From: Candidatus Magasanikiibacteriota bacterium
GTDB taxonomy: Bacteria; Patescibacteriota; Patescibacteriia; Magasanikbacterales; UBA922
Reading direction: 5' to 3'
Assembly (NCBI GenBank): GCA_003518365.1
Contig: DOYU01000021.1
Coordinates: 492-64,491 of the forward strand
DNA length: 64,000 bases
In this document: positions 1-64,000 of the stretch, piece by piece
How positions within the stretch are numbered: the stretch's first letter is position 1
Layout: each line of letters opens with the position of its first letter
Position numbers and translations under genes: made by a program
The notes under the pieces: model-generated
The model's input: only the letters and a program-made list of their open reading frames with translations
Told to the model about the DNA's origin: nothing
The model's database searches: none

Positions 1-348
1 TCCGTCAACTGCACTTGTATCAATATCGTCATCACTTTGGGAAGCAACTGGTGGAGTCATGGCAGCAGCTGGTGCAGCACTGCGATATGCAGGGCCACGA
101 CCACCTTCTGGTTCATTGATCTTCAGATTAACGCGAGCGTTATTCTTTGCACCAACAATCTTCAAAAGTGTTCGAACTGATCGTGCGGTTTGACCTTGGC
201 GACCGATGACGTATGCCATGTCGCTAGGATCGACGTCGAGAGTGATGAGCACACCACGCTCATCAACGGTGCGAGTTGCCTTCACTTTGTCTGGGTTGTT
301 GACAATAGCTTTGACGACGTAATCCACAAAAGATTGATCTTGTTCCAT
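1..348 (-). CDS. KH-domain RNA-binding protein (YlqC/UPF0109-like); C-terminus runs off the window edge
   Basis: Not in the ORF track because it is open at the window edge. My reverse-strand translation from ATG 348-346 gives MEQDQSFVDYVVKAIVNNPDKVKATRTVDERGVLITLDVDPSDMAYVIGRQGQTARSVRTLLKIVGAKNNARVNLKI..., with the KH GxxG loop (IGRQGQTA). It sits directly downstream of rpsP, the conserved position. Confidence 0.8.
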   Translation of the reverse strand, partial: MEQDQSFVDYVVKAIVNNPDKVKATRTVDERGVLITLDVDPSDMAYVIGRQGQTARSVRTLLKIVGAKNNARVNLKINEPEGGRGPAYRSAAPAAAMTPPVASQSDDDIDTSAVDG

Positions 349-427
349 AGAATTCGTTTCAGAATGTAAATTTGTGAAGAACTGTCGACATTTCCCGAGC
401 ATATCGGGCCAGTTCTATCGTGAGAGT

Positions 428-456
428 AGTATATACAGATGGGTGGATTTTGTCAA
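428..456 (-). promoter_or_regulatory. Candidate sigma70-type promoter for the KH gene (TTGACA-17-TATACT)
   Basis: On the reverse strand, TTGACA (456-451), a 17-nt spacer, then TATACT (433-428). Located just after the rpsP terminator. Confidence 0.45.
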
Positions 457-462
457 TGTCAT

Positions 463-495
463 AAAAAAGACACACCTCACGGCATGTCTTTTTTA
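463..495 (-). terminator. Intrinsic terminator after rpsP (bidirectional shape)
   Basis: AAGACA...TGTCTT stem flanked by an A-run and a T-run, 14 nt downstream of the rpsP stop codon. Confidence 0.5.
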
Positions 496-508
496 TTATT
501 TCAAAATA

Positions 509-1021
509 TTACTCTGCTTTCTTTTCTTCTTCAGCTGGAGTTTCCTCAGCAGCAAGAGCTTCCTCTGCCTTTGGCTCTTCAACAGCTGCAGGAGCTTCAC
601 TTGCAGCTGCCTCCGCAGCCTTTGCTGCTTCTTCAGCTTCTCGTGCTGCTTGTTCTTCCGCTTCCTTCGCTGCTTTTGCAGCTTCTTCTGCCTTGCGTTT
701 TGCTTCTACGGCAGCATTTTTTACTGCATCGATCTTTCCTTGTCGTTTCTGTGAGATACTGACTGCTTTCTTTTTGTCGCCAGTCAAAATTCCTTCGCGA
801 ACAAACAAGTTGTGCACGGCTTCTGATGGAGTCGCACCTTGTGCGAGCCAGTGCTTGATGCGATCTGTATTGAGTGATACTACTTTTGGATTTGCGACAG
901 GGTTGTAGTTGCCGAGAATCTCGAGCGCACGTCCCTGTGTGTCGCGAGCATTTTCTGAGATCACCAATCGGTAACTAGGTGATTTTTTTCTTCCGATGCG
1001 TTGAAATCTAATACTAAGCAT
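509..1021 (-). CDS. rpsP: 30S ribosomal protein S16 with a long Lys/Ala/Glu-rich C-terminal tail
   Basis: MLSIRFQRIGRKKSPSYRLVISENARDTQGRALEILGNYNP is the S16 core. I start at the internal ATG at 1021, not the track start at 1054. About 80 aa of KAE-rich low-complexity tail follow the core. Confidence 0.9.
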   Translation of the reverse strand: MLSIRFQRIGRKKSPSYRLVISENARDTQGRALEILGNYNPVANPKVVSLNTDRIKHWLAQGATPSEAVHNLFVREGILTGDKKKAVSISQKRQGKIDAVKNAAVEAKRKAEEAAKAAKEAEEQAAREAEEAAKAAEAAASEAPAAVEEPKAEEALAAEETPAEEEKKAE

Positions 1022-1146
1022 AATGTCATTAAATGATGTAAACAATCCAATCAACGCAACAACAAACTGTTAGTTGTTAAAAGTTAATTGTTACTTGATT
1101 TGAGAGCAAAATTCTGGTTTCCCAGAGGTTTTTCGTGATGTTGGCG

Positions 1147-1175
1147 AGTATACAGGAAAGCTCTTCAGCTGTCAA
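1147..1175 (-). promoter_or_regulatory. Candidate promoter for rpsP (TTGACA-17-TATACT)
   Basis: On the reverse strand, TTGACA (1175-1170), a 17-nt spacer, then TATACT (1152-1147). This leaves a leader of about 120 nt before rpsP. Confidence 0.45.
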
Positions 1176-1181
1176 TACCAT

Positions 1182-4100
1182 CTAGGACGATGCCTTCTCT
1201 ACCACCTTCTCTGCTTCTCCGAGCTTCACAGAAAGCAGCCGACTCATCCCATCATTTCCCATCGTGACGCCATAGAGCGCGTCTGCTGCGTGCATACTCA
1301 CACGATTGTGTGTGATGAGGATAAACTGTGACTCGGTTGCAAGCTCTTGCAAGATATTCGTAAAGCGGAGTGTGTTTGCTTCGTCGAGGGCAGCCTCGAC
1401 TTCATCGAGAAAGACAAATGGTGATGGATTGGTGCGAAGAATCGCACACACAAGAGCAATCGATACCATGGTTCGCTCTCCTCCAGAAAGTGACTGAATA
1501 TTTTTAATTTTCTTGCCAGGTGGATTTGCCTTGACATCAATCCCCTGCAAAATTTCTTTGCCGCGCTTTTTCCGCCGACTCTTTGCGTCATCCTCGTCAT
1601 CAAGAAGATCATCTTCAACAAGAAGTGCTTCTTCATCGGTTTCATCTAAGGCGGATCCGCCTTGGGCGGATTCTTCCCCATATATCTCAATTAAATCCGC
1701 TTCCCCACCTTCAAACAGCGTCGTAAAATAGCGCTTGAATTCTGTCTTGATTTGTTTGAATGCCTTTTTTCGTTTTTTTCTCATCATTTCATCGAGCTCG
1801 GCAATAAGTGTTTCCAAATCTTTTGCCGTCTTTGTCAGATCATCGAGCTGCAACGATAAATGACTGTGTCGCGTTTTTGTTTCTTCATATTCATCCATGA
1901 CTTCCTGATCAATGCCGCCGATGAGCGACAATTTGTATTTCAATTTATCTATTTCTGCTTGCACTGCTTCGAGCCTATCCATCGTAAGCATAGTCTCAAC
2001 ACGATTCATCACTTCGCCGAGCGACATGTGGAGCTCGTGATAGATTTCTTCTTCGAGATCTTCCATCTTTGTTTCGAGCTTTGCAATCTCGACTTGGAGC
2101 GTATTGCGCTGTTCAGAGATACCATTAAGTGATGTCTGCACGCCTTGCATCTCATCCTGGAGTGCAAACACTCGTTTTCGTTTCTTTTCTTCTTCTGCAT
2201 TGAATGCATCGATCTTTGCTTGTGCTACGGCAAGTTCTTTTTCGACTGTTTCAATATCGTCATCCAGGGCATCCCGTTCTTGCTGAAGTTTTTTCATTGC
2301 AGCATCATAATCTCCTTCACTCATTGATGAGAGAGACAACTCTTGTTCAAACCCTGCTTTTTCTTTATCTATCTCATGCTTTTGCGATTCGAGAAGCTCT
2401 CGTTTGTTTGTGCGCTTGCCAATCTCTGCTTCGAGTGTTCGCAATGTTTCGTCTTCTTGTCGATGAACAGAGGTAAGCGCCGTAAGTTTGTGGTCAAGAG
2501 AAAGCAGTTCTTCTTTTATTTCTTCTTCATTATATTTTGCTCCATACATGGATTCTTGTGAAAAGCTCAGTCCCGTACTCTTTTGTTTTCGATAGCCACC
2601 TTTCATGCTGCCGCTCTTTTCGAGGATATCTCCATCGAGCGTGACCATGCGCACACGTCCGACACCAATCTCACGAGCAGTCTCGATATCTTCGACAATC
2701 AGCGTATCGCCAAGCACGTACGAAAAAATCTCTTCAAACTTTTCATCATATGTCACAATATCGAGCGCAAGACCAATCACGCCCTTCCTTCCAAGATAGC
2801 TTTCGATATCGTGTGAAATATGTCTCCCACGAATTTTTGTCAGTGGAAGAAATGTTGCATAACCAAGTTTACTTTCACGAAGATATCTGATGCAGCTTTC
2901 TGCCACTCGTTCATCTTCGACAACAATTGACGTCAGGTGCGCGCCTGCTGCGATATCGAGTGCAAGCTGATATTCTGCTGCAACGCGACCAAGCTGCGCC
3001 ACAGCGCCAGACACACCACCAAATCGACGGCGTTCAGACAGAATCGCTTCCACTGCACGCAGTCCCGTGTATTGGAAGACCGACGTTTGGGTTTCTGCCT
3101 CACGGAGCATGCGTTCGAGGTCCTGTTTTTTCCGATGCAATTCTTGTATGTCGAGAGACACCTCTTGCACTTTTTTTATCGCAGACATGCGCTTTTGTAC
3201 AAAGTCTGTTTCTTCTTTTTGTATACGAGCGATCTCATCAGCAAGAGTCGCCACTTTCGTATCCACGTCATCACGCTTTTGCTCAAGCCATCCGATATTT
3301 TGCTTGCCGGCTTGGCTATAGGCTGTCTGCATCCGACCGGAGAGAATTGCTCGTTCACGTTCGAGTTCATTCTTTTTTTTCTGTACATCACTATATGCGC
3401 GCTGCAACTCTGCAAAAACATCTTCACGCGATGCACCTTGCGCCAGGGTCGCAAGTTCTGTCTGAATTTCTGACAACGAACGACTCAGGTCATCGTATGT
3501 TTTTTGGATGCCAAACAAATCACTCCGTCCTTTTTCAAGTGCACTGTGATAATGCCCGCCCAAAGTGACATAGTATCCTTCTTGCAATTCGCGCAGCGCG
3601 ATTTCCACTTCTTTCCGCTGTTCAAGTTTTTTTACTTGTCGAGACAAGGCCTTCAATCGTGGCGTAATTTCGTTCAACAAGAGGGATGCCTGATCAATAT
3701 GTTCCTTACTTTTTCGAAGTTTGAGAAATGATTGGTGTCGCTTAATTTGAAATTCTTTGATGCCAGCCGCTTCGTCAAAAAATGCTTTTCGCTCTGAAGG
3801 AGATTGGAGCAGCATGCGATCGATCGTCCCCTGCCCGATGACGCTGTAAGAACCATGAGCAAACTGCGCTTTTGCTAATAAAATCTGAAGATCAATAAGA
3901 CGAACAGTGCCGCCATTGACCAGATACTCGCTCTCGCCAGAACGATAAAGGTTTCGCGTAATGATCAAATCTTCGTATTCTATTGGCGCGCTGTGATCAC
4001 TATTGTCAAAGTGTAAGCTCACGCTCGCCACACTCATTTGTCCCTTGGTGGCAGACCCGGCAAAAATCACGTCCGCCGTCTTTTTTCCTCGCAATTGCTT

Positions 4101-4277
4101 CACACTCTGCTCACCCAGCACCCACCGAATCGCGTCTGAGATATTGCTCTTGCCACTCCCATTTGGCCCCACGATTGCCGTAATACTTTGGCGGTCTTTA
4201 TATGGCGGCAAAAAAGATACCGTTGTCTTATCAGCAAAGGATTTGAAGCCGTGGAGTTCGATGGATTTGAGATGCAT
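1182..4277 (-). CDS. smc: Chromosome segregation protein SMC
   Basis: N-terminal Walker A (GPNGSGKSN), long coiled-coil arms, hinge, C-terminal LSGGE signature and Walker B (FVFLDEVEAALD). Start moved to ATG 4277 (MHLKSIELHGFKSF), which removes 70 unlikely N-terminal residues. Confidence 0.92.
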   Translation of the reverse strand: MHLKSIELHGFKSFADKTTVSFLPPYKDRQSITAIVGPNGSGKSNISDAIRWVLGEQSVKQLRGKKTADVIFAGSATKGQMSVASVSLHFDNSDHSAPIEYEDLIITRNLYRSGESEYLVNGGTVRLIDLQILLAKAQFAHGSYSVIGQGTIDRMLLQSPSERKAFFDEAAGIKEFQIKRHQSFLKLRKSKEHIDQASLLLNEITPRLKALSRQVKKLEQRKEVEIALRELQEGYYVTLGGHYHSALEKGRSDLFGIQKTYDDLSRSLSEIQTELATLAQGASREDVFAELQRAYSDVQKKKNELERERAILSGRMQTAYSQAGKQNIGWLEQKRDDVDTKVATLADEIARIQKEETDFVQKRMSAIKKVQEVSLDIQELHRKKQDLERMLREAETQTSVFQYTGLRAVEAILSERRRFGGVSGAVAQLGRVAAEYQLALDIAAGAHLTSIVVEDERVAESCIRYLRESKLGYATFLPLTKIRGRHISHDIESYLGRKGVIGLALDIVTYDEKFEEIFSYVLGDTLIVEDIETAREIGVGRVRMVTLDGDILEKSGSMKGGYRKQKSTGLSFSQESMYGAKYNEEEIKEELLSLDHKLTALTSVHRQEDETLRTLEAEIGKRTNKRELLESQKHEIDKEKAGFEQELSLSSMSEGDYDAAMKKLQQERDALDDDIETVEKELAVAQAKIDAFNAEEEKKRKRVFALQDEMQGVQTSLNGISEQRNTLQVEIAKLETKMEDLEEEIYHELHMSLGEVMNRVETMLTMDRLEAVQAEIDKLKYKLSLIGGIDQEVMDEYEETKTRHSHLSLQLDDLTKTAKDLETLIAELDEMMRKKRKKAFKQIKTEFKRYFTTLFEGGEADLIEIYGEESAQGGSALDETDEEALLVEDDLLDDEDDAKSRRKKRGKEILQGIDVKANPPGKKIKNIQSLSGGERTMVSIALVCAILRTNPSPFVFLDEVEAALDEANTLRFTNILQELATESQFILITHNRVSMHAADALYGVTMGNDGMSRLLSVKLGEAEKVVEKASS

Positions 4278-4370
4278 GTTTTCGGGACTAGAAGCTAGAA
4301 ACTGGACACTAGGGACAGAATCGCAAATATGGGATAATAATATCATATTTTGGGAGAGAGGAACAAGGTA

Positions 4371-4399
4371 TTGACATTTTTTAGAAAATACGGTAGAGT
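4371..4399 (+). promoter_or_regulatory. Candidate promoter for the DHH phosphoesterase gene (TTGACA-17-TAGAGT)
   Basis: TTGACA 4371-4376, 17-nt spacer, TAGAGT 4394-4399. About 80 nt upstream of ATG 4481. Confidence 0.45.
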
Positions 4400-4480
4400 C
4401 ATCGGCTTGTCTTTCTTCGCTCACGTATTTATAGTAAAAGGACGCAGTAACGAATTCCTCGTCACAAAGTCCAAACATAT

Positions 4481-5491
4481 ATGCCAAAACGGGTAGCCAC
4501 CCACATTTTCAAGGCCATCCAGGCAGCGAGAAAGATTCTCCTTGTGTCTCACAAAAATCCTGACGGAGACACGCTCGGATCTCTTGCTGCAATGATGCAA
4601 TACCTTCGCCATATCGAAAAACCACATGTGGCATTTTGTGCTACCGATATTTCTCCGTCACTGATGTTTTTGCCACACATCGACTATGTGACGCATACAC
4701 CGACCGTGTGGGATGATAAAGATATTGATCTCGTGATTGTATTTGATTCATCCAGTCCAGACTATGCTGGGGTAGAACACTTGCTCCCGATTATGAAAGA
4801 ACGTGGTGCACAGATCGCAAATATCGATCATCACAATACCAATCTTCAATATGGAGATTTCAACCTCGTCTTGCCAAAAGCAAGCTCAACGACAGAAATT
4901 GTCCATGACTTTTTTGCGCACAATAAAATAACCATCACACCAGCAATGGCAACATGCCTGCTCACTGGTATCATTACGGATACGGGGAATTTCACCAATG
5001 CAGCGACCACAAAACACTCGATGAATATTGCAAGCAAACTGATTGAAAAAGGCGGCAACATGGCACTCATTCAAGGATGGGTCCTGAAAGATAAGACTAT
5101 CAATGGACTCAAACTCTGGGGCACCGTACTCAGCAGAATGGCGCATCATGAAAAACTAGACATTGTCTACACGTATGTCACAAAAGAAGATATAGCAAAA
5201 CACGGCGTGACCGAACACGAAGTAGAAGGTATTGCAAACTTTATGAATAATATCAAAGATGGACGTGCTGGCATGATTCTAAAGGAAACAGAAGACGGCA
5301 ATTTCAAAGGGAGTTTTCGTACCACACATGATCATGTCGACGTCTCAGCTTTTGCAAAACTCTTTGGTGGCGGTGGACACAAAAAAGCAGCAGGCTTTTC
5401 TGTAGAAGGACCTATCGAACATGCACTCGAACATATCTTCGAAAAAATTCATCTTTTTGAGAATGGCGAACTTGCACTTGCTGAGGTGTAA
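4481..5491 (+). CDS. DHH/DHHA1 family phosphoesterase (NrnA-like oligoribonuclease / pAp phosphatase)
   Basis: Motifs HKNPDGDTLGS, DHH (NIDHHNTN) and the DHHA1 motif GGGGHKKAAGF. Confidence 0.85.
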   Translation: MPKRVATHIFKAIQAARKILLVSHKNPDGDTLGSLAAMMQYLRHIEKPHVAFCATDISPSLMFLPHIDYVTHTPTVWDDKDIDLVIVFDSSSPDYAGVEHLLPIMKERGAQIANIDHHNTNLQYGDFNLVLPKASSTTEIVHDFFAHNKITITPAMATCLLTGIITDTGNFTNAATTKHSMNIASKLIEKGGNMALIQGWVLKDKTINGLKLWGTVLSRMAHHEKLDIVYTYVTKEDIAKHGVTEHEVEGIANFMNNIKDGRAGMILKETEDGNFKGSFRTTHDHVDVSAFAKLFGGGGHKKAAGFSVEGPIEHALEHIFEKIHLFENGELALAEV

Positions 5492-5502
5492 CCATAAAAA
5501 CT

Positions 5503-5596
5503 CTCCCCCTAGTAGGGGGAGTTGGAGGGGGTTACCGCAGAAGCAAGAATAGTGGTAGTCCATAACCCCACCTTAATCCTCCCCTAGTAGGGGAGG
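5503..5596. repeat. Cluster of G/C-tract hairpins (CTCCCCCTAGTAGGGGGAG ... GGGGTTA/TAACCCC ... CCTCCCCTAGTAGGGGAGG)
   Basis: Two near-identical 19-nt perfect palindromes at 5503-5521 and 5578-5596 bracket a third inverted pair. Located in the 3' intergenic region after the DHH gene. Confidence 0.6.
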
Positions 5597-5610
5597 AAAT
5601 AATAAAAAAA

Positions 5611-5640
5611 CAACTCACAAAAAATGTGAGCTGTTTTTTT
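5611..5640. terminator. Bidirectional intrinsic terminator
   Basis: CAACTCACA-aaaaa-TGTGAGCTG stem with an A-run before and TTTTTTT after. It lies between convergent genes. Confidence 0.6.
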
Positions 5641-5776
5641 ATTTCAAAAGGTTTCGTCTTTTGTCTTATGCTGAGAAGACTCATCAGTCCAGATATCATC
5701 TGAAAACCTCAATGCGACCCTGCAACACGATACCGAAGCATCGTGGCAGAGTCGCTGCAAGAGAACGTGGGAGGCA

Positions 5777-6274
5777 CTAGTACAGGTAGCGCACCACCTC
5801 GAACGTCTCAATTGCGCCTGGTTGCGGCGCAATCGGGACGAACGCCGAGATGTGCACGCCACCTTCCAGCCCGTCGACTTGGAAGACGTAGTCTTCCGTG
5901 TCCATGGTGAGGAACGCCCCACCGTAGACACCACCGTCGCCGGTGACGCCGAAGACCTCGATCTCGAAGATCATTCCGGCGTAGACCTGTACGGGGATCT
6001 CGCCGACGAACTCGTACTCGAACAGCGCGATGTCCGGATCGATGGGATCCCAGACCTGTTGCGCAAAGCCTGCCTCGTCCACCACGGTCAGCCGACAGAC
6101 CGAGATGCACTCGACCCACGCCAAGGGCGGGGTGATGGTCTCATCGCTCGGCGTCGTCGTGTCCACCTGCTCGGGGCAGGCGGCCTGGACGGGCGCGAGG
6201 GTGTCGGAGTCGCAGGCGGCGGCGAGGGTCAGGGTCAGGGTCAGGGCGATGGTGGCGACGAAGAAGCTACGCAT
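5777..6274 (-). CDS. GC-rich predicted lipoprotein, paralog A (divergent)
   Basis: Start at ATG 6274 with GGAGG 6-7 nt upstream. Signal peptide plus lipobox: MRSFFVATIALTLTLTLAAAC. A sampled line is 62% GC. No recognisable family. Confidence 0.6.
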   Translation of the reverse strand: MRSFFVATIALTLTLTLAAACDSDTLAPVQAACPEQVDTTTPSDETITPPLAWVECISVCRLTVVDEAGFAQQVWDPIDPDIALFEYEFVGEIPVQVYAGMIFEIEVFGVTGDGGVYGGAFLTMDTEDYVFQVDGLEGGVHISAFVPIAPQPGAIETFEVVRYLY

Positions 6275-6423
6275 CGGAATCCTCCGGTGATGCGGTCTCA
6301 CGATGTACTTTACTACAGCATTTCTGCAGCAAGCACGATCGAATGAACCGCACCACCAACATGTTCTCTTGCATTGTAAAAAGCATGTCAAAAGAGGTAC
6401 TTGTGTCCTATTTTGAACGGCTG

Positions 6424-6452
6424 AATATAACATAAAAACACACTTTTGTCAA
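6424..6452 (-). promoter_or_regulatory. Candidate promoter for lipoprotein A (TTGACA-17-TATATT)
   Basis: On the reverse strand, TTGACA (6452-6447), a 17-nt spacer, then TATATT (6429-6424). Confidence 0.45.
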
Positions 6453-6461
6453 GTGTATAAC

Positions 6462-6553
6462 TAAAAAAATTGCCTTATGTTAGCAATTTTCTTCTTTTTT
6501 AGAAGTTTGCAAACAGTCGACGCAGCGCACTCCGAAGAGCGCGCCGCGTCGAC
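6462..6553 (-). terminator. Compound 3' element of lipoprotein B: GC hairpin with a CTC-TTCG-GAG apex, then an AT hairpin with a T-run
   Basis: GTCGACGC...GCGCGCTCTTCGGAGTGCGC...GCGTCGAC (6516-6553), followed on the reverse strand by AATTGC...GCAATT and TTTTTTT (6462-6489). The same architecture is repeated after lipoprotein C. Confidence 0.55.
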
Positions 6554-6565
6554 CGCGAAGAAAGA

Positions 6566-7099
6566 TCAGATGCCGTCTTGCCATCCGGGGTCGTAGACCA
6601 CTTGAATGGTGTACCTGCTCCCAGGTGTCCAGTCGTAGATGGGAAATCTCAGCTTTGGTGAGGTCTCGACACCATCATTGACTCGCAGGAGAAATTTGAA
6701 CATGAGGTTGTGGGACACGAGTTCGAGTGTCACACCGCCATTCATAGGGGGCGCGACCATCAGCTCGACCTCGATCTCTGCACCTTCAAGGAGCTGAAAA
6801 TCGAAGATCTCGTTACTCGCGAGATACTCATCGAGCGTAGGTCCCTCTTCATCACTCACATAGTACTCTCCATGAAAGAACCAAATGGGAGCGACCTCCC
6901 CATCCGGCAGGGTGACCGTCACCTTCCACACACCATTGGCCCAGAGAGAAGCGAAGGCTCCTTCTCCACCATAATGAAAGGTGATGCTTGGCTCAGAGGA
7001 ATCTTCCTCCTGCGGAATTTCCACATCTGGAAGGATGGTGGTGTCACAGCCGCCAGAGCTGTAGACGAAACCGAACAGAGCGAGAAAGATAAGTGCGTG
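6566..7099 (-). CDS. GC-rich predicted lipoprotein, paralog B
   Basis: Start at ATG 7099 (MHALIFLALFGFVYSSGGC, lipobox Cys) with GAGGT upstream. Clearly paralogous to 7377..7895: LDEYLASNEIFDFQLLEGAEIEVELMVAPPMNGG versus LDGYLAENEFLDFELTEGQTIHVELIESPPENGA. Confidence 0.65.
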   Translation of the reverse strand, partial: HALIFLALFGFVYSSGGCDTTILPDVEIPQEEDSSEPSITFHYGGEGAFASLWANGVWKVTVTLPDGEVAPIWFFHGEYYVSDEEGPTLDEYLASNEIFDFQLLEGAEIEVELMVAPPMNGGVTLELVSHNLMFKFLLRVNDGVETSPKLRFPIYDWTPGSRYTIQVVYDPGWQDGI

Positions 7100-7194
7100 C
7101 ATGAAATACCTCAGTGTGAATGCGACCATTCGTCAACGTACGGGACCACCCCGCACGTAAACGTATCAATCACATCCACATGACGTTGATCTTT

Positions 7195-7218
7195 CAAACG
7201 TATGATACCATACGTTTG
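7195..7218. promoter_or_regulatory. Perfect 10-4-10 palindrome CAAACGTATG-ATAC-CATACGTTTG at the predicted 5' end of the lipoprotein B transcript
   Basis: Read directly from the sequence. It lies about 10 nt downstream of the candidate -10 box, which is an operator-like or 5' stem-loop position. Confidence 0.4.
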
Positions 7219-7225
7219 ACAGTAA

Positions 7226-7253
7226 AAAATAGCAGAAAAAACAATTTTGTCAA
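7226..7253 (-). promoter_or_regulatory. Candidate promoter for lipoprotein B (TTGACA-16-TATTTT; weak -10)
   Basis: On the reverse strand, TTGACA (7253-7248). The surrounding about 50 nt (ttttgtcaagtgt..aaaaaattgcct.at.ttagcaatt) is conserved with 6440-6490. Confidence 0.3.
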
Positions 7254-7262
7254 GTGTCCAAA

Positions 7263-7363
7263 TAAAAAATTGCCTCATATTAGCAATTTCAAATATTTTT
7301 CAAAAGTGAAGCGAAGCGGCCGGCGCAGCGCTGCAACTCCGAAGAGTGCGCGCCACGCCGGTC
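7263..7363 (-). terminator. Compound 3' element of lipoprotein C (GC hairpin with CTC-TTCG-GAG apex, then AT hairpin with T-run)
   Basis: GGCCGGCG...CTCCGAAGAG...CGCCGGTC (7318-7363) and AATTGC..GCAATT plus a T-run (7263-7289). Same design as 6462-6553. Confidence 0.55.
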
Positions 7364-7376
7364 GCAAGGTGAGAGA

Positions 7377-7895
7377 TCAGGAGCAGGTGCCGTCCGGCAC
7401 GAGCTCCACGAAGTAGGCACGAGGTTCACCCACCGATGTGTAGATGGGCAGATAACACGTGGGCACTCCCCGGTTATTCGTGAACTGATACGCCTGTTGA
7501 TGGGAGACCAAGGTCATCTGCTCGGCACCATTCTCTGGTGGAGATTCGATGAGCTCGACATGGATGGTCTGTCCCTCTGTCAGCTCAAAATCCAGGAACT
7601 CATTCTCCGCCAGGTAGCCATCCAGCTTCCCGGCATCTTCATCAAGGACTTCGTACGGTCCAAGAGAGCGCCAAATCGAAGCAGCAGACCCGTCCGGATT
7701 AAGAACGCTGATCTCGCAGGCTCCTCGGCACCAAAAGGTTCCAAAGTTCTTCTCTCCGAGGTCATGCACTACAACTTTTGCGCCGTCTGCCTTCCCGACC
7801 TTTGGTGTGTCGGATATGCCCTCAATGTCCACATCGCAACCACCAATGAAGATGGCGACCAGCGCAAGAATCATGGTGATAATCGTGAGATGCAT
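7377..7895 (-). CDS. GC-rich predicted lipoprotein, paralog C
   Basis: Start at ATG 7895 with GGAGG 5 nt upstream. MHLTIITMILALVAIFIGGC gives a signal peptide and lipobox. Paralog of 6566..7099. Confidence 0.65.
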   Translation of the reverse strand: MHLTIITMILALVAIFIGGCDVDIEGISDTPKVGKADGAKVVVHDLGEKNFGTFWCRGACEISVLNPDGSAASIWRSLGPYEVLDEDAGKLDGYLAENEFLDFELTEGQTIHVELIESPPENGAEQMTLVSHQQAYQFTNNRGVPTCYLPIYTSVGEPRAYFVELVPDGTCS

Positions 7896-8007
7896 CGCGT
7901 CCTCCATAGAAGTATGAATACGACCATTCGTCAGCGTACGGGACCACCCCGAACACAAACGTATCTGCCGCATCCATACTTCTGTGATCTCTCAAAAATA
8001 TCATATC

Positions 8008-8032
8008 AAACTAGGAGTATTTTTCCTAGTTT
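8008..8032. promoter_or_regulatory. Inverted repeat AAACTAGGA-N7-TCCTAGTTT at the predicted 5' end of the lipoprotein C transcript
   Basis: 9-bp perfect arms, located just downstream of the candidate promoter at 8042-8070. Same position as the palindrome in the lipoprotein B leader, but a different sequence. Confidence 0.35.
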
Positions 8033-8041
8033 GAATAGATG

Positions 8042-8070
8042 AAGATAGCGTATTTTGCGACGTTTGTCAA
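8042..8070 (-). promoter_or_regulatory. Candidate promoter for lipoprotein C (TTGACA-17-TATCTT)
   Basis: On the reverse strand, TTGACA (8070-8065), a 17-nt spacer, then TATCTT (8047-8042). Confidence 0.4.
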
Positions 8071-8201
8071 TATATTAAATATCTGGCTGTATTGCTTACG
8101 CATGTTTCATTGTCAAATTGTTACATTGTTATATTGTTGATGATATTAAATAGATTGATATATGATAATTGTTATTTGCTATCTGAAATGTTAGCACTCT
8201 C

Positions 8202-8230
8202 TTGACAAGACTGATAATCTTCTCTATGCT
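8202..8230 (+). promoter_or_regulatory. Candidate promoter for clpP (TTGACA-17-TATGCT)
   Basis: TTGACA 8202-8207, 17-nt spacer, TATGCT 8225-8230. Confidence 0.45.
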
Positions 8231-8284
8231 ATACTTCTTTACATAATCTATTTCTAGTTACCAGTTACTGGTTCCTAGTCCCCT

Positions 8285-8875
8285 ATGTTTATGCATTCTC
8301 AATACCTCATCCCAACCGTCATCGAAAAAACATCACACGGTGAACGTGCATACGATATTTACTCTCGCCTTTTGAAAGATCGCATTATTTTTCTTGGCAG
8401 CGCGATCGATGACGGCGTCGCAAATACCATCATCGCTCAGCTCCTCTTCCTGGCAAATCAAGACGCGGAAAAAGATATCAAACTCTATATCAACTCCCCT
8501 GGTGGATCCGTCACCGCAGGTATGGCCATCTACGACACCATGCAATTTGTAAAACCACATGTTTCGACGATTTGTATCGGCATGGCAGCAAGTATGGGAT
8601 CAGTCCTCCTCGCAGCAGGAGAAAAAGGAAAACGTTTTGTCCTCCCAAATAGTGAAGTGATGATTCATCAAGTCCTCGGTGGGACACAAGGGCAAGCAAG
8701 TGATATTCAGATTCATGCAGAACGCATTGTCAAAATGAAAAAACATCTGAATGAAATTCTTGCAAAACACTGTGGCCAAACATTTGAAAAAGTAGAAAAA
8801 GACGCAGACCGAGATTACTTCATGAGTGCGGAAGAAGCTGTGACATACGGACTTGTGGACAAAGTTATATCGTAG
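8285..8875 (+). CDS. clpP: ATP-dependent Clp protease proteolytic subunit
   Basis: Full-length ClpP signature: [19 protein letters not shown], catalytic Ser context GMAASMG, and MIHQ.LGG. Confidence 0.95.
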
Positions 8876-9175
8876 TTCACGAGTCACTTAACACGTAGCA
8901 CGAAACAATCTTACTCTGAACGGGAGGAAACCTTGCCAGGCAAGACTACGCTTCGCTAAGATTATGTTTCACCTACGGTGAAACAAGATTGAAGATTACT
9001 TCACAAAAAGAAGGACATGCATGATATGCATGTCCTTCTTAGCATGTAACATAATCTTCAATCTTTTTTGCCGTAAGGCAAAAGTAATCTTAGTGGAGCG
9101 AAGCGAAACGCAATCTTACGTTGCACTAGGACACACGTTGTCACATACTATGTGACTCGTGTCTCGTGAACTACG
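8871..9175. repeat. 305-bp imperfect palindrome filling the clpP/permease convergent intergenic region
   Basis: 13-nt terminal inverted repeats CGTAGTTCACGAG (8871-8883) and CTCGTGAACTACG (9163-9175), each containing the TAG stop codon of the adjacent gene. Mirrored internal blocks: CGCTTCGC-TAAGATTA, small hairpins with CCTACGG/CTTACGG loops, AAGATTGAAGATTA. Central 14-bp hairpin AGAAGGACATGCAT/ATGCATGTCCTTCT at 9010-9039. Confidence 0.7.
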
Positions 9176-10364
9176 TGAACAAAACAAACACACTATACAC
9201 TGCTCCAACAGTCAACACGAGCAAGAGCAATGCACCAAGGAGTGCGATATGATGCAATTTATATTTTCCAGGATCAAGATCACCCAATTTTTTTGCGCGC
9301 CAATAAATCAGAAGAATGAGCAACATCTCAATACTACCAAACACACCACCGACAATATTGATCGCGGCAACAAATTGTCGAAGACCTAATAAAAAAATGA
9401 TACAAGGAATACCAAGTGTCACCACCGTCGCAATGCGCCCACTCATATGATAATCCCATGACAGTGAATCTTTGAGCGATACACCATTGAGCAAAAAGCT
9501 GGTCGCCATGGCAAAGAATGCAAACGCATTGCCAAACAAAAACAACGTGTGGCCGAGCCTATTGCCAAGGCCTATCGTTGCAATTTCTGTTGTCCCCTGT
9601 CCTGTCACCCCTACAACGACGAGCGCAAATGTCAGATACAGCGCCATGACGAGCAACCCTCCTATGAGGATCGCGCGACGAAATGCTCCGTTATCATCTT
9701 TCAAAAGGGCATGTATCTCAGGCACTGCTGTCGTACCATGGAGAGAAAATAAGACCACACCATAGGGAAGAAAGAGATAGGCAAGATTTGTGGTATAGAG
9801 ATGGGTGATGTCAATATGTGGCACACTCAGTGACGTGATAAACAACACAATCACCAAAATGCCAATGGTGAGAATCAGTTCAGCGGTCTTCACAGTGCGA
9901 AGCCCGAGCATCACAAGGAGTGCTGCGAATACAAAGAACACCAGACTCCACTCTACGCTACTGCCCCCAAAGAGCGCAGCAAGCGTTTCCCCTTCTCCAA
10001 TCAGATAAATCACGAGCGCGCCAAACAGCATGCCATACATCATGACGGTCATGATCATCCCGCCTGCCTTTCCTAAATATTTTTTTGCAAACCCAACGAG
10101 CTGAAACGACCCATGTGTTCTCACTGCGACTTCGCCAAGCATGAGATTCAGTCCGATCATAAGCGCGCCTAAGCCAATAATATAGAGCACCCCAATCAAC
10201 ACACCCGCTTGTGCTACAGCATAGGGCAATCCGAGCACTCCAGCACCGATCGTCCCACTGATCATGAGTGCAACGCCTTCAGCCATAGAAAGTTTGCGTC
10301 GAAAAATTCCTTGATGCATGGCAAGGTCTGTGATTTCTAGTTGTGGGCGTTTTCGAAAGAACAT
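9171..10364 (-). CDS. Amino acid permease (Trp/Tyr-type or Aa_trans-like, about 11 TM helices)
   Basis: Polytopic membrane protein with LSMAEGVALMISGTIGAGVLGLPYAVAQAG near the N-terminus. The start is ambiguous: ATG 10364 or ATG 10319. Confidence 0.7.
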   Translation of the reverse strand: MFFRKRPQLEITDLAMHQGIFRRKLSMAEGVALMISGTIGAGVLGLPYAVAQAGVLIGVLYIIGLGALMIGLNLMLGEVAVRTHGSFQLVGFAKKYLGKAGGMIMTVMMYGMLFGALVIYLIGEGETLAALFGGSSVEWSLVFFVFAALLVMLGLRTVKTAELILTIGILVIVLFITSLSVPHIDITHLYTTNLAYLFLPYGVVLFSLHGTTAVPEIHALLKDDNGAFRRAILIGGLLVMALYLTFALVVVGVTGQGTTEIATIGLGNRLGHTLFLFGNAFAFFAMATSFLLNGVSLKDSLSWDYHMSGRIATVVTLGIPCIIFLLGLRQFVAAINIVGGVFGSIEMLLILLIYWRAKKLGDLDPGKYKLHHIALLGALLLLVLTVGAVYSVFVLFT

Positions 10365-10368
10365 GCGA

Positions 10369-11697
10369 TTAAATAGCAACAAGCGTGATAAGGAGCAACA
10401 GAAGACCAAGTGTTTGCACGGTCACATGATGATGCTGATATCGAATCTCCCAAAAGATATTCATGAGAAGTGCGATGGTAAAGAAACCAATAAAGAAAAA
10501 GAATATGCCATTTGTAATATCAAACAAGTTTGTAATAGAAGACAGCAATGATTTCGAGGCAGTGTATTGTTCGATTGGTGTCATTTGTACTTTTGGCAGG
10601 TGCTGCCAATGCAGTGCATAGCTCACAACGTCACCACTCGCGAGTGTCACACGAAGCTCTGGTGCGAGTACTGCAGAGAAATACTCAGACACAGATTCAT
10701 CAATATCGACTGATCCAGAGACAACTCCATAACTTCCTCCCTCTTCTGTGAGAGGAATCGCCGTGTCACCTATCAATACAGCCGCTGAACGATAGTCTTC
10801 GTTGATACTCGCAAATGCAGCAATACGAAATTGTGTGTCACTGATTTCTTCATACCGAACAAACGAACGATCAATATCAACCGGTGGAAGTGTTTCTTCT
10901 TGAACGTCTTCTGGCTCAACACTCACGGCAACAACTTCAGGTGTTGTATCTTCATCAAGAACAATGTCTTCAGCAACGGTTTCTTCTTCTTTTGTCCCGA
11001 GCACGTCGCCAAATGTGGTACTCGATACCACAGGAGCTGGTTCTTCGATTGCTACAAGGGCAAGTTCAGTGACATCCTCAAGAGGTGTATCGGTTACTTC
11101 TTCAAGAGTAGGAGCAACGACACTGCCAGACTTCTCAGCACCAAAGTGCTGCGCCACATACACGACCGGCACGCCATCATACATTCCTGCCGCGAGTCCA
11201 ATACCAGTATCGTGATATTCTGGATCAATAAGATTTGCCAAATGCGTGGGACTATTCACCCAAGCATTGACGAGCGCGCGTGGATCAGAAAAACCAATGG
11301 CAAGATTTTCTCCTGCGGCGCTGTATGGATAGCCAACATCACTAAGCCAAGATGCCAGAGACTTTCCGTCAGGGCCGGTGTGCGCAAAATACGATGCACT
11401 CGCCATGTCTGTGGCTTTGTGTTGTGATGATGCAAAAAGGCGTTGCTCTGATGTGAGTGGCGCGATACCGTTTGCCACGCGCACCTCATTTGTGAGGGTA
11501 AAGAGTCTTGCCTGCTGATCTGCCAAAACATCTGGGATCACATATACCTCCACAGGAACAAGCAGCACAAAGGCAACCACGATCGCTTTCATCGCCAAAA
11601 ATAGTCCACTATAAAAAATCGCCCGCTTTGTATGTAAGATATGCGGATGATAATTGTTCTCGCTATGTGGTATGAAAAAATGCTTGAGGGATGCCAT
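10369..11697 (-). CDS. Membrane-anchored CAP/SCP (YkwD-like) domain protein
   Basis: N-terminal TM segment, then the CAP core (ASYFAHTGPDGKSLASWL ... GENLAIG ... VNAWVNSPTHLANLIDPEY), an acidic linker and a C-terminal TM segment. Start set at ATG 11697 (MASLKHFF). Confidence 0.7.
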   Translation of the reverse strand: MASLKHFFIPHSENNYHPHILHTKRAIFYSGLFLAMKAIVVAFVLLVPVEVYVIPDVLADQQARLFTLTNEVRVANGIAPLTSEQRLFASSQHKATDMASASYFAHTGPDGKSLASWLSDVGYPYSAAGENLAIGFSDPRALVNAWVNSPTHLANLIDPEYHDTGIGLAAGMYDGVPVVYVAQHFGAEKSGSVVAPTLEEVTDTPLEDVTELALVAIEEPAPVVSSTTFGDVLGTKEEETVAEDIVLDEDTTPEVVAVSVEPEDVQEETLPPVDIDRSFVRYEEISDTQFRIAAFASINEDYRSAAVLIGDTAIPLTEEGGSYGVVSGSVDIDESVSEYFSAVLAPELRVTLASGDVVSYALHWQHLPKVQMTPIEQYTASKSLLSSITNLFDITNGIFFFFIGFFTIALLMNIFWEIRYQHHHVTVQTLGLLLLLITLVAI

Positions 11698-11732
11698 ACA
11701 AGAATGTCTGTAGTATAGCAATAAAGGAGTAT

Positions 11733-14399
11733 TTATGACAACGTATCTACCAATGAGTCTGCCAATCCAATATATTTTTCTGGTGTCAGTGTAAAAAGAA
11801 ATTGTTTGTCTTCTTCAGAAATATCAAGTGTTGCGACAAAATTCCTAATTGTTAGGCTATCAAGTCGTGTTCCCCTACTCAATTCTTTTAATCGTTCATA
11901 CGCATCCTGCTGTCCATACTTTCGCAACATGGTTTGGATTGCTTCGGTAACGATTTCCGGATGTGCCTGCAATTCTTGCACAAGCGCAGACTGATTTGGG
12001 GTAATCGTAGCCATTCCTTTTATCATACTTTTTACTGCCAAGAATGCATGCGCAAGTGCTACGCCTTGATTGCGTATCATTGTGCTTCCGCTAAGATCTC
12101 TTTGCATACGTGAGACTGGCAGATGCGTCGCCAATGTTGTAAACAATCCGTTGGCAAGAGCAATATTGCCTTCAGCATGTTCAAAGTGAATCGGATTTAC
12201 TTTATGCGGCATGGTACTTGATCCAACATGTTCTTTCTCTACCATTTGTCCAAACATTCCTCGACTAATATAGAGCCACATGTCTCGCGCCAGATCGAGA
12301 AGGATGGTATTTATACGAGAAACAATCTGATAACTTTCTGCAAGTGAATCATATGTATTGACTTGCGTCGTGAGCAGTAATTGTTCAAAGCCAAGGCTTG
12401 CAAGAAATGATTTGTGAAATCGAGGCCAGTCCACGTGCGCATCGAGTATCTGGTGTGCAGCAAACGTTCCTGTTGCCCCACTGCACTTTGCATCAAATGT
12501 CATGTTTGTAAGATTCGCACGCTGCTTTTTCAGTCTCTCTACAAAGACGGCAATTTCTTTCCCGACCGTAGTGGGTGTTGCCGCTTGTCCATGCGTGAGG
12601 GCAAGCATGGGGAGTCTCGCATGTGTCTTTGCAAATGTGGTTAGTGTGCTCATCAATCTATCAAGCGTTGGAACAAAGACCGTGCTCAGTGAATCACGCC
12701 AGAGTGACAGATATGCAATGTTATTGATATCTTCTGATGTCAGTGCGATATGAATAAAGGGAATTGCATGTGAAAGACCAAGCAATGGCAATCGTTCTTG
12801 CAAAAATATTTCAACGGCTTTTACATCATGATGAATCCTTTTTTCAATCTGTTTTACACGCGCAGCATCTTCGAGAGAAAACAATGTTGAAATGTTTCTA
12901 AGCTGCTCTTTTTGTATGTCTGAAAACGAAACCAACGCCGTGAAGGTTGTTTCTTCTGCGAGTGCAATAAGATATGCAATTTCAATATGCACACGAGAGC
13001 GAATCAATGCGTATTCTGAATGATATGCTGCAAGTTCTTGGACTTGTTCATAATATCGTCCGTCGATTGGGGAAATAGCAGTCAATGCGTTGTCAGCACC
13101 TTCTGCAAGATGTGAAGACAACACAACGGTTTCTGAACGCTTTGGACCAAATGACACAATACCGATCGGACACCCGACTTCTTTTTCTATGAAAGAGAGA
13201 TATGTCTGCACTGCAGGGTCAAATCCTTGCATCGTTGTTGGCATCTCGCCTGTGTACACCTGTTGCCATCCAGAGAGCGTGGTGTACACGGGCTGCGCCT
13301 TTCGCATGTCAGACAAACTTGCCGGCATTTCGTGAACAAGTTTTCCATCAATATAATACGCCGTACATACCTTCAATTCATCAAATCCATTCAAGACATC
13401 GAGCTTTGTAATTGCAATTTCAGTGAGTGGATGTACGCGGGCACTTTGCCTTACTTGCACCAAATCAAGCCAACCAATGCGACGCGCTCTCCCTGTCGTT
13501 GTCCCATATTCTTGTCCAAGTTCGCGGATACGGTCCCCGACCGAATCAGTCAATTCTGTCACAAACGGACTTGTCCCGACACGACTAACGTATGCTTTTA
13601 CCACACCGACAATCCGCTTTGGCGCATTGATGCCAAGTCCACTTCCGACTTCTGCGTGCGCTGCGACATTGTTTGAACTTGTCGTATGTGGATACAATCC
13701 ATGATCAGGATCGAGTGACATTCCTTGTGCTCCTTCAAAAAGGATACGTTTCCCTGCTGTATACGCGTGTGCGAGTTCCACTTCGGTATCAGCAATATAT
13801 TGTTTGAGTTGTTGTCCGTATGCAAGATATTGATTCGTGATTTCTTCTTTTGAAGATTGGAAGGTGCCACGAAGAACATTGGTAATCATGCCCACGTTGA
13901 AATCATACGCTTTGTCCAATTTTTCTCGAAACAGCTCTGGCTCGAGCAAATCGCCCATACGAATTCCATGGCGATACATTTTATCTGCATAGACCGGGGC
14001 AATACCACGCTTGGTGCTTCCGGCAGCGAGCGCACCCTGATGCCCAGAGAGTGCTTCATCCATGGCAATGTGATACGGCATGATGACATGCGCGCGTTCG
14101 CTGATAGCAAGTTTCAGTGGTCTACCGTTTTTTGTGATTTCTGCGATTTCTCCGAGAAGCACGCTGGGATCAATGACAACGCCATTTCCTATCACAGAAT
14201 GGGTGTGTTCAGATACCACGCCACAGGGCAACAGATGCAATTTGTATGTTTGTTCTCCAACGACAATCGTATGCCCAGCATTATTTCCTCCGTGAAATCG
14301 AACAACATACTCTGCATCACTCGCAAGCACATCTGTGATTTTTCCTTTCCCCTCATCCCCCCATTGAGCACCCACGACAACGGTTGTTTGTGGTTTCAT
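11733..14399 (-). CDS. Fusion protein: adenylosuccinate synthetase (N-terminal half) and adenylosuccinate lyase (C-terminal half)
   Basis: One uninterrupted 888-aa ORF. The N-terminal half carries PurA motifs (VVVGAQWGDEGKGKITD, GGNNAGHT, TTTGRARRIGWLD). After a roughly 12-aa linker (SSHLAEGADNA), PurB begins (LTAISPIDGRYYEQV...) and includes the fumarate-lyase signature GSSTMPHKVNP. Confidence 0.85.
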   Translation of the reverse strand: MKPQTTVVVGAQWGDEGKGKITDVLASDAEYVVRFHGGNNAGHTIVVGEQTYKLHLLPCGVVSEHTHSVIGNGVVIDPSVLLGEIAEITKNGRPLKLAISERAHVIMPYHIAMDEALSGHQGALAAGSTKRGIAPVYADKMYRHGIRMGDLLEPELFREKLDKAYDFNVGMITNVLRGTFQSSKEEITNQYLAYGQQLKQYIADTEVELAHAYTAGKRILFEGAQGMSLDPDHGLYPHTTSSNNVAAHAEVGSGLGINAPKRIVGVVKAYVSRVGTSPFVTELTDSVGDRIRELGQEYGTTTGRARRIGWLDLVQVRQSARVHPLTEIAITKLDVLNGFDELKVCTAYYIDGKLVHEMPASLSDMRKAQPVYTTLSGWQQVYTGEMPTTMQGFDPAVQTYLSFIEKEVGCPIGIVSFGPKRSETVVLSSHLAEGADNALTAISPIDGRYYEQVQELAAYHSEYALIRSRVHIEIAYLIALAEETTFTALVSFSDIQKEQLRNISTLFSLEDAARVKQIEKRIHHDVKAVEIFLQERLPLLGLSHAIPFIHIALTSEDINNIAYLSLWRDSLSTVFVPTLDRLMSTLTTFAKTHARLPMLALTHGQAATPTTVGKEIAVFVERLKKQRANLTNMTFDAKCSGATGTFAAHQILDAHVDWPRFHKSFLASLGFEQLLLTTQVNTYDSLAESYQIVSRINTILLDLARDMWLYISRGMFGQMVEKEHVGSSTMPHKVNPIHFEHAEGNIALANGLFTTLATHLPVSRMQRDLSGSTMIRNQGVALAHAFLAVKSMIKGMATITPNQSALVQELQAHPEIVTEAIQTMLRKYGQQDAYERLKELSRGTRLDSLTIRNFVATLDISEEDKQFLFTLTPEKYIGLADSLVDTLS

Positions 14400-14470
14400 A
14401 CTATTGCTAATTTACGTTGAACAGTGTCTCCAATATCTGCGTAATCATTTTATAATCAGTGTAATCCATG

Positions 14471-15913
14471 CTAGGTGATAGGATTGACATCATGCACACC
14501 ACTTTCTCGCGAACCAGCGCTGGTGATGCGCACAAATGTTACGTTTTCTTGCAGCTCGGCGATCGTGTGTGCATTGGTGTAGCTCATACCCGAGCGAAGC
14601 CCCCCAACAAGCTGATACACAATATCTGCCACCACACCTTTGTATGGCACGATTGACTCTACGCCTTCTGGCACCACGTGCGATAGTTCTTTTTGTTCTT
14701 GTCCTTTTTGCTGGCGTTTTTGCGCCTGAGTAAAGCTGGCACTACCGCGAGATATTTTGAATTTTTTATCCCCTTTTGTCATCACGACGCCCGGACTTTC
14801 TGCCGTGCCTGCAAACATACTGCCAATCATCACTGTGTCCGCGCCTGCGCCAATTGCTTTCACAATATCACCAGACGTTTTGATGCCACCGTCTGCGATC
14901 ACCGGAACGCCGTATGTTTTTGCCACTTTTGCGACTTCACTCACGGCAGTGAGCTGTGGCATGCCGCAACCGGTGACCAAACGAGTAATACAAATTGATC
15001 CAGGACCCACGCCAACTTTCAATGCATCAACACCTGCGTCACACAAATCTTTTGCCGCCTGCGCAGTTGCGATATTTCCGGCGATGAGTGGGGTGCCTGG
15101 CACGGCTTGTTTTAATGCTGCAATGGCATTGATCATGAGATCAGAGTGTCCGTGCGCGATATCAATCACGAGAACATCTGCGCCCGCTGTCACAACAGCT
15201 TTTGCTCGCTCGACAAAATCCCCATGCACGCCCACGGCAGCACCGACAATCAATCGTCCGTCTGTATCAAGATTTGCATCAGGAAAATCTACACTAAGTT
15301 TCATATCATCACTCGTAATAAGTCCGATAATGGTATTTTCTTCATCAACAAGTGGAAGTTTTTCTATTTTATGCCGTGCAAATATTGCTCGTGCATCTTC
15401 AAATGTTGTTTCTTTATTTCCAACAACAAGTTTTTCTCTTGGCGTCATAATCTGTGATACACGTGTATCACCATTTGGTGCATAGAGAAAATCTCGTCGT
15501 GATAAAATGCCAAGCAATTTTTTATCCGGACTTGCGACGAGCAGACCGGTGATGCCAATATCTGCGACATATTCTTTTGCAGAGGCAACGGTTTGATCTT
15601 GTTCTATGGTATAGGGATCTTCAATAATAAAATTTTGTGCGCGTTTTACACGCTTTACTTCTTCAACATTTTCTTCAATCGTATTGAAACGATGCAATAT
15701 ACCAATACCACCGAGGCGTGCCATGGCAATCGCCATGTCTGATCCTGTCACAGAATCCATGTTTGCTGTGACAATAGGTATGTTGATATCAAGCTGACGC
15801 GTCAATCTTGTTTTTGTCTGTGCATCGCTGCGAGAACTCAATGTAGAACGACGTGGGACGATGAGAACATCATCGTATGTGAGGGCAAATGGGATCTGCA
15901 TAGCAAAAGGCAT
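14471..15913 (-). CDS. guaB: IMP dehydrogenase
   Basis: FALTYDDVLIVP, a CBS pair, the catalytic loop VGVGPGSICITR, and GGIKTSGD. Start moved to ATG 15913 (MPFAMQIPF). Confidence 0.92.
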   Translation of the reverse strand: MPFAMQIPFALTYDDVLIVPRRSTLSSRSDAQTKTRLTRQLDINIPIVTANMDSVTGSDMAIAMARLGGIGILHRFNTIEENVEEVKRVKRAQNFIIEDPYTIEQDQTVASAKEYVADIGITGLLVASPDKKLLGILSRRDFLYAPNGDTRVSQIMTPREKLVVGNKETTFEDARAIFARHKIEKLPLVDEENTIIGLITSDDMKLSVDFPDANLDTDGRLIVGAAVGVHGDFVERAKAVVTAGADVLVIDIAHGHSDLMINAIAALKQAVPGTPLIAGNIATAQAAKDLCDAGVDALKVGVGPGSICITRLVTGCGMPQLTAVSEVAKVAKTYGVPVIADGGIKTSGDIVKAIGAGADTVMIGSMFAGTAESPGVVMTKGDKKFKISRGSASFTQAQKRQQKGQEQKELSHVVPEGVESIVPYKGVVADIVYQLVGGLRSGMSYTNAHTIAELQENVTFVRITSAGSRESGVHDVNPIT

Positions 15914-16097
15914 AAAAAAACCACCAATTGGCGGCGTGTATACTAAAACGACATCTGCATGAATCCTCCTGTGTAGGATCGTGATTTCTTCATAGCAGAA
16001 GTATCGTAGCATGTTTCTTTTTTGTGGGCAAATACTCGACGAGAAAAGTTATCCGCAGTATACTGATGTGCAGAGCAGCCACAAAAGGAGGTCGCTC

Positions 16098-16397
16098 ATG
16101 CCCGACAATGCACAAAGCAGTGCCAATGGCGATACCCTTAGAGGGAATCCCTACATCGCCCGTGAACATGTCATCCTAAACCCTACAGATCCAAACTACG
16201 GAGGACGTCCCATCCCGAGGATCTGTGATCACTGCGTATTCCAACGCCGTGTGGGTACGACCAAGTACTCTGGTTGTTTGGTGGCCCACCAAAGGCCACT
16301 GACTGCCTTCCAGATCACGCAAGGTGATATACCTGATGTGCTTGATGGCAAACAGGTGGGGAACTACTGCACTTCATGGACACGTGTCGCACGCTGA
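16098..16397 (+). CDS. Hypothetical protein (GC-rich singleton)
   Basis: ATG 16098 is preceded by AAAGGAGG at ideal spacing. 99 aa with no recognisable family. Visibly higher GC than its neighbours and followed by a GC-rich hairpin. Confidence 0.5.
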   Translation: MPDNAQSSANGDTLRGNPYIAREHVILNPTDPNYGGRPIPRICDHCVFQRRVGTTKYSGCLVAHQRPLTAFQITQGDIPDVLDGKQVGNYCTSWTRVAR

Positions 16398-16411
16398 GCA
16401 GACACGCGCGC

Positions 16412-16483
16412 GCGCCGGTGAGTCTCGTACTCACCGGCGCAGCGCATCAAAAAAAGATGACACATTTGTGCATCTCTTTTTTT
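16412..16483. terminator. Two consecutive hairpins; the second is a bidirectional terminator
   Basis: GCGCCGGTGAGT-ctcgt-ACTCACCGGCGC (16412-16440), then AGATGACACA..TGTGCATCT flanked by an A-run and a T-run (16449-16483). Located between convergent genes. Confidence 0.6.
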
Positions 16484-16503
16484 ATATATACTCTTCCGCT
16501 TTT

Positions 16504-17505
16504 TTATTTTTTTGGTTGCAATGTATCTTGAATGAGCGCCCAATATCGATTGTCATCTTTTTGCGTTTTCATAAAGTACCACCACTCCACACCCCAAAAA
16601 TATACACGAGATGCACCAATGCGTGACGCATAGGAAATATTGTCTGCAAGAAATACCGGATTCATGGTCTGTTCCATGTCTTCGATCGTTGTATCAAGTG
16701 GTGTGCTGTCGGTAAACCATGGCTCTGCTTGCAATTCTGAAACAACAAATTGATCGTGTGGCTTATCCCACAGCGCTGCTTTCAAACGGTAAAAACCTGC
16801 TGGCAGCCACTTGTATGAAAAAATCATACCACCAGGTGTGCGTACTCGTCGATATAATGTAGTTCCTAATACATCTCCAAGTTTGCTTGGTCTTCGCCAT
16901 GATGCGAGTTCTCCACTATCTGTCATAACAATCTTACGATCAGGATCAAGGTGTTGAACCAACGCAAGTTCAGAGTAGACAGCCTCTTGATCAAACCTCG
17001 CACAGTCCCCAAATGCAAATCGGATAAACGCTTCGTTTTCTACTTGCCACAATTCAAGCGCTGGATGATCTTGATAGCGTTCTACAACCGTGCGGACATA
17101 GGCAAGCAGCTTTGTGCGATATGATTCTTGTTCAATACCATTGACCCATGCAGGGACATGGCACTCAGGCCAGCGTGGAGCTTTTTGTCCTACGACCAAC
17201 ATGACTTTCACATTATAGGTTGCTGCTTCTTCCATCATCCAGTCCACATTTGAAAAGTCATACGTACCTTCTTCACTCTCAATATCACTCCACATGGCAG
17301 CAATCCTGATATAGTTTGGATGCAGGTCAGTCAGCATTGCTTGATATGCCTGTCGCCAGTCAAGCCCGAGAGATGTTGCATGGTCAGGACTAAAACTAAT
17401 GCCATAGCCGACGTCGTACGTTTTGTGACTATAGGACCAGAAGACGATCCACAGTGCAAGTGCGATGAGAAGTATTGTGGCAAGAGTATATCCGAGGAGT
17501 TTCAT
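16504..17505 (-). CDS. Membrane-anchored TIM-barrel glycoside hydrolase (GH5/GH42-like clan A); family uncertain
   Basis: N-terminal TM segment and a WQVENE acid/base-type motif typical of clan GH-A. Start set at ATG 17505, because the track start at 17532 is a TTG inside a hairpin. Confidence 0.5.
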   Translation of the reverse strand: MKLLGYTLATILLIALALWIVFWSYSHKTYDVGYGISFSPDHATSLGLDWRQAYQAMLTDLHPNYIRIAAMWSDIESEEGTYDFSNVDWMMEEAATYNVKVMLVVGQKAPRWPECHVPAWVNGIEQESYRTKLLAYVRTVVERYQDHPALELWQVENEAFIRFAFGDCARFDQEAVYSELALVQHLDPDRKIVMTDSGELASWRRPSKLGDVLGTTLYRRVRTPGGMIFSYKWLPAGFYRLKAALWDKPHDQFVVSELQAEPWFTDSTPLDTTIEDMEQTMNPVFLADNISYASRIGASRVYFWGVEWWYFMKTQKDDNRYWALIQDTLQPKK

Positions 17506-17609
17506 AGATTTAGAATGTTGAATGTCCCGCAAAGCGGGATAGAATGTAGGATCTTGAATGCAGAATATGGAATGTTGAATGCAACATTCTACATTCTATA
17601 TTCCACATT

Positions 17610-18524
17610 CTACAATACAAAAAGTGCTGAGCCCAGTATAACAAATATCATCGCCACTGTCTGTACGGCAATCTCTCGACGAGAAAATGTTTCTTTCAAA
17701 ACACGTGGCGCAAATTTGGTGAGGAGCACGATGAAGAGGGTCATCAAGGCATACTGCACACCAACAAGTGCATTCACGAGCGTCACACTACCAACTGCGA
17801 TCGCGAGCTGGATGAGGACCACACCGACCACGCCGAGGACTTTGTTACTCACAATAATCAGTATGCCTCTGACGCCGCGAAACGCAGCGTTTTCTCCTTC
17901 TGCTTTTTTCACTCGATGAAACGTATTGCGAACAGCAGGAGAAAAAAGACAAACAATCCCAACCAACCCGGTCGTGGCGCGCGTCCACACAAATCCGGTG
18001 AGAAATGGATAGAGTTCATACAAATATTTTGCTGTCACGTGTGAGATAGCAAAGAGAAGAGCCGCAAGGATTCCCCACGCAAAACTGCTGTTGAATTCTA
18101 CAAGCCCTTTCTCATTAAAAAATGCGAGTAACAATGTTGCTCCTGCAAGCACTGCCATGCCGGCGATCTCAATCGTGCGAAGTGTTTCCCCGAGAAAAAC
18201 AAACGCGAGCACAAAAATAACAATGGTAATCATCGCGCCAATAAATGGGTTGATATGGCTTGCTTCTCCCTTTTTTACGGACAAAAACATTGCCCACAAA
18301 CCAAATCCAAATCCAAGCCCAGAGACAAGTGCCCAGAGCCAATCAATCCCATGTAAAAGCCCTACTCCAAACGGAAACGCAAGCAGCGCGCCAAACATGA
18401 AGATGGTAGAATAAAACGTATACACAATAGGATTGCTAAGTGTTTTTGTGAGGATCAATTTGTCGAGCACAAACACAATCGCAAGTGCAACGTATCCGGC
18501 AAGAGCAAGAAGTAACCAAAGCAT
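17610..18524 (-). CDS. EamA/DMT-family transporter (10 TM helices)
   Basis: Two-fold repeated 5-TM architecture, 304 aa, hydrophobic throughout. Confidence 0.6.
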   Translation of the reverse strand: MLWLLLALAGYVALAIVFVLDKLILTKTLSNPIVYTFYSTIFMFGALLAFPFGVGLLHGIDWLWALVSGLGFGFGLWAMFLSVKKGEASHINPFIGAMITIVIFVLAFVFLGETLRTIEIAGMAVLAGATLLLAFFNEKGLVEFNSSFAWGILAALLFAISHVTAKYLYELYPFLTGFVWTRATTGLVGIVCLFSPAVRNTFHRVKKAEGENAAFRGVRGILIIVSNKVLGVVGVVLIQLAIAVGSVTLVNALVGVQYALMTLFIVLLTKFAPRVLKETFSRREIAVQTVAMIFVILGSALFVL

Positions 18525-18527
18525 AGA

Positions 18528-19430
18528 TTAAGAAAAATACGGAATCCCCCACCAAAGAGATGGCTCAACATAACGGTGCGGGATTTCAAGTGCGAGTAAC
18601 TTCGTTATATCTTCTTGTGACAATGTGAAAGAAATTGCATCGATATTTTCAGCAATGCGTGACGGCGTGGTACTTTTTGGAATGACCACAACACCTCGGT
18701 CAAGGCCAAAACGAAGGAGCACCTGTGCTGGTGTTTTTCCATACGCTTTAGCAATCGACATAACAATGGGATGATCAATCAGTTTTGGGGTAGGATCTCC
18801 TTCATGCTGTCCGCCAGGACGACCAAGTGGTGAATACGCCGTTATATGAATATTTTTTTCATGACAAAATGCGCGGAGGGATTCTTGTGGCAAGTACGGA
18901 TGCATTTCCACTTGATTCATCGCCGGCACAATTGCCACTCGCTCGAGCAGCGATGTGAGCATGTCTTCTGTAAAATTTGACACACCAATTGCGCGGACTA
19001 ATCCCGTTTCAACCAACATCTCCATTGCTTGCCATGTTTCTTCAAAAGGAATATCAATAATCTCACCTGTATCATTTTGTGCAATTCTCCAATGCATCAG
19101 ATACAAATCTAGATAGTCGAGCTGTAGGTCTTTCAATGTCTTTTCACACGCATGGCGCACACGAGTTGGATCATGTTCGGTATTCCAGAGTTTGCTTGTG
19201 ATGAAGACGTCCTCTCGTTTCACACTGCCACGAGAAAACACACTGCTCAGTGCCTCTCCGATTTCTGCTTCATTTTCATAAATCGCCGCACAATCGATGT
19301 GCGTGTATCCAGCCTCTTCGAGCGCATAGCGCACCGCCTCCCCCACTTTCCCAGCCTCAGCCTTCCACGTCCCCAGCCCAATCTGTGGCATGTTCATCCC
19401 AGTATTCAACTCGATCATCGGAAGAACCAT
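18528..19430 (-). CDS. Aldo/keto reductase
   Basis: LNTGMNMPQIGLGTWK, DCAAIYENE, LDYLDLYLMHW and IPKSTTPSRIAENI are all AKR family hallmarks. Confidence 0.88.
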   Translation of the reverse strand: MVLPMIELNTGMNMPQIGLGTWKAEAGKVGEAVRYALEEAGYTHIDCAAIYENEAEIGEALSSVFSRGSVKREDVFITSKLWNTEHDPTRVRHACEKTLKDLQLDYLDLYLMHWRIAQNDTGEIIDIPFEETWQAMEMLVETGLVRAIGVSNFTEDMLTSLLERVAIVPAMNQVEMHPYLPQESLRAFCHEKNIHITAYSPLGRPGGQHEGDPTPKLIDHPIVMSIAKAYGKTPAQVLLRFGLDRGVVVIPKSTTPSRIAENIDAISFTLSQEDITKLLALEIPHRYVEPSLWWGIPYFS

Positions 19431-19488
19431 ATTTGAAATTAGAAATTAGAAATTTGTCCCGCAGAGACGGGATCCCGCTTTGCGGGAC

Positions 19489-20856
19489 TTACATTAAATG
19501 CATATCTTCTATCTCACTCCTCTTTCCCTTCAGCACAATCTCTTCTATATGATACGCACCATTTCTCGGCGCATTGAGAAAGCCACTCATGGCAGCCTCA
19601 GCCAGCCAGCCGGATTCGAGCCAGTCAAAGAGCCATTCGTGTGTAAACGCCGGATCTTCTTGTTCAAATCCTGCATTCACGGCATGAAGCCAGGCCTTAT
19701 TGTATTCTTCTTGCGACCCAATTGTTGGTGCGATAATGATCGGAATACCAAGGCCGGCGTAAAATGACAATTCACTCGGCTTTGTCCAAAGAATATCTGT
19801 GGTGCGGAGTACTTCGTTAAATTGTGAAAAATAATCCAGCTTATGTTTTGCAAACATAATATTCACCGTACCACCAAGATGTTTTTCGAGATGAAGTTCT
19901 TTTACTTTTTCATCATAAAATCGATACACATCATTGCGTGAACCAGCGACAAGATTGAGACGAACAGTTCCTTTTTCTATATGTACACGCAAACTTTCGA
20001 GAATCGTGACTCCCACATCTCGCTGAGCACCAGCACCACCGACAGCGAAGGTAATGGTCAATGGATGTTTTGCATTCAAATTGCAATACTGCTTGCCGAG
20101 GTAGGTATGCAACGTGCTTTCGTATTTTTTTTGATATTTTCCATGCGGATCGAGATTGCCAATACGACACCCAAGATCTTCTTTGAGTGTTTTGATAGTC
20201 TTCCCCCCAATATTTTCTTTTGGTAATGGAAATCCTGTCACAAAAATATTTTTTTCTTTCACCCCATACAGCATGAGACGCTGTTTTACTCGCTTTGTAG
20301 GTGCAAAGTACTGAATTCTACTTTTTTCAGGATGAAGCGGAGCCCAGGCACGACTAATATCCGTATCTGTACACAAGCAAAAAATGTCCCCTTTGTATCC
20401 ATGCTCTTCGGCAAAAAATGCCGTGATGAAAAAGGACGTGACAAATGGTTTTGGATCTTCATTGAGCACCTCTATAAGATGTTTCCCCCACCCTTTTGAA
20501 ATCATCTTATAAATTTGTTTGAGCTGAAGTGATGGCGCTGACAAATCTCTCTTTGGATAAAATGGTTTGATCCGCTGGACATAGTCCATGATATCAAAAA
20601 TCGGCTGGCCAATGAGCGGAATCTTTTTCATACGAGAAATAGTCTCGTACACTTTTTGATTATTTTCCCACGTTCGTTTGTCTTTTTTGGGAATACCGCC
20701 GTAATTGTTTGCCGTGATGATCCCAGCTTGTTGCCACCCTACCGGGCAGGCAGCCATATCTTTCAATGGATATACCGCCCGCTGATGTCCGTATCCCATG
20801 TCTACTGTGACAATATAGGCCTCTTTGTTTGATTGTGGTGTTTTTTTCGTTGCCAT
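19489..20856 (-). CDS. GT-B fold glycosyltransferase (MGDG-synthase/UgtP-like); tentative
   Basis: N-terminal VDMGYGHQRA and C-terminal TKPSELSFYAGLGIPIIIAPTIGSQEEYNKAWL resemble the GT28/MGDG-synthase pattern. Start set at ATG 20856 (MATKKT). Confidence 0.45.
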   Translation of the reverse strand: MATKKTPQSNKEAYIVTVDMGYGHQRAVYPLKDMAACPVGWQQAGIITANNYGGIPKKDKRTWENNQKVYETISRMKKIPLIGQPIFDIMDYVQRIKPFYPKRDLSAPSLQLKQIYKMISKGWGKHLIEVLNEDPKPFVTSFFITAFFAEEHGYKGDIFCLCTDTDISRAWAPLHPEKSRIQYFAPTKRVKQRLMLYGVKEKNIFVTGFPLPKENIGGKTIKTLKEDLGCRIGNLDPHGKYQKKYESTLHTYLGKQYCNLNAKHPLTITFAVGGAGAQRDVGVTILESLRVHIEKGTVRLNLVAGSRNDVYRFYDEKVKELHLEKHLGGTVNIMFAKHKLDYFSQFNEVLRTTDILWTKPSELSFYAGLGIPIIIAPTIGSQEEYNKAWLHAVNAGFEQEDPAFTHEWLFDWLESGWLAEAAMSGFLNAPRNGAYHIEEIVLKGKRSEIEDMHLM

Positions 20857-20954
20857 AGCGAGTATGAATAGTATATCACAAAAATTATTCTGCTCACATG
20901 GCGAGTCTTGATTTTTTCGTGTATATTGAGTATTATAGCGAAGCAAAAAAAGAT

Positions 20955-20983
20955 GGGCTTGTCCTGCCTTTCGCGAAAGGCGG
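20955..20983 (+). repeat. Left copy of the direct repeat flanking the GIY-YIG gene (contains hairpin CCTGCCTTTCGCGAAAGGCGG)
   Basis: GGGCTTGTCCTGCCTTTCGCGAAAGGCGG. The near-identical copy at 21322-21351 differs by a G/T substitution at the first base and one extra C. It is followed by a second hairpin, TCCCTCCCTTC-acg-GAAGGGAGGGA (20989-21014). Confidence 0.7.
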
Positions 20984-21047
20984 AGCGCGTCCCTCCCTTC
21001 ACGAAGGGAGGGATATATCGTATAGTGTGTATCAAACAGGAGGGGCT

Positions 21048-21296
21048 ATGTTCTATACCTACCTATTGCAAAGTACAAAGGACAACAATTTTTATATTGG
21101 ATCAACGACGGATTTAAAAAGAAGATTCACCGAACATAACGATGGGAAAGTTTCTTCAACAAAATTTCGTCGTCCAATGAAATTGGTATATTACGAAGCC
21201 TATCCAGAAGAACATCTGGCACGAGTACGCGAACAAAAATTAAAAGATTTTGGTTCAGCATACACAGCACTATTAAAAAGATTAGGGTATAAATAA
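21048..21296 (+). CDS. Small GIY-YIG nuclease family protein (UPF0213/YhbQ-like)
   Basis: MFYTYLLQSTKDNNFYIGSTTDLKRRFTEHN carries the GIY..YIG and R..H motifs. ATG 21048 is preceded by AGGAGGGG. Confidence 0.85.
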   Translation: MFYTYLLQSTKDNNFYIGSTTDLKRRFTEHNDGKVSSTKFRRPMKLVYYEAYPEEHLARVREQKLKDFGSAYTALLKRLGYK

Positions 21297-21321
21297 TATA
21301 GATATATAGTACGTTGTATAG

Positions 21322-21351
21322 TGGCTTGTCCCTGCCTTTCGCGAAAGGCGG
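21322..21351 (+). repeat. Right copy of the direct repeat flanking the GIY-YIG gene
   Basis: TGGCTTGTCCCTGCCTTTCGCGAAAGGCGG. Confidence 0.7.
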
Positions 21352-21411
21352 GATAAATACTGTGGTCTTCAAAAGAAGATGAGGCAAACAAAAAAATGCA
21401 TATACATACAT

Positions 21412-21482
21412 GGGCGCATCGTATAGTGGTAGTACATTGGTCTCCAAAACCAATTGCGTGGGTTCGATTCCTACTGCGCCTG
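21412..21482 (+). tRNA. tRNA-Trp (anticodon CCA)
   Basis: Folded by hand into a cloverleaf: acceptor GGGCGCA/TGCGCCT, anticodon stem TTGGT/ACCAA, loop CTCCAAA, T-arm GTGGG-TTCGATT-CCTAC. CCA is not encoded. Confidence 0.9.
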
Positions 21483-21538
21483 CACTGGAAAACATACCAA
21501 AAATAAGGTATGTTTTTATAGATAATAGAATAAACGAT

Positions 21539-21973
21539 ATGAAAAAAATAACCATCTCCCCCATGCCGACAATAGATTTTCTCTACATATTTTTTGCAGG
21601 TCTTTTGGGGGCAATCAGCTTCGGCATTGTATTTGGACTCATTGGTCTCTTGTTTGCAGATTATCTCGGCTTTCCACTCGCGGTAGGATCTGAAGAATTT
21701 ATGATGGGAGCTAGCATGATCTTCTACAGTACGCTTGCAATACCAGTCGGCGCATATATTGGATGCCTCAAAACTGCAAAATATTTATCATATACAACAA
21801 AAGACCTATACTCTTATTTTACAGGGTTTGTCCTTATTGCGATTGGATTATTTTTGAAAGATTATGTAAGTGTCTATTCATTGCTAGCATTCGGTGCAGT
21901 CAGTGCATTGGTCTTTGCAATGGTAATGGGGGTCTCTGCAAGCAAATCACAAAAGTCTGACATGACAAAATAG
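21539..21973 (+). CDS. Hypothetical small membrane protein (4 TM helices)
   Basis: ATG 21539 (MKKITISPM...). The track ORF start at 21410 overlaps the tRNA, so it is rejected. Hydrophobic segments throughout. Confidence 0.5.
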   Translation: MKKITISPMPTIDFLYIFFAGLLGAISFGIVFGLIGLLFADYLGFPLAVGSEEFMMGASMIFYSTLAIPVGAYIGCLKTAKYLSYTTKDLYSYFTGFVLIAIGLFLKDYVSVYSLLAFGAVSALVFAMVMGVSASKSQKSDMTK

Positions 21974-22063
21974 GTCAAATCGATTTAATCGTTATTCATA
22001 TCCAGCCCCAAGCTGAATTTTGAAGTATCGTTCCAAGTGCGTCTCACAACGCATGCTAACAAG

Positions 22064-22092
22064 ATAAGACTTACCCTAGTCTTATTTTTTTT
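22064..22092 (+). terminator. Intrinsic terminator
   Basis: ATAAGACT-taccct-AGTCTTAT followed by TTTTTTTT. Confidence 0.65.
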
Positions 22093-22176
22093 ACCAAAAA
22101 TTGGATAATGTTTCTATAATAATATACTATATATGATAATCAAGAATATATTATTCAAGATTAATAGATATAGATT

Positions 22177-22827
22177 ATGTATAGAAAAGGAGAAGTCATA
22201 GGTGTCGGGAATGACAAACGCATATATGCTGACGCAATAACTCCTGAGACAAGAGTTATTGCTGAATTTCGCAAGGAACAAACACCTGAAGAAATAAAGA
22301 GTGTGTACTATCTTGGGAACATAGCTCATATATTATTCCCTCAAAATGTACCCAAAGTATATGAAGCAGGGATGCATCCACAAGAACATACGAAAGTAGA
22401 AAGAAAAAAGGTGGATGTCAATCATAAAAATACGGCTGATCTCATGGTGACATACGAAGATTATTTCATGGGAGATGGTGAAACGGGACCTTCTTCAGAA
22501 GAAGATAGTGAGATGGATGTAGATATAGAAAAAAAAGAAACCGATCCAAGAGTAAAACAACTTTTAACAAAAGCGTCTTCTGTCGGATTATATTTTGATA
22601 CAGGCGGACAAAATTTTTCTTTTGACGATTTGGGTACTGTCCAATATCTTGAAGTGAATCCAGCATTTCATATAGAAAAAAACCACGTCCGTTTGCACTT
22701 CAACGAAAGCAAATTAAGAGATGCCATACAAGCATTAGAAAATGAAAAAGAGAAAAAAAAGGCTACACTATATTTCGAACGATTGATGTCTTTGATCCAA
22801 GTAGCACAAAATAATCTTATACAATAG
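22177..22827 (+). CDS. Hypothetical protein; possible atypical kinase-like fold (YrbL-like); weak
   Basis: Glycine-rich loop-like VIGVGNDKRIY near the N-terminus and LYFDTGGQNFSF resembling a kinase catalytic loop, read by eye only. Very AT-rich. Confidence 0.45.
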   Translation: MYRKGEVIGVGNDKRIYADAITPETRVIAEFRKEQTPEEIKSVYYLGNIAHILFPQNVPKVYEAGMHPQEHTKVERKKVDVNHKNTADLMVTYEDYFMGDGETGPSSEEDSEMDVDIEKKETDPRVKQLLTKASSVGLYFDTGGQNFSFDDLGTVQYLEVNPAFHIEKNHVRLHFNESKLRDAIQALENEKEKKKATLYFERLMSLIQVAQNNLIQ

Positions 22828-22913
22828 TTCCAACTTCCTCCTTCCTCTACGATCCCCTGCACCTCCTGCAGTAGCTCCTGCCGGCAGGCAGGTTAGCGAA
22901 GGCACGGCACTTG

Positions 22914-22948
22914 AAAAACAGAGTGAAAAACACTCTGTTTTTCTTTTT
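22914..22948 (+). terminator. Intrinsic terminator
   Basis: AAACAGAGTG-aaaaa-CACTCTGTTT followed by a T-rich run. Confidence 0.65.
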
Positions 22949-23002
22949 GACATGAAGGGAAGAACGGAGTATTGTACAAGTAAACATATACATTATATTG
23001 GT

Positions 23003-23212
23003 ATGGCTCATCAAAAAAATACAATCGGAAAAAACATCAAACGATTACGGCAAGAACAAAAAATTTCCCAAGATCGTCTTTCAAAACTTGCGGATCTTTC
23101 TTTGAATACTATTGTTACCGTTGAAAGTGGCGCAAACGAAAATCCTACTATTGATACGCTCACAAGGATTGCGAAAGCGTTTCAAGTTGGCGTGGATGAC
23201 CTCATAACATAA
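23003..23212 (+). CDS. XRE-family helix-turn-helix transcriptional regulator (69 aa)
   Basis: IGKNIKRLRQEQKISQDRLSKLADLSLNTIVTVESG is a canonical HTH_3. Start set at ATG 23003. Confidence 0.85.
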   Translation: MAHQKNTIGKNIKRLRQEQKISQDRLSKLADLSLNTIVTVESGANENPTIDTLTRIAKAFQVGVDDLIT

Positions 23213-23220
23213 CACCCACT

Positions 23221-24198
23221 ATGTCTAAACAAACACCTACCAATAATCTCGCTATCTACCAAGCTAAAAACGGCGCGATTGAATTTCGCGGTGATTTTGA
23301 GCAAGAGACGGTTTGGGGAAATTTAAATCAAATTGCCGATCTTTTTGGTCGCGACAAGTCCGTTGTTTCCCGCCATATAAAAAACATCTATAAAACAGGC
23401 GAATTAAACGAAACGGCAACTGTTGCAAAAATTGCAACAGTTCAAAAGGAAGGAAGGAGAGAAGTGATGCGTGAAATTGAGTACTTCAACCTTGATGTTA
23501 TTTTGTCCGTTGGGTACAGAGTAGATTCCAAGCAAGCCACGCAATTCCGCAAATGGTCAACGCAAGCGCTCAAGGCACACCTTGTAGACGGGTATACCAT
23601 CAACAAAAAACGCATCGGTAATAACTACGAACACTTTTTGCGTGCAGTGGCAGAAACAAAAGCACTCCTCCCTGTGGGCAACAAGGTTTCTACCGAGGAT
23701 ATACTTGAACTCGTGAACGCATTTGCTGCTACGTGGTTTTCGCTCGATGCATATGACAAAGACGCATTTCCTCAAAAAACAGCCTCAAAAAAGTCAGTTT
23801 CAGTTGACACTGTAAAGCTACTCAATGCGATTGGTGAGTTGAAGCAAGAACTGATAACCAAAAAGCAAGCAACAAACCTATTTGCACAAGAAAGGAAGAC
23901 GGGAACAGTAGAAGGAATCGTCGGAAATGTATTTCAGTCTGCCTTTGGCAAAGATGTATATCCAAGTATAGAAGAAAAGGCCGCACACATCCTCTACTTC
24001 ATGGTAAAAAATCATCCATTCACCGATGGCAACAAGCGCAGCGGAGCCTTTGCATTTGTTTGGTTTCTACGAAAAGCTGGTTTACTCCGACCAAGTCTTA
24101 CTCCAGAAGCGTTGACTGCCATTACCCTCCTCATTGCAGAGAGTAATCCAAAAGATAAAGACAAAATGGTGGGACTAGTGGTGATGTTAATCAAATAA
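23221..24198 (+). CDS. RhuM-family N-terminal domain fused to a Fic/Doc domain
   Basis: N-terminus: QIADLFGRDKSVVSRHIKNI ... YFNLDVILSVGYRVDSKQATQFRKW, the RhuM family pattern. C-terminus: HPFTDGNKRSGAF, which matches the Doc-type core HxFx[DN][GA]NKR. Confidence 0.8.
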   Translation: MSKQTPTNNLAIYQAKNGAIEFRGDFEQETVWGNLNQIADLFGRDKSVVSRHIKNIYKTGELNETATVAKIATVQKEGRREVMREIEYFNLDVILSVGYRVDSKQATQFRKWSTQALKAHLVDGYTINKKRIGNNYEHFLRAVAETKALLPVGNKVSTEDILELVNAFAATWFSLDAYDKDAFPQKTASKKSVSVDTVKLLNAIGELKQELITKKQATNLFAQERKTGTVEGIVGNVFQSAFGKDVYPSIEEKAAHILYFMVKNHPFTDGNKRSGAFAFVWFLRKAGLLRPSLTPEALTAITLLIAESNPKDKDKMVGLVVMLIK

Positions 24199-24200
24199 CT

Positions 24201-25322
24201 ATGGCAAATAAAAACCTTACAAAAGCAAAAAAGGCAAAAAATGATGAATTTTATACTCAATTTTCAGATATTCAAAAAGAAGTTGAGTCTTATCTTGAGT
24301 ATAACCCAGATACTTTTAAAGATAAGATAATTTACAGTAATTGTGACGACCCGTTCGAAAGTAATTTCTTTCGCTATTTTGTATTAAATTTTGATCGTTT
24401 AGGACTAAAGAGACTTATTTCAACGAGCTACAAACCCTCACCTGTTGCCAATACGCAACTGGGATTATTTGGCGATGACAAAACACTTGAAAAAGTAAAA
24501 GGCCGTCCAAAAGTAACCGCTAACAAATTCATCATCAACGAAGTTGGCGATATCGACGGCGACGGCTCTTTTACGCTAGAAGATATTGCCCAACAGCTTC
24601 GAGCGAATAAAAATAACGAATGGACTCCGCTTGAGGGCGATGGTGATTTTAGAAGTGCCGAATGTGTCGAGTTGCTCAAACAATCTGACATCGTAGTTAC
24701 TAATCCTCCATTTAGTTTATTCCGTGAATATATTACGCAACTTTTCGAACACAAAAAGCAATTTCTAATTATTGGTAGCATGAACTCAATTACTTACAAA
24801 GAAATCTTTGTGTTGATTAAAAATAATAAATTGTGGTTAGGTAATGGGTTTAATGCTGGCAATGCATATTTTTCAACTCCCAATGCGCGAAAAGATTTTG
24901 CTTCTGGTGTGTATGATGAAAAAACTGGTCTTGTAAAATTTCGGAATTGTCATTGGTTTACTAATTTAGATCATGGTCGTCGTCATCAGCCTCTTAATCT
25001 GATGACAACAAATGAAAACCTAAGATTTAATAAAAAAATGCAAGGCAAAACTACTTATGATCGTTATGACAATTATGACGCTATTGATGTACCATTTACA
25101 AAAGCTATCCCTTCTGACTACGAAGGAGTAATGGGTGTTCCTATAAGCTTTCTCGATAAGTACAATCCTAATCAGTTTGAGATATTGGGCTCTGACACAG
25201 ACATAAAAGAAGGTAAACTTCCACTTTTAATAATAAGTAAATGGAATGGAAAGCTAGACAGAGGTTATATACATGGAAAGAGAATCTTCAGTAGAATGTT
25301 TATTAAGCACAAAAAGAAATAA
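24201..25322 (+). CDS. N6-adenine DNA methyltransferase, EcoRI-methylase family
   Basis: N-terminal [16 protein letters not shown]...[18 protein letters not shown] and catalytic motif [12 protein letters not shown]. It begins 2 nt after the previous stop codon. Confidence 0.8.
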
Positions 25323-25323
25323 T

Positions 25324-26487
25324 ATGAAAACAACCTTAAAAAATGATATCACCGTTAAAGAAGTTTGCGACGGCTTTGAATACAACGAATTTGAAGGAAA
25401 AGGTTTGTTTGGTCTCTCTGGCAAACTAACTATTCAGCCAGAGTATCAGCGTAATTATATTTATGCTGACGGCAAACGTGACGTTGCTGTAATTGACTCA
25501 ATTTTAAAGGGTTATCCTATCGGTTTGATCTATTTCAATCAGGCTGGTAAAGACGAGTTTGAAGTATTAGATGGTCAACAGCGCATCACGAGTATAGGTC
25601 GTTTTGTTACTGGCAAATTTGCTGTTAAAGATAAAAACGGTCACGAGCAATACTACAGCGGTATGTCTGAGAGTCAGCGTGAGCAAATTATGAAGACTAA
25701 GTTGTTGGTGTATGTGTGCGAAGGTGACGAGCCTGAGATCAAAGATTGGTTCAAGACTATTAACATTGCTGGAGTGCCATTAACTGAACAAGAGATTCTT
25801 AACGCGGTATATTCTGGGCCATTCGTTACTCGAGCTCGTGAAGAGTTTAGTAATAGTCAAAATACCAACATCCAGAAATGGAGTGCGTACATCGCAGGTG
25901 ATATCAAGCGTCAGGCATACTTGGAACGAGCTCTAGATTGGGTTTCTGATGGATCAATCGATAGTTATATGAGCAAACACCGCAATGACAAAAATATTAC
26001 TGAACTAAAAAAACATTTTGATACTATCATTGACTGGGTCTCAACTATCTTTACTGACGTTGAGAGCGATATGAAAGGCCTTGAGTGGAACAGGATTTAT
26101 GAGACATATCACAAGAAGAAATACAATCCGACTACCATCTCTGCTTCTGTTCAGAAGCTCTATGCTGATGGTTTCGTAAAAAGTCGCAAAGGCATTTTTG
26201 AATATGTTTTAGGCGGAGAAGTTGAAACTAAACTACTTGAAATACGAGTATTTGAGGACTCAACAAAACGTTCAGTTTACGAAGCTCAAACTGCTATTGC
26301 AAAGAAAAAAGGTGTTTCAAACTGTCCACATTGTGCTATTGGGCATGATGCCAATAAAGAAAAAATTTGGACTTTAAGCGATATGGATGCTGATCATGTG
26401 GCTGCTTGGAGTAAAGGTGGAAAAACGGAAGCAAAAAACTGTGAGATGTTGTGTAAAACGCATAATCGTGCCAAAGGTAATCGGTAA
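25324..26487 (+). CDS. DUF262 (ParB/GmrS-like NTPase) fused to an HNH endonuclease
   Basis: N-terminus: IQPEYQRNY ... [10 protein letters not shown], the DUF262 hallmark. C-terminus: CPHCAIG...[12 protein letters not shown]...[15 protein letters not shown], the HNH motif. Start set at ATG 25324, 1 nt after the methyltransferase stop codon. Confidence 0.8.
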
Positions 26488-26493
26488 AATATT

Positions 26494-27987
26494 ATGCACC
26501 TCACAAAAACCGACTATCTCGAATATACCTTTTGCAAAAAGAACCTTTGGCTCAAAAAACATAAGCCAGAGCTTTTTGAAGATGTAGAATTGTCGGAATT
26601 TGAAAAAAAAATTATTGAGGAAGGGAATTTGGCTGATGAGGCTGCAAGAAATTTATTTCCTGATGGAGAATTGATCGGTATCGTCGGAGTAAATGCTATA
26701 CCTGTTACAAAAAAGATACTGGAGAAAAACCCACCAGTATTATTTCAAGGTGCATTTTCATTCAATGACTTTTTTGTTCAAGCGGATATTTTACGTTACA
26801 ACGACATTTTAAAGGGTTGGGAACTTTACGAAGTAAAAGCAACAAATGATGTAAAACGAGAAATCCCTCATCACCATATCAACGACCTTGCGTTTCAAAA
26901 AATTGTAATTGAACAAAATGGGATACACATTATAAAAGCAGGCGTTATTCACCTTAACGGCGAATATAGACAACGAGGCAAAGTAAACTATAACGAACTG
27001 TTCATCATTGCCGAGCTTACTGATGAAGTACTAGAAGCGGAAGAACTTGTACGTGGGCAGATGCGTGATATTCACACATATATGGACATGGCAGAAGAAA
27101 AAAATTGTGAATGTTTGTATCGAGGTAGAAATGCACAATGTACAACGTTCGCTTACTCTAATCCTGAAGTGCCTGAATACTCTGTTCACGATATCAATAG
27201 AATTGGCGGAAGCAAAAAACTGTTTTTTGACTGGATAGATAGAGGGATCTACCGGCTCGAAGATATAGATAACCCAGAAAATCTTACAGGATCAAAAAAG
27301 GCACAATATACTGCGTACATAACAGGTAAGCCTCTCATAGACAAAGAAGCAATACAAAAAGAACTTGGTGAATTGGTTTTTCCTCTCCAATTTTTTGATT
27401 ACGAAGGATATTCTAGTGCTATCCCCAGCTTTAACGGCTTCGGTGCGTATGAACAAGTGCCTTTTCAATATTCACTACATACGCTCCATGAAGACGGAAC
27501 GCTTGAACACCGAGAATATCTCATCACAGAGCCAGAGAATGATTTGACTTTGCCATTGGTAGAAAGAATGAAAGAAGACTTTGATGATGTTGGTACTGTC
27601 ATATCTTGGTACAAATCATACGAATCACAACGAAACGACAAACTAGCAGAACTTCATCCAAATCATGCAGACTTTCTTATTGGCCTCAATGACAGAATGT
27701 TTGACCTCATGACAATGTTTTCCAAAAATTATTATGTGGATGCACGGTTCAAAGGGAGTGCAAGCATAAAAAATGTTCTGCCGGTCATTGTACCGGAATT
27801 AACGTACAAAGTACTTGGTATTCAAAAAGGAGATCAAGCAGTAGAACGTTGGGAAAAAATGATATTTGCAGATATTCATCCAGATGAAAAGAAAGAAATA
27901 AAAAAAGATTTGCTTGAGTATTGCAAATTGGATACTTTGGCGATGGTGAGGATTTGGGAGTTTCTAATGAAAATAAAAAATGTATGA
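26494..27987 (+). CDS. DUF2779 family protein (N-terminal PD-(D/E)xK/Cas4-like nuclease, C-terminal DUF2779)
   Basis: MHLTKTDYLEYTFCKKNLWLKKHKPE...FPDG, ELYEVKA (ExK), and FFDYEGYSSAIPSFNGFGAYEQVPFQYSLH, the DUF2779 hallmark. Confidence 0.75.
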   Translation: MHLTKTDYLEYTFCKKNLWLKKHKPELFEDVELSEFEKKIIEEGNLADEAARNLFPDGELIGIVGVNAIPVTKKILEKNPPVLFQGAFSFNDFFVQADILRYNDILKGWELYEVKATNDVKREIPHHHINDLAFQKIVIEQNGIHIIKAGVIHLNGEYRQRGKVNYNELFIIAELTDEVLEAEELVRGQMRDIHTYMDMAEEKNCECLYRGRNAQCTTFAYSNPEVPEYSVHDINRIGGSKKLFFDWIDRGIYRLEDIDNPENLTGSKKAQYTAYITGKPLIDKEAIQKELGELVFPLQFFDYEGYSSAIPSFNGFGAYEQVPFQYSLHTLHEDGTLEHREYLITEPENDLTLPLVERMKEDFDDVGTVISWYKSYESQRNDKLAELHPNHADFLIGLNDRMFDLMTMFSKNYYVDARFKGSASIKNVLPVIVPELTYKVLGIQKGDQAVERWEKMIFADIHPDEKKEIKKDLLEYCKLDTLAMVRIWEFLMKIKNV

Positions 27988-29219
27988 ATATGCACAGCCC
28001 TCTTTCTTCAATTCAACAACTACAATCAATATTAAGTAGTCCTTCGAAAAAAATCGGATTCCTTTTTGGGGCTGGAATTTCAATGGAAAAAAAAGATAAG
28101 AGTGATTTGGTGGTAGGAACTGATGACAAAAAAGATGAGAACGGTAATGTAATAAAAGAAGGAATGACAAGTCTCGCAATTAAAAATTTATCAGAGGAAC
28201 AAAAAAAAGCTGTAGATTTAATAAAGAATGAGGTTGAAACAGAAAATAAAAAATTTAACATCGAAAGTCTCTTATCAAAAATTTCTGAAAAAGAAAGAGC
28301 TGTTGGCGATCAAGAGCTTTGTGGTTTAACAAAAGAAAAATTATTAAATTTGAGAAAGGATATACAGGATAAAATAAGAGATTTGGTTTCCGTACATAGG
28401 GTGGATGATAAAGAAATTGATATTGAGGCATTAAATCACAGCACATTTGCTCAATGGATTAGTAATGCTGATAGAGAATTCTCAGTAGAAATTTTTACAA
28501 CAAATTACGATTATCTACTAGAACTAGCACTTGAAAAACAAGGAATTCCCTATTTCGATGGTTTTGTGGGTAGTTATGAAGCATTTTTTTGCCCTGAATG
28601 GATTGAAGATGACACGCCTGTCAAAAATTGGGTAAAGCTATGGAAATTACATGGTTCACTTGGTTGGGCACAGAATAGTAAAAAAGAAATAATTAGAACA
28701 TCTGGTAATACCGGTGCGGCGATGATATACCCTTCATTTTTGAAATATGACCATTCCAAAAAACAGCCATACTTGAGCTATATGGATAGATTGTCCGATT
28801 TTTTAAAGCAAGAAGATTCTGTCTTATTTGTTTGTGGTTATTCATTTGGAGATGAACATATAAATGAAATAATTTTGACAGCACTTACGCACTCTCGCTC
28901 ATCACATGTATTTGTGTTGAAAAATGGAGAAATGGAAAAATCTAGCCATCTTTCAAAAGAAATTGCACAAAAAAATTCTAGAATTTCAGTTTATGCAAAA
29001 CGTACCTGTATTATTGGAGGTAAATTTGGAGAATGGAAGCTCGATAGAGAACCAGACAGAAATGAATCCTACAACATATTAGATTATGCTTTTGATGAAG
29101 ACGCTACACCTGATGGAGTACCATGGACAGGAAGAGGTGATTTTCGTCTTGGAGACTTTAAAAAATTTACGGAGTTTTTAGAGCTTTTCTACCATAATTC
29201 GAGATATATCAATAAATGA
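27984..29219 (+). CDS. SIR2-like (SIR2_2) NAD-binding defence protein
   Basis: IGFLFGAGIS, FTTNYDYLLE, KLHGS and CGYSFGDEHIN. The start ATG 27984 overlaps the DUF2779 stop codon (ATGA). Confidence 0.8.
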   Translation: MNMHSPLSSIQQLQSILSSPSKKIGFLFGAGISMEKKDKSDLVVGTDDKKDENGNVIKEGMTSLAIKNLSEEQKKAVDLIKNEVETENKKFNIESLLSKISEKERAVGDQELCGLTKEKLLNLRKDIQDKIRDLVSVHRVDDKEIDIEALNHSTFAQWISNADREFSVEIFTTNYDYLLELALEKQGIPYFDGFVGSYEAFFCPEWIEDDTPVKNWVKLWKLHGSLGWAQNSKKEIIRTSGNTGAAMIYPSFLKYDHSKKQPYLSYMDRLSDFLKQEDSVLFVCGYSFGDEHINEIILTALTHSRSSHVFVLKNGEMEKSSHLSKEIAQKNSRISVYAKRTCIIGGKFGEWKLDREPDRNESYNILDYAFDEDATPDGVPWTGRGDFRLGDFKKFTEFLELFYHNSRYINK

Positions 29220-29220
29220 C

Positions 29221-30999
29221 ATGAGAAATAAAGAGACATTTATAGGTAAAGTGAGAAGTGTCACAGGTAGTACGCTTGCTATTGAGTTACACGAAGATAT
29301 TAGATCAACGTTACCTATTATTGATGGGATATTATATAGAATTGGACAAATTGGTTCTTTTATAAGAATTCCTTTTGGTTATGTTGATTTATATGGAGTA
29401 ATTACACAAGCTGGATCAGACGCTATACCAGAAAAATTAGCGGAGCAAGAGGGTTTGAAAGGATCTCGCTGGATTAAGGCTACTCTTATTGGAGAAAGGG
29501 TCGGTAATAGATTTGAAAGAGGGGTGTTGCAATTTCCTATTGCTGATGACGAAGTTCATTTGGTCACGAAGGATGATTTGGAATTGATATATGGTGGAAT
29601 TGATGAATCAAAGTCAATAGTAGTTGGACAGGTCAGTGCCTCTGAAAATCTGTCAGCAAGAATAGATATAGACAGATTAATTAATAGACATTGCGCCATA
29701 CTTGGCTCTACAGGAAGTGGAAAATCAAATACAGTTTCTGTAATACTAGAAGCAATTGCTTCTAGACATCATGATGATGAAAATATAAAAAGTACGAGAA
29801 TTCTTTTGGTCGACCCTCATGGTGAGTATGGCGATATTTTAAAAAATTATAGTCAAATATTTAAGTTAGGAGCAGACTTGTCAAAAGGAGAAAAAGAACT
29901 AGTTGTTCCATATTGGGCTTTACCTTTTCAAGAATTTATAAAAAGTTTTCCAGGTAATCTAACTGAAAAGCAGGAAGAGTACATACGTGAAGAAATTCTA
30001 CAAAGAAAGATTAAGGCTTCTAAAAAATTAAATCCTATTCCACAAGAGGAGGCAATTACAGCTGATAGCCCTATCCCTTTCAGTATTAAACAACTATGGT
30101 TTGACCTTATTGATATAGAGCAAAAAACTTTTAATAACAAGGAGTTAACCGAAGTCGCACTCGAATCACTAGGCGATCCTGAGGCACTTAAGCCTAACAA
30201 ATACTCCATAGCGTCAACAAATAATACAGCCCCTTTCAGTAATAACAGGGTTGCGCAGGGTATTTCAAGTTTTTTAAACTTAATGCGGAATAGAATTTTA
30301 GATCAAAGATTTAAGTTTTTATTCAAACTAGACACGCTCTCTCCTGGTATTGACGGAACTATTTCAAGTGATTTAGACAGTCTCATTGAAAGTTGGATTG
30401 GGACAGAGAAACCAATAACTATTTTAGACCTATCGAGTATACCCTCTGAAATCATGGGTTCAATTTCTGGTTCTTTGCTTTCAATAATTTATGAATTTCT
30501 ATATTGGGGACAGAATGAAGATGTGGGAGGTCGCCAAACACCTATTCTGTTTGTACTAGAAGAGGCACATAATTATCTAAAGTCAGGCGAGAATTCTATT
30601 GCCTCAAGAACTGTACAAAAAATTGCAAAAGAGGGTAGAAAATATGGTTCAGGTTTACTACTCGTAACCCAACGACCTTCTGAACTGGATGATACTGTTT
30701 TGAGTCAATGTGGTTCAGTTATCGCGTTGAGAATGACAAATTCTAGCGATAGAGGCCACGTAAAGAGTGCTGTCGAGGATTCCCTAAACGAGTTAGTTGA
30801 TTTGCTTCCGAGCCTAAGAACAGGTGAAGGTTTAATTATGGGTGAATGTGTAAAATTACCTATGCGAACTAAATTTTCTAAAACTAGGGAATCTAAAAGT
30901 ACAGACCCACTTGTTTCTAAGCAGTGGAAAACAACTCTTCCAGAATCCTCTAACTATAATAAAGTTTTAGAAAATTGGAGAAATAATAAATTTTCTTAA
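29221..30999 (+). CDS. HerA-like (DUF87) FtsK/HerA-clade ATPase
   Basis: Walker A ILGSTGSGKSNT, Walker B ILFVLEEAHNYL, GRKYGSGLLLVTQRPSEL. It begins 1 nt after the SIR2 stop codon. Confidence 0.85.
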   Translation: MRNKETFIGKVRSVTGSTLAIELHEDIRSTLPIIDGILYRIGQIGSFIRIPFGYVDLYGVITQAGSDAIPEKLAEQEGLKGSRWIKATLIGERVGNRFERGVLQFPIADDEVHLVTKDDLELIYGGIDESKSIVVGQVSASENLSARIDIDRLINRHCAILGSTGSGKSNTVSVILEAIASRHHDDENIKSTRILLVDPHGEYGDILKNYSQIFKLGADLSKGEKELVVPYWALPFQEFIKSFPGNLTEKQEEYIREEILQRKIKASKKLNPIPQEEAITADSPIPFSIKQLWFDLIDIEQKTFNNKELTEVALESLGDPEALKPNKYSIASTNNTAPFSNNRVAQGISSFLNLMRNRILDQRFKFLFKLDTLSPGIDGTISSDLDSLIESWIGTEKPITILDLSSIPSEIMGSISGSLLSIIYEFLYWGQNEDVGGRQTPILFVLEEAHNYLKSGENSIASRTVQKIAKEGRKYGSGLLLVTQRPSELDDTVLSQCGSVIALRMTNSSDRGHVKSAVEDSLNELVDLLPSLRTGEGLIMGECVKLPMRTKFSKTRESKSTDPLVSKQWKTTLPESSNYNKVLENWRNNKFS

Positions 31000-31010
31000 T
31001 TATTAAACAT

Positions 31011-31223
31011 ATGGAAAGAAAACCAGTACAATCATCAAATCTTGCTGCTATTGGATATGATCCTTTGACAGAAACTTTGGAGGTGGAATTCACAGATGGG
31101 TCTGTCTATGAGTATAAGAACGTCTCTCAATTTATATACGATGAGCTGATGAATGCTTCGTCTCATGGTTCTTATTTTAATAGAGAAATCAGTAAAAGTT
31201 TTCCGTATGAGAAAATAGGTTAA
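31011..31223 (+). CDS. KTSC domain protein (70 aa)
   Basis: VQSSNLAAIGYDPLTETLEVEFTDGSVYEYKNV matches the KTSC pattern (SSN...GYD...L.V.F..G..Y.Y..V). Confidence 0.75.
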   Translation: MERKPVQSSNLAAIGYDPLTETLEVEFTDGSVYEYKNVSQFIYDELMNASSHGSYFNREISKSFPYEKIG

Positions 31224-31401
31224 ATATGAAATAGGATTGTTTGAGGGAGGGGCAATTCTCCTTTTTGATTCCCCTCTTCCCCCTCCCCCAAACCAGAAAT
31301 AGAAGTTTTGAATGAATAGAATTAATTGGATACAATTGGACGTAGTTAATATATCCAAAAACCAATAATCTGTTATACTTTCATAGAAGTATCATTCTCA
31401 C

Positions 31402-33249
31402 ATGAAACATTCAACATTCCACTATCATCTATCACGTATGACCCTCCTCTTTCTCATACTGATCCCCATCCTCATCATTATTGTGGGGATGTATGTTTTC
31501 TTTTGGAAAAACGCTGTACCAACAGGAGAACAATTTGTGACCGTATGCTCGGATGAAGATGTGTCGTGCCACCCGACGAATCTCCCGTATCAAGATGCAA
31601 CACTTCCGACTCAGGAACGAGTTGTTGATTTGCTCGGCAGGATGACTCTGGCAGAAAAAATAGGACAAATGGCACTTGTTGAAAAAAATAGTATTAAAAA
31701 CAACAATGACATTGCAACGTATGGACTTGGTGCCATTATGAGTGGTGGTGGAGGAAAACCCACTGACAATAGTCCTACAGGTTGGAAAGACATGATACAG
31801 TCATTTCAAACAAAGAGCCAAACAACACGTCTTCAAATTCCCCTCTTGTATGGCGTGGATGCAAATCATGGACATGGCAATGTACCAGGAGCAACAATTT
31901 TTCCACACGCTATCGGACTTGGCGCGACAAACAACGCGGAACTCGTAAAAAATATTGCAAAAGCAACCGCACAAGAAGCAGAAGCGACTGGCGTTAATTG
32001 GATATTTTCTCCAAATCTTGACGTGACAAACGATGTCAGATGGGGACGAACGTATGAGACGTTTGGTTCAAACACAGAAACCATCGCTAAACTTGGACAA
32101 GCATCTATAGAAGGTATGAACACGGTGCCGACGATGCTTGCGGGCGCAAAACACTTTATCGGGAATGGTGCGACCGAGTGGGGATCATCTGAAAACAAAA
32201 ATTTTTTTATCGACCAAGGCAATGCTTCTGTATCTGAAGAAGAATTGCGAAAGACGCATCTGATACCCTTTATCTCCGCCATTGATGCTGGAGCCAAATC
32301 AATTATGATTGGTCTCAATCAATGGAACAATGAAAAAATTATATTTCACACATATCTTATACAGGATGTATTAAAAGGTAAGCTTGGATTTGACGGATTT
32401 GTCTTCTCAGACTGGTATGGCGTATACGAGGGGGAATCAAATAAATCAACAGCACTCATCAGTGCCATCAATGCTGGCGTAGATATGGTGATGCTTCCCT
32501 ATGATTACACACAATTCTCTCGTATCATGCACCGCGCCGTACAAAATGGCGATATTTCAGAAGCACGGATTGATGATGCTGTGACGAGAATTCTCACGGT
32601 AAAATTTGATAAAGGACTTTTTGATACAACACCAACAAACGTCTCAGACCTCGACATCGTCGGATCAAAAGAACACAAAGATCTTGCACGAATTGCAGTA
32701 CAACAATCTCTGGTGTTGTTAAAAAATAAGAACGTCCTTCCCCTCTCTAAAAAAGTGAATTCCATATTTATAGCAGGATCGAGCGCAGATAATATTGGAA
32801 GACAATCTGGTGGGTGGACAGTAGAGTGGTCTGGTATTGATGGAAATTGGATCCCCGGAACGACGATATTGGAAGGAATAAAAAACACCGTATCCCCTAC
32901 CACGAATATTCAATATGACATGCAGGGATCATTTCCAACACAAACAGAAAAAGCAGATGTTGGTATTGCGATTGTAGGAGAAATGCCGTATGCAGAAGGC
33001 TGGGGAGACAATGCACACCCATCACTTTCTGAAGAAGATATCAATACTATTGAAGCATTGAAAGCACAGAGTAAAAAAATTGTAGTGATTATTGTTTCTG
33101 GTCGTCCGCTTGATATTGCCCCATATATTGACGAGTGGGATGCCGTTGTGGCCGTATGGCTTCCTGGTTCTGAAGGAATGGGAATTGCAGATGTTCTGTT
33201 TGGAGATGTTTCATTCACAGGGAAACTTCCTATTGAGTGGACATGGTAA
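31402..33249 (+). CDS. Glycoside hydrolase family 3 (beta-glucosidase/BglX-like), N-terminal TM anchor
   Basis: LAEKIGQM, GVDANHGHGN, the GFDGFVFSDW nucleophile motif, and a C-terminal alpha/beta sandwich domain. Confidence 0.88.
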   Translation: MKHSTFHYHLSRMTLLFLILIPILIIIVGMYVFFWKNAVPTGEQFVTVCSDEDVSCHPTNLPYQDATLPTQERVVDLLGRMTLAEKIGQMALVEKNSIKNNNDIATYGLGAIMSGGGGKPTDNSPTGWKDMIQSFQTKSQTTRLQIPLLYGVDANHGHGNVPGATIFPHAIGLGATNNAELVKNIAKATAQEAEATGVNWIFSPNLDVTNDVRWGRTYETFGSNTETIAKLGQASIEGMNTVPTMLAGAKHFIGNGATEWGSSENKNFFIDQGNASVSEEELRKTHLIPFISAIDAGAKSIMIGLNQWNNEKIIFHTYLIQDVLKGKLGFDGFVFSDWYGVYEGESNKSTALISAINAGVDMVMLPYDYTQFSRIMHRAVQNGDISEARIDDAVTRILTVKFDKGLFDTTPTNVSDLDIVGSKEHKDLARIAVQQSLVLLKNKNVLPLSKKVNSIFIAGSSADNIGRQSGGWTVEWSGIDGNWIPGTTILEGIKNTVSPTTNIQYDMQGSFPTQTEKADVGIAIVGEMPYAEGWGDNAHPSLSEEDINTIEALKAQSKKIVVIIVSGRPLDIAPYIDEWDAVVAVWLPGSEGMGIADVLFGDVSFTGKLPIEWTW

Positions 33250-33262
33250 ACAGTGTTTTTCT

Positions 33263-33793
33263 ATGCCAACAATAACTTTCAAAACAACACTCCTCACCAT
33301 TGGCTCATGGACTATTCTTCGATTGCCAAAACAGGCAAGCGCGAAACTCCCCTCTCGCGGCATGTGTATGGTGGAAGGAAAAATCAATGATGTGCCATTT
33401 CAGACACCACTCGAACCAGATGGTGAAGGTAGTCATTGGTTTCGTGTCGATGCCACACTGGCAAAGAAAGCTGGTGTGCATGCAGGTGACACCGTCACAC
33501 TCGCAATCGAACCAATGAAAGAATGGCCAAACCCAACGGTGCCAGCAGATCTAAAAAAAGCACTTGCTACGAATAAAAAGGTTGCGCAAGTGTGGGAAGA
33601 CATCACACCAATCGCGCGCTGGGACTGGATCAGATGGATCCGTTCGACAAACAATGCCGACACACGAAAAAAACGCATCGACGTGGCATGCTCGAAAATG
33701 ACAAGTGGCATGAAGAGACCGTGCTGCTTTAACCGCAGCATGTGCACCGAACCGAAGGTGTCGAAAAGCGGTGTGCTACTCGACATAAAGTAA
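33263..33793 (+). CDS. DUF1905 plus YdeI/OmpD-associated domain protein
   Basis: VEGKINDVPFQTPLEPDGEGSHWFRV (DUF1905) and WDWIRWIRSTNNADTRKKRI (YdeI-like). Start set at ATG 33263. Confidence 0.7.
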   Translation: MPTITFKTTLLTIGSWTILRLPKQASAKLPSRGMCMVEGKINDVPFQTPLEPDGEGSHWFRVDATLAKKAGVHAGDTVTLAIEPMKEWPNPTVPADLKKALATNKKVAQVWEDITPIARWDWIRWIRSTNNADTRKKRIDVACSKMTSGMKRPCCFNRSMCTEPKVSKSGVLLDIK

Positions 33794-33796
33794 TGC

Positions 33797-33825
33797 TTGA
33801 CTTTTGCCAAGCACTTCGATAGAGT
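33797..33825 (+). promoter_or_regulatory. Candidate promoter for the proABC operon (TTGACT-17-TAGAGT)
   Basis: TTGACT 33797-33802, 17-nt spacer, TAGAGT 33820-33825. Confidence 0.45.
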
Positions 33826-33834
33826 ATATTCACT

Positions 33835-33897
33835 ATGAATCGACGAGCATACACAACATTTGTACCGCCAACCTACACTTCTCCCCCGGGTGTATAG
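33835..33897 (+). promoter_or_regulatory. Candidate leader peptide MNRRAYTTFVPPTYTSPPGV (4 Pro in 20 aa, as two PP pairs)
   Basis: My own translation. The ATG is about 3 nt from the predicted transcription start, so the mRNA would be leaderless or nearly so. The ORF ends 26 nt before a terminator hairpin that precedes proA. Confidence 0.3.
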
Positions 33898-33922
33898 ATA
33901 TTTTTGTATCAAACTGTTACTA

Positions 33923-33945
33923 AGCACCCGATCGGGTGCTTTTTC
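33923..33945 (+). terminator. Intrinsic terminator inside the proA leader (candidate attenuator)
   Basis: AGCACCC-GATC-GGGTGCT followed by TTTTT, 22 nt upstream of the proA ATG. Leader segment CGGGTGT (33887-33893) can alternatively pair with GCACCCG (33924-33930). Confidence 0.5.
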
Positions 33946-33966
33946 TTACTTCTCTTATATTCATCT

Positions 33967-35148
33967 ATGAAGACTGAACAAAAAAACAATGTCCTCACCT
34001 CCCTCGCCACATTACTCCGAGAGCAAACGGATGCCATCTTACACGCCAATACACAGGATCTCGACAATGCGTCTGATATGGATACAGCATTGCGCGAGAG
34101 ATTGGCACTCGATGCTACAAAAATTCAAAGCATGATTACGTCGATTCACACCATTCTGACACTGCCAGATCCTGAACAAAAAATCATTTCTGCATACACG
34201 CATGACAATGGCCTCGTGATAAAAAATATGACTGTGACTTTTGGCACGATCTTGATTATCTATGAATCACGTCCGGATGTGACGATAGAGGCATCCGCGC
34301 TCGCCTTCAAAGCAGGCAACACGGTACTGCTGAAAGGTGGAAAAGAATCTCTCCATACCAATCTCGCTCTCATCGATCTCTGGCACAAAGCATTGTCTAT
34401 ACATGATATTGATACGTCATATGTAACATATCTCGATATGGACAGAGATGACACGCAATCACTCATTGCAAACAACACACATGATGTTGATCTCATCATT
34501 CCACGCGGCGGCGAAGGGTTGATTTCGTTTGTAGAAACACATGCAAGCGTGCCAGTCCTCGTGAGTGGGCGCGGCAACAATTTTCTCTATCTTGATAGTG
34601 ACGCGGATATCGACATGGCAATTGATATTATAAAAAACGGAAAATCGCGCATAAGCGTGTGCAATGCACTTGATAAAGTATTGATCAATGAGCAGGTGTC
34701 TGACGAACATATCCGCATGATCACATCCACAGTGCATGATGCTGGCATTGCGCTCCTCGGCGACGAACACATTGTAGCAATTGATGAACGCGTGATGCGC
34801 GTCGAAGATATGGAAGCAATTCTCAAAAAAGAATTTCTTTCTGCGACGCTCTTTCTTCACGTGGTAGACACTCTCGACACAGCAATATATATGATCAATA
34901 CCTATTCTGGCGGACATTCAGCAAGCATCGTCTCAAACAATGCTGCACACGCGGACACATTTCAACAGCAGGTTGACTGTGCTGCCGTCTATCACAATGC
35001 ATCATCGCGTTTTACGGATGGCGGACAATTTGGACTTGGTGGAGAAATCGCAATCAGTACTCAAAAGCTCCACTGTCGTGGTCCCATCGGACTCGATAGT
35101 CTTGTGACAAATAAATGGTTCATCACTGGAACCGGACAAATTAGATAA
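33967..35148 (+). CDS. proA: Gamma-glutamyl phosphate reductase
   Basis: IYESRPDVT, GNTVLLKGGKES, IPRGG and YHNASSRFTDGGQFGLG. Start set at ATG 33967. Confidence 0.9.
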   Translation: MKTEQKNNVLTSLATLLREQTDAILHANTQDLDNASDMDTALRERLALDATKIQSMITSIHTILTLPDPEQKIISAYTHDNGLVIKNMTVTFGTILIIYESRPDVTIEASALAFKAGNTVLLKGGKESLHTNLALIDLWHKALSIHDIDTSYVTYLDMDRDDTQSLIANNTHDVDLIIPRGGEGLISFVETHASVPVLVSGRGNNFLYLDSDADIDMAIDIIKNGKSRISVCNALDKVLINEQVSDEHIRMITSTVHDAGIALLGDEHIVAIDERVMRVEDMEAILKKEFLSATLFLHVVDTLDTAIYMINTYSGGHSASIVSNNAAHADTFQQQVDCAAVYHNASSRFTDGGQFGLGGEIAISTQKLHCRGPIGLDSLVTNKWFITGTGQIR

Positions 35149-35155
35149 CCGTATT

Positions 35156-35923
35156 ATGAAAAGAAAAAAAATCGTCCTCAAACTTGGCACATCGACCCTC
35201 ACAGCAGGCAGCACCCATATCTCGTATGGAAAACTGGAAGACATTGCAAGACAACTACTCGCCTTGCGTGACACGTATGATATTATCGTTGTTTCTTCTG
35301 GTGCGATCGCCACAGCAAAACAATTTGTGTCTCTCTCCGGCAATGGCAACACCGTTGAATTGAAGCAGGCACTCTCAGCGATTGGCCAGCCAAAATTGAT
35401 GAGTATGTATGACGAAGTGTTTGAAAAGTTTGGCTTACACATGGCGCAGTGTCTGCTCACAAATCGCGATATTGACCACGATGTCTCACGAACAAACATA
35501 AAAAATACGCTTGATGTGTTGCTTGCAAATGGATACACACCTATCATCAATGAAAATGATACAGTCGCCATCGAAGAAATTATGTTTGGTGACAACGATG
35601 CACTTGCTGCACACGTGGCCGTGATCGCCGAGGCAGACTTGGTCGTGCTTGCATCAGACGTGGATGGCTTGTATGATCGAAATATACACATAGATAAAGA
35701 TGCCATCCTTATCACCGAGGTGTCAGATTTGCAATCTGTCGAATCATACATTGGAGAAAGTACGACAACACTCGGCACCGGTGGCATGAGATCAAAATTA
35801 AAATCAGTTGAAATTTGTAGAAACGCGGGCATTGAAGTCTGGATTGTGAACGGTCAAAAACAAAACTTTCTTGTCGATGCACTCGAACATAAGATTCAAT
35901 TCACTACATTTACCACCACCTAA
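35156..35923 (+). CDS. proB: Glutamate 5-kinase (short form, no PUA domain)
   Basis: IVLKLGTSTLT, VSSGAIA, INENDTVA, GDNDALAA and GTGGMRSKL. Confidence 0.9.
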   Translation: MKRKKIVLKLGTSTLTAGSTHISYGKLEDIARQLLALRDTYDIIVVSSGAIATAKQFVSLSGNGNTVELKQALSAIGQPKLMSMYDEVFEKFGLHMAQCLLTNRDIDHDVSRTNIKNTLDVLLANGYTPIINENDTVAIEEIMFGDNDALAAHVAVIAEADLVVLASDVDGLYDRNIHIDKDAILITEVSDLQSVESYIGESTTTLGTGGMRSKLKSVEICRNAGIEVWIVNGQKQNFLVDALEHKIQFTTFTTT

Positions 35924-35924
35924 T

Positions 35925-36692
35925 ATGAAACATGGATTTATTGGATTTGGGAATATTGCGCACGCCCTCCATGCAGGATTGCAAAAAAATCAAGACAACA
36001 CATTCAAATATATCTCAAAGAGTACGCCAAACGAGAATCTCGATGCGGCAAAGAATATTGGTGACCTCGCAGAATGGGCAGATGTGATTTGGCTTTGCGT
36101 GAAACCACAACAAGCAGCCGAGGTTCTCTCTGAACTGCGCGGCGCAGATCTCTCAAACACGATCGTTGTCTCCCCTATTGCCGGAGTAAAGATCTCAACA
36201 CTGCAAGAAACACTCGGCACAGATATGCCTCTTGTCAGAATTATGCCAAATCTTGCCTTGCAGTACGGACATTCTGTCACTGCGTTTTGTGCGAGTGAGA
36301 TGGATGATGATGTGAAAAAAGTGTACGTTGCACTCGAAACCATGGGCATTGTATTGCATCTGACTGAAGACAAATTTGATCTGTTCACTGCCCTGTTTGG
36401 CAGTGGCCCAGCATTTTTGCTCCGCGTGTTGAACGTCTTTCAAGAGCAAGCCATTGTCTTGGGAATTTCTGAGCAAGAAGCTGCATCACTGGTATTAACA
36501 TTACTGAAAGGGACTACTGCATATCTAGGTGAAAACAAAGAGCAAAGTATCACAGAACTCATTGCACAAGTCGCAAGTAAAGGCGGCGTGACAGAAGCTG
36601 GATTGCACTATTTTGATGACCATCATATAGCGCAGTCATTTCAAGATATGATCTCAATTGCAAAGGAACAATCTGCACGTCTGGGGACGTAA
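35925..36692 (+). CDS. proC: Pyrroline-5-carboxylate reductase
   Basis: FIGFGNIAHAL Rossmann motif, CVKPQ, GSGPAF and ASKGGVTEAG. Start set at ATG 35925. Confidence 0.88.
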   Translation: MKHGFIGFGNIAHALHAGLQKNQDNTFKYISKSTPNENLDAAKNIGDLAEWADVIWLCVKPQQAAEVLSELRGADLSNTIVVSPIAGVKISTLQETLGTDMPLVRIMPNLALQYGHSVTAFCASEMDDDVKKVYVALETMGIVLHLTEDKFDLFTALFGSGPAFLLRVLNVFQEQAIVLGISEQEAASLVLTLLKGTTAYLGENKEQSITELIAQVASKGGVTEAGLHYFDDHHIAQSFQDMISIAKEQSARLGT

Positions 36693-36758
36693 TACATTAC
36701 CATTCTTTTGTCATGAACGACAAAGTGGTATATCATACGACATACATACACTATCACT

Positions 36759-37283
36759 ATGGCTGCAACGCAGGGAGATATCGAACAACTCTTCATGACA
36801 CTCTACGACACGTATCAAGATGCGATTTTTCGGCATTGCTATTTTCGTGTCTATCATCGAGAGATTGCAAAAGAGCTTGCGCAAGAAGCATTCATGAAGG
36901 TCTGGAACTATCTGCAAAAAGGAAATACACTCGAACACCCCAAAGCATTTCTCTATAAAATAGCGACAAACACAGTCATCGACTACCGGCGACGAAAAAA
37001 AGAACAATCACTGGAACAACTCCAAGACACAGGATTTCAAATCGCTGATACCGATCGAATGGAAGAAACCGTGGACGGGAATATGGCCATGGCACACCTC
37101 AGAGAAGTCCTCGACACGCTCGAAGACATCTATCGCGAAGCCTTTCTCTTACGCTATATCGAAGGATTGAAACCAAAAGAAATCGCCGTGATGACTGGCG
37201 AAACCGTGAATGTCATCTCAGTAAGAATCACAAGGGCAAAACGTCAGGTACAGCAGAAGATGAAACACATCCCAACGGTATGA
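36759..37283 (+). CDS. ECF-type RNA polymerase sigma-70 family factor
   Basis: Region 2 (YQDAIFRHCYFRV ... AQEAFMKVW) and region 4 HTH (LKPKEIAVMTGETVNVISVRITRAKRQV). Confidence 0.85.
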   Translation: MAATQGDIEQLFMTLYDTYQDAIFRHCYFRVYHREIAKELAQEAFMKVWNYLQKGNTLEHPKAFLYKIATNTVIDYRRRKKEQSLEQLQDTGFQIADTDRMEETVDGNMAMAHLREVLDTLEDIYREAFLLRYIEGLKPKEIAVMTGETVNVISVRITRAKRQVQQKMKHIPTV

Positions 37284-38626
37284 AAAAGCTACACAAACAA
37301 TTGAACCATGTCAGATTGACAAAGCAAGAATCGGCAGATATGCGTGGTGAGATGTTGTCATACATGAAAGAACACCCAGCAGCGGTAAGTCCTGTAAGAA
37401 AATCTGATCCTATCCGACATAGTATGGGTATAGGGAAACACTTCCCTATACGCTTACTCGTAACACACAATCGTATGTTTGCAGGAATCTTACTTGCCAT
37501 TGTGGCAGCACTCAGTGGAGGGACCGTATTTGCAGCACAAGGAGCATTGCCAGGAGATATGCTGTACCCAATAAAAGTGAACGTCAACGAAGAAGTACGT
37601 GGTGCCTTCACATTGAATACAGAAGCAAAAGTCGCATGGGAGACTACCCTTGCAGAACGTAGATCACACGAAGCAGCAACACTTGTGACAGAAGGAACAC
37701 TTGACGAAGACGTCGCAGCAGACCTTTCAGCCAGGCTCGCAACACATCTTGACAAAGCCGAATCGCTCATGGCAGAGCTGGAAGCAAAAGGAAATCTGGA
37801 AGCCGCTGCCAATGCCCAAAGTAGACTGGAAGCGTTATTGAACGTCCAACAACGCATCTTCCAATCACTTGAAGATGACGCAACCGCTGACACAGAAGAC
37901 AACACCACTACAAGCACTACAACCACAACAACGTCAACAGATACTGACGACGAGGATGATGATACAAATGATGACAATCGAAAAAATGTGTCATCAATCA
38001 CCCATATCCTCGACGCACTCGAACATAAAGCTGATGTTCAAGAACGGGTGAGAGCAGACTACGCAGACAAACTTGAGGAAAAAGATGAAGACGACCGAGC
38101 TCGTACGCTCGCTCAAACAAAACAAGTCACTGAAACAAAAATTGCAACCACAGAAAAAATCCTTCTCGCATTTGAAGAAAAAAATGGCGCACGAACAGAA
38201 GCACACACAGCATTTAACGCAGCTGTCAAGGTAAAACAAGAAGCTGATCAAAAACTTCTTGCAAAAGAATACGGCGATGCATTTGAACTCTATCACAAGG
38301 CGCAAACCATGCTTGATCGCGTTCATCTCTTCTTACGCACTTCAGCCGCTATTGGGATTGATCTCCAGATAGACACTGATCGTGATGACGACGGGGACGA
38401 CGACCGAAATCGATCAGACGAAAAACGTGAAGATGTGAATGATGAAGATACAGACGACGAGCAAAATGCTGATGATGCAGACGAGAAAGAAGATGAAGAG
38501 AAAAATGATGATGATACTGATGAAGATGACGCACTCAATATTGAGATAGAAACCGACGCACTTCTCGATATTGACGACAAAGAGACACGCAGCGAATCAA
38601 AGAGTCGCGTGAACATTGGATTGTAA
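37280..38626 (+). CDS. Single-pass membrane protein (DUF5667-like, putative anti-sigma partner) with an extremely acidic C-terminal tail
   Basis: Overlaps the sigma gene by ATGA. One TM segment (MFAGILLAIVAALSGGTVFA), then GDMLYPIKVNVNEEVR and helical repeats. The last roughly 90 aa are Asp/Glu-rich. Confidence 0.6.
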   Translation: MKKLHKQLNHVRLTKQESADMRGEMLSYMKEHPAAVSPVRKSDPIRHSMGIGKHFPIRLLVTHNRMFAGILLAIVAALSGGTVFAAQGALPGDMLYPIKVNVNEEVRGAFTLNTEAKVAWETTLAERRSHEAATLVTEGTLDEDVAADLSARLATHLDKAESLMAELEAKGNLEAAANAQSRLEALLNVQQRIFQSLEDDATADTEDNTTTSTTTTTTSTDTDDEDDDTNDDNRKNVSSITHILDALEHKADVQERVRADYADKLEEKDEDDRARTLAQTKQVTETKIATTEKILLAFEEKNGARTEAHTAFNAAVKVKQEADQKLLAKEYGDAFELYHKAQTMLDRVHLFLRTSAAIGIDLQIDTDRDDDGDDDRNRSDEKREDVNDEDTDDEQNADDADEKEDEEKNDDDTDEDDALNIEIETDALLDIDDKETRSESKSRVNIGL

Positions 38627-38729
38627 ATAACAATTTTTACATGATAAACCACTTGCATTCATGCTGGTGGTTTATATTTACGCTCGTTCTAATTCTATGG
38701 ATGCTTTTGATAACGGCTACAAGTAAACA

Positions 38730-38860
38730 AAGGGTTTTGAGGGGGAAGCTGTTCGAGCCTCATCGCTTGTCAATGAGTACTTTATTAGCGCCGACACAGG
38801 CGAGTTCTTCCCCCCAACACTTTTTGTTACTTTTTGGTGACAAAAAGTAAGGAAAGAAGT
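38730..38860 (+). repeat. Copy 1 of a roughly 130-nt structured intergenic repeat
   Basis: Aligns over its full length with 54781-54912. Contains GGGGGAAG...CTTCCCCC outer complementarity and a perfect hairpin TTACTTTTTG-gtga-CAAAAAGTAA, and ends in GGTGACAAAAAGTAAGG. Confidence 0.7.
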
Positions 38861-39001
38861 GACTTACAGTGGGTGACCTAAAAATTTGTTTACAGAATAG
38901 ACTCTCATATACTGAATGACGTTCAAACGTGCAGCATGTTACTTTCTCACGATTCTATCGTATACTATAGTAGAAGCATACAAAAAGATATCTTTTTCCC
39001 C

Positions 39002-39571
39002 ATGAACAACACACATATACAGCGTTGGGCCGATGCCGCATCACACGGAGATCGTGAAGCTTTTGGTCGTCTCTATGATCTGTATATCAAAGAGATCTAT
39101 CGCTTTGTCTATTACAAAACACATCACACACAAACGGCAGAAGATTTGACTGCAGATATTTTTGTCAAAGCAATCAAAAATATTTCCTCATATGTTCACA
39201 CCCACGGATCCTTTCGCACATGGCTCTATACCATCACGCGAAGTGCAGTCATCGATCACTATCGGACACAAAAACATGATTCGCCCATAGAAGATGCATG
39301 GGACATCGTGCCAACAAAAGATACCACACAACAAATCCATGCACGCATAGAGATAGATCAGCTCAAACCGTATCTGGCACAATTGTCATCAGAACAGCGA
39401 GATATTCTTGTTCTCAGGCTATGGCAAGCAAAAAGCTATAAAGAAATAGCAGACATCCTCGGCAAAAGTGAAGCAAGCTGCAAAATGGCATTCTCCAGAT
39501 CTCTCAAAACACTTCGTGACAACATGCCCCTTCATCTCTTCCTCATGTTTCTTACCACTCCATTCTTATGA
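39002..39571 (+). CDS. ECF-type RNA polymerase sigma-70 family factor
   Basis: REAFGRLYDLYIKEIYRFVYYK (region 2) and YKEIADILGKSEASCKMAFSRSLKTL (region 4). Start set at ATG 39002. Confidence 0.85.
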   Translation: MNNTHIQRWADAASHGDREAFGRLYDLYIKEIYRFVYYKTHHTQTAEDLTADIFVKAIKNISSYVHTHGSFRTWLYTITRSAVIDHYRTQKHDSPIEDAWDIVPTKDTTQQIHARIEIDQLKPYLAQLSSEQRDILVLRLWQAKSYKEIADILGKSEASCKMAFSRSLKTLRDNMPLHLFLMFLTTPFL

Positions 39572-41067
39572 AAAAAATACATACATTTCTCAAAGAACTC
39601 TACGCCATCGATCCAACGCTGAAAGCGCATGAAACAGAACTCATCATACTCCTCACGCGCATGCTCGAACAAAAACCAGACGTACATATCGACGACGCAT
39701 TTGTATCCTCACTTCGAAAACGACTTGTGGGGACACCGGTACCGTCATCACCTTCATTCTTCACGCATCTTTTTATGAACAAACAACCAGCCTTCATTGC
39801 AACAGGTGCAGTCCTCTCGCTCGCGTTGCTCGTGGGTGTCTATCACTATGGCACGACACGTACAGGCATGATCTCAGGAGGCCAATTTGCTTCGATCTTT
39901 TCACCAAATGAGGTCGTCCACAGAAATGCAGGAGCCTTTGGTGTGCTCTCGTCAACAGAAAGCGCTGCCGCACCGACAGCAGAATCAGTCTCCTTTGATA
40001 CCAGTATGCTCAGCAGCCGTATGCCAGCAGATACGGTGGTCGGCATGGGTGGCGATGGCGTGGATGCAAAGATGATGATCGCGCCAGCACCATACCGCTA
40101 CACATACACGTATACTGGCGAGCCGCTCGAGCTCACTGACACCACGCTCCCAGTCTATCGACGCATCGTGCCAACGAATGCATCACAGGCACTCGGTACA
40201 CAACTCAGCAATGTCGGCACAGGTCTTGTCGATTTGTCCTCATTTGGCACACTGCATGCAGAAACGATTTCTATCTATGACAACGAATATCGTATCACTA
40301 TCGATATTGCCAATGGGCAAGCAAGTATTTATGAAAATTACGACAATCGACAGGACATCTATCGTGAAGCCACAGAAGCAGACATGTTGCCAGAACAACA
40401 ATTGATCGACATCGCAGATGCATTTTTACGCGCACACAATATCAGCACAGCGGGTTATGGCACACCAGTCGTAGATATGCAGTGGAAAACAGTGCAAGCA
40501 AAGCAAGAAACTGCTGATGCAGCATACCAGACGTATATTCCAAATATCATCACGATCATCTATCCATTCCAGCTCGAAGATCATACTGCGCATGACTATA
40601 GCGGATTGCCAGAGGGCATGCGTGTGAATGTCGACATCTTCACAAAAAAAGTAAATAATGTCTCAAATCTCATGGCAGGAGGATTTGAAGCATCAGACTA
40701 CGATGTGACGACAGACAGTAGCCGCGTGATCTCACTTGCAGAGCAAGGTGGACTCAACATGTATCCATGGTATGCAGAAGAGTCAGAAGAACGAATCCTC
40801 GAGCTCGGCACGCCAACGCTCGTCTATATCCAGCACTACTTGCCACAGGAAGGCAATGCACGTTCGTACGAAGTGTTTATCCCTGCACTCCAATTCCCTG
40901 TACAAAATATCCCAACAGATGAACCATTCTACAGCTCACGCATTATCACGATCCCGCTGGTCACCAATATTCTCGATGAAGAAAGAGACCGCCCGATCCC
41001 TACAGAACCACCGATCCTCCTGATGAAAGATGGTGCAGAGCCGGCAGTGGAACCTGCGGTAAGATAA
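39568..41067 (+). CDS. Single-pass membrane protein, putative anti-sigma partner or extracytoplasmic sensor
   Basis: Overlaps the sigma gene by ATGA. Cytoplasmic N-terminus, one TM segment (PAFIATGAVLSLALLVGVYHY), and a roughly 400-aa external domain with no recognisable family. Confidence 0.55.
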   Translation: MKKIHTFLKELYAIDPTLKAHETELIILLTRMLEQKPDVHIDDAFVSSLRKRLVGTPVPSSPSFFTHLFMNKQPAFIATGAVLSLALLVGVYHYGTTRTGMISGGQFASIFSPNEVVHRNAGAFGVLSSTESAAAPTAESVSFDTSMLSSRMPADTVVGMGGDGVDAKMMIAPAPYRYTYTYTGEPLELTDTTLPVYRRIVPTNASQALGTQLSNVGTGLVDLSSFGTLHAETISIYDNEYRITIDIANGQASIYENYDNRQDIYREATEADMLPEQQLIDIADAFLRAHNISTAGYGTPVVDMQWKTVQAKQETADAAYQTYIPNIITIIYPFQLEDHTAHDYSGLPEGMRVNVDIFTKKVNNVSNLMAGGFEASDYDVTTDSSRVISLAEQGGLNMYPWYAEESEERILELGTPTLVYIQHYLPQEGNARSYEVFIPALQFPVQNIPTDEPFYSSRIITIPLVTNILDEERDRPIPTEPPILLMKDGAEPAVEPAVR

Positions 41068-41082
41068 CAATTTATTTCAACA

Positions 41083-41160
41083 AAAAAGCCACTCACTTCC
41101 CCCCTGTACTGATGCTGAGAATCTCAGAAGCAATACAGGATGTGTGAGTGGCTTTTGTTG
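41083..41160. terminator. Long nested hairpin between convergent genes (bidirectional terminator candidate)
   Basis: AAAAGCCACTCAC (41085-41097) pairs with GTGAGTGGCTTTT (41144-41156). Inner stems are CCTGTA/TACAGG and CTGAGA/TCTCAG. Confidence 0.6.
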
Positions 41161-41210
41161 TACCGCCCACGCATCCCGTTGTCAGGGTTGGGGCGTGGGT
41201 GGAGCAGAGG

Positions 41211-42287
41211 CTACGCGAAGCCACGAACCTTCAGCTCGTGTCGAACCTGGTCTCCTACCAAGATCGGTGGGTAGAGGCTATCAATCGCAGCCAGGTGGTC
41301 CTCATTGAGGCCTTCCAAGAACATCGGTAATGGGCGAAGCATGTGATCCGATCGGAAATGAACAAAGAATGTGGACGACACACTGACCAACGGCCATCCC
41401 TCTTGTTCGGAATACTCCATCGCTTTAATGGTCTCTGGTAGGGAGACAACCTCGCTGAAGCTTGCCAAAAGCTTACCCCCGGTAAGCCACTCGAGCTGCT
41501 GTCCGACCTGCACGAGGAGCCAGCCATCAGGCACACAAACCTTCTTCGGCTGTCCGTCGGGGCCCCAGATAATGAGCCCTGGAAACCGAGACTTGCCGTG
41601 GATCGTCAATGCGTTCAAATCCGTATTGAAGGCATTGATGATCGTGTCCTTCTTGCCATGTTCTCGAAGGTTCACACCACTCGGAACCAGGAGATGTGGG
41701 GCTTTTTTCAACAAACGAGAGAAGGTATCACGTTTGAGCCCCTGTGCCAGCGCAAGCATTTCACAGACCGTACGAGCGGTCTCCAGCATCTTCTCTCCCA
41801 ATGCGTCCATCGTGCTGGCCCACTCATTCTTGAATCCGCTCGGGATTACCCGATCAGCGGCGTTCTGCACAGGAAAGGCGGTGGACGCCGGACGCTCACC
41901 AATAGGCCAGGAAAAACGCTCTCCCGGATCTCCCTTACAGTTGCAGGGCGTCACATAAGGGCGATATTCAGGCGGCATGCGGGCGATGAAACCACGATAA
42001 TCAGGAGGGCGCTCAATGTACGGTGGAGAAACTCCCACATGATAGCCCAGATCCGGTCGTTGATCATGGACCCGATCTTTGTAGGGGTTGCCGAAGTAAT
42101 CCTCAAGCATGTTCAGGTATCTTTCGTTGTCACTCGGCAAAATCCGCGGATCGCGCACAAAAACTGCTGAGTGCTGCTTCAACGATTTGAAGAGTCTCCT
42201 GGCCTGCGACATGTCGTGTTTCAATCCCTTCCTGCCTACAAATGTGGACAAGTGGACATATGGAATACCCAACGCCCCGTATCGCAT
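41211..42287 (-). CDS. 2OG-Fe(II) oxygenase superfamily-like protein (IPNS/DIOX_N-like), GC-rich; metal-binding residues appear substituted
   Basis: ATG 42287 is preceded by GAGGTG. N-terminus is IPYVHLS-like. The core LTIHG..FPGLIIW...DGWLLVQVGQQLEWLTGGKL aligns by eye to the jelly-roll consensus (HxD..GLQV....N.Gd.le.wTNg...S..HRV), but it reads NTD and SEV where HxD and HRV are expected. Confidence 0.45.
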   Translation of the reverse strand: MRYGALGIPYVHLSTFVGRKGLKHDMSQARRLFKSLKQHSAVFVRDPRILPSDNERYLNMLEDYFGNPYKDRVHDQRPDLGYHVGVSPPYIERPPDYRGFIARMPPEYRPYVTPCNCKGDPGERFSWPIGERPASTAFPVQNAADRVIPSGFKNEWASTMDALGEKMLETARTVCEMLALAQGLKRDTFSRLLKKAPHLLVPSGVNLREHGKKDTIINAFNTDLNALTIHGKSRFPGLIIWGPDGQPKKVCVPDGWLLVQVGQQLEWLTGGKLLASFSEVVSLPETIKAMEYSEQEGWPLVSVSSTFFVHFRSDHMLRPLPMFLEGLNEDHLAAIDSLYPPILVGDQVRHELKVRGFA

Positions 42288-42471
42288 GATTCACCTCGCT
42301 TTCTCACCAATACGAACATCGTATTGGGAAGTAAAGATACACTACACGACGTATTTCTGACGGTCAAGGTATGGGTTTGGAAGAGTGTTTTTTTGAAAGA
42401 AAATACGTTCGTATACGTACTACGTATATATGAGTACACAGTAGCGTAGATATTTTTTTTTATTACTCGTT

Positions 42472-43065
42472 ATGAACAAACATATTCTCGTTTCATTGTC
42501 TTTTTTATCAGTAGCTCTGGTAATTTCTGGTTGTGGAAATAACACAACTACACCCAATGCTTCTGATACAGGTACAGAGCCAGGTCAAGAACGATTTGGG
42601 AATAATCCAAATGCTCCACAAACTCAGGCTGATATTGTGGGTATTGTGAAATCTATGGTTGGGAATGAAGTGACCATTACTCAAATCGATATGGACAAAA
42701 TGCGTGAGGCAATGGCTGCCAGTAGGCCAGATAGCCAACCTGCAACGGGTGAGGAAGGAAGGAGTAATAATTTTGTCGCAGGAACAGGACCAGGTATGGG
42801 ACCGGGGGGCGGTATGGGTCCTGGTGGTGGTATGGGACCAGATGGTGCCAATATTGATAGTGAAGAAAGAAATCAAGCACTCTCTGACATGATGAAAGAA
42901 TATAGTGCAGGAGACGTAAAAGTAATACTTCCTGTAGGGATTGCGATGAACCGTCGTGGGGAAACAGCAAGTTTAGCTGATGTTGCTGTTGGTGCCAATC
43001 TTTCTATTTGGTTAAATACGTCAGTCAGTGACAAAAAAGTAGCTGAGTATGTAAGTATTAGATAA
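42472..43065 (+). CDS. Lipoprotein with a Gly/Pro/Met repeat (GPGMGPGGGMGPGGGMGP); first gene of a MacAB-like operon
   Basis: Signal peptide and lipobox LVISGC. Confidence 0.65.
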   Translation: MNKHILVSLSFLSVALVISGCGNNTTTPNASDTGTEPGQERFGNNPNAPQTQADIVGIVKSMVGNEVTITQIDMDKMREAMAASRPDSQPATGEEGRSNNFVAGTGPGMGPGGGMGPGGGMGPDGANIDSEERNQALSDMMKEYSAGDVKVILPVGIAMNRRGETASLADVAVGANLSIWLNTSVSDKKVAEYVSIR

Positions 43066-43066
43066 T

Positions 43067-44905
43067 ATGTCTCAAGAAGAATCAATCATTGCTCAAAGCA
43101 AAAAATTTCGTCGTGGAGGATACATACCAAAACTTTTGAAAAATAAAAAAGTACTGATGATAGTGCTTGTTTTGGTAATGACTCTTTCAGGCGGATATTA
43201 TGTGTATTCAAAAATCGCAAAGAACAATGATACCGCTGTTGCTACGAAAAAAACATATACCGTAAAAAAAGGTGATATTCGTATTTCTACCAATGCTGAC
43301 GGCAGTATTGTTGCCAAAGATGGTGTGAGTTTGTCTTTTTCGAGTACAGGTGTCACGATAAAAAATGTATATGTAAAAGAAGGCGATATCGTCAAAAAAG
43401 GTGACAACATTGCAACAGCCGATACAGGTACCCAAAGCATTGATTTGCAATCAGCGTATGCTTCGTATACGTCTGCGAAAGCAAGTTATGAAGAAAAAAT
43501 TGCAGGACCTACAGAAAATGATTTGGCTTCCTACAAAAATTCTGTTGAAAGTGCTCAAGCAAGTCTTGATAAGACGTTGAAACAAAATGAATATGCAATA
43601 CAGAGTGCGGAAAGTTCTCTAGAAACAGCTCTTGCTAATTTGAAATTGTCAGAAGGTGGTGAACAGAGTCAGATAGTACAAGATGCGTACAACGATATAT
43701 ATCTGGATTCACTCAGTGCGGTGACGAATCTGAATGCAGCGCTTACTGCCTCAGATAATATTCTTGGTATTGACAACATATTTGCCAATGATGTTTTTGA
43801 AAATGTATTATCAGTCTTAGATAGTGCGAGCATTTCTCAGGCAAGAAATTCTTATCTTGTTGCAAAACATACGTTGACAACTGCAGAAAATGCCGTTGTG
43901 GTATTGAATGCTTCTTCTCCTCAAGGAGATATGTTGGCGAGTGCCCAATTAGTTCTAGTAGCTATTACCCAAATGCATCAGCATTATTATGATATGCAAG
44001 AAATGCTTGTAGCAACGCTACCCATTGGTGATCTGTCACAAAGCTCCTTAGAGAGTATGCGAAGCAGTGTGAATAGCAAAAAATCATCCATGGTTTCTTT
44101 GCTCAGTTCTTTCAATGCTTCTCTGAAAGCCATAGATACAGCAACATCAAGTTATGATTCATATAAAAGAGCATATGAAAATGCTCTCCAAGCATTGGAA
44201 AAAGCAAAGAGTGATGCTGAGTCTTCTGAAATAAGTGCCAGATTGAGTCTACAAAATGCAGAACAACAGTTGAAAGAGGCATCGGCTCCTTTGACAGAGT
44301 CTGAGCGTAGTTCCGCCAAGAGTAGTCTTGCAAATGCAAGTGCAAGTGTACAAAAACTTCAATATCAAATAGATCAATCTACGCTCAAATCCCCGATTGA
44401 TGGTGAAGTGGTATTGTTGAATGGGAAAACAGGAGACATCATCGTGGATGAAAAAAATTCTCCTTTTGTAACAATTTTGAATAAAGAAACATTTTTTGTT
44501 GAGACAAATATAGAGGAATCTGAAATAAGTAACATCCAAGTTGGTCAAAAAGCTCACATCATTGTTGATGCACTCGATGAAGCAACGCTTGAGGGTACGG
44601 TCAATTTTATTTCCCTTACTTCTGAAAGTGGTACTGGTGGTGTTGTGACGTACCTTGTGCGTGTGTTGCTAGATGATACAGAGTATGTTGATGTGAGAGA
44701 AGGAATGACGGCAGGTGTGGACTTCGTGATTGCGGAATCAAATGATGTCCTGATGGTGCCAGTGCAAGCAGTACAAAATGTAAATGGCAAACCTGCAGTA
44801 ACCATGAACAATGGAGATACCAGAGACGTTGTCACTGGTTTTACAGATGGACAAACAGTGGAGATTATTTCTGGATTAGAAGTTGGAGAACAAGTAACCT
44901 ATTAA
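43067..44905 (+). CDS. Periplasmic adaptor (HlyD/MacA-type membrane fusion protein) with a very long coiled coil
   Basis: N-terminal TM segment, lipoyl-like VKEGDIVKKGDNIA, about 300 aa of coiled coil, and a C-terminal beta-barrel (SPIDGEVVLLNGKTGD). Confidence 0.75.
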   Translation: MSQEESIIAQSKKFRRGGYIPKLLKNKKVLMIVLVLVMTLSGGYYVYSKIAKNNDTAVATKKTYTVKKGDIRISTNADGSIVAKDGVSLSFSSTGVTIKNVYVKEGDIVKKGDNIATADTGTQSIDLQSAYASYTSAKASYEEKIAGPTENDLASYKNSVESAQASLDKTLKQNEYAIQSAESSLETALANLKLSEGGEQSQIVQDAYNDIYLDSLSAVTNLNAALTASDNILGIDNIFANDVFENVLSVLDSASISQARNSYLVAKHTLTTAENAVVVLNASSPQGDMLASAQLVLVAITQMHQHYYDMQEMLVATLPIGDLSQSSLESMRSSVNSKKSSMVSLLSSFNASLKAIDTATSSYDSYKRAYENALQALEKAKSDAESSEISARLSLQNAEQQLKEASAPLTESERSSAKSSLANASASVQKLQYQIDQSTLKSPIDGEVVLLNGKTGDIIVDEKNSPFVTILNKETFFVETNIEESEISNIQVGQKAHIIVDALDEATLEGTVNFISLTSESGTGGVVTYLVRVLLDDTEYVDVREGMTAGVDFVIAESNDVLMVPVQAVQNVNGKPAVTMNNGDTRDVVTGFTDGQTVEIISGLEVGEQVTY

Positions 44906-44916
44906 GACTGAATGGT

Positions 44917-45627
44917 ATGAGTGAAGAAGTTGTCATACAATTGAAAGATGTCCACAAATCTTATTATTTAGGCAATGGCGAAGAAGTACAGGTCTTAAAA
45001 GGGGTTGATGTAGAAATAAAAAAGGGAGAATTTGTCGCACTCATGGGAGAGTCTGGTGGTGGAAAAACCACGTTACTCAATATTCTAGGATGCCTCCATC
45101 CCCTCTCTTCTGGTACATATTTACTCGAAGGAGAAAATATTGGAGATGTCCGTGATGATGGAACGCTCGCGTTTATCCGTAACAAAAAAATGGGCTTTGT
45201 GTTTCAACAATTCAATTTGTTGTCACGTCTCAGTGCTCTCAAAAATGTGGCATTGCCAAGTCTGTATGCAGGAGTCGACAAAGAAACGAGAAACACAAAA
45301 GCAAAAGAACTGTTAAAACTTTTATCAATGGAAGAAAGAACAGAACACAAACCAACAGAGCTTTCGGGTGGTCAACAACAACGTGTCGCCATAGCACGCG
45401 CGCTGATGAACGACCCTGAAATAATTTTGGCAGATGAACCGACAGGTGCTCTTGATTCAAAAAATGGTTTGGAGATTATGGAAATTTTCAAAAATTTCAA
45501 AAACCAACAAAAGACGGTCGTGATGGTAACGCATACCGCAGAAGTTGCAAAATACGCTGACAGAATTATCTATATGCGTGATGGTAAAATTTTGGATACT
45601 CATTATCAGTTGAAGAGTGAGTACTAA
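44917..45627 (+). CDS. ABC transporter ATP-binding protein (MacB/LolD type)
   Basis: [35 protein letters not shown]. Confidence 0.9.
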   Translation: MSEEVVIQLKDVHKSYYLGNGEEVQVLKGVDVEIKKGEFVALMGESGGGKTTLLNILGCLHPLSSGTYLLEGENIGDVRDDGTLAFIRNKKMGFVFQQFNLLSRLSALKNVALPSLYAGVDKETRNTKAKELLKLLSMEERTEHKPTELSGGQQQRVAIARALMNDPEIILADEPTGALDSKNGLEIMEIFKNFKNQQKTVVMVTHTAEVAKYADRIIYMRDGKILDTHYQLKSEY

Positions 45628-45685
45628 TTTTTTGTGAATATACTAGGTAAAAAATTAGAGTTTACGAGGATCATTTGTTGAACGT

Positions 45686-46894
45686 ATGTTTTTAGAAATA
45701 TTAAAAATGGCAGGTGAAGCACTTTGGTCCAATAAGATCCGAAGTTTTTTGTCAGTGCTTGGTATTATTATTGGGGTGTCTACGGTTATCGTAGTAGTAG
45801 GCATTGGGACTGGAGCAAAAAAACAAATAGAAGAACAATACAAAAATCTGAGTGCGACGACCATCATGGTCATGAAACAGATGGGACGAGATGCTGTTTC
45901 TTCTTCAAAACTGGAAGCAGAAGATGCCACTGTTATTTCTCAAAATATTGAACATATAAAGAGTACCACCGTTTTTATTTCGGGCAACTCAACGGTTGCG
46001 TATGGACAAGAATCTGGTTCAGTAAATACATTTGGTATCTATGATACTTTTTTTGATATAGGTAATTTAGAGCTAGAAGCTGGGAGACTTCTCACTCAAG
46101 AAGATGTGAGTAATAAATCAAAAGTCATTGTCATTGGTTCAGGTGCGTTGACGACACTTTTTGGTGAGGAGGCTGAGACTACTCAAGCGGTCGGTCAATT
46201 TATTACTGTTTCTAATAAAAAAATGGAAATAGTCGGCATCCTCAAAGAAAATGGAGGAAGTGTGATGGGGAGAATGTCTTATGATGATGCGGTGTTTGTC
46301 CCATATACGACGGCTGAAAGTATGTTGGGAAATCAAGCCAACATGATGATTGTGGTACTTATGGATGATGTGGACAATTTGCAAACAGGCATGGATGATA
46401 TTACCACTATCTTGCGAATTCAGCATAAACTCAAAGCAAGTCAGGCTGATGATTTTCGTATTTTTGATCCTGGTTCTATTGTCGGCGCTGCCCAAAGTTC
46501 TGCAGATACCATGTCATTACTGTTGGTATCGATCGCAACGATTGTGCTTATTGTATCTGGCGTCGGTATTATGAATGTCATGTTTGTGACGGTGGCAGAA
46601 AGAACAAAAGAAATTGGTATTGCAAAAGCAATTGGGGCACAAAAACAAGATATCTTGACTCAATTTTTGGCTGAATCAGTGATTTTATCAATTGGGGGAG
46701 GAATGGTAGGAGCATTACTTGGTCAAATCATCATTCCCATTTTGAATACATTTGAAGGTTGGTATGTTGTTCCATCTGTTTCTGGAGTGATATTGTCTTT
46801 TACGTTCTCAGCTATTGTAGGTTTATTTTTTGGATTTTATCCAGCACTCAAAGCAAGCAAACTCGATCCTGTAGATGCGTTGAGGAGTGAATAG
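45686..46894 (+). CDS. ABC transporter permease (MacB periplasmic domain plus FtsX 4-TM)
   Basis: LWSNKIRSFLSVLGIIIGV, a large periplasmic domain, and the C-terminal FtsX motif PALKASKLDPVDALRSE. Confidence 0.88.
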   Translation: MFLEILKMAGEALWSNKIRSFLSVLGIIIGVSTVIVVVGIGTGAKKQIEEQYKNLSATTIMVMKQMGRDAVSSSKLEAEDATVISQNIEHIKSTTVFISGNSTVAYGQESGSVNTFGIYDTFFDIGNLELEAGRLLTQEDVSNKSKVIVIGSGALTTLFGEEAETTQAVGQFITVSNKKMEIVGILKENGGSVMGRMSYDDAVFVPYTTAESMLGNQANMMIVVLMDDVDNLQTGMDDITTILRIQHKLKASQADDFRIFDPGSIVGAAQSSADTMSLLLVSIATIVLIVSGVGIMNVMFVTVAERTKEIGIAKAIGAQKQDILTQFLAESVILSIGGGMVGALLGQIIIPILNTFEGWYVVPSVSGVILSFTFSAIVGLFFGFYPALKASKLDPVDALRSE

Positions 46895-46952
46895 CACATT
46901 TTGATTGATGTATACATATACTTGACTTTTTCTGATATTTCATACAGTATAG

Positions 46953-47013
46953 AAGTATACTTACTTCTCTGGACTTCCGATTTCTACCACAAATTCACAG
47001 AGTATAGTATACT
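46953..47013. promoter_or_regulatory. Two palindromic AGTATACT boxes upstream of hicB (candidate autoregulatory operators)
   Basis: AAGTATACTT at 46953-46962 and AGTATACT at 47006-47013, 52 bp apart centre to centre. Half-site-like AGTATAG motifs lie adjacent to each. Confidence 0.35.
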
Positions 47014-47036
47014 TAAAAAGTACGTAAACATTTTAT

Positions 47037-47354
47037 ATGTGGAACACTATATATCGTTTTTTCTTCCCAGCGCTTTCGCCTGCTGAAATAAAAAAAACAT
47101 ATAATATCCCAAACAAATTTAATCTACGCATCCGATTTACTCCTGATGGTTTTTTTGTCTTGACCTGTGAAGAATTGCCAGGCCTCGTAACAGAGGCAAA
47201 AAATGGCAAAGATCTTATAAGAATGTTTAACGATGCCGTATTATCTTACTATGATGTTCCTAAAAAAATAGGAGATGTGGTCCATGAGAAAATGATTATT
47301 GACGGATACGGAACATTTGTATTGCAGGACAACAAGGTTGTCCAACCAGCGTAA
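47037..47354 (+). CDS. hicB: HicB-like (UPF0150) antitoxin
   Basis: DGFFVLTCEELPGLVTEAKNGKDLIRMFNDAVLSYY fits the HicB N-terminal fold pattern. It is paired with hicA 5 nt downstream. The start codon is uncertain. Confidence 0.6.
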   Translation: MWNTIYRFFFPALSPAEIKKTYNIPNKFNLRIRFTPDGFFVLTCEELPGLVTEAKNGKDLIRMFNDAVLSYYDVPKKIGDVVHEKMIIDGYGTFVLQDNKVVQPA

Positions 47355-47359
47355 ACCAT

Positions 47360-47620
47360 ATGGGGAGGCAAGATTTCAATAGAAAACAATGTATACGAGC
47401 ATTACTAAAACTGGGATTTGTAAAAGATAATAAACGACGTGGGAGTCATGACAAATTCAAGGCACCCGAACATGTATTACAACAAAGACAAGCAAATCAG
47501 CCCCCTTTTATCATGGTTCCAAGGTCAAGACAACTTCACTGCCAGTTGGAAATATTGAAAGAACTATGGGCTTTTGGTGGCGATGCATTTGTGGAAGAAT
47601 TTTTAGGCCATATAAAATAA
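47360..47620 (+). CDS. hicA: HicA-family mRNA interferase toxin
   Basis: RKQCIRALLKLGFVKDNKRRGSHDKF...VPRS matches the HicA/YcfA pattern, including the catalytic GSH. Confidence 0.7.
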   Translation: MGRQDFNRKQCIRALLKLGFVKDNKRRGSHDKFKAPEHVLQQRQANQPPFIMVPRSRQLHCQLEILKELWAFGGDAFVEEFLGHIK

Positions 47621-47630
47621 AAACACAGTT

Positions 47631-47924
47631 GTGTCCTTATTAAGGGGAAAAAACAATTCGAGAACAAATAGAAATATAGTCTTCTTTGTAGTCTCTTTTT
47701 TTATTACATTGAATCTTTTTGGTTACACCGGACCACATATTCTAAATCTAATTTTATACTTAGCTTTTTCCGCGTGGTTGACTATCCCCATATTTTCCTA
47801 TAAAGAAGAAAATGTTGACCTAACAAAGTTAATTATCGGTTACCTTTTGTGGGTCGCTATCCAATATTCCATTGTACTATTTGGCATTGCACCTCCAGAA
47901 GGATCGGGAATCCCTCATTTTTAA
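47631..47924 (+). CDS. Hypothetical small membrane protein (GTG start)
   Basis: ORF-track only. Three hydrophobic segments and no recognisable family. Confidence 0.35.
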   Translation: MSLLRGKNNSRTNRNIVFFVVSFFITLNLFGYTGPHILNLILYLAFSAWLTIPIFSYKEENVDLTKLIIGYLLWVAIQYSIVLFGIAPPEGSGIPHF

Positions 47925-47943
47925 TGATTACCTCCAATAACTT

Positions 47944-48375
47944 ATGGACAAAGAAAAGATTGATTTTGAATTTCTAAAAATTCAAATGGACTCATTGCAT
48001 ACTTCAGTACGTTCTAAATTAGCGATTGTTCCACAAATTGCTGCTTTGTCAGCAACAGTTCTTGTTATAGCAACTTTTAGCGATGAACTTTTACAAATAA
48101 CAGGATTATTTAAAGCATCATTATCAGTATTACTCGCATTAATACCAATATCACTTTTGTTTTATCTAATTGAGGTTCATATATCTATAGATAAAGGTGT
48201 TAAAATTATTGAAGAAATTACTAAAGCTGCGCCAGGAGAATTGATGAAAAAAGTAACAGAGAAGCAACCGAAAAAAATAGTATTATTCAATTTTTTGGCA
48301 AATTACTATCCTTTTTTTGCTACAATTCTGTTATCACTCGTGATAGTCTATACTATTTCCCAAATTTGGTGTTAA
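47944..48375 (+). CDS. Hypothetical membrane protein
   Basis: 143 aa with three or four hydrophobic helices and no recognisable family. Confidence 0.45.
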   Translation: MDKEKIDFEFLKIQMDSLHTSVRSKLAIVPQIAALSATVLVIATFSDELLQITGLFKASLSVLLALIPISLLFYLIEVHISIDKGVKIIEEITKAAPGELMKKVTEKQPKKIVLFNFLANYYPFFATILLSLVIVYTISQIWC

Positions 48376-48386
48376 GGTGACTCTCC

Positions 48387-50183
48387 CTACACCAACCTCC
48401 CCAACTCCCCTTCCATTCCATCAATCTTCTCTTGAATAAGAAGCCACTCCTTCTCTACTCCCTCGAGCTCGTAGGTGATATGATCTACCTGCTCTTTTTT
48501 TATACGTGAAAAACTATTTGGATTTTGTTCAAACCAAACAAACAACTCTTGCTTTTCTTTTTCCAGCTCCATCATCCTCACTTCTGCATCATGCAGATTC
48601 TTTTTTTCTTGCTTGAGTTCCTCTCTGATTTCAATGCGTCGTTCTTTCTTTTCGTTTGGGGTTTTTTCTTCTTCTGCGAGCTCTGGCATGGCGATGTGCA
48701 GACGTTCTTTCAGATGATAAATATAATTTTCATAATCATGAAGCGATCGACGTACTTTTCCGCCACCTACTTCGATAATACTCGTCGCAATATTATTTAC
48801 AAACGTTCTATTGTGACTCACAAAAAGAATAGTGATATTCGTCTCTGACAGAGCTTCAGCAAGAGCTTCAACAGTTTCAAAATCGAGATGGTTTGTCGGC
48901 TCGTCGAGGAGAAGGACATCATTCTTTTGGAGCAAAAGTCCTGCCAGACACAGCCGTGCCTTTTCTCCCCCACTCAGGACAGAAATCGGCTTTTTCAGAT
49001 CCTCGTCTGAAAAAAGAAAATTGCCTGCCATCTGAAAGACATCTTGATCTTTTACCTCTGGACCAGCCATATGCACGAGATGATCACCGACTTGATCTTT
49101 TGGATTGAGCATGTCAGGCACATGCTGAGCATAGTAGCCAATGCGAATATGCACACCAAACTTGTATGATCCTGCAAGTGGCGTGAGTGCTCCGGCAATA
49201 GTTTTGAGAAGCGTAGTTTTTCCTTGTCCATTGTTTCCCACGATTGCCACATGCTCTCCCCGCTCGATGTGAAATGAAATATCACTCGCAACGGTATACT
49301 CCGGATACCCGATCGACATCTCGTGCAGAGAAAGTGCTGTTCCTTTTTTATCAGATACAGAAGGAATCGCTATCATGGCACTGCGACTAGGATTCACGAT
49401 CGTGATCGTCTGCAATTTATGAAGTTGCTTCAATTTTGATTGTGCTTGCGATGCTTTTGATGCTTTGTATCGAAAACGGTCGACAAAGGATTGCAAGTGT
49501 CGTTGTTCTTTTGCAATTTTTTTATTGTACCTGCGTGCAAATTCTTCTTGTTGTTCTTTATAGAGCAGATATGCTTCGAGTGGTTGAGGAAAAAAACTTG
49601 CCTTGCCCTGTGCAATCTCGAGTGTCTCTGTGCACGTACGCTTCAAGAATTCTCTGTCATGCGAGATGAGCAAAAAACTTCCAGAAAAGTTTCGCAAAAA
49701 TTGTTCGAGAAGGAGCAGTGTCGAAAGATCGAGATAGTTTGTCGGCTCGTCGAGCAAAAGCAAGTTTGGATCTTCGAGAAGCATCGCCACGATCTTCACG
49801 CGCATCTGATATCCTCCGGCAAAGGATCCGATCTCGCGCGTGAGTTGTGCTTTTTTCAAATGAAATTGTCCAGCCATCTTTGCACATTCCCATTCTTCCT
49901 TGCCGCTCGAACGCATGAGAAAACCGATGACAGTTTCTGTGAGTTCAAAGGGATTTTCTTGCTGACGCAGATAGCCGATGCGCGCATTCTGATGAATCTT
50001 TACTTCTCCCTCCTCTGCCTCTTCGAGTCCCATGATGATTTTGAAAAGCGTCGACTTCCCCGCTCCATTTCTCCCCACCACCCCAATATGCTGCCCAGTA
50101 GACACGGTCAACGACAAATTATCAAACAAAGGATTGATATCATATGACTTTTTCAGATTTGCGACCTGGAGGAGAATCGACAT
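48387..50183 (-). CDS. ABC-F family ATPase (translation-factor type, Uup/EttA-like)
   Basis: Two cassettes (GRNGAGKST and GNNGQGKTT), two signature motifs (FAGGYQMR and LSGGEKAR), no TM segments, and a C-terminal coiled coil. Start set at ATG 50183. Confidence 0.88.
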   Translation of the reverse strand: MSILLQVANLKKSYDINPLFDNLSLTVSTGQHIGVVGRNGAGKSTLFKIIMGLEEAEEGEVKIHQNARIGYLRQQENPFELTETVIGFLMRSSGKEEWECAKMAGQFHLKKAQLTREIGSFAGGYQMRVKIVAMLLEDPNLLLLDEPTNYLDLSTLLLLEQFLRNFSGSFLLISHDREFLKRTCTETLEIAQGKASFFPQPLEAYLLYKEQQEEFARRYNKKIAKEQRHLQSFVDRFRYKASKASQAQSKLKQLHKLQTITIVNPSRSAMIAIPSVSDKKGTALSLHEMSIGYPEYTVASDISFHIERGEHVAIVGNNGQGKTTLLKTIAGALTPLAGSYKFGVHIRIGYYAQHVPDMLNPKDQVGDHLVHMAGPEVKDQDVFQMAGNFLFSDEDLKKPISVLSGGEKARLCLAGLLLQKNDVLLLDEPTNHLDFETVEALAEALSETNITILFVSHNRTFVNNIATSIIEVGGGKVRRSLHDYENYIYHLKERLHIAMPELAEEEKTPNEKKERRIEIREELKQEKKNLHDAEVRMMELEKEKQELFVWFEQNPNSFSRIKKEQVDHITYELEGVEKEWLLIQEKIDGMEGELGRLV

Positions 50184-50235
50184 ATGCGGACATGCTAGCA
50201 GAAATATGCAGAAAAATCCAGGGAAACAATACAAC

Positions 50236-50262
50236 AAAAAACGCCTTTTGAAAAAGCGTCCT
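50236..50262 (-). terminator. Intrinsic terminator after the Gfo/Idh/MocA gene
   Basis: The reverse strand reads ACGCTTTTTCAAAAGGCGT followed by TTTTTTG. Confidence 0.5.
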
Positions 50263-50276
50263 TTGTAAAAAGTATG

Positions 50277-51302
50277 TTATGAAATTCTGACACTTTCCCC
50301 ACTTTCCATAGACGCATATGAAGCTTCCACAATCTCGAGCGTCGATAAGACTTCATCTTTTGTAATATAGGCAGGAGCATGGTGAAACATCACATCATAC
50401 ATATTTTGGATCACACCAATATGCCCATATCCATAGACCGTATCTGCAGTATCGGGAAATGATACGGCTCGATACGCGTCTTCTCCGAGCCCTTGCCAAG
50501 AAACAATTTCATCCATTGCTTTGCCACCAATTTTGACTGTGGCATGTTCAAAACACATCGTAATACTTCCTTCTAAATTTTCTGGATACGAAATAGTATT
50601 CACCTGACACGATCCTATCACATCATTATGAAATTTTACTTGCAATGAGACGACATCTTCACTCTCCATTGCATGTCCATAATTGCCACCAAACGCAAAC
50701 ACATGTTTTGGTGTAGACTCGACGACATGACACATCATATCGACATAATGAATTCCCTGATTCATGAGCACACCACCTTCCAAATCTTTTTTGCCATGCC
50801 ATCCATCATCATAATAACTTTGTGGACGATACCAAAAACAAGATGCATTGACATATTGCAATGTCCCGACAACATCTCTTTGCGTCTGCAAAAATCGTAC
50901 CGGAGGATTAAATCTATTTTGCATCACAGGCAACAACAATCTGCTATATTCTGTTGCCACATCAAACATATCTTTTGCATCAGAGAATTTCATGGCAAGT
51001 GGTTTTTCAACAATCACATCTTTTCCAGCTTTCATACTATCTATGGCAATCTGCCGATGTGATGCAGGAGGCGTACAGATAGCAATAACATCCACCGTGT
51101 CATCTTGAAGCAACGCCTGATAGTCCGTATACATGCGTACACTTCCGTCTATTGTATGGACCAAGGCATCCATTCTTGCCTGATCAGTATCACAGAGAGC
51201 AACAATGGTTGCGTGTGTTACCGCATGGACAGCGTGAATATAGGTAGAAGCAATACGCCCACATCCAATAAGTCCAATGCGAAGAGATTTGTGTGTTGTC
51301 AT
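50277..51302 (-). CDS. Gfo/Idh/MocA family oxidoreductase
   Basis: LRIGLIGCGRIAS Rossmann motif and the EKPLA motif. Start set at ATG 51302. Confidence 0.85.
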   Translation of the reverse strand: MTTHKSLRIGLIGCGRIASTYIHAVHAVTHATIVALCDTDQARMDALVHTIDGSVRMYTDYQALLQDDTVDVIAICTPPASHRQIAIDSMKAGKDVIVEKPLAMKFSDAKDMFDVATEYSRLLLPVMQNRFNPPVRFLQTQRDVVGTLQYVNASCFWYRPQSYYDDGWHGKKDLEGGVLMNQGIHYVDMMCHVVESTPKHVFAFGGNYGHAMESEDVVSLQVKFHNDVIGSCQVNTISYPENLEGSITMCFEHATVKIGGKAMDEIVSWQGLGEDAYRAVSFPDTADTVYGYGHIGVIQNMYDVMFHHAPAYITKDEVLSTLEIVEASYASMESGESVRIS

Positions 51303-51638
51303 ACGTGTCTCAGTTAAAAAACAGGATCGATATATATCGTACCATATATGTAAAAACTGCATAGGGTGTCTCCTATCTTGGCTTTTTGTATAAAAAAAGA
51401 TAGAATGACCTACTTTTTGATTTGACATCGCTTTTTTGTACGTGATTCTCTCCCGTATACAAAAGCTGGGTCAACTCGACCAAAGAAATACCTCGGAGGA
51501 ATTTCCATGATCAAGTTCATCGTCACCGCCGGGCCGGCGCTGACACCCATGACCCACTCTCTCCGGAGGTGGGTCTGTTGCTTTCTATCGCATTCTATTT
51601 TACTATGAATAGTATAATAACCTTTTAAGCCTTCCCCT

Positions 51639-51995
51639 ATGCCGGAACAACTCCACCACGGCAGCTGCCACTGCGGCGCTGTCGCATACGATGTGACCAT
51701 GTCACTCGACAACACAATCACCTGCAATTGTTCTATGTGCGGACGCGCAGGAACCATTCTTGCGTTTGTGCCAGCAGAAAAATTCACCCTTCTCTCAGGA
51801 GAAGACGCACTCACAAATTATCAATTCAATAAAAAAGTGATTGATCATCTCTTTTGCAGCATCTGCGGGATCAAAGCATTTGGGAAAGGAAAAGACAACG
51901 ATGGGAATGATACCGTTGCAGTAAATGTTCGCTGTCTTGATGGTGTTGATATTGAAAGTCTTTCCCCGTATCAGTACGATGGCAAAAATGTATAA
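51639..51995 (+). CDS. GFA (glutathione-dependent formaldehyde-activating / CENP-V) family protein
   Basis: HHGSCHCGAVAY, CNCSMC and FCSICG zinc-binding Cys clusters. Confidence 0.85.
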   Translation: MPEQLHHGSCHCGAVAYDVTMSLDNTITCNCSMCGRAGTILAFVPAEKFTLLSGEDALTNYQFNKKVIDHLFCSICGIKAFGKGKDNDGNDTVAVNVRCLDGVDIESLSPYQYDGKNV

Positions 51996-52060
51996 GAAAT
52001 CCCCATCGACAAATTACGTTTGCCAACAATGTTCATCATAATGTATGTACATTACAGCAA

Positions 52061-52124
52061 CCCTCTTCCCTTAAGCTGTTTGTCCCGATTTGATCGGGAT
52101 TGGTGACAAAAAGTAAGGGAGGAA
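52061..52124 (+). repeat. Partial third copy of the structured repeat (3' core GGTGACAAAAAGTAAGGGA, with a GTCCCGAT..ATCGGGAT hairpin)
   Basis: Shares CTTCCC..TAA and the 19-nt 3' core with 38730-38860 and 54781-54912. The central hairpin is replaced by GTCCCGATTTGATCGGGAT. Confidence 0.55.
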
Positions 52125-52126
52125 AT

Positions 52127-52158
52127 AAAAAACGTTCGCCATATCAGCAAACGTTTTT
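52127..52158. terminator. Bidirectional intrinsic terminator
   Basis: AAACGTT-13 nt-AACGTTT flanked by an A-run and a T-run, between convergent genes. Confidence 0.55.
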
Positions 52159-52173
52159 ACTATATCATGAATA

Positions 52174-53046
52174 TTATTTCTTCTCCTGCGGAGATTTTGG
52201 GAGTTGTATGTCTGACATCGGCGGTTGCTGCGGCATCTTTTTCATACCGTAGAAAAGAGCGCCAAACATGAACCCAAGGAGAATGATCGAGTATACATAC
52301 GGCACAGGAAAGACCATCAAAAGCATGATGAGCTGCACAATCGTAGGAACGGTCAGTGCATACACACCGATGGTGAACACCTGCCAATAGGTAATAGGCT
52401 TTTTGTCTGCGCGCGCGACCACGTAGACCAGCCATGACATAATACCCAGAAAAAACAATTTCCACATGCCCAGAAAACCGGTAATCACAAGCGCAATAGC
52501 AAGCAAAATCCACGGCATGGCACCCTGAAAAAATGTTGTTAATTTGTCACTCACCTGCTGTCTTGTCACAGAAAAGGAAGGAACATTTTTGATATATTCT
52601 GTTTGGACATTCTTCAAATCCTGATCATAGACTTTGATCAGTTTACTCGTGAGCACGAGCGTTGGTATCTCATCGACAACATCGCCACGCGCGTCTTCGA
52701 TACTCACAGAACTCGTTGTCACGGTATCAACATAGAGGAGCATGGCATCACCTTCTGTACTTTCAAAAATCTGACGATATGGCTGTTCCAATCCTGAAAT
52801 GGATAAGGTGCCATCCTGCACTGATACAGCAACATCTGGTGCATTCTCAGTCACTTCATTCCAATACACCAATGCTTGTGATGGCAAATCTCGGACGAAC
52901 AGATAGCCACCAATCACCACGACAAGAAAAAAGAATATGAAAAAATACGCAAGCGCGCTGCCAAGTTTTTCTCGGTTTGATGCCAGCCAGGTGACATCAT
53001 AACAACTTTTGTAGAAGGCTGTTGCAATATGTTTGAGAAATTTCAT
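52174..53046 (-). CDS. Polytopic membrane protein (DUF1189-like); tentative
   Basis: N-terminus MKFLKHIATAFYKSCYDV followed by a TM segment, an extracytoplasmic loop and four C-terminal TM helices. Family assignment is by pattern only. Confidence 0.45.
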   Translation of the reverse strand: MKFLKHIATAFYKSCYDVTWLASNREKLGSALAYFFIFFFLVVVIGGYLFVRDLPSQALVYWNEVTENAPDVAVSVQDGTLSISGLEQPYRQIFESTEGDAMLLYVDTVTTSSVSIEDARGDVVDEIPTLVLTSKLIKVYDQDLKNVQTEYIKNVPSFSVTRQQVSDKLTTFFQGAMPWILLAIALVITGFLGMWKLFFLGIMSWLVYVVARADKKPITYWQVFTIGVYALTVPTIVQLIMLLMVFPVPYVYSIILLGFMFGALFYGMKKMPQQPPMSDIQLPKSPQEKK

Positions 53047-53130
53047 AATAAATCCTGATATGCGGATAATCCAGATCAACAGATACGTATCCGTGGATCT
53101 GGATTATCTGGATATCCGTATGCTGCTACA

Positions 53131-53157
53131 AACAAAAACACCCCTGTTACGGGGCGT
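53131..53157 (-). terminator. Intrinsic terminator after rpmG
   Basis: The reverse strand reads ACGCCCC-GTAACA-GGGGTGT followed by TTTTGTTTGT. Confidence 0.55.
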
Positions 53158-53166
53158 AGTGTACCA

Positions 53167-53322
53167 TTACTTGGTTTCCTTGTGCAAAGTATGAGTGCCG
53201 CAAGTTGGGCAGAGTTTCTTGAGCTCGAGGCGATCCTTGAGCTTTTGTTTATTTTTTCTAGAAAAATGGTTGATCTGCTTGCACTGCTCACATTGCAGCT
53301 TGATCATCTGTTTCTGTGCCAT
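53167..53322 (-). CDS. rpmG: 50S ribosomal protein L33
   Basis: Not in the ORF track (51 aa). My translation is MAQKQMIKLQCEQCKQINHFSRKNKQKLKDRLELKKLCPTCGTHTLHKETK, with the CxxC...CxxC zinc ribbon of L33. Confidence 0.85.
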   Translation of the reverse strand: MAQKQMIKLQCEQCKQINHFSRKNKQKLKDRLELKKLCPTCGTHTLHKETK

Positions 53323-53449
53323 ATGATTAATTACAGAATGATGTTAGTAGTGCAAAGACTATACAGGATTGCGGGAGATTTGTCAATACACACATAAAGG
53401 GAAGAGCCTCCATTGATTTTTGGCTCTATTATGCTATCCTCTGTCATAT

Positions 53450-54700
53450 ATGAGAGTAGCCATCGTAGGTGGAGGCGCCGCTGGCATGATGTGCGCCGCA
53501 ACTATCGCAGAGGAATATCCACATGTGGAAATCTTTGTGCTCGAAAAAAACGCCTCTCTTGGCAAAAAAGTCATTATTTCCGGTGGTGGGAGATGTAATG
53601 TTACGACCGGTATAGAAGACATTGCATTGGTACTCGAAAAATATCCTCGCGGCAATAAATTTCTCCAATCTGCCATGCATCGATTTTCTCCGAGCATGGT
53701 CTATGCTTGGTTTGAAGCACATGGCGTTCCACTCAAATGTGAAGACGATTTGCGAGTGTTTCCCGTATCAAATAATGGGAAAGATATTGTGGCGGTGTTT
53801 GAAGATATATTTGAAGAAGCAGACGTTCACGTCAAATATAAACACAATGTACAAGATATAACAAAAAAAGAAACAGGATTTGTTCTTTCTTTCAAAGATC
53901 AAAATGATCTCGAGGTAGACAAGGTCGTCATGGCACTCGGTGGACAAGCGTATCGTCACACCGGATCTACTGGCGACGGATATTATATCCTCGAACAATT
54001 GGGACACACAATCACTCCCCTTGCACCAAGTCTCAATTCTTTTTTGACAAAAGAATCCTGGCCAAAAGAACTTTCTGGCCTTTCATTTCAAAAAGCAACC
54101 ATTTTTGTACACGGACAAAAAAAACAATATAACAGTACCGGCCCATTTCTCTTTACCCATACTGGTGTCAGCGGCCCGGCAGTGTTTGCACTGTCTTCTC
54201 GAATTGCATTTCTTGACTATGACAAAACGAATCCACTCGCAATACAGATAGATGTCTTTCCAGACCAGACAGAACAAGAACTTCTTGAAAGACTTCAACA
54301 AACGAGAGAAGAACACATGCAAAAAACATTCAAAAATACGTTACCCCACTTGGTAGCGAAGTCACTTGCAGAAGAAATGTGTATCCAACTCGATATTCCC
54401 CTCGATAAAAAAAATGCCGACATGAGTAAAAAAGAATTGGCACGTATCGCAACATATGTAAAAGGAATACCACTCGAAGTAATTGGACGCGGTGCAGGAG
54501 ATGAATTTGTGACTGCCGGTGGCGTCGAACTCACAGAGGTCGACCCAAAAACAATGGAATCAAAAATATGTCCTGGACTGTACTTTGCAGGAGAAATTCT
54601 TGACGTCGACGGCTATACAGGCGGATTCAACTTACAAGCGTCTTGGGCAACTGGGAATGCTGCGGGTATAGCGATTGGAAGTAATGTGCCATTAGCCTAA
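53450..54700 (+). CDS. HI0933/BaiN-like NAD(P)/FAD-dependent oxidoreductase
   Basis: VAIVGGGAAGMMCA, ISGGGRCN, and the C-terminal GLYFAGEILDVDGYTGGFNLQ. Confidence 0.85.
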   Translation: MRVAIVGGGAAGMMCAATIAEEYPHVEIFVLEKNASLGKKVIISGGGRCNVTTGIEDIALVLEKYPRGNKFLQSAMHRFSPSMVYAWFEAHGVPLKCEDDLRVFPVSNNGKDIVAVFEDIFEEADVHVKYKHNVQDITKKETGFVLSFKDQNDLEVDKVVMALGGQAYRHTGSTGDGYYILEQLGHTITPLAPSLNSFLTKESWPKELSGLSFQKATIFVHGQKKQYNSTGPFLFTHTGVSGPAVFALSSRIAFLDYDKTNPLAIQIDVFPDQTEQELLERLQQTREEHMQKTFKNTLPHLVAKSLAEEMCIQLDIPLDKKNADMSKKELARIATYVKGIPLEVIGRGAGDEFVTAGGVELTEVDPKTMESKICPGLYFAGEILDVDGYTGGFNLQASWATGNAAGIAIGSNVPLA

Positions 54701-54780
54701 ATACCAACAATTTTGGATTTGTCACCATGACCATGACGTCTGACATTAATTTGAATTACGAAAAACATTTCTTCTTATCC

Positions 54781-54912
54781 AAGGGGTTTTAAGGGGAAAG
54801 CTGTTTGAGCCTAAGTGCTTGCCAATGAGTATTTTCTTAGCACCGACACAGGCGAGTTCTTTCCCCTAACACTTTTTGTTACTTTTTGGTGACAAAAAGT
54901 AAGGGAAGAAGT
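54781..54912 (+). repeat. Copy 2 of the roughly 130-nt structured intergenic repeat
   Basis: Full-length alignment with 38730-38860. Substitutions are scattered and the last roughly 45 nt are nearly identical. Confidence 0.7.
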
Positions 54913-54955
54913 ATATATATTATTATCTGAAACATCTTTCTTAAAAAAGAAAGTA

Positions 54956-56086
54956 TTATTTCTTATAATACTTCTTTCCCTGCAACTTCTCCGGCAAAAA
55001 ACTTTTCTTTGATCTCATCTCATACCCTTCACCATATCCAAGTTCTTTCATCAAGGCTGTCGGGGCATTCCGGACTTCCATAGGAATAGACAAATTTCCA
55101 TGTGCCTTCACATCTGCCTCTGCCGCGCGGAGGGCATCGTAGGCAGATCGATCTTTTTTACTTTCTGCGAGATAGACGACGCCGTGAGCCAAATTGATCG
55201 CGCATTCCGGCAATCCTATTGTCTCTACTGATCGAAATACTTCATTTGCCACGACGAGCGCGGTTGGCTGCGCCATGCCGATGTCTTCACTCGCAAAGAC
55301 GACCATCCTTCGCGCAATAAACTTTGGGTCTTCACCAGCATCAAGCATCCGTGCGAGATAGTACACCGCCGCATCCGGCTGGCTCGCGCGCATAGATTTG
55401 ATAAAGGCGCTAATCGTGTTGTAATGTTCCTCCCCTTTTTTATCGTAGCGCAGATGTTTTGATTGCAGCGCTTCTTTCAAATGCTCGACAGTAATGGTGG
55501 TATATAATTCTTTTGTCTGCTCTAGCATGGTCAGTGCTTGGCGTGCGTCACCGTTTGCCATAGCAATGAGCCATTCCATAGCATCGTCTGGAATATACAT
55601 CTTTGTGGCTGTCAAAATAACGCGCATATCATCTGGCGTATGTTCGTGCAAGACAAACACCCGACATCGTGATAAGAGCGCGGAGATGACTTCAAAGCTG
55701 GGATTTTCTGTGGTCGCGCCGATCAACACGATTTCTCCAGATTCCACAAACGGGAGCAGATAATCTTGTTGCGCTTTATTGAAGCGATGAATTTCGTCGA
55801 GAAACAATATTTTTTGCGAATCACTTTCTGTCTTGATCACTTTTTCTACATCAGCCTTTTTTGCAGAGACAGCAGAGAGTTCAAAAAAATTTGCACCGAG
55901 ACTTTCTGCATATATTTTTGCCAATGTTGTCTTGCCACTTCCCGGAGGCCCCCAAAGAAGAAATGAAAACATATGCCCCTGCTCGATCGCTTTGCGAAGT
56001 GGCTTTCCGGGTCCCACAAGATGTTCTTGACCAATAAAGTCGTCAAGTGCCCGCGGACGGAGTTGTGTGGCGAGTGGGGTTTTCAT
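54956..56086 (-). CDS. rarA: Replication-associated recombination protein A (AAA+ ATPase)
   Basis: LWGPPGSGKTTLA, ILFLDEIHRFNK, GATTENPSF, and the MgsA C-terminal domain. Confidence 0.9.
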   Translation of the reverse strand: MKTPLATQLRPRALDDFIGQEHLVGPGKPLRKAIEQGHMFSFLLWGPPGSGKTTLAKIYAESLGANFFELSAVSAKKADVEKVIKTESDSQKILFLDEIHRFNKAQQDYLLPFVESGEIVLIGATTENPSFEVISALLSRCRVFVLHEHTPDDMRVILTATKMYIPDDAMEWLIAMANGDARQALTMLEQTKELYTTITVEHLKEALQSKHLRYDKKGEEHYNTISAFIKSMRASQPDAAVYYLARMLDAGEDPKFIARRMVVFASEDIGMAQPTALVVANEVFRSVETIGLPECAINLAHGVVYLAESKKDRSAYDALRAAEADVKAHGNLSIPMEVRNAPTALMKELGYGEGYEMRSKKSFLPEKLQGKKYYKK

Positions 56087-56128
56087 ATATACCAGCAGTA
56101 AGCAATAAGCAGAGTAAGCAGAATATGC

Positions 56129-56515
56129 TTATCGCTTATCTACTGACTGAAATCCAAGCGAAAGGGAATTGATACAATACCGCTTACCAGTCTCTGTCGG
56201 ACCGTCGTCAAAGATGTGGCCAAGATGAGAACCACACTGTGCGCAGCGTACTTCTGTTCTCGTCATGCCCAGAGTAGTATCATCGAGAAATGTCACTGTC
56301 CCCTCTCCCATATCACGATCAAAACTCGGCCATCCACAATGGGAGTCAAATTTTGCGCCAGAAGCAAATAACACATTGCCGCAAGCTGCACATGTGTAGG
56401 ATCCGTCTTCTTTGTGATCGAGAAATTTGCCGGAAAATGGCGCTTCGGTACCACGTTCTCTAAGAATGTGATATTGTTCTTGGGTAAGTTTCTCTCTGAA
56501 CTCTTGGTCGTTCAT
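56129..56515 (-). CDS. msrB: Peptide-methionine (R)-S-oxide reductase
   Basis: YTCAACGNVLF, CAQCGSHLGHIF and RYCINS. Start set at ATG 56515, since the track start is a TTG. Confidence 0.9.
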   Translation of the reverse strand: MNDQEFREKLTQEQYHILRERGTEAPFSGKFLDHKEDGSYTCAACGNVLFASGAKFDSHCGWPSFDRDMGEGTVTFLDDTTLGMTRTEVRCAQCGSHLGHIFDDGPTETGKRYCINSLSLGFQSVDKR

Positions 56516-56593
56516 ATAGGGAGGTGTGAGAAAGTACAATGTATAGGTTCATCGTACGTCGAATTGGCAGGTTGGTCAACTCACAGCATTGTA

Positions 56594-56622
56594 TTGACTA
56601 CTTGACGGGAATACGGTATAGT
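56594..56622 (+). promoter_or_regulatory. Candidate promoter for tRNA-Val (TTGACT-17-TATAGT)
   Basis: TTGACT 56594-56599, 17-nt spacer, TATAGT 56617-56622. About 29 nt upstream of the tRNA 5' end. Confidence 0.5.
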
Positions 56623-56650
56623 TAGCCTCGCAAAAAACAATGGATTTTAT

Positions 56651-56727
56651 GCGCGCCTAGCTCAGTTGGTTAGAGCATCTCGTTTACACCGAGAGGGTCG
56701 GGGGTTCGAATCCCTCGGCGCGCACCA
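56651..56727 (+). tRNA. tRNA-Val (anticodon TAC), 3' CCA encoded
   Basis: Folded by hand: acceptor GCGCGCC/GGCGCGC, D-arm GCTC..GAGC, anticodon stem TCTCG/CGAGA with loop TTTACAC, T-arm GGGGG-TTCGAAT-CCCTC, then ACCA. Confidence 0.92.
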
Positions 56728-56736
56728 AGAACATAA

Positions 56737-56809
56737 GCAATAAACACTAAACAATAAACAGTCGTTACTCAAAATTGTTTATTGCCTGCTGTTTATTGTT
56801 TATTTTTTT
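56737..56809 (+). terminator. Extended hairpin plus T-run between tRNA-Val and tRNA-Thr
   Basis: GCAATAAACA and AAACAATAAACAG pair with TTGTTTATTGC and CTGTTTATTGTTT, followed by TTTTTTT. Confidence 0.45.
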
Positions 56810-56812
56810 CAT

Positions 56813-56885
56813 GCCGTCATAGCTCAGTTGGTAGAGCGCATCCATGGTAAGGATGAGGTCTCGGGTTCGATTCCCGATGTCGGCT
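56813..56885 (+). tRNA. tRNA-Thr (anticodon GGT), CCA not encoded
   Basis: Folded by hand: acceptor GCCGTCA/TGTCGGC (one U-U mismatch), anticodon stem CATCC/GGATG with loop ATGGTAA, T-arm TCGGG-TTCGATT-CCCGA. Confidence 0.88.
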
Positions 56886-56886
56886 C

Positions 56887-56922
56887 AAAAAAAACATTGC
56901 TACATCAAGCAATGTTTTTTTT
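56887..56922 (+). terminator. Intrinsic terminator after tRNA-Thr
   Basis: AAAACATTGC-tacatcaa-GCAATGTTTT followed by a T-run. Confidence 0.65.
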
Positions 56923-57148
56923 GCAATCAATGTTTGAACTGAGCATCAAGAATATTCTATTCATTTTCAATACATCTCACACCAACAAAAAAGTACCTCG
57001 CTCATCACCAAAATTCCTCCTATATATTTATTCATAACATAGACATGTTAGCATCTACTACTCTAAGTCAAACCATGCCTTATACGCTCTACATCTCCTA
57101 CACATTATGTGATATACTCTTATCAATAATGACCTCCTCTGCCTGTCT

Positions 57149-58501
57149 ATGCCAGCAGCTATTTCAATTCACAATCTTTCTGTTACCTATTTTCCTGGAA
57201 AGAGCAATGAAGTAAAAGCACTCAGTAATGCTACTCTTGATATTTATTCAGGAGAATTTATTATTTTTTTTGGTCCTTCTGGTTGTGGAAAATCCACCCT
57301 CCTCTACACTATTGCTGGTCTTGAAAGACCCACAGAAGGAGAAGTTGTTGTCCAAAATTTAACATTGCATGACCTGAAAAATAAAGAACTAGAATATTAT
57401 CACCAGTTTACCACCGGCATGGTCTTTCAGGCGTTTCATCTGATTCCCTCTCTGAGTGTTGAAAAAAATATCTTGTTGCCGCAAATCGCAGTCGGAGGAA
57501 AACGGAAGGAACGCCAAGCAGAAGCAGAACGCCTCATGAAATATTTTGGCGTGTATGAACAACGAGGCAAATTGCCAAACGAACTTTCCGGTGGGCAGCA
57601 GCAACGTGTTGCTATTTGTCGTTCGCTCATCAATGATCCTGAAATTATCTTTGCTGATGAACCGGTCGGAAATCTTGATTCAAAATCAGCACAAGACGTG
57701 CTTGCCCTTATTCAAGAATTGAACATCAAACAAAAAAAGACGATCATTCTCGTCACGCATGATCCTTCCCACCTCGATATAGCGGATCGCGTGTTCTTTA
57801 TGAAAGATGGGAAAATCATTAATACCAAGGAAAATCCCAACAAACGACACATTACGCCAGGTGAACTCGCTGCGGCTCCAGCACCACCAAAGACAAACCT
57901 CGAATTGGTCTCCACATCATTTACCAAAGAAGGTGCCTTTGGGCTGGAAGGCATGTTGCTCGACTATACAGCAAAAGAAATTGTTGCAGAGGCACTCACT
58001 GGATTTACGGCAGAAGAAATCAATCGTATCGAACAGTATGTGAAGTCATATCTGACCGATGTAAAAGCAAAACCGAGCACATTGCAGGAATATCTCAATG
58101 AAGATTATATGACAGCCAATGGATTGGCTCTCAATAAACGCTCTGCCAAAAGGCTGACAACCTTGCTCACGCATACAGCAAAGGAAATGCGTGACCTTCA
58201 CGACAGAGTTATCAGCAAACATAAGAAAAAACCAAACTATGCAGCAGAACTACGCTACTATTTGCTCGGGACGTTTGATGTGTCACTGAGAAATACTGAG
58301 GCAATTGATGCCATGGATGCCGTTATCAAGGATAGAATCAATGACAGGACAGATAGAAAAGGCGCGCAAGCGATGTTTGAGTTGCCTATCTCTCGTGGGG
58401 GTGTAGGTCTTCGCAAAAGAGTTGCAAGAAAAATGGCAAAGCACCTCGACGTGGTATTACTCGCAAGATATCGTGTTGAAAAAAAGGCAAAAAAAATATA
58501 A
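57149..58501 (+). CDS. ABC transporter ATP-binding protein (MacB/FtsE-like) with a roughly 220-aa C-terminal extension of unknown function
   Basis: [35 protein letters not shown]. Residues from about 230 to 450 have no recognisable family. Confidence 0.85.
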
Positions 58502-58520
58502 TACGTAATGACTGGCTCGC

Positions 58521-59810
58521 ATGAAAAAAGATGTGAACACAATCTCACAAAAAAACACCCCAATTGCGGGGGGACAACCTCATCCAAAAAGAAAACGGAT
58601 GGCTTTTCAAGATGTGTTGATGCTCTCTACGCGTACATTTCGGACAAGACCCTTGCGTACATCACTCACCATTTTAGGTATGAGTGTTGGTATAGGTGCC
58701 GTCTTATTTTTGGTATCCCTGGGATATGGTCTCCAAGAAACGGTATTAAATCGTATTACAACCGCAGATGCCCTCCTCAGTCTCGACGTCAGCCCAGGAG
58801 ATACAGAACTCATCCAACTCAATAATCAGAGTATCGACAAGATAGCTTCTTTGGAGCATGTTGAAGAAGTGAGTCCTGTGGCAGCACTTCCTTCTCAGAT
58901 TGCTTACGGAGAACTGACAGGTGTCGTCACGATGTACGGCGTCAAACCATCCTTTTTTGGTCTGAGTGGTCTGAACCCCATGATTGGTGACTTCTTTTCA
59001 GACGAAGATCTGAATAATGGACGCCATGATATAGTCGTATCGTCTGCGTTGTCGGCAATATTTGATGTTCCTCCAGAAGACATGATTGGACACAACGTCA
59101 CGCTCACAGCCTTTTTGCCATTCATCGATGAGGCTGGATTTGAAGAAATAAAAACAGTAGACATTCCTGCAACATTTACCATCAGTGCCGTCATTGACGA
59201 TGAAGGAGAAAGCTTTATTTACGCACCATCATCATTGCTCGAAGGAATCCAAGTGAATACCTACATAGGCATAAAGGTAAAAGCGACAGATCCTGAATAT
59301 ATGAGTGCACTCAGAGATCAAATTATTGAAATGGGATTCTTTGTATCAGTCCTCCAAGATACCATTGATCAAGTAACAAAAATCTTCACCATTATTCAGG
59401 TAGTCCTCGGATTGTTTGGTCTCATAGCTCTCATCGTCTCTGCGATTGGGATGTTTAATACGATGACGGTCATGCTCCTCGAAAGAACGAATGAAATCGG
59501 TATTATGCGCTCTATTGGCGTCACAAAAAGTGACGTAAAAAAACTCTTTATTATTGAAGCAATGGTAATGGGATTTTTAGGTGGTTTTGGTGGAGTTGCC
59601 CTCGGTCACATTGGAGGTGTTTTAGCAAATGTAGGGGTAAACATCCTCGCAAAAAGTTTTGGTGGACAAGCACTGGACCTCTTCTCATACCCCTCAATAT
59701 TTATCCTTGTAATCGTCATTTTTTCAACAATTATTGGACTTCTCACCGGTCTCTTCCCTGCTCGACGTGCCGGCAAGCTCAAACCCCTCGATGCGCTCAG
59801 ATATAAGTAA
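58521..59810 (+). CDS. ABC transporter permease (MacB periplasmic domain plus FtsX)
   Basis: LRTSLTILGMSVGIGAV, and the C-terminal FtsX motif FPARRAGKLKPLDALRYK. Confidence 0.85.
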   Translation: MKKDVNTISQKNTPIAGGQPHPKRKRMAFQDVLMLSTRTFRTRPLRTSLTILGMSVGIGAVLFLVSLGYGLQETVLNRITTADALLSLDVSPGDTELIQLNNQSIDKIASLEHVEEVSPVAALPSQIAYGELTGVVTMYGVKPSFFGLSGLNPMIGDFFSDEDLNNGRHDIVVSSALSAIFDVPPEDMIGHNVTLTAFLPFIDEAGFEEIKTVDIPATFTISAVIDDEGESFIYAPSSLLEGIQVNTYIGIKVKATDPEYMSALRDQIIEMGFFVSVLQDTIDQVTKIFTIIQVVLGLFGLIALIVSAIGMFNTMTVMLLERTNEIGIMRSIGVTKSDVKKLFIIEAMVMGFLGGFGGVALGHIGGVLANVGVNILAKSFGGQALDLFSYPSIFILVIVIFSTIIGLLTGLFPARRAGKLKPLDALRYK

Positions 59811-59864
59811 TATCATGCACAATGTGTCTCATATCGAAAAATCCTTTAGGTAAGGGCTTTTCTA

Positions 59865-59893
59865 TTGACAAGAACAACAGGATCCGCTATACT
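59865..59893 (+). promoter_or_regulatory. Candidate promoter for typA (TTGACA-17-TATACT)
   Basis: TTGACA 59865-59870, 17-nt spacer, TATACT 59888-59893. Confidence 0.5.
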
Positions 59894-59963
59894 TGTGCCC
59901 TATAGAGATTCTCCAGCTCGGAGAATTTTATTATAAAAAAATTACGAACTAGTACCACAAGAT

Positions 59964-61748
59964 ATGGATATTCGAAATATCGCCATCATCGCACACGTAG
60001 ACCATGGCAAAACCACCCTCACAGACGCCCTCCTCCGCCAAACAGGGATGATTGAGGAAACAGGCAGTATGGATAGTAACTCGCTTGAACAAGAGCGAGG
60101 TATTACGATTTATGCAAAAAACACCACGCTCTATTACAAAGATGTAAAAATCAATATCGTTGACACACCAGGCCATGCGGATTTTGGCTCAGAAGTAGAA
60201 CGAGTCCTCCGATCGATTGATTCTGTGATCCTCGTTGTAGATGCACAGGAAGGGCCAATGCCACAGACAAAATTTGTCTTGAAAAAAAGTCTCGAGCTTG
60301 GTCTCAAGCCGCTTGTGGTACTCAATAAAATTGACAAACCTGCAGCAAGACCAGACGAAGTCCATGAAGAAGTACTGGAATTATTTATGGATCTTGGTGC
60401 CAATGATGAACAAATGAACTTCCCGTATTGTTATGCCATCGGCAAACAAGGAATTGCGAAAAAAACACTCGACGATGCATCAACTGATATGAATCCCCTC
60501 CTGGATCTCATTCTCGAGCACGTTCAGCCAGCACCTCATGACATCACTGTCCCATTTCGCATGCAACCCTTCAATCTTGCCTATGATGACTTTGTTGGTC
60601 GTCTTGCGATTGGACGTATTTACGAAGGAATTGTGCATGTCGGTGATAAAGTCATTATCAAAAAACCAACAGGTGAAACACGCAGTGGCACGATTACAAA
60701 ACTGCAGCAATTCAAAGGGTTTGATCGTGTTGACGCCACAGAAGCGCTTGCTGGTGACATTGTCATGTTAGCAGGCATTGCAGACATCGATATTGGAGAA
60801 ACCATCTGTCACAGCGCCAATCAAGAACCACTCCCAGCGATTCATGTGGATGAGCCAACTATCGGGATTGACTTTTTAGTCAATAATTCTCCCTTTGCCG
60901 GCAAAGAAGGAAAATTTGTCACGACAAGACAGATCAAAGAACGACTTGAAAAAGAATTGGAAATTAATGTAGGGCTCAAAATCGACTTTTCTGAATCAGA
61001 CAAATTCAAAGTCTATGGCCGTGGAGAACTCCATATTGCTATTTTGCTTGAACAAATGCGCAGAGAAGGATTTGAATTGCAAGTCAGCCAGCCACAGGTT
61101 ATTATCAAAGAAATCGAAGGCGTCAAAAGCGAACCATTTGAAGAAGTCACGATCGATATTCCTGAAGAATTCACGGGAACGATTATCGAAAAATTGAGTA
61201 AACGCAAAGGTCTCATGACAAACATGGTCTCAAAAAACGGCCATGCGCGTCTTACCTTTGAAATTCCTTCTCGTGGCCTCCTTGGTTACCGTGGTCAATT
61301 TATCATGGACACAAAAGGCGAAGGTATCATGGCAAGCCAAGGCGCAGGGTTCCGTAAATATGTTGGAGAGATAGAAAAACGAAATGTTGGCTCTATGATC
61401 TCCATGGTCACAGGCAAAGCGCTTGGCTATTCACTCGCAAATCTCCAAGAACGAGGTGCCCTCTATATCGGACCAAACGTCGAAGTATACGAAGGTATGG
61501 TCATCGGAAATACTGCAAAGGGAGAAGACATGGCGGTCAATCCTATCAAAGGAAAGCAACTCACCAATATGCGTGCCAGTGGTACGGATGAGGCGCTGAA
61601 CCTGACACCACCATTGGACATGACGCTTGAACGTGCGCTGGAAACCATTGCAGAAGACGAATACCTTGAAATCACGCCATTAAGTGTCCGCATTCGAAAA
61701 CAATTTCTTACAGAAAATGATCGAAAGAGATCCGGACGCAAGGCCTAG
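59964..61748 (+). CDS. typA: Translational GTPase TypA/BipA
   Basis: IRNIAIIAHVDHGKTTL, DTPGHADFG, NKIDK, and the BipA C-terminal domain. Confidence 0.93.
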   Translation: MDIRNIAIIAHVDHGKTTLTDALLRQTGMIEETGSMDSNSLEQERGITIYAKNTTLYYKDVKINIVDTPGHADFGSEVERVLRSIDSVILVVDAQEGPMPQTKFVLKKSLELGLKPLVVLNKIDKPAARPDEVHEEVLELFMDLGANDEQMNFPYCYAIGKQGIAKKTLDDASTDMNPLLDLILEHVQPAPHDITVPFRMQPFNLAYDDFVGRLAIGRIYEGIVHVGDKVIIKKPTGETRSGTITKLQQFKGFDRVDATEALAGDIVMLAGIADIDIGETICHSANQEPLPAIHVDEPTIGIDFLVNNSPFAGKEGKFVTTRQIKERLEKELEINVGLKIDFSESDKFKVYGRGELHIAILLEQMRREGFELQVSQPQVIIKEIEGVKSEPFEEVTIDIPEEFTGTIIEKLSKRKGLMTNMVSKNGHARLTFEIPSRGLLGYRGQFIMDTKGEGIMASQGAGFRKYVGEIEKRNVGSMISMVTGKALGYSLANLQERGALYIGPNVEVYEGMVIGNTAKGEDMAVNPIKGKQLTNMRASGTDEALNLTPPLDMTLERALETIAEDEYLEITPLSVRIRKQFLTENDRKRSGRKA

Positions 61749-61764
61749 GCACATATACTCCTGG

Positions 61765-61797
61765 AAGCCCCTGTTATCTACATAGCAGGGGCTTTTG
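61765..61797 (+). terminator. Intrinsic terminator after typA
   Basis: AAGCCCCTG-12 nt-CAGGGGCTT followed by TTTG. Confidence 0.6.
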
Positions 61798-61852
61798 TAT
61801 TGCAATGAAAGAAATGAGTGATACCGTGCGTATTACATCATAGAGGAAAAGT

Positions 61853-62449
61853 GTGTATACTCTCAGCATGACTGATTATTCTGCCGATACAGATGAATCC
61901 CTTGCTCTGCGCTCGACGACCGATCACGACGCATTTGGAGCACTCGTTGGGCGATATGAGCAAAAGCTCTATCGCTATGTTCGTCGTATCACAGATGCGA
62001 GTCATGAAGAGTGTGAAGATATTTTGCAAGAAATTTTTTTAAAAACATATCGCTATCTACATAATTTTGATGATTCACTTTCATTTTCTTCATGGATCTA
62101 TCGAATAGCACACAATGAAACGATCAGCCACTTCCGAAAACGATCAGTAAGACCACAGACCATCCGAGAAGAAGATGGGACTCTCTACCTCCAAAATATT
62201 GAAGCAGATATGGATATTGCCGCAGAGATAGATACCAAAGCTCTTCAACAACAAATTCAAAAAATCCTAGATACCCTTGGCCCAAAATATAAAGATGTTC
62301 TCCTCCTGAGATACCTCGAAGAAAAAAATTATCAAGAAATTTCAGATATTCTCAAAATACCCGTAAAAACAGTAGGGACAAGAATCAATAGAGCAAAAAA
62401 ACAACTGCATCAGAGTATTACAGAACAGGGCCTGTTCATTACTCCATAA
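61853..62449 (+). CDS. ECF-type RNA polymerase sigma-70 family factor
   Basis: DAFGALVGRYEQKLYRYVRRI (region 2) and YQEISDILKIPVKTVGTRINRAKKQL (region 4). GTG 61853 has GAGG 6 nt upstream. ATG 61868 is the alternative start. Confidence 0.82.
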   Translation: MYTLSMTDYSADTDESLALRSTTDHDAFGALVGRYEQKLYRYVRRITDASHEECEDILQEIFLKTYRYLHNFDDSLSFSSWIYRIAHNETISHFRKRSVRPQTIREEDGTLYLQNIEADMDIAAEIDTKALQQQIQKILDTLGPKYKDVLLLRYLEEKNYQEISDILKIPVKTVGTRINRAKKQLHQSITEQGLFITP

Positions 62450-62453
62450 TCAT

Positions 62454-63239
62454 ATGGATATCAAACAAAAAATCCTAGATACAATCAAAAACGAACACAT
62501 CACCCCTATTCCCGCATGGAAATTCTTCATGGGGACATATGGCTTATGGATGCTTTCTGGAGTGCTTCTCATACTCGGTTCCTTTGGTGTGGCATCGATT
62601 GTTTTTCTCTTTACAAAAAATGATTGGGATATTTATACCGAATTGTCTGAATCAAAATTCACACATATTGTATCAACACTCCCCTATTTGTGGCTTGCCA
62701 TTTTTGTCATCATGCTCATTTTGCTCTATGTCGATATTCGTCATACAAAACGAGGATATTCCTATACATCACTGCATCTTTTCTTCGCAGCATTAGGAGC
62801 AAGCATACTCCTCGGGTTTGGGCTTCATGTGATAGGCGTTGGACAAAAAATCGACACGATCATCACAAAAACAGACCCCCACTATGCTCACATGTTCAAT
62901 CCTCGCCTGAGAGCGTTGAGCCAGCCAGAAAAAGGTATTCTTATGGGAAAGGTCACCAACATAGAGACTATATCCTCGACAACAACACGCATGTATGTCG
63001 AAAATCCTCTCTTAGAAGGTACCTGGGTTGTGATTGTTCAGCCAACAACTATTCTTCCACCCTCAGGAATACAGATTCAAGATCGTATTCGTGTACTTGG
63101 AGAAGAAATAAAAGATGTCGACACAGCAGAACATCAATTTTTTGCTCACATCATCCTTCCCTTTGACACACTCGGCATAGAACCAGGATGGAAAAGACGG
63201 AACATGCAACCACCCCCTCTCCAACGTCCTATCCGCTAA
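62454..63239 (+). CDS. Membrane protein (4 TM helices), putative partner of the upstream sigma factor
   Basis: Starts 4 nt after the sigma gene stop codon. No recognisable family. Confidence 0.5.
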   Translation: MDIKQKILDTIKNEHITPIPAWKFFMGTYGLWMLSGVLLILGSFGVASIVFLFTKNDWDIYTELSESKFTHIVSTLPYLWLAIFVIMLILLYVDIRHTKRGYSYTSLHLFFAALGASILLGFGLHVIGVGQKIDTIITKTDPHYAHMFNPRLRALSQPEKGILMGKVTNIETISSTTTRMYVENPLLEGTWVVIVQPTTILPPSGIQIQDRIRVLGEEIKDVDTAEHQFFAHIILPFDTLGIEPGWKRRNMQPPPLQRPIR

Positions 63240-63374
63240 GAACCACATACAAAGAGAAAAGAGAGAGGCACATACGCTTCTCTCTTTATTATGAAAGAAA
63301 ATATGAGAAGGATACGTACTATATAGCAGAAGGGCCCGAGAACAACAATCTATACTCAATAATTCATATCTCCT

Positions 63375-64000
63375 ATGAACAAGCCACAAATAACGACAAC
63401 AGCAGCCATTCTCTTTGCCGTTGCAACTATGGGAATTGGTCTGGCAAATGCACAAGGAAGTGCATCTTCAGAAGGAGCAAATCCTCCTCAACGATCTTTT
63501 GGACAAGCACAACATCAACGCATGGATCAGGTACTCGAAGCCACAGATTATGCATCATTTGTCGATGAAGTAGGCACTGATGCAAAAATTCTTGACGTCA
63601 TTACTGAAGACAATTTTGGTCAATTCCTCAAAATGCATGAACTCATGCAATCCGGAGATTTAGACGGTGCAAAGACTATTGCAGATGAGCTAGACATGCC
63701 ATATGGAATGAAAGACATGCGTCAGGATGGAAGAGGAAGAGGTGCAGAAGGTATGGGACAAAGAGGTGGTAACAGAGGACAACTTTCAGAAGAAGAAAGA
63801 ACTGCGGTAGACGCAGCGATGGAATCTGGAGATTACCAGGCTTTTATAAAAGCACATGGAGCAGATTCAGATATAACATCTCGAGTGAGTGAAGAACAAT
63901 TCAAGGACATGGTGACTCGTCATAAAGAAAATGAAACACGCCGAGATGCAGTACAGGCATCCATTGATGCACGAGATTACGACTCCTTTGTGAAAGCAGT
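63375..64000 (+). CDS. Secreted protein with repeated [DG]DYxxF[VI]K helical units; 3' end beyond the window
   Basis: Not in the ORF track (open-ended). My translation is MNKPQITTTAAILFAVATMGIGLANAQGS... (signal peptide) with TDYASFVDE, GDYQAFIKA and RDYDSFVKA repeats. Confidence 0.55.
   Translation, partial: MNKPQITTTAAILFAVATMGIGLANAQGSASSEGANPPQRSFGQAQHQRMDQVLEATDYASFVDEVGTDAKILDVITEDNFGQFLKMHELMQSGDLDGAKTIADELDMPYGMKDMRQDGRGRGAEGMGQRGGNRGQLSEEERTAVDAAMESGDYQAFIKAHGADSDITSRVSEEQFKDMVTRHKENETRRDAVQASIDARDYDSFVKA

What the first reader, a model, noticed from the sequence alone, without database searches (positions are those of the whole stretch)
5640..8075. Three tandem GC-rich lipoprotein cassettes with conserved promoter, leader and 3' hairpins in a low-GC genome
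Genes 5777..6274, 6566..7099 and 7377..7895 all encode proteins of about 170 aa with a signal peptide and lipobox Cys. B and C are clear paralogs, and A is more distant. A sampled line inside A is 62% GC against roughly 40% elsewhere. The non-coding parts are also duplicated between units B and C. These include a roughly 50-nt block around the -35 box and AT terminator (6440-6490 versus 7240-7290), and a roughly 45-nt leader block (GATACGTTT...CGGGGTGGTCCCGTACG.TGACGAATGGTCG.ATTCA). They also include a GC-rich 3' hairpin capped by CTC-TTCG-GAG. So whole expression cassettes of about 0.8 kb were duplicated in tandem, most simply after acquisition from a high-GC donor. Surface lipoproteins under duplication are candidates for host or partner interaction in a small-genome organism.
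Basis: partly seen in the sequence, partly recalled or inferred. Interest (0 to 1): 0.6.

Follow-up and report, generated by a model that had tools for sequence, protein, structure and literature searches.

The report
Tandem structured lipoprotein cassettes, one with ribozyme
A groundwater Candidatus Magasanikbacteria genome carries one to three tandem, unusually GC-rich copies of a self-contained gene unit for an orphan lipoprotein, each with conserved RNA hairpins at both ends, and the oldest unit also has a probable self-cleaving hammerhead ribozyme; the proposed foreign origin has no direct support.

Summary
Three minus-strand genes (C 7377-7895, B 6566-7102, A 5777-6274) encode 165-178 aa proteins with lipobox-like signals. 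GC3 is 0.61-0.87, against 0.38±0.08 for 42 other genes in the window.

Each gene is its own transcription unit. The order is a sigma-70-like promoter, a 5'-terminal hairpin, a long leader hairpin next to the Shine-Dalgarno site, the ORF, a GC-rich CUUCGG-capped hairpin and an AT-rich terminator. Non-coding modules are better conserved than the coding sequences and show compensatory changes.

Relatives carry one, two or three cassettes at the same clpP-DHH locus, so tandem cassette duplication is supported.

Acquisition from a high-GC donor is not supported. No homologue was found outside this clade. A is co-inherited with its neighbours (dS 0.35 versus 0.30). Polarisable third-position changes are balanced, not decaying towards AT.

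New here: the 3' UTR of A (5648-5710, minus strand) holds a complete type III hammerhead core. It has four compensatory stem changes between haplotypes but scores below Rfam's threshold.

The protein fold and function remain unknown.

The parts
8042..8070 (-). Promoter of cassette C (TTGACA, 17 nt spacer, TATCTT)
   Evidence: matches 10 of 12 consensus positions. It is one of the three best minus-strand sites.
8006..8034 (-). 5'-terminal hairpin of the C transcript (UCAAACUAGGA...UCCUAGUUUGA), starting about 7 nt after the -10 box
   Evidence: -14.5 kcal/mol, z -6.8. The stem covaries with the B copy (CAAACGUAUG/CAUACGUUUG).
7905..7986 (-). Long leader hairpin of C, ending 1 nt before the SD (GGAGG 7901-7905)
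   Evidence: -42.2 kcal/mol, z -4.0; compensatory pairs; 99 bits with model R1.
7377..7895 (-). Gene C: 172-aa predicted lipoprotein (lipobox IGGC), GC3 0.624
   Evidence: Identical protein P0001 is found in 18 contigs.
7316..7365 (-). GC-rich 3' hairpin of C, capped CUCUUCGGAG
   Evidence: -38.1 kcal/mol, z -4.3; covariation.
7262..7290 (-). AT-rich hairpin plus T-run (AAATTGC...GCAATTTTTT): intrinsic terminator of C
   Evidence: Sequence. 92% identical to the copy at 6464-6489. It was not picked up by the scan, which needs at least 3 G-C pairs.
7226..7253 (-). Promoter of cassette B (TTGACA, 16 nt spacer, TG-TATTTT)
   Evidence: matches 10 of 12 positions, with an extended -10.
7194..7219 (-). 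5'-terminal hairpin of the B transcript
   Evidence: -13.8 kcal/mol, z -5.3; inverted repeat I8.
7108..7186 (-). Long leader hairpin of B, overlapping the SD (GAGG 7109-7112)
   Evidence: -50.1 kcal/mol, z -5.0; 103 bits.
6566..7102 (-). Gene B: 178-aa predicted lipoprotein (lipobox SGGC), GC3 0.609
6513..6556 (-). GC-rich 3' hairpin of B, capped CUCUUCGGAG
   Evidence: -41 kcal/mol, z -6.9..
6463..6490 (-). AT-rich terminator of B
   Evidence: repeat D3.
6424..6452 (-). Promoter of cassette A (TTGACA, 17 nt spacer, TG-TATATT)
   Evidence: matches 11 of 12 positions, the best site in the region. Conserved in L010 and L014.
6388..6416 (-). 5'-terminal hairpin of the A transcript
   Evidence: -7.6 kcal/mol. 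The L010 copy is -11.9 kcal/mol, where a C>A change repairs the mismatch.
6286..6357 (-). Long leader hairpin of A, ending at the SD (GGAGG 6281-6285)
   Evidence: -53.1 kcal/mol, z -5.7. In L010 the outer stem is kept and the inner part is replaced by other pairing sequence. Model R1 gives 20 bits here and 32 bits in L010.
5777..6274 (-). Gene A: 165-aa predicted lipoprotein (lipobox LAAAC), 64.5% GC, GC3 0.867
   Evidence: Orthologues at 77-81% aa identity in L010 and L014, with dN/dS 0.31-0.37.
5714..5755 (-). 3' hairpin of A, capped GCUUCGGU; 42 nt, invariant in all 8 retrieved copies
   Evidence: 18 pairs, none vary.
5648..5710 (-). Candidate type III hammerhead ribozyme. Stem III is GAGGU/ACCUU and H17 is U5705, so predicted cleavage falls between 5705 and 5704. 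Stem I is UUCAGAU/AUCUGGA, the core is CUGAUGA, stem II is GUCUU/AAGAC, followed by GAA.
   Evidence: Rfam RF00008 scores 21.7 bits here and 29.9 bits in L010, below the gathering score of 48.5. There are 4 compensatory pairs in stems I and III, with the core unchanged apart from one singleton, G8>U in L001. My descriptor scan found one hit in the window, and hits in 2 of 300 random 64-kb sequences.
5601..5643 (.). Bidirectional AT-rich terminator shared by gene A and the convergent DHH gene
   Evidence: inverted repeat I2 (19-nt arms, 95% complementary)..

Best explanation
This is a lineage-restricted family of autonomous lipoprotein expression cassettes. It lies in a variable spot between clpP and a DHH-family phosphoesterase gene of a Candidatus Magasanikbacteria species group (candidate phyla radiation).

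An ancestral cassette had this order: sigma-70-type promoter, 5'-terminal hairpin, long leader hairpin abutting the ribosome-binding site, lipoprotein ORF, CUUCGG-capped GC-rich hairpin, AT-rich terminator. It gave rise to the A type and the B/C/D type. Unequal homologous recombination between the conserved non-coding modules then changed copy number between strains (1, 2 or 3).

The proteins evolve about ten times faster, by dN/dS, than neighbouring housekeeping genes. The RNA structures in the untranslated regions are held by selection.

Inferred mechanism:
- The hairpins are mRNA-level elements.
- The 5'-terminal stem-loop and the 3' UUCG hairpin protect the message from end-dependent ribonucleases.
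- The long leader helix is a processing or translation-control element, possibly an RNase III-type substrate.
- In cassette A, a hammerhead ribozyme cuts the transcript 9 nt after the 3' hairpin. This removes the terminator tail and leaves a hairpin-capped end with a 2',3'-cyclic phosphate.

The high GC of the transcribed parts is a maintained local property in at least two lineages, not simply a decaying foreign signature.

Shown by these analyses: the anatomy, the conservation, the covariation, the copy-number variation and the compositional statistics. Inferred only: expression, lipidation, ribozyme activity and the stabilising role.
For: Architecture: the three best minus-strand promoter matches each sit one per cassette. 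All 5' hairpins start about 7 nt after the -10 box. Leader hairpins have z-scores of -4.0 to -5.7 and 3' hairpins -4.3 to -6.9.

RNA-level selection: the leader has 42 predicted pairs, 3 of them compensatory. The 3' hairpin has 20 pairs, 3 compensatory. Invariant G-U pairs work only on the sense strand. Model R1 scores about 100 bits on the sense strand and 26 bits antisense.

Non-coding versus coding identity among B, C and D: leader, 3' hairpin and terminator are 69-81% identical, and the CDS 55-62%. The 42-nt 3' hairpin of A is invariant although dS is 0.35-0.47.

Shared ancestry of A and B/C/D: leader model hits, hhalign E=4.7e-4, and a shared W..C-x3-C..[IV]-[ST]-V...G....W motif.

Copy number and recombination: relatives carry 1, 2 or 3 cassettes. 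In L007, gene C is followed by a hybrid hairpin, C-type at its 5' side and B-type at its 3' side. L010 and L014 have identical hammerhead and terminator sequence but only 81% identical CDS.

Real coding genes: dN/dS is 0.31-0.37 for A, against 0.02-0.04 for DHH and ClpP, and GC3 shows codon periodicity.

Hammerhead. The same core and stem II sequence occurs in at least 120 viral contigs.

GC maintenance.
Against: - No expression, lipidation or cleavage data exist.
- Structure predictions failed (pLDDT 41.7 and 40.1), so the protein function is unknown.
- Covariation rests on only 3-4 B/C/D-type sequences and 2 hammerhead haplotypes.
- The hammerhead scores below Rfam's gathering threshold. Its window copy does not fold to the ribozyme shape as the minimum-energy structure. 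One metagenomic copy (L001) carries G8>U in the core.
- B and C lack a Lys or Arg in the signal-peptide n-region when read from the SD-supported start codons.
- The homology between A and B/C is only suggestive.
- The stabiliser role is an analogy to the E. coli ompA 5' hairpin, Bacillus 5' stem-loops and REP-type 3' hairpins (my own knowledge). It has not been tested in candidate phyla radiation bacteria.
- The 18:1 GC>AT bias on the L014 branch is compatible with amelioration of a foreign gene.
Confidence: 0.6

Rival explanations
1. One reading: the cassettes, or at least their GC-rich transcribed parts, were imported from a high-GC donor (bacterium or phage) and then duplicated. The GC excess is a foreign signature that has not yet ameliorated.
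For: - GC1, GC2 and GC3 are all raised (A: 0.645/0.422/0.867, against about 0.53/0.36/0.38).
- The GC-rich stretch runs from leader to 3' hairpin, while promoters and terminators are 29% GC, like an insert placed in native expression slots.
- The layout is moron-like.
- Hammerheads are frequent in phage contexts (PMC3088659).
- The L014 branch shows 18 GC>AT to 1 AT>GC at third positions.
Against: - No homologue of B/C outside this clade in 5.8 billion or 1.84 billion proteins. For A, only the word-indexed search was run, and it returned clade members only.
- Nothing in IMG/VR, INPHARED or PHROGs.
- No integrase, tRNA or phage genes flank the locus.
- A is syntenic in three lineages, with dS similar to its neighbours.
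- Substitutions are balanced (7:8) on two branches where about 10:1 is expected (P≈1.5e-5).
Confidence: 0.25
2. The conserved B/C/D leader is a ligand- or protein-sensing regulatory RNA (a riboswitch-like or autoregulatory element), not a passive stability or processing hairpin.
For: - The 31-nt core is identical between B and C although the proteins are only 37% identical.
- Bulged and loop nucleotides are conserved (GAUA, GUGGU).
- The base of the hairpin touches or overlaps the SD.
Against: - No Rfam family matches at E≤10.
- The fold is a single extended helix with no multi-helix junction.
- Loop and bulge sequences change in D (GUGGU>GCAGU, GAAUGG>GUCUGG).
- The A leaders keep the helix but swap the inner sequence.
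- A conserved leader peptide is excluded, because compensatory stem changes give GVVP>RAVL and there is no common start codon (my reading).
Confidence: 0.15
3. The hammerhead-like sequence downstream of A is a chance or decayed motif with no catalytic role. The conserved stems serve some other structure.
For: - The score is below Rfam's gathering threshold (21.7 and 29.9 bits, against 48.5).
- Thermodynamic stability is weak (z -0.4 and -0.9), and the window copy has an alternative minimum-energy fold.
- L001 has G8>U and L009 has a stem II mismatch.
- There are only two haplotypes.
Against: - All invariant core positions and the three junction lengths are exact.
- Nine substitutions in stems I and III all preserve pairing, and 4 are double changes.
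- Only 2 of 300 random windows give any descriptor hit.
- The same core and stem II recurs in at least 120 viral contigs. Five of those loci, scanned whole, also gave no Rfam match at gathering thresholds.
Confidence: 0.2
4. The GC-rich block is an assembly chimera or is non-coding, and the ORFs are artefacts of high GC.
For: - GenBank GCA_000998635.1 calls an antisense 164-aa ORF where A lies.
- One contig (L006) ends in 108 nt of unrelated GC-rich sequence.
- Long ORFs exist on both strands.
Against: - The same 3-kb sequence is 100% identical in several independent assemblies from NCBI and Logan (L002-L005), and variant or partial copies occur in ENA and JGI contigs.
- Orthologues occur in syntenic contigs of other strains.
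- dN/dS is below 0.4 in the proposed frame.
- GC3 is far above GC2 in that frame.
- Promoter, SD, signal peptide and lipobox are all in register.
Confidence: 0.02

Closest known systems
Phage 'morons' (autonomous promoter-gene-terminator units such as lambda bor and lom; concept from Hendrix and colleagues, my own knowledge)
   Same: A single gene is bracketed by its own sigma-70-type promoter and intrinsic terminator. Base composition differs sharply from the neighbours. The products are often lipoproteins or surface proteins.
   Different: There is no prophage context: the flanks are clpP, a DHH phosphoesterase gene and SMC. No phage homologues were found. The units are arrayed in tandem and are vertically inherited within the clade.
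Variable surface lipoprotein gene families of Mollicutes (Mycoplasma vsp, vlp, vsa; my own knowledge)
   Same: A small-genome organism carries tandem paralogous lipoprotein genes. The 5' non-coding region and signal peptide are better conserved than the fast-diverging mature part. Copy number differs between strains.
   Different: There are no homopolymer or invertible-promoter switches: promoter spacers are a constant 16-17 nt across strains. The coding regions contain no internal repeats. There is no sequence homology. The GC-rich composition and the structured UTRs are not features of those families.
Hammerhead ribozyme, type III (Rfam RF00008), and phage hammerheads that flank single genes (Perreault et al. 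2011, PMC3088659)
   Same: The full catalytic core is present, with three stems in type III connectivity, and it lies in an intergenic position just after a gene. That paper reports hammerheads flanking individual genes in prophages and proposes that they process transcripts into single-gene mRNAs.
   Different: The score is below Rfam's gathering threshold. The copy is single, chromosomal and not in a prophage. It sits between an invariant UUCG hairpin and a terminator in a lipoprotein 3' UTR. Stem I has a short loop. Activity is untested.
mRNA-stabilising terminal hairpins (E. coli ompA 5' stem-loop, Bacillus 5' stem-loops that block RNase J, REP-type 3' hairpins; my own knowledge)
   Same: A stem-loop is predicted at or within a few nt of the 5' end, and a very stable GC-rich, UUCG-capped stem-loop follows the stop codon.
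   Different: Transcript ends are predicted, not mapped. There is an additional 26-bp leader helix of unknown role. Nothing is known about RNA decay in candidate phyla radiation bacteria.

Membership tests
Hammerhead ribozyme (type III) | Catalytic core C3-U4-G5-A6-N7-G8-A9 between stems I and II, and G12-A13-A14 between stems II and III | tested here: met
   CUGAUGA and GAA are present with exact junction lengths in the window and in L010. They are unchanged in 7 of 8 copies; L001 has G8>U.
Hammerhead ribozyme (type III) | A15.1-U16.1 pair, cleavage-site nucleotide H17 not G, and closing pairs N10.1-N11.1 and N1.1-N2.1 (rejection criteria of PMC3088659) | tested here: met
   A-U is present, H17 is U, 10.1-11.1 is G-C, and 1.1-2.1 is U-A.
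Hammerhead ribozyme (type III) | Three helices supported by covariation, with stem III open | tested here: met
   There are 17 pairs. Stems I and III are 100% paired and stem II 96.7% (one L009 mismatch). 4 pairs are compensatory and 1 changes G-U>A-U between the two haplotypes. Only two haplotypes are available.
Hammerhead ribozyme (type III) | Score at or above Rfam RF00008's gathering threshold (48.5 bits) | tested here: not met
   21.7 bits in the window and 29.9 bits in L010. Five phage loci that contain canonical-looking hammerheads, scanned whole, also gave no Rfam match at gathering thresholds.
Hammerhead ribozyme (type III) | Site-specific self-cleavage | not testable with these tools
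   Needs in vitro transcription and cleavage mapping.
Bacterial lipoprotein (Lgt/LspA substrate) | N-terminal hydrophobic signal peptide followed by a lipobox [LVI][ASTVI][GAS]C | tested here: inconclusive
   A (L-A-A-C) and C (I-G-G-C) fit the strict pattern. B (S-G-G-C) and D (S-S-G-C) fit only the looser PROSITE-style pattern. B and C lack Lys or Arg in the n-region from the SD-supported start. No SignalP or LipoP tool was available.
Bacterial lipoprotein (Lgt/LspA substrate) | Presence of lgt and lspA in the genome | not tested
   Not looked for; only a 64-kb window was available.
Phage moron | A single gene with its own promoter and terminator, and composition unlike its neighbours | tested here: met
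Phage moron | Located within a prophage or phage genome | tested here: not met
   Neighbours are SMC, DHH, ClpP, a permease, and PurA/PurB-like genes. No viral hits were found.
Integron gene cassette | Promoterless ORF followed by an attC site, with intI and attI nearby | tested here: not met
   Each unit has its own strong promoter match. No integrase gene was called within ±6 kb. The 3' hairpins are near-perfect UUCG-capped helices and do not look like bulged attC sites.
Diversity-generating retroelement target | A variable repeat at the 3' end of the gene, a matching template repeat, and a reverse transcriptase | tested here: not met
   No second copy of any part of A, B or C exists elsewhere in the 64-kb window. 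Divergence is spread along the genes. The window was not searched for a reverse transcriptase.

The most novel reading that the evidence does not exclude
These cassettes may be a previously undescribed kind of self-contained expression module in candidate phyla radiation bacteria. In this reading, fast-evolving surface lipoproteins are produced from messages that are end-protected and ribozyme-trimmed (5'-terminal hairpin, conserved leader helix, invariant UUCG clamp and hammerhead). The GC richness is actively maintained by selection for RNA structure or by biased gene conversion at a recombination hot spot. The B/C/D leader would then be a new cis-regulatory RNA class.
Probability: 0.2. Interest if true: 0.7.

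Novelty: new variant of a known kind. Interest (0 to 1): 0.5.

Why it matters
Candidate phyla radiation bacteria are mostly uncultured, and almost nothing is known about how they control gene expression or what they display on their surface.

This locus gives a compact, testable example of three things:
- An orphan, rapidly diverging lipoprotein family whose copy number differs between co-occurring strains.
- Untranslated-region RNA structures under clear purifying selection.
- A probable hammerhead ribozyme used for 3'-end processing of a chromosomal mRNA.

It also shows that a strong GC3 anomaly need not mean recent horizontal transfer, because here the anomaly looks maintained in two lineages.

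If the ribozyme and hairpins work as proposed, they could also serve as parts for expression constructs in these organisms.

Tried and rejected
- Rfam: a gathering-threshold scan of the whole window gave only 3 tRNAs. A scan of 5400-8400 at E≤10 found nothing on the leaders or on the B/C 3' regions.
- Pfam, NCBIfam, PHROGs and PDB sequence or profile searches of A-D gave nothing meaningful.
- The HMMER profile of B+C against 1.84 billion representatives returned only the proteins themselves plus giant repetitive proteins. Those matched through summed short stretches, and I judged them spurious after Pfam and BLASTP checks.
- AlphaFold2 models of mature C and A had pLDDT 41.7 and 40.1, so I ran no fold search because it would be meaningless.
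- An exact-match scan of metagenome contigs for the leader core gave 0 hits. In hindsight the D leader differs inside that core.
- The leader-peptide idea was rejected: there is no common start codon, and compensatory RNA changes give non-conservative amino-acid changes.
- Phase-variation switches were rejected: promoter spacers are constant and there are no long homopolymers or invertible repeats.
- Integron and diversity-generating-retroelement readings were rejected (see the membership tests).
- A's relation to B/C could not be settled by sequence alone.
- Literature searches for Magasanikbacteria plus lipoprotein, and for hammerhead plus candidate phyla radiation, returned nothing.
- The second GC-rich gene, 41211-42287, has different flanks and no Pfam hit, so I treated it as unrelated.

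Full report
**Source and context**

The proteins encoded by B and C are 100% identical to hypothetical proteins UV82_C0014G0010 and G0011 of Candidatus Magasanikbacteria bacterium GW2011_GWD2_4x, a candidate phyla radiation (CPR) bacterium. The three genes lie on the minus strand. On one side is a DHH/DHHA1 phosphoesterase gene (4481-5491, plus strand, preceded by SMC). On the other is clpP (8285-8875, plus strand).

**Check of the observation**

The ORFs, their sizes and the lipobox cysteines are as described, except that B starts at 7102, not 7099.
- B and C are clear paralogues: 37% identity, E=1e-31.
- A is not significantly similar to either by BLASTP.
- The window is 42.7% GC. A, B and C are 64.5, 53.1 and 54.5% GC.
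- GC3 is 0.867, 0.609 and 0.624, against 0.378±0.081 in 42 other ORFs. Only one other ORF (41211-42287) reaches 0.62. The anomaly is therefore real and lies largely at synonymous positions.
- The duplicated non-coding blocks, the near-identical 31-nt leader core and the two CTCTTCGGAG-capped hairpins are all present and far beyond chance.

**Anatomy**

Each gene is an autonomous unit. The three best sigma-70-like matches on the minus strand fall one per cassette: 8070-8042, 7253-7226 and 6452-6424. Two have an extended -10.

About 7 nt after each -10 box a hairpin begins (UCAAAC.../...GUUUGA in C, B and D; UCAAAA... in A). This would put a stem-loop at the very 5' end of the transcript.

A long imperfect helix of about 26 bp follows and ends at or overlaps the Shine-Dalgarno sequence (z -4.0 to -5.7).

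After each stop codon comes an 18-20 bp GC-rich hairpin with a CUUCGG cap (z -4.3 to -6.9). An AT-rich hairpin with a T-run follows.

GC content alternates accordingly:
- about 29% in the terminator and promoter spacers
- about 50% in the leaders
- 53-65% in the coding sequences
- 62-77% in the 3' hairpins

**Relatives**

Searching with the neighbouring DHH protein and with an alignment of A found syntenic loci in other Magasanikbacteria assemblies and JGI metagenomes.
- L010, L015 and L016 (DHH 99% aa identical) have only cassette A, plus a ParE/HigB-type toxin-antitoxin pair.
- L013 and L014 (DHH 83% nt identical) have two cassettes, a new B/C-family member 'D' (47% identical to C) and A. 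L001 is a short contig of the same lineage that starts in A's leader, so its upstream content is unknown.
- The window has three cassettes and no toxin-antitoxin pair.
- In L007, gene C is followed by a hairpin that starts like C's and continues like B's. This is what a crossover between the repeated 3' modules would produce.
- L010 and L014 have 100% identical hammerhead and terminator sequence but only 81% identical A coding sequence. The leader of A is 87% identical between the window and L014 but 66% between the window and L010, so the cassette is a recombinational mosaic.

**Selection on the RNA structures**

Among B, C and D, the leader, 3' hairpin and terminator are 69-81% identical. 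The coding sequences are 55-62% identical.

RNAalifold predicts 42 leader pairs, 3 of them with compensatory double changes: G-C>A-U in the outer stem, and A-U>G-C and G-C>A-U in the apical stem. It predicts 20 pairs in the 3' hairpin, also with 3 compensatory. Several G-U pairs are invariant, so the structures make sense only on the sense strand, that is, in the mRNA.

A covariance model of the B/C/D leader scores about 100 bits on its own members. It scores 32 bits (E≈5e-7) on the A leader of L010, and 20 and 17 bits on the A leaders of the window and L014. These are the best non-self hits in 93 kb.

Three observations together make it likely that A and B/C/D descend from one ancestral cassette, although this is not proven:
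- the leader model hits on the A leaders
- the colinear profile-profile match (E=4.7e-4, probability 33%)
- a shared W..C-x3-C..[IV][ST]V...G....W motif

**The proteins**

No Pfam, NCBIfam, PHROG or PDB relative was found.

For B/C, the word-indexed 5.8-billion-cluster search and the exhaustive 1.84-billion-representative HMMER search found nothing credible beyond the proteins themselves. A was put through the word-indexed search only, which returned two clade members. AlphaFold2 with two-sequence alignments gave all-beta but unreliable models (pLDDT about 41).

A is a real gene under purifying but relaxed selection. Its dN/dS is 0.31-0.37, against 0.021 for DHH and 0.043 for ClpP. Its dS between the window and L010 (0.35) is like DHH's (0.30), which indicates co-inheritance with the neighbourhood.

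**Origin of the GC excess**

There is no donor-side evidence: no homologues in any collection, no phage hits, and no integrase or tRNA at the borders.

I polarised substitutions by three-taxon parsimony.
- The window and L010 terminal branches of A show 23 GC>AT to 22 AT>GC overall, and 7 to 8 at third positions.
- A neutral sequence with GC3 0.86 drifting to this genome's 0.38 should show about 10:1 (P≈1.5e-5 for the observed split).
- In these two lineages the high GC therefore behaves as if at equilibrium. It is maintained by selection or biased conversion.
- The long, unpolarisable branch to L014 shows 18:1, with L014 being AT-richer. This could be decay in L014 or enrichment in the other stem.

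I conclude that horizontal acquisition is possible but ancient and unsupported, and that a simple fresh-import reading is contradicted.

**A hammerhead ribozyme candidate**

Between A's invariant UUCG hairpin (5714-5755) and the bidirectional terminator (5601-5643) lies 5648-5710 (minus strand):

GAGGU-U|UUCAGAU-GAU-AUCUGGA-CUGAUGA-GUCUU...AAGAC-GAA-ACCUU

This is a complete type III hammerhead. It has stem III with the A15.1-U16.1 pair, H17 = U, stem I, the CUGAUGA core, stem II closed by G-C, and GAA.

Rfam RF00008 is the top or near-top hit in targeted scans but stays below its gathering score of 48.5 bits. It gives 21.7 bits in the window and 29.9 bits (E=7.5e-5, full-length model) in L010.

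The two haplotypes differ by nine substitutions in stems I and III. All nine keep pairing: four are double compensatory changes and one is G-U>A-U. The core is unchanged, apart from one singleton (G8>U in L001), and stem II differs only by one singleton mismatch (in L009).

My own descriptor scan found exactly one site in the 64-kb window on both strands. It found hits in only 2 of 300 first-order Markov random windows.

The same core plus stem II sequence (CUGAUGAGUCUUUG...AAGACGAAA) occurs in at least 120 IMG/VR contigs as type I hammerheads directly after stop codons. Five such loci, scanned whole, also gave no Rfam match at gathering thresholds. Perreault et al. (PMC3088659) describe bacterial and phage hammerheads that flank single genes. 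Their acceptance criteria are met here.

Caveats:
- Thermodynamic support is weak.
- Two singleton variants exist (G8>U in L001 and a stem II mismatch in L009).
- Only two haplotypes are available.
- Activity is untested.
- Cassettes B, C and D lack the motif.

**Most likely mechanism (inferred)**

The cassettes produce monocistronic, end-protected mRNAs.
- The 5'-terminal stem-loop would hinder 5'-end-dependent decay.
- The UUCG hairpin would block 3' exonucleases.
- The long leader helix, whose length suits an RNase III-type enzyme, could be a processing or translation-tuning site.
- In A, hammerhead cleavage 9 nt after the hairpin would remove the U-rich terminator tail.

The conserved non-coding modules double as substrates for unequal recombination, which sets copy number. 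The exposed mature parts of the proteins diverge quickly.

What the lipoproteins bind or do is unknown. A role at the cell surface of an episymbiont is plausible but has no evidence here.

**Comparison and verdict**

The units resemble phage morons in layout and Mollicute variable-lipoprotein families in evolutionary pattern, but they are members of neither. The ribozyme is a probable new member of the hammerhead class in an unusual setting.

Overall this is a real, well-structured and moderately interesting locus. The duplication inference is supported. The high-GC-donor inference is not supported.

Noticed in passing
The core is complete, four stem pairs are compensatory between haplotypes, and the score is below Rfam's threshold.
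   Followed up: yes
window 5495-5605; L010 10392-10500; L014 about 4830-4940: A roughly 105-nt element is bounded by two G/C-rich palindromes (CTCCCCCTAGTAGGGGGAG and CCTCCCCTAGTAGGGGAGG). In this window it lies between DHH and cassette A. In relatives it lies on the other side of A and in the opposite orientation. It looks like a small mobile (MITE-like) or structured-RNA element. It has no Rfam match and occurs once in the window.
   Followed up: partly
L010 about 9050-9530; L001 750-1234; L014 6601-7070; starts of the same module at the ends of L011 and L012: Relatives carry a ParE/HigB-like toxin gene and a small partner gene between cassette A and DHH (Pfam marks). This window lacks the pair. 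The clpP-DHH interval is therefore a variable hot spot.
   Followed up: partly
L007 6529-6618 (ENA k141_606909): In a variant strain, gene C (identical protein) is followed by a 3' hairpin that begins like C's and continues like B's, and the contig then ends. This suggests a crossover between cassette flanks, which could have deleted B. The promoter region upstream of C also differs there.
   Followed up: partly
L002 7562-8056 (GCA_000998635.1), compared with L003 7634-8131 (GCA_003488405.1): One GenBank annotation of this genome calls a 164-aa ORF on the opposite strand where gene A lies. Another calls the 165-aa lipoprotein frame. GC3, dN/dS and the signal peptide support the lipoprotein frame.
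   Followed up: yes
L006 7331-7438 (GCA_001000125.1, contig end): The last 108 nt of this contig replace the end of gene B with unrelated, very GC-rich sequence. This is probably a chimeric assembly end.
   Followed up: no
window 41211-42287 (minus strand): This is the only other GC-rich ORF in the window: 358 aa, 53.9% GC, GC3 0.616. It has no Pfam match. It has its own long terminator hairpin, and its flanks are unlike those of the lipoprotein cassettes.
   Followed up: partly
window about 21000-31500 and 43000-48500: Two long stretches have clearly lower GC than the rest of the window (0.30-0.40 against about 0.44). Gene GC3 falls as low as 0.19-0.28 there. These may be separate compositional islands.
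   Followed up: no
L017-L096 and further loci (IMG/VR viral contigs): At least 120 viral contigs carry CUGAUGAGUCUUUG(N)AAGACGAAA followed by a hairpin and UC. These look like type I hammerheads placed right after stop codons. None of five such loci reached any Rfam gathering score.
   Followed up: partly
L001 about 688-695; L009 about 1136-1140: Two single-copy variants of the hammerhead occur in metagenome contigs: G8>U in the core (CUGAUUAG) in L001, and a U>C change that breaks one stem II pair in L009. They may be sequencing errors or decay.
   Followed up: no

Follow-up and report, generated by a model that had tools for sequence, protein, structure and literature searches.

A palindrome between convergent clpP and permease genes of a Magasanikbacteria genome contains a copy of a dispersed intergenic repeat family

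The DNA analysed here (the window) is a 64-kb stretch of a Candidatus Magasanikiibacteriota contig. Within it, clpP (ending ...TCG TAG on the plus strand) and a gene for a Trp/Tyr-type amino-acid permease (ending ...ACG TAG on the minus strand) converge, and positions 8871-9175 form an imperfect palindrome of 305 nt whose exact 13-nt termini contain both TAG stop codons (Table 1). The terminal sequence, CGTAGTTCACGAG, occurs exactly twice in the window, also when two mismatches are allowed. Because convergent genes that both end in TAG make a 3-nt inverted repeat unavoidable, the non-trivial part of these termini is the 10 further bases. We found that inverted-repeat pairs tile the whole spacer between the genes, and that the palindrome has a folding energy of -131.7 kcal/mol on the plus strand and -139.6 on the minus strand, compared with -66.5 +/- 4.6 and -72.7 +/- 4.9 for dinucleotide shuffles (z = -14.3 and -13.7; none of 100 shuffles was equally stable). 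The palindrome and its stop-containing termini, both described in the initial annotation, are thus real. As set out below, the palindrome is a composite: an inner copy of a dispersed repeat family is nested within a locus-specific outer part.

Table 1. Features of the clpP-permease junction, in window coordinates
Feature	Position	Strand	Description or basis
clpP CDS, 196 aa	8285..8875	+	ORF; Pfam CLP_protease on identical called gene; TAG stop 8873-8875
Trp/Tyr-type amino-acid permease, 397 aa	9171..10364	-	ORF; Pfam Aa_trans/Trp_Tyr_perm; TAG stop 9171-9173
Left 13-nt terminus CGTAGTTCACGAG	8871..8883	+	Exact match; contains clpP stop codon
Right 13-nt terminus CGTAGTTCACGAG	9163..9175	-	Exact match; contains permease stop codon
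Inverted-repeat pair	8871-8908 / 9138-9175		38 nt, 74% complementary
Inverted-repeat pair (terminal, inner element)	8934-8957 / 9102-9125		24 nt, 75% complementary
Inverted-repeat pair	8946-8983 / 9066-9103		38 nt, 74% complementary
Inverted-repeat pair	8981-9005 / 9045-9069		25 nt, 84% complementary
Inverted-repeat pair, central	9008-9022 / 9026-9040		15 nt, 100% complementary
Left outer arm	8878..8905	+	Four period-7 units CACGAGT CACTTAA CACGTAG CACGAAA
Right outer arm	9148..9168	-	Mirrored heptads CACGAGA CACGAGT CACATAG
GAAACAATCTTAC	8902..8914	+	Direct-repeat look-alike of element right end GAAACGCAATCTTAC (9105-9119)
Palindromic repeat family copy, two arms and centre	8934..9125		Similarity to non-orthologous copies, conserved ends, terminal inverted repeat
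Left arm	8935..9000	+	(CTTGCC-A-GGCAAG hairpin)-AAGACT-ACGCTTCGC-TAAGATTA-hairpin-AAGATTGAAGATTA
Right arm	9050..9114	-	AAGATT-GCGTTTCGCTTCGCTCCAC-TAAGATTA-hairpin-AAGATTGAAGATTA, read on - strand
Left arm mini-hairpin	8965..8985		TGTTTCACC-TAC-GGTGAAACA; core GTTTCACC-TAC-GGTGAAAC at 8966-8984
Right arm mini-hairpin	9066..9083		TTTTGCC-GTAA-GGCAAAA
Inner tandem motif AAGATTGAAGATTA, left	8985..8998	+	
Inner tandem motif AAGATTGAAGATTA, right, mirrored	9052..9065	-	
Central perfect hairpin, 15 bp, 3-nt loop	9008..9040		AAAAA before hairpin on + strand

The inner element, about 190 bp long, has no open reading frame, and its ends, TGCCAGGCAAGACTACGCTTCGCT and AGCGAAACGCAATCTTACGTTGCA, form a terminal inverted repeat. 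In each of the two inverted arms (about 65 nt), AAGAYT motifs alternate with perfect mini-hairpins of 6-8 bp. The left arm scores E = 2.4e-17 with nhmmer and 73.0 bits with covariance model R1; for the right arm the values are 8.4e-19 and 80.6 bits, the top score among all hits. As the initial annotation had noted, each arm has a small hairpin with a different stem. These two hairpins are not complementary to one another, and a hairpin identical to that of the right arm is found in the ortholog L013, but on the opposite arm. The motif AAGATTGAAGATTA has no further copies elsewhere in the window. An earlier count of six AATCTTA/TAAGATT motifs is approximately right, depending on the definition: four in the element are exact, and nine copies of AAGAYT lie within 8907-9117, the sole such cluster in 64 kb. 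At 8907, AATCTT stands in the 'wrong' orientation. Over the whole window the exact heptamer occurs 13 times against 12.2 expected by chance; it is not over-represented outside the element, which argues against a motif of the DNA-uptake-sequence type in this genome. Judged from its sequence, GAAACAATCTTAC is possibly a leftover of an earlier arrangement. Motif search, arm profile and covariance model all give one copy of the element in the window.

The picture changes outside the window. We scanned metagenome contigs with the pattern TAAGATTA-N15-23-AAGAYTRAAGAYTA and obtained 113 loci; for 42 matches on 38 loci the spacer is a hairpin of at least 5 bp, and only 4 of these 38 loci are clpP-permease junctions. 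The inner blocks, for which a search for further copies had been proposed, recur between genes at no fewer than 20 other places on metagenome contigs, and some at least of these contigs are from Magasanikbacteria. With the arm profile and the covariance model we found about 25 distinct elements, in which arms only ever occur as plus/minus pairs, 141-219 nt across. Four contigs (L120, L133, L154 and L186) carry two elements 0.6-3 kb apart, and on L120 and L154 elements alternate with genes. The window copy is 85% identical to that of L185 over 187 nt, and 86%, 81% and 78% identical to the non-orthologous copies of L126, L142 and L157, respectively; the matches span 8942-9125, those of 85-86% identity being 160-187 nt long. 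An alignment of 11 copies revealed conserved inverted ends, GCAACGRAAGAYT...ARTCTTYCGTTGC. What distinguishes the copies from one another is entire modules and compensated hairpin stems, not random decay. The copies are flanked by core genes (ABC-2 transporter, two iPGM paralogs, uvrD, ldh, M23 peptidase, ybaB-recR, holA, ksgA, rplS, ftsK and an ECF sigma factor), in convergent and co-directional pairs alike. We rejected a link to the gene for the permease as such, since neither the clpP synteny nor the element is present at 77 other permease loci of Patescibacteria.

These data bear on where the element ends and whether it arose in place. Non-orthologous copies match the window copy only from about 8934-8942 on the left to 9100-9125 on the right, so the 13-nt termini are not, as had been proposed, the ends of the repeated element. 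The earlier view that the structure is more than a plain terminator is supported. A purely local origin, as an unusually long bidirectional terminator grown in place with no relatives elsewhere, would fit the single copy in the window, the terminator-like centre and the truly locus-specific outer arms. We regard this origin as extremely doubtful, given that the inner 190 bp has copies of 78-86% identity beside unrelated genes; it is contradicted for the inner element and stands only for the outer heptad arms.

On either side, roughly the outermost 35 nt, to which the 13-nt termini belong, form inverted arrays of CACGTAR heptads reaching up to both stop codons. The orthologs L009, L011 and L093 each have their own CACGTAR-type heptad inverted repeat adjoining both stops, which in L009 is a perfect 26-mer, and such heptads are absent from the non-orthologous copies of the inner element. 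By sequence comparison, then, the outer arms are specific to this locus and common only to orthologous loci. L009 and L011 even carry AATCACG / AATCACA units. The outer arms may have become alike within each genome through concerted evolution, and we infer that template switching or gene conversion between the arms of the quasipalindrome, or selection for pairing, could have homogenised them. The palindrome ends where coding constraint starts. Quasipalindromes are known to mutate by template-switch correction (PMC7202029).

The heptads also raise the question of DNA binding. Both repeat types have period 7 and are mirrored (AAGATTG AAGATTA; CACGAGT CACTTAA CACGTAG CACGAAA), and the AAGATTR and CACGTAR heptads could be operators, for example for an omega-type ribbon-helix-helix protein that binds 7-bp repeats, with a role as roadblock, nucleoid site or regulatory site. 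Strict Watson-Crick symmetry of the stems fits such a DNA-level constraint, and in L031, another Patescibacterium, a long array of similar heptads (GTTACGT GATACGT ...) lies immediately upstream of the homologous permease gene's TGCTATAAT -10 box. However, most AAGAYT motifs are non-contiguous, with hairpins of 16-21 nt between them; the other heptad arrays of the window all differ in sequence, so that they cannot all be explained by a single binder; the element has no linked candidate regulator; and the 3' end of a gene is an unusual position for an operator. We therefore judge a binding array decidedly unlikely.

We compared the 3' region of clpP among relatives, a check that the initial annotation had suggested. 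The clpP-permease spacer contains the element in L013 but not in L093 (87% permease identity), and in L095 but not in L094 (80% permease identity); in the ortholog L009 the left inner module is lost and the right one kept. At a second site, the C39 peptidase-uvrD junction, L142 and L143 have the element; in four relatives the spacer measures only 6-80 nt (for P0008 and P0122 the data are spacer lengths from gene calls). Orthologous copies are still found at about 60% permease identity. L142 is from a Magasanikbacteria MAG (100% identity to P0164); taxonomic assignment among the copy-carrying contigs covers L142 and the clpP-permease orthologs. The arms are absent from 429 kb of 77 other Patescibacteria species and from L211-L214. 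These results show that the family is restricted to one lineage, probably a sub-lineage of Candidatus Magasanikbacteria, and that its orthologous sites are patchily occupied.

Patchy occupancy suggests that mobility caused the spread of the family. We saw no RAYT gene or autonomous partner on the examined contigs, and no transposase among 20 flanking proteins scanned or on about 40 copy-carrying contigs (a partial survey). Nor did the 11-copy alignment, which included the flanks, reveal target-site duplications: beyond the inverted ends the copies cease to resemble one another, with no direct repeat adjoining them. Filled and empty sites have flanks so diverged that they cannot be compared base by base. 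The case for 'mobile' is therefore the patchy site occupancy by itself, and repeated loss together with recombination between copies could mimic part of that pattern.

The MITE-like foldback element proposed initially is partly supported: there are dispersed copies and filled and empty sites, and neither a target-site duplication nor a transposase was found. An ordinary MITE would be a deletion derivative of an IS whose terminal inverted repeats are recognised by a DDE transposase, which moves it and leaves a target-site duplication. The element is short, non-coding and intergenic, has conserved inverted ends, is present at some sites and missing from the same sites in relatives, and is found in several copies on some contigs. 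Against this, no aligned boundary displays a duplication, the contigs surveyed carry no transposase gene, and copies differ module by module with compensated stems instead of decaying at random. Moreover, MITEs usually cease to be recognisable well before a divergence such as that spanned by the orthologous copies here. We consider an ordinary MITE quite unlikely.

We found that the hairpin stems co-vary strongly while the AAGAYT-type motifs between them are kept in sequence. All 31 unique mini-hairpins are perfect, and they comprise 19 distinct stems; across 48 hairpins we counted 298 Watson-Crick pairs, no G-U pairs and four mismatches. Cells changed on both sides numbered 58, compared with 20 +/- 5 in shuffles, a value that none of 500 shuffles reached. 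These results come from a per-sequence stem analysis and a model-based alignment; RNAalifold on a MAFFT alignment of the arms, in which the register slips, gave no structure. The absence of G-U pairs makes the symmetry look DNA-level. At co-directional junctions, upstream and downstream arms compare as 8 versus 5 in conservation, with no significant asymmetry, and this comparison therefore offers no handle on function at the RNA level.

Is the palindrome nevertheless an RNA? A single long structured RNA of 305 nt, which had also been proposed, is unlikely: the arm hairpins are not mutually complementary, L009 has lost its left module, the stems contain no G-U pairs, and there is no Rfam family. 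At gathering level the only Rfam matches in the window are three tRNAs, and a permissive scan of 8600-9450 returned just sub-threshold look-alikes of miRNA hairpins. Another possibility is that each arm plus the centre forms an sRNA or 3'UTR-derived RNA, with a 5' hairpin, a conserved unpaired AAGAUUGAAGAUUA 'seed' or protein platform, and a terminator. This would yield a convergent RNA pair, or else a pair of equivalent 3'UTRs on which a single RNA-binding protein or RNase acts by binding or cleavage. In its favour, a hairpin followed by a conserved unpaired motif and a terminator is the classic layout of an sRNA; the motif is conserved while the stems co-vary; module order is identical at both mRNA ends; and the left arm contains a weak promoter-like TTGCCA-N18-TAAGAT. 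Its spacing, however, matches the short-linker arms only, and we rejected it as a promoter. In addition, zero G-U among about 300 sense-orientation stem pairs would be unusual under RNA-only constraint; even at co-directional junctions, where the terminator would have just one arm before it, both arms are kept without significant asymmetry; the central hairpin is lacking from L154a and L140; and Rfam holds no match. We thus view an RNA-level role for arm and centre as rather unlikely.

The centre of the element lends itself to a different reading. On the minus strand the central hairpin reads GGACATGCAT-ATC-ATGCATGTCC-UUCUUUUUGUG, with a predicted dG of -22.8 kcal/mol, an A run upstream and UUCUUUUUG downstream; on the plus strand, the clpP side, UUCUUAGC follows as a poor U tract. 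A simple scan for consensus terminators did not flag it. From these sequence features, we infer that the central hairpin is a putative intrinsic terminator that would be strong on the permease transcript and weaker on that of clpP. The same centre is also found in copies at other loci (L142, L171, L157, L185 and L126). Clean, strong hairpin centres are present at three of three independent convergent junctions (window/L011/L013, L157 and L138), and most co-directional junctions have a weak centre or none (L126, L120a, L140, L185, L154a, L169, L103 and L133a), some copies (L154a, L140) lacking the hairpin altogether. In the element-free relatives L093 and L094, the same clpP-permease spacer contains a plain terminator hairpin. 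Most likely, therefore, the copy at this junction would act as a shared bidirectional intrinsic terminator and as the 3'-end structure of both mRNAs. Some co-directional copies (L112, L143 and L162) also have strong centres, and in L162 and L143 a canonical terminator of the upstream gene precedes the element, indicating that the role or origin of the arms must be other than termination.

Several known kinds of site were considered and set aside. There is no GC-skew switch at 9 kb, as a replication terminus or dif might have; a XerD-arm look-alike of dif, 'TTATGTTACAT', lacks a XerC half and is not conserved in L013. The site bound by ParB/Spo0J, parS, is a conserved 16-bp palindrome, TGTTNCACGTGAAACA; the left hairpin, TGTTTCAC-CTACG-GTGAAACA, merely resembles its split half-sites, and the stem varies across copies and orthologs. 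A scan of viral contigs yielded only two spurious matches in coding sequence, identical to L096 and L116, and we discarded a phage origin.

Guide-RNA arrays (TIGR or CRISPR-like tandems) and integron attC sites merit separate mention, since short conserved motifs here alternate with variable segments and the elements of L120 and L154 alternate with genes. An attC site has R''/R' boxes (RYYYAAC...GTTRRRY) and stands in arrays of co-oriented cassettes with intI nearby. We take the element ends to resemble R boxes at 6 of 7 positions (GTGCAAC / GTTGCAC); this holds for some copies only, the left end of the window copy does not match, and copies lie scattered singly between core genes, convergent ones included, rather than in cassette arrays. 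TIGR arrays are common in CPR bacteria, and consist of unidirectional tandem units of about 36 nt with edge and loop repeats, two spacers and an adjacent Nop-domain tas gene (PMC12045711). Here each unit measures about 27 nt and is mirrored, and what varies are self-complementary halves of hairpin stems, not spacers. No Nop-domain (Tas), Cas or IntI gene is adjacent, and the neighbours are clpP, the permease and other core genes. To both possibilities we give practically no credence.

We consider it probable, though well short of assured, that the inner element is a copy of an apparently undescribed family of REPIN/BIME/MITE-like intergenic palindromes, used here as a bidirectional terminator. 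Each arm is an iteration of a conserved, single-stranded-looking (T)AAGAYT(A) motif and a perfect 6-8 bp mini-hairpin, ending in AAGATTGAAGAYTA. The two arms face each other over a variable centre, which in the sub-family of the window is a strong hairpin between A and T runs. The family may have reached new intergenic sites, its copies then being inherited vertically and exchanging or losing modules. A bolder proposal, to which we allow only a modest chance, is that the family is a hitherto unrecognised, CPR-specific class of mobile foldback DNA or an AAGAUU-plus-hairpin platform for an RNA-binding or RNA-processing protein. In the DNA version, the arms would fold on single-stranded DNA into a branched junction, and a structure-specific enzyme (HUH/Y1-like or other) would recognise its AAGAYT duplexes and sequence-free side hairpins. 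In the RNA version, AAGAUU-plus-hairpin arrays would form a genome-wide platform for such a protein. Either way, the family would spread portable bidirectional terminators across the highly compact genomes of these episymbionts.

REP/REPIN, BIME, Correia and BOX repeats are well studied in a few cultivated phyla, and we found no description of dispersed intergenic palindromic repeats in the literature on Candidate Phyla Radiation (CPR) bacteria. Because these genomes are tightly packed, at about 1 Mb, a family that persists across deep divergence in operon-like junctions is informative: it bears on how compact genomes tolerate or use selfish DNA, on the punctuation of transcription units in organisms without genetics, and on the origin of unannotated 200-300-nt 'gaps' in CPR MAGs. 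In practical terms, the arm model can serve as a marker of one Magasanikbacteria sub-lineage, and it also supplies candidate terminators. In kind the result is unsurprising, and specialists would count it as 'another repeat family' as long as no new enzyme or RNA-binding factor comes to light; if no RAYT or IS partner exists, how the family spreads becomes a clean question.

Among known systems, REPINs are inverted REP doublets mobilised by RAYT transposases (Bertels & Rainey 2011, PMC3116915; PMC3337134). Like them, the element is non-coding and extragenic, has two inverted halves around a spacer and can fold back as a whole; each half sets a short hairpin beside a conserved short motif; tens of copies or more lie between housekeeping genes; and inheritance appears mostly vertical and long-term, with occasional new sites. 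Unlike a REPIN, its arms (about 65 nt) hold two to four motif-plus-hairpin units instead of one REP, the hairpins are flanked by TAAGATTA and AAGAYT, with (T)AAGAYT(A) as the conserved motif in place of the 5' GTAG tetranucleotide, and the stems vary widely between copies. Furthermore, the examined contigs yielded no RAYT gene, classical REPs are far denser than the one copy or so per 30-60 kb estimated here, and the centre often carries a predicted terminator.

The BIMEs of enterobacteria are mosaics of alternating palindromic units and linker motifs, with roles in transcription attenuation and stabilisation of mRNA 3' ends. The element shares the mosaic of palindromic units, their alternating orientation, the conserved linkers and the position after stop codons of convergent or co-directional genes, but its sequences are unrelated and its unit is always a single mirrored pair. 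Bacterial MITEs with long inverted ends, such as Correia/CREE of Neisseria, ERIC, RUP and BOX, can bring terminators, promoters and RNase sites; they resemble the element in size (100-300 bp), intergenic position, palindromy and filled and empty sites among relatives, and BOX, with its repeated boxB units, is similarly modular. Correia elements make a TA target-site duplication, whereas here neither such a duplication nor a related IS was found, and the stems are kept by compensatory change rather than by sequence conservation. The outer arms, and only these, recall the STRR heptanucleotide repeats of heterocystous cyanobacteria and the omega-protein heptad operators (WATCACW) of pSM19035, which are intergenic 7-bp arrays, direct and inverted; the arms have 3-4 units each, of CACGTAR, and other heptad arrays in the window are unrelated. 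Finally, the centre resembles an ordinary bidirectional terminator: a perfect, G+C-containing stem with an A run and a T run on either side, between two convergent stops. It differs from one in the roughly 250 further structured bases around it and in that the element's flanks recur at unrelated loci, including operon-like co-directional pairs.

The sequence between clpP and the convergent permease gene was checked against the initial annotation, which had described a 305-nt imperfect palindrome (8871-9175) that reaches into both stop codons. We found all of the described features. The 13-nt termini have no third copy in the 64 kb, allowing up to 2 mismatches, with the qualification that 3 nt of this symmetry (TAG...CTA) arise automatically wherever two convergent genes end in TAG. 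The block-by-block mirroring was also evident: paired inverted repeats cover the spacer all the way from the stop codons inward, ending in a central hairpin of 15 perfectly matched bp. Nine AAGAYT motifs lie within 8907-9117, in the orientation - + + + + - - - -, and the window holds no other such cluster. The 305 nt fold at -131.7 (+) and -139.6 (-) kcal/mol, 14 SD below dinucleotide shuffles. An identical ClpP protein is encoded on 21 contigs, including GCA_000998635.1, GCA_001000125.1 and several groundwater metagenomes, and the whole spacer is 100% identical in the eight contigs that were fetched. The permease's nearest named homologues are all annotated Magasanikbacteria; the window derives from a Candidatus Magasanikbacteria (Candidate Phyla Radiation, CPR) genome.

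Features of the window, and orthologous clpP-permease spacers in relatives (L, contig loci; P, protein homologues)
Feature	Position or length	Strand	Description
clpP	8285-8875	+	converges on the permease gene across a 295-nt spacer
Trp/Tyr-type amino-acid permease gene	9171-10364	-	faces clpP
13-nt termini	8871-8883 / 9163-9175	+ / -	CGTAGTTCACGAG
Left outer arm	8878-8905		CACGAGT CACTTAA CACGTAG CACGAAA
Right outer arm (mirror)	9148-9168		CACGAGA CACGAGT CACATAG
Single mirrored pair in window	8985-8998 / 9052-9065		AAGATTGAAGATTA
Central hairpin	9008-9040		dG -22.8; AAAAA before it on +, UUCUUUUUGUG after it on -; clpP-side (+) tail UUCUUAGC
ORFs upstream of clpP	5777-7973		218, 187 and 198 aa; no Pfam match
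Raised G+C	6001-8000		0.525 vs ~0.44
Period-8 tandem array	8103-8138
PurA-PurB ORF	11733-14399		888 aa; fused adenylosuccinate synthetase and adenylosuccinate lyase domains
Hairpin-forming inverted heptad arrays	17540-17614; 56733-56808		the second between tRNA-Val and tRNA-Thr
Period-7 tandem arrays (TRF)	1068-1097; 17540-17614; 19431-19454; 56733-56808		units TGTTAAT, TAGAATG/ACATTCT, ATTAGAA, ATAAACA/ATTGTTT
TCCCGC-AAA/TTT-GCGGGA hairpins	17525-17539; 19473-19487		in spacers of co-directional genes
Related sequence	~19457		GTCCCGCAGAGACGGGA
GIY-YIG domain ORF	21048-21296		82 aa; Pfam E = 9.5e-17; divergent strand switch beside tRNA-Trp
Inverted repeat around it	20959-21356		23 nt, 91% complementary, containing hairpin GCCTTTCGCGAAAGGC
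70-bp palindrome	53052-53121		35-nt arms, 83% complementary, no spacer
Conserved spacer segment	54763-54907		within the 255 nt that separate convergent genes 53420-54700 (+) and 54956-56086 (-)
L011	spacer 299 nt		all window features
L009	spacer 253 nt		left inner module lost, right kept; perfect 26-nt inverted repeat TAGTACGAATCACGTAACACGTAACA abuts both stops
L013	spacer 271 nt		AAGAYT/hairpin modules; central hairpin unlike window's; without heptad arms
L095	spacer 332 nt		AAGAYT/hairpin modules; central hairpin unlike window's; without heptad arms
L093	spacer 123 nt		heptad arms and plain terminator; without AAGAYT modules
L094	spacer 89 nt		plain terminator hairpin only
P0008 contig	spacer 86 nt		length taken from gene calls

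In relatives, the permease/clpP arrangement was confined to the nearest permease homologues (at least 60% identity), which group as (window, (L009, L011)), (L013, L093), 87% identical, and (L094, L095), 80% identical. Comparison of the clpP 3' region showed that these spacers vary module by module. The modular differences indicate that the inner AAGAYT/hairpin modules and the outer arms, which are inverted arrays of CACGTAR heptads running inward from the stop codons, are separable; both are gained and lost between sister lineages. Furthermore, the hairpin TTTTGCC-GTAA-GGCAAAA is found towards the permease gene in the window and, inverted, towards clpP in L013, indicating that material is exchanged between arms. 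The segment upstream of clpP is also variable, as relatives have different genes there, including HigB/ParE-like toxins; TGTTACAT is repeated 4.5 times upstream of clpP. The PurA-PurB fusion is kept in L011, and L009 has a HAD-lyase architecture instead.

Copies of the inner modules were sought by scanning the metagenome collection with the pattern TAAGATTA-N15-23-AAGAYTRAAGAYTA. This pattern matched 113 loci, about half of which were AAGATTA microsatellites or AT-rich coding sequence. In 42 matches on 38 loci the spacer was a hairpin, with 5 bp as the minimum and 6-8 bp as measured; only 4 of these 38 loci were clpP-permease junctions. A profile built from 37 arms, and a covariance model derived from that profile, detected arms solely in +/- pairs, the + arm first, that span 141-219 nt, in about 25 distinct elements; L120, L133, L154 and L186 are among several contigs that each carry two elements 0.6-3 kb apart. 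Neither L211-L214 nor 429 kb of sequence covering 77 other Patescibacteria species yielded a detectable arm. Against the copy in L185 the window copy shows 85% identity (over 187 nt), against L126 86%, against L142 81% and against L157 78%, and the genes beside those copies are unrelated. This recurrence at unrelated loci bears out the earlier view that the structure is more elaborate than a bidirectional terminator. Similarity to non-orthologous copies stops at about 8942 on the left and at 9100-9125 on the right, and an alignment of 11 copies with their flanks revealed conserved inverted ends, GCAACGRAAGAYT...ARTCTTYCGTTGC, no conservation outside them and no direct repeat after them that would represent a target-site duplication. 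From these limits and ends, we place the window element at approximately 8934-9125.

Each arm has a fixed order from the outside to the centre: an optional hairpin (often CCCCAC-TGCG-GTGGG; CTTGCC-A-GGCAAG in the window), AAGAYT, a G+C-rich linker of 9 or 19 nt (CGCTTCGC-like, sometimes itself a hairpin), TAAGATTA, a perfect mini-hairpin of 6-8 bp with a 3-5-nt loop, and AAGATTGAAGAYTA. The centres span 13-97 nt and group into sub-families: CTTCACAAAAAGAAGGACATGCAT...ATGCATGTCCTTCTTAGCATGTAACA, found in the window and in L142, L171, L157, L185, L126, L120a (one of the two elements on L120) and L169; ATAATACATCTT-GAGA-AAGATGTATTAT; and AAAGAACATCGC...GCGATGTTCTTT. Orthologous copies can have different centres (L112 vs L126; L142 vs L143), indicating that the elements are mosaics.

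The 31 unique mini-hairpins comprise 19 distinct stem sequences, and all 31 are perfectly paired; swapping halves between hairpins (5' from one, 3' from another) left a stem of 7 bp or longer in only 25% of cases. Relaxing the flanks recovered 48 hairpins; 298 of their pairs were Watson-Crick and none was G-U, with four mismatches (two C-A, one T-C, one G-G). In a model-based alignment, seven of eight stem pairs showed double changes; doubly changed cells numbered 58, whereas shuffled columns gave 20 +/- 5 and none of 500 shuffles got as high as 58, and the covariation score was far lower with slid registers. These data indicate that the hairpins are selected or maintained as structures, while the intervening motifs are kept as sequence. 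The initial annotation had offered a long structured RNA, readable from both strands, as one reading. The complete lack of wobble pairs is at odds with an RNA transcribed from one strand alone. It suggests either that both strands must fold, as DNA hairpins or a cruciform or as transcripts of both strands, or that template switching, by which imperfect palindromes can be corrected (PMC7202029), is continually at work.

Elements are flanked by core genes: ABC-2 permease, sorbosone-dehydrogenase-like, two tandem iPGM paralogs, uvrD, C39-like peptidase, ldh, M23/LysM peptidase, ybaB and recR, holA, ksgA, rplS, ftsK and an ECF sigma factor. Co-directional gene pairs are commoner at these sites than convergent ones, and the element often starts 0-50 nt after the upstream stop codon. 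The junction from the C39 peptidase to uvrD carries an element in L142, which belongs to a Magasanikbacteria MAG (Crystal Geyser) as judged by a UvrD part 100% identical to P0164, and in L143 (UvrD identity 78%). The same two genes lie 6-80 nt apart in four relatives (P0122, 21; L211, 80; L212, 7; L213, 6); evidently, the compact, operon-like state is older and the element came later. The copy upstream of ftsK is common to L140 and L185, and the clpP-permease copy is likewise common to diverged species, indicating vertical inheritance. Density is about one element per 30-60 kb, not counting the copies that led to the contigs. The picture is of a lineage-restricted family of low-to-moderate copy number that occasionally colonises new intergenic sites and then persists. 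Downstream of uvrD and ndk, L213 also contains a bAvd/23S_rRNA_IVP-type gene followed by 1.3 kb without a called gene (13399-15613), which may be a diversity-generating retroelement.

What might the element do between clpP and the permease gene? Its central hairpin is predicted to stop the permease transcript as a canonical intrinsic terminator and to act more weakly on clpP; relatives without the element have a simple terminator hairpin at the same position. At convergent junctions, all three independent centres (window locus, L157, L138) are clean and strong, with A and T runs. At most co-directional junctions the centre is decayed or missing (L126, L120a, L140, L185, L154a, L169, L103, L133a), the exceptions being L112, L143 and L162. 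This trend, in small numbers, is what one would predict for a centre that is retained at sites requiring termination and decays at sites requiring read-through. Judging from sequence, the most likely function at this junction would be bidirectional termination with 3'-end protection. The arms need another explanation, because they are kept despite a separate preceding terminator (L162, L143) and without a centre (L154a). Candidate roles are recognition by a spreading agent, protein binding to DNA or RNA, and RNase processing at AAG|AUU beside a hairpin, an arrangement that resembles the preferences of RNase Y/E.

As for the outer arms, CACGTAR heptads directly follow both stop codons in L009, L011 and L093 also, and every non-orthologous copy of the inner element lacks them. 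All seven lineages keep the ClpP C-terminus ...VIS, those with the palindrome and those without it, and thus the stop codon did not come from an inserted element. In any one genome, both outer arms have derived states in common (TTCACGAG(T/A)CAC in the window, the perfect 26-mer in L009), indicating that they evolve in concert. On our reading, a quasipalindrome has been homogenised outward until coding sequence was reached; the termini may instead be under selection for pairing, in read-through RNA or a cruciform. Hairpin-forming inverted heptad arrays are habitual in this genome, and the outer arms add a further example. All six period-7 tandem arrays are intergenic, with differing units, and both copies of the TCCCGC hairpin (0.06 expected by chance) adjoin heptad arrays. 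In L031:2340-2480, from another Patescibacterium, about 19 heptads xTGxTAx (including GTTACGT GATACGT) lie directly upstream of the TGCTATAAT -10 box of a homologous permease gene (53% identical); these units are similar to the CACGTAR heptads 3' of the window permease gene.

Three other features of the window were observed. The bracketed GIY-YIG ORF looks like a small mobile cassette. The 70-bp palindrome overlaps the 5' end of ORF 52174-53079 (-) and reaches into the divergent spacer before 53420-54700 (+). Finally, the segment at 54763-54907 is conserved at the DNA level: tblastx matches it to L162:10993-11140 on both strands, in several reading frames, at ~71-81% identity. It had no Rfam match (best E = 0.31) and may be an unannotated RNA gene; L162 also has a repeat element.

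Several known systems were considered for the repeat itself. A TIGR or CRISPR-like array is ruled out by the mirrored units and self-complementary variable parts, an attC site by the element ends in the alignment of copies, and parS by the 19 differing stem sequences; Rfam gave no match for the element in a whole-window and a local permissive scan. We found no relevant report in the literature of such repeats in CPR/Patescibacteria. We conclude that the element is a new family of a well-known bacterial repeat kind, nested in a locus-specific heptad palindrome. It would gain interest if complete genomes had no conventional transposase partner, or if a specific factor bound or processed the AAGAYT/hairpin arrays. 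The nearest kinds are REPINs, BIMEs and long-ended MITEs (Correia, BOX). Unlike REP/REPIN sequences, the family is without GTAG, and no RAYT was seen on the fetched contigs. The initial proposal of a MITE-like foldback holds insofar as this is a dispersed, mirrored, intergenic repeat; no target-site duplication was visible in the 11 aligned copies, and no transposase or related IS was seen among the flanking proteins scanned on copy-bearing contigs. In common with these kinds, the family is extragenic and mosaic, has mirrored halves, delivers putative terminators and mixes persistence with occasional spread, and its population behaviour matches that of REPINs (PMC3116915, PMC3337134).

Follow-up and report, generated by a model that had tools for sequence, protein, structure and literature searches.

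Adenylosuccinate synthetase (PurA) has been described as monofunctional in bacteria and mammals in a 2024 review (PMC10912719). We found no description of a natural fusion of PurA with adenylosuccinate lyase (PurB) in the literature searchable as full text. Solved structures of the separate enzymes include PurA of B. anthracis (4M0G and 4M9D) and E. coli (1ADE), and E. coli/Legionella-type PurB with the ASL_C domain (2PTS, 2PTR, and 3BHG). In this study, we analysed a fused purA::purB gene in the window, that is, the whole 64-kb stretch of DNA. The source of the gene is a groundwater Candidatus Magasanikbacteria (CPR/Patescibacteria) bacterium. Compared to monofunctional PurA, the C-terminus runs on into PurB without a stop codon, and compared to monofunctional PurB, the N-terminus is attached to PurA some 5 residues ahead of the SPIDGRY motif. 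Judging from sequence and structure modelling, the ORF is very probably a genuine bifunctional Candidatus Magasanikbacteria enzyme with the whole IMP-to-AMP branch in one polypeptide. The features of the locus are listed in Table 1.

Table 1. Features of the guaB and purA::purB locus (positions in the window)
Feature	Position	Strand	Details and basis
guaB, IMP dehydrogenase with CBS pair, 480 aa	14471..15913 (longest ORF to 16012)	-	PF00478, two CBS stretches, TIGR01302
Spacer, guaB stop to purA::purB start, 71 nt	14400..14470	-	intergenic
Fused purA::purB ORF, complete	11733..14399	-	888 aa; stop codon 11733-11735
PurA domain (adenylosuccinate synthetase), residues 1-427	13119..14399	-	PF00709, PRK01117, structure matches
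Linker SSHLAEGADN, residues 428-437	13089..13118	-	junction DNA and motif positions
PurB domain (adenylosuccinate lyase), residues 438-888	11736..13088	-	PF00206, PF08328, PRK09285, structure matches

One reading frame for PurA and PurB

In the ORF listing, purA::purB is a single ORF with an ATG start and no internal stop codon. The preliminary description had reported one 888-aa PurA-PurB frame without a stop codon or frameshift, and this part stood; its linker of about 12 residues had to be shortened to about 10. The fusion product is recorded at NCBI as KKS52285.1, KKT03874.1, KKT25731.1, and HCC14005.1, under the name 'Adenylosuccinate synthetase [Candidatus Magasanikbacteria bacterium ...]'. 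Since databases label the fusion just 'adenylosuccinate synthetase', automatic metabolic reconstructions may score purB as missing.

In the PurA half, the Pfam domain Adenylsucc_synt (PF00709) spanned residues 7-425 (E 4.7e-159, profile positions 1-416 of 416). The NCBIfam purA equivalog PRK01117 scored 527.7 bits against a cut-off of 402 over residues 5-430, and TIGR00184 scored 460 bits against 395.55. The structures 4m0g (E 8e-122) and 1ade (E 5e-109) matched this half, and the B. anthracis and E. coli enzymes aligned with it end to end (4m0g: query 5-427, chain 6-426) at 42-47% identity. The catalytic and ligand sites of E. coli PurA are D13/K16 of the P-loop, N38/H41, R143, Q224, T300/T301/R303/R305, and (N/T)KxD as the guanine motif. 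The motifs GDEGKGK (14-20, P-loop), GGNNAGHT (37-44), DKMYRHGIR (139-147), FEGAQG (221-226), TTTGRARR (300-307), and TKLD (331-334) were all kept; DKMYRHGIR contains the counterpart of E. coli R143. The catalytic and ligand motif set was thus complete, with equivalents of the P-loop, GGxNAGH, R143, Q224, T300/T301/R303/R305, and (N/T)KxD.

In the PurB half, Pfam placed Lyase_1 (PF00206) at residues 447-743 and ASL_C (PF08328) at residues 763-877. The NCBIfam purB equivalog PRK09285 scored 568.3 bits against a cut-off of 446 over residues 437-887. TIGR00928, a model of the other, B. subtilis-like PurB subtype, gave 322.1 bits, slightly below its cut-off of 326.2. The best structural matches were 3bhg (E 2e-120) and E. 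coli 2pts (E 3e-112). Identity to E. coli/Legionella-type PurB was 41-44% over the full length, at TM 0.94-0.95, and this half shares H171, S295, and the signature loop with these enzymes. The motifs SPIDGRY (443-449), TSEDINN (554-560), THGQAATP (602-609), GSSTMPHKVNP (726-736), and SRMQRDLSGS (763-772) were kept, and all three conserved superfamily regions were present, including the GSSxMPxKxNP loop. In the 2pts alignment, H603 corresponds to E. coli H171, the general acid, and S727 to E. coli S295, the general base. All the PurB catalytic residues are present in this alignment, which upholds the earlier assignment of the C-terminal half.

Both the PurA and the PurB families have functionally divergent members, and one half could be a diverged paralogue, either a PurZ-like 2-aminoadenylosuccinate synthetase or another lyase of the fumarase/aspartase superfamily. 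However, the PurZ model NF038379 reached 125.6 bits against a cut-off of 300, and the pcaB, argH, fumC, and aspA models were far under their cut-offs. Both the purA and the purB equivalog passed, and the ASL_C domain was present. A diverged paralogue is hardly conceivable on these scores.

The AF2 monomer model had a mean pLDDT of 90.9, and its halves superposed on solved PurA and PurB at TM 0.94-0.96 (PurA half against 4m9d_A: target TM 0.96, rmsd 1.8 A, 47% identity; PurB half against 2ptr: target TM 0.94). The linker was disordered, with pLDDT <50 at residues 430-433, and the pTM was 0.60, which means that the model holds no confident inter-domain interface. The structure prediction proposed in the preliminary description gave two folded halves on a disordered linker. 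With equivalog cut-offs passed, motifs whole, and folds matching, both halves look functional.

An error of assembly or sequencing, or a frameshift, could also have wrongly joined two genes in a contig. The separate purA and purB of close relatives lie 0-40 nt apart, so one base error could mimic a fusion, and at least one database 'fusion' (P0080) resembles a frameshifted read-through. However, the identical 888-aa product is encoded by 16 contigs, which stem from different samples and independent assemblies at NCBI and ENA. The same in-frame fusion was present in two other Magasanikbacteria species from another aquifer (L007 and L008; 78-79% identity), where the frame stays open across a linker of unchanged length that has diverged to 20% identity. 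Among the fused species, dN/dS was 0.06-0.10 for PurA and 0.11-0.14 for PurB with dS >1, and these values are approximate since dS is saturated. For the linker, dN/dS was about 1.5-2, computed on very few sites. These comparisons point to strong purifying selection on both halves, which also argues against an artefact, and to a linker that is conserved in length but free to vary in sequence. An artefact is next to impossible, and the natural PurA-PurB gene fusion is confirmed as genuine.

Gene neighbourhood and origin of the fusion

As previously described, purA::purB lies immediately downstream of guaB on the same strand, across the spacer in Table 1. GuaB catalyses the first step of the GMP branch. 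The guaB ATG is at 15913, TIGR01302 scored 506.6 bits against a cut-off of 481.5, and the 480-aa gene call is present in one NCBI assembly (L003). The two genes are probably co-transcribed. With Rfam, neither a riboswitch nor a leader was detected near guaB/purAB, either in the whole window at the gathering threshold or in 14380-16520 at E<=1. In a scan of 9-17 kb, promoter and terminator signals were at chance level, the 71-nt spacer included; operon boundaries were therefore drawn from spacing alone.

No de novo purine genes (purF/D/N/L/M/E/C/H) were found in the 64-kb window by Pfam or by tblastn with FolD, PurL, PurM, PurQCE, and PurF, in agreement with the earlier claim. On this one 64-kb window, a salvage-only organism is at most a possibility; a full de novo operon led by purA is present in other Magasanikbacteria. 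If the genome is without de novo synthesis, the SAICAR cleavage role of PurB may be dispensable. The guaB-purA-purB neighbourhood is kept in sister Magasanikbacteria species, and an IMPDH-family gene also adjoins two independent fusions of the reverse order. Because of this conserved and recurring linkage, the locus may fairly be called an 'IMP branch-point module', close to the IMP-centred module first proposed. Elsewhere in the window, an exact-sequence look-up of the ORF at 53420-54700 found no record.

The nearest relatives are purA-purB pairs of sister Magasanikbacteria (L009, L010, L011, L013, L014, and L016), with 64-67% identity in PurA and 51-55% in PurB. Gene order and strand are the same as here, and guaB lies upstream in most. 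However, the sister pairs keep a stop and a start codon between purA and purB at distances of -4 to +183 nt, whereas the fusion has neither. The two genes overlap by ATGA (-4) in L014, in L010 the TAA of purA abuts the ATG of purB, and the gaps are 17 nt in L011, 42 nt in L009, 178 nt in L013, and 183 nt in L016. L009-L016 were rejected as fusions, their genes being separate. L059 and L060 from Clostridia MAGs, which the locus finder gave as full-length matches, were also rejected, as the genes are separate and 8 nt apart.

The relatives form a series of arrangements: folD-purA-purL-purM-purQCE-purB-purF (L033), folD-purA|purB (L010), guaB-purA-purB, and the fusion. In a bootstrapped NJ tree of PurA+PurB, the fused clade had 100% support, the adjacent and fused loci were monophyletic at 87%, and the fused clade was sister to L009/11/13/16 at 67%; all trees were built by NJ alone, and some nodes are modestly supported. 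The PurA-only and PurB-only topologies were congruent.

The comparison suggests that in the ancestor purA and purB would have bracketed the de novo purine genes within one operon. Loss of the internal purine genes would have brought purA and purB side by side, and loss of the purA stop in one sub-lineage would have led to readthrough of a spacer of ~27 nt, now the linker. The linker probably derives from what used to be the stop codon and a short stretch of spacer. Each stage is visible in living relatives, from the operon through internal loss and abutting or overlapping genes to the single ORF. In L012, the flanking synteny is preserved (GuaB 92%), but purA is another one (67%) and the HAD-PurB is of a different type (37%). 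This mismatch indicates that the purA/purB slot underwent replacement and that simple vertical descent does not account for everything.

Other fusions of PurA and PurB

The database search suggested in the preliminary description did return PurA+PurB fusions. They are rare, as 1.84 billion representatives yielded about 8 clusters, and they occur mostly in B-A order, with A-B also found. Since they stand at separate positions in both domain trees, they have independent origins, at least six in number. An A-B example is P0002. B-A fusions include Coprobacillus sp. CAG:698 CCY08302.1, in which PurB is of the ADSL_C type, Candidatus Microgenomates MBI3887608.1, and P0008 and P0010, each beside an IMPDH-family gene. 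P0003/4/7/9/11 have a PurB-PurA-HAD architecture, and P0012 is Ham1-PurB-PurA. These fusions share with purA::purB both enzymes in a single polypeptide and short linkers; however, identity is <=45%, the order is reversed in most, and some have extra domains. The high-GC P0080 was left out of the count, as its junction resembles frameshift read-through. A giant-virus origin of the A-B fusions P0028 and P0031 was not adopted; it was hinted at by nearby dynamin-like GTPases, a tRNA synthetase, and ORFans, and no relative of either was found in IMG/VR. Other purine-gene fusions in the same phylum are PurQ-PurC-PurE, PurA-PurL, PurA-PurM, and HAD-PurB.

Predicted function and assembly

The N-terminal PurA is predicted to form adenylosuccinate from IMP, aspartate, and GTP, and the C-terminal PurB would convert it to AMP and fumarate. 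The fused ORF could also give two separate proteins in the cell, if translation initiated internally near the PurB start or if proteases cleaved the linker. The disordered and sequence-unconstrained linker and an in-frame TTG at residue 440 (L440) are consistent with this. However, without a stop codon the full-length fusion is the default product, and no ribosome-binding sequence was recognisable by eye in the junction DNA. Linker length and frame are kept across three species at dS >1, which would be unexpected if the join were irrelevant. We consider two separate proteins very unlikely.

The benefit of a full-length bifunctional enzyme is likely a fixed 1:1 stoichiometry and the co-localisation of the two activities. 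Whether the fusion serves true channelling of adenylosuccinate through a defined inter-domain interface was also considered. The two steps are consecutive, the fusion has arisen at least six times, and the tether is only ~15 residues from the N-terminal SPIDGRY motif of PurB. SPIDGRY lines the active site in the E. coli and human adenylosuccinate lyase structures. However, the AF2 model lacks a confident interface, and its linker is disordered. The existence of both A-B and B-A orders, some with inserted domains, argues against one specific tunnel geometry, and adenylosuccinate is a stable intermediate, which also counts against channelling. Such channelling is unlikely, and a kinetic gain of the bifunctional enzyme, if any, would come from proximity, not from a sealed channel.

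Alternatively, abutting or overlapping genes may have merged during genome compaction with no functional consequence. CPR genomes are compact, an ATGA overlap and a zero-nt gap occur in the relatives, and other purine-gene fusions are numerous in the same phylum. However, retention in three species at saturated synonymous divergence and recurrent origins suggest tolerance at least and possibly an advantage. A selectively neutral fusion is possible but somewhat doubtful.

Since PurB is obligately tetrameric and PurA has activity solely as a dimer, the PurB core of the bifunctional enzyme may tether the PurA domains and ease their dimerisation. More speculatively, and in our estimate quite improbably, a D2 tetramer-former and a C2 dimer-former on a 10-residue tether could build a closed particle of ~390 kDa or an open polymer, a minimal 'AMP-branch metabolon' of natural origin, in which proximity would serve channelling and PurA would be activated upon assembly. 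Its convergent recurrence in reduced-genome lineages (CPR bacteria, archaeal-looking contigs, and gut Firmicutes) could then mark the release of PurB from its de novo (SAICAR) role.

Both enzymes are textbook enzymes and no new chemistry is implied; purA::purB is biochemically ordinary and is a new architecture of well-known enzymes. It could serve to examine whether channelling, or regulation driven by assembly, results when a dimeric and a tetrameric enzyme are fused. PurH/ATIC, trifunctional GART, and PAICS follow the same principle of pathway enzymes in one chain (see also PMC10912719). These fusions concern pre-IMP steps, and none of them is known to unite both steps of the AMP branch, as purA::purB does.

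The PurA::PurB reading frame and its surroundings

The preliminary description had placed a fusion of PurA and PurB in a single 888-aa frame directly downstream of guaB. In the window ORF, the Pfam adenylosuccinate synthetase domain covers residues 7-425 (profile 1-416/416, E 4.7e-159), with Lyase_1 (447-743) and then the C-terminal domain of adenylosuccinate lyase (763-877) after it. The ORF also passed the NCBIfam equivalogs for purA (PRK01117, 527.7 bits, cut-off 402) and purB (PRK09285, 568.3 bits, cut-off 446). The single frame was confirmed by the ORF list, Pfam, and NCBIfam. The paralogue identities PurZ, pcaB, argH, fumC, and aspA were rejected, with NCBIfam scores far under the cut-offs. 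The junction DNA translates to ...SFGPKRSETVVL-SSHLAEGADN-ALTAISPIDGRY... without a stop, as had been described. The linker was short as claimed, but it measured about 10 residues rather than about 12. The guaB stop lies 71 nt upstream of purA::purB on the same strand, and the guaB call was confirmed by TIGR01302 (506.6 bits, cut-off 481.5) with the CBS pair present. No de novo purine genes were found within the 64-kb window, which bears out the earlier statement.

Between a glycosyl hydrolase gene and guaB, about 590 nt contain no convincing gene, and a GC-rich hairpin with a T-run lies at its end, just 5' of the guaB start codon (ATG, 15913). This stretch had no Rfam match and may act as a leader or an attenuator; alternatively, it may simply be the terminator of an unannotated transcript. 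Elsewhere in the window, a low-GC block (0.33-0.39 vs ~0.45 around) directly follows tRNA-Trp. It has the look of an integrated defence island and contains, among other genes, a SIR2-HerA-like pair. The window also has a complete operon for proline biosynthesis, which is notable because this lineage is generally regarded as having little capacity to make amino acids.

Coordinates of the features discussed (window positions unless a residue range or a relative's locus is named)
Feature	Position	Strand	Content
purA::purB ORF	11733..14399	minus	888 codons, ATG start, single open frame in ORF list
Inter-domain linker	residues 428-437; 13089-13118	minus	
PurA motifs	residues 14-20, 37-44, 139-147, 221-226, 300-307, 331-334		GDEGKGK, GGNNAGHT, DKMYRHGIR, FEGAQG, TTTGRARR, TKLD
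PurB motifs	residues 443-449, 554-560, H603, S727, 763-772		SPIDGRY, TSEDINN, THGQAATP (H603), GSSTMPHKVNP (S727), SRMQRDLSGS
Stretch upstream of guaB	15914-16503		
Hairpin + T-run	15935-15920	minus	
tRNA-Trp	21412-21483		
Low-GC block	~22100-31000		Fic/RhuM, EcoRI-type methylase, GmrSD, DUF2779, SIR2_2, HerA/DUF87 ATPase
Proline cluster	~33900-36700		proA (Aldedh), proB (AA_kinase), proC (P5CR)
Triple fusion, another Magasanikbacteria genome	L033:15454-18120		PurQ-PurC-PurE, by coincidence also 888 aa
HAD-PurB locus (MNVD01000013, Magasanikbacteria CG1_02_41_34)	L012:10001-13445		purA, HAD-PurB
P0028 locus	L091:5634-8276		two dynamin-like GTPases, class-I tRNA synthetase, many ORFans nearby
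B-A fusion locus	L090:7001-11563		purBA-NUDIX-guaB
B-A fusion locus	L092:8001-11733		dcd-purBA-IMPDH-like without CBS

Conservation and predicted structure

A sequencing or assembly artefact could produce such a frame, and we examined its recurrence. Gene calls on 16 contigs of independent assemblies gave the exact 888-aa product. These assemblies include NCBI GCA_000998635.1 and GCA_001000125.1, as well as several re-assemblies in ENA made from different samples. The NCBI records of the product (KKS52285.1, KKT03874.1, KKT25731.1, and HCC14005.1) bear the name 'Adenylosuccinate synthetase [Candidatus Magasanikbacteria bacterium ...]'. Two species-representative genomes from another aquifer, Magasanikbacteria CG_4_10_14_0_8_um_filter_42_12 (L007) and CG_4_10_14_0_2_um_filter_41_10 (L008), encode proteins 78-79% identical to the window protein in an equally uninterrupted frame. 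This recurrence argues strongly against an artefact and in favor of the genuine fusion originally proposed. Over the three fused species, the PurA half had dN/dS values of 0.06-0.10 and the PurB half values of 0.11-0.14; synonymous divergence was at saturation, with dS >1. The linker showed just 20% identity between the window and L007/L008, with its length of 10 residues and its frame kept. Since three species share the frame, dN/dS points to purifying selection, and the linker length is kept, the fusion is old, inherited, and maintained.

Both halves aligned end to end with solved enzymes, the PurA half with 4m0g (E 8e-122) and E. coli 1ade (E 5e-109), and the PurB half with Legionella 3bhg (E 2e-120) and E. 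coli 2pts (E 3e-112). All motifs checked were intact in both halves. The arginine in DKMYRHGIR is equivalent to E. coli R143, and the PurB catalytic residues are present in the C-terminal half on alignment (H603 = H171 and S727 = S295). The functional roles of these motif residues are those established for the E. coli enzymes. An AlphaFold2 model built from a 59-sequence alignment had a mean pLDDT of 90.9, and Foldseek placed the PurA half on 4m9d (TM 0.96, rmsd 1.8 A) and the PurB half on 2ptr (TM 0.94). At linker residues 430-433 the pLDDT was <50, and the pTM of the whole model was only 0.60. The predicted structure is two well-folded domains on a flexible, disordered tether, without a confident interface. 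No PDB chain spanning both halves was found; the query-normalised TM was never >0.49, and all PDB matches were 380-482 residues long. PurA::PurB is a real and conserved fusion, and probably a fully functional bifunctional enzyme.

Origin of the fusion in Magasanikbacteria

A scan of relatives with one genome per species gave 80 loci, and every junction was re-checked by frame. Only L007 and L008 were true fusions. In the nearest relatives, purA and purB remain separate; their order and strand are the same, and they lie close together, with an ATGA stop/start overlap in L014, a purA TAA directly followed by the purB ATG in L010, and gaps of 17, 42, 178, and 183 nt in L011, L009, L013, and L016, respectively. 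guaB is also upstream in most of these loci. In more distant Magasanikbacteria, purA heads a de novo purine operon. The gene order in L033 is folD-purA-purL-purM-(purQ-purC-purE triple fusion)-purB-purF, and L010 has folD-purA|purB, in which the head of this operon remains but the genes inside it are missing. The purA-headed operon was also found on contigs labelled Candidatus Neomarinimicrobiota or 'uncultured Gammaproteobacteria'. Loci with these labels were L027, L029, L038, L042, L043, L046, L048, L049, L055; L010, L015, L017, L023, L024, and L026. Their PurA shares 56-66% identity with that of Magasanikbacteria, and in several of them it lies within the same purA-purL-purM operon. Either these contigs are mis-binned or mislabelled CPR, or the operon moved by horizontal transfer.

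In a bootstrapped neighbour-joining tree of concatenated PurA and PurB (859 columns, 200 replicates), the fused clade was supported at 100%. It grouped successively with L014 and L010 (96% and 87%) and was sister to L009/11/13/16 at 67%; the PurA-only and PurB-only trees were congruent. The simplest reading of the sequences is a three-step origin. First, the de novo genes that separated purA from purB would have been lost, the two remaining genes would have become tightly coupled in translation, and one sub-lineage would then have lost the purA stop, with the stop and a ~24-nt spacer turning into the linker. Where the start codon of PurB once stood, there would now be an ordinary residue (MSLTALSP in L014 vs NALTAISP in the window).

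The L012 locus complicates this series. Its flanks match the window (GuaB 92%, CAP-domain protein 75%, and permease 78%), and the slot holds a 67%-identical purA and then a 713-aa fusion of a HAD-phosphatase to a PurB of divergent type (37% identity). Because the flanks are conserved and the contents differ, what lies between guaB and the gene for the CAP-domain protein has been replaced at least once, which implies cassette replacement at this locus.

Convergent fusions and proposed function

Fusions were surveyed by a word-indexed search combined with an exhaustive one that covered 1.84 billion representatives clustered at 50% identity. Of the best 150 representatives from the exhaustive search, only about eight had both domains; this search should list any fusion with two domains jointly above ~335 bits, and fusions with the more distant B. 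subtilis-type PurB score lower and could be under-counted. At 90% identity, the window protein's cluster is represented by a 112-aa fragment (P0268), and its own cluster was not in the representative-library match list, so the fusion can be missed by cluster-level surveys.

Rare fusions were found in several lineages and in both orders. PurA comes first in the window clade, in P0002, which adjoins relA/spoT, and in P0028/P0031, whose halves are 33-35% identical each and whose fusion is of independent origin. The AT-rich P0028/P0031 contig brings to mind a giant virus or an atypical host; no relative was found in IMG/VR. PurB comes first in P0006/P0008/P0121/P0122 (P0008 beside NUDIX and guaB), P0005 (Candidatus Microgenomates), P0010 (between dcd and an IMPDH-family gene), P0013/P0015 with P0003/4/7/9/11, the latter set with a C-terminal HAD domain, and the P0062 family (Coprobacillus sp. 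CAG:698, 144 member sequences), which has the other, ADSL_C, PurB subtype. P0012 has the order Ham1-B-A, Ham1 being an ITPase. The P0003 contig, with aIF5A and AsnC-type (AsnC HTH) regulators among its genes, is probably archaeal. HAD-family domains are joined to PurA/PurB in separate lineages (the P0003 set and L012), and PurA-PurL (P0014) and PurA-PurM (P0016-P0023) fusions are among the closest PurA relatives. As the fusion groups stand apart in both domain trees, at least six independent origins are indicated. Two independently evolved B-A fusions adjoin IMPDH-family genes, so fusion next to an IMP branch-point gene is recurrent.

In the window, the gene adjoining guaB encodes a single chain in which both catalytic domains are complete and conserved. 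The protein would turn IMP into AMP via adenylosuccinate and is probably co-expressed with IMP dehydrogenase, which would place both IMP exits under common control. Fusion would also guarantee equimolar synthesis and co-localisation. Both the identification and the IMP-centred module proposed earlier were supported. Its salvage role is plausible over 64 kb without de novo genes; relatives carry the full pathway.

The active sites of PurB are composed of several subunits of a tetramer, and PurA requires an arginine from the partner subunit (R143 in E. coli). Because both active sites need partner subunits, the fusion must oligomerise, at least via PurB, and four PurA domains on a PurB core would favour PurA dimerisation. 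Channelling had also been suggested. A sealed channel is unlikely, since the linker is predicted to be disordered, the pTM is low, and both domain orders exist; proximity effects are possible. A purely neutral fusion arising through genome compaction is a less likely but reasonable alternative; it would fit a phylum rich in further purine-gene fusions (PurQ-PurC-PurE, PurA-PurL, PurA-PurM, and HAD-PurB).

Of greatest appeal are the path to fusion, which can be traced in full, and the question of how a dimeric enzyme assembles on a tetrameric one. No mention of a natural PurA-PurB fusion was found in the literature searched, and a 2024 review (PMC10912719) counts PurA among the steps for which bacteria and mammals use a monofunctional enzyme. 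Already in public databases and under-annotated, PurA::PurB joins two very well-known enzymes and is one of several convergent fusions.
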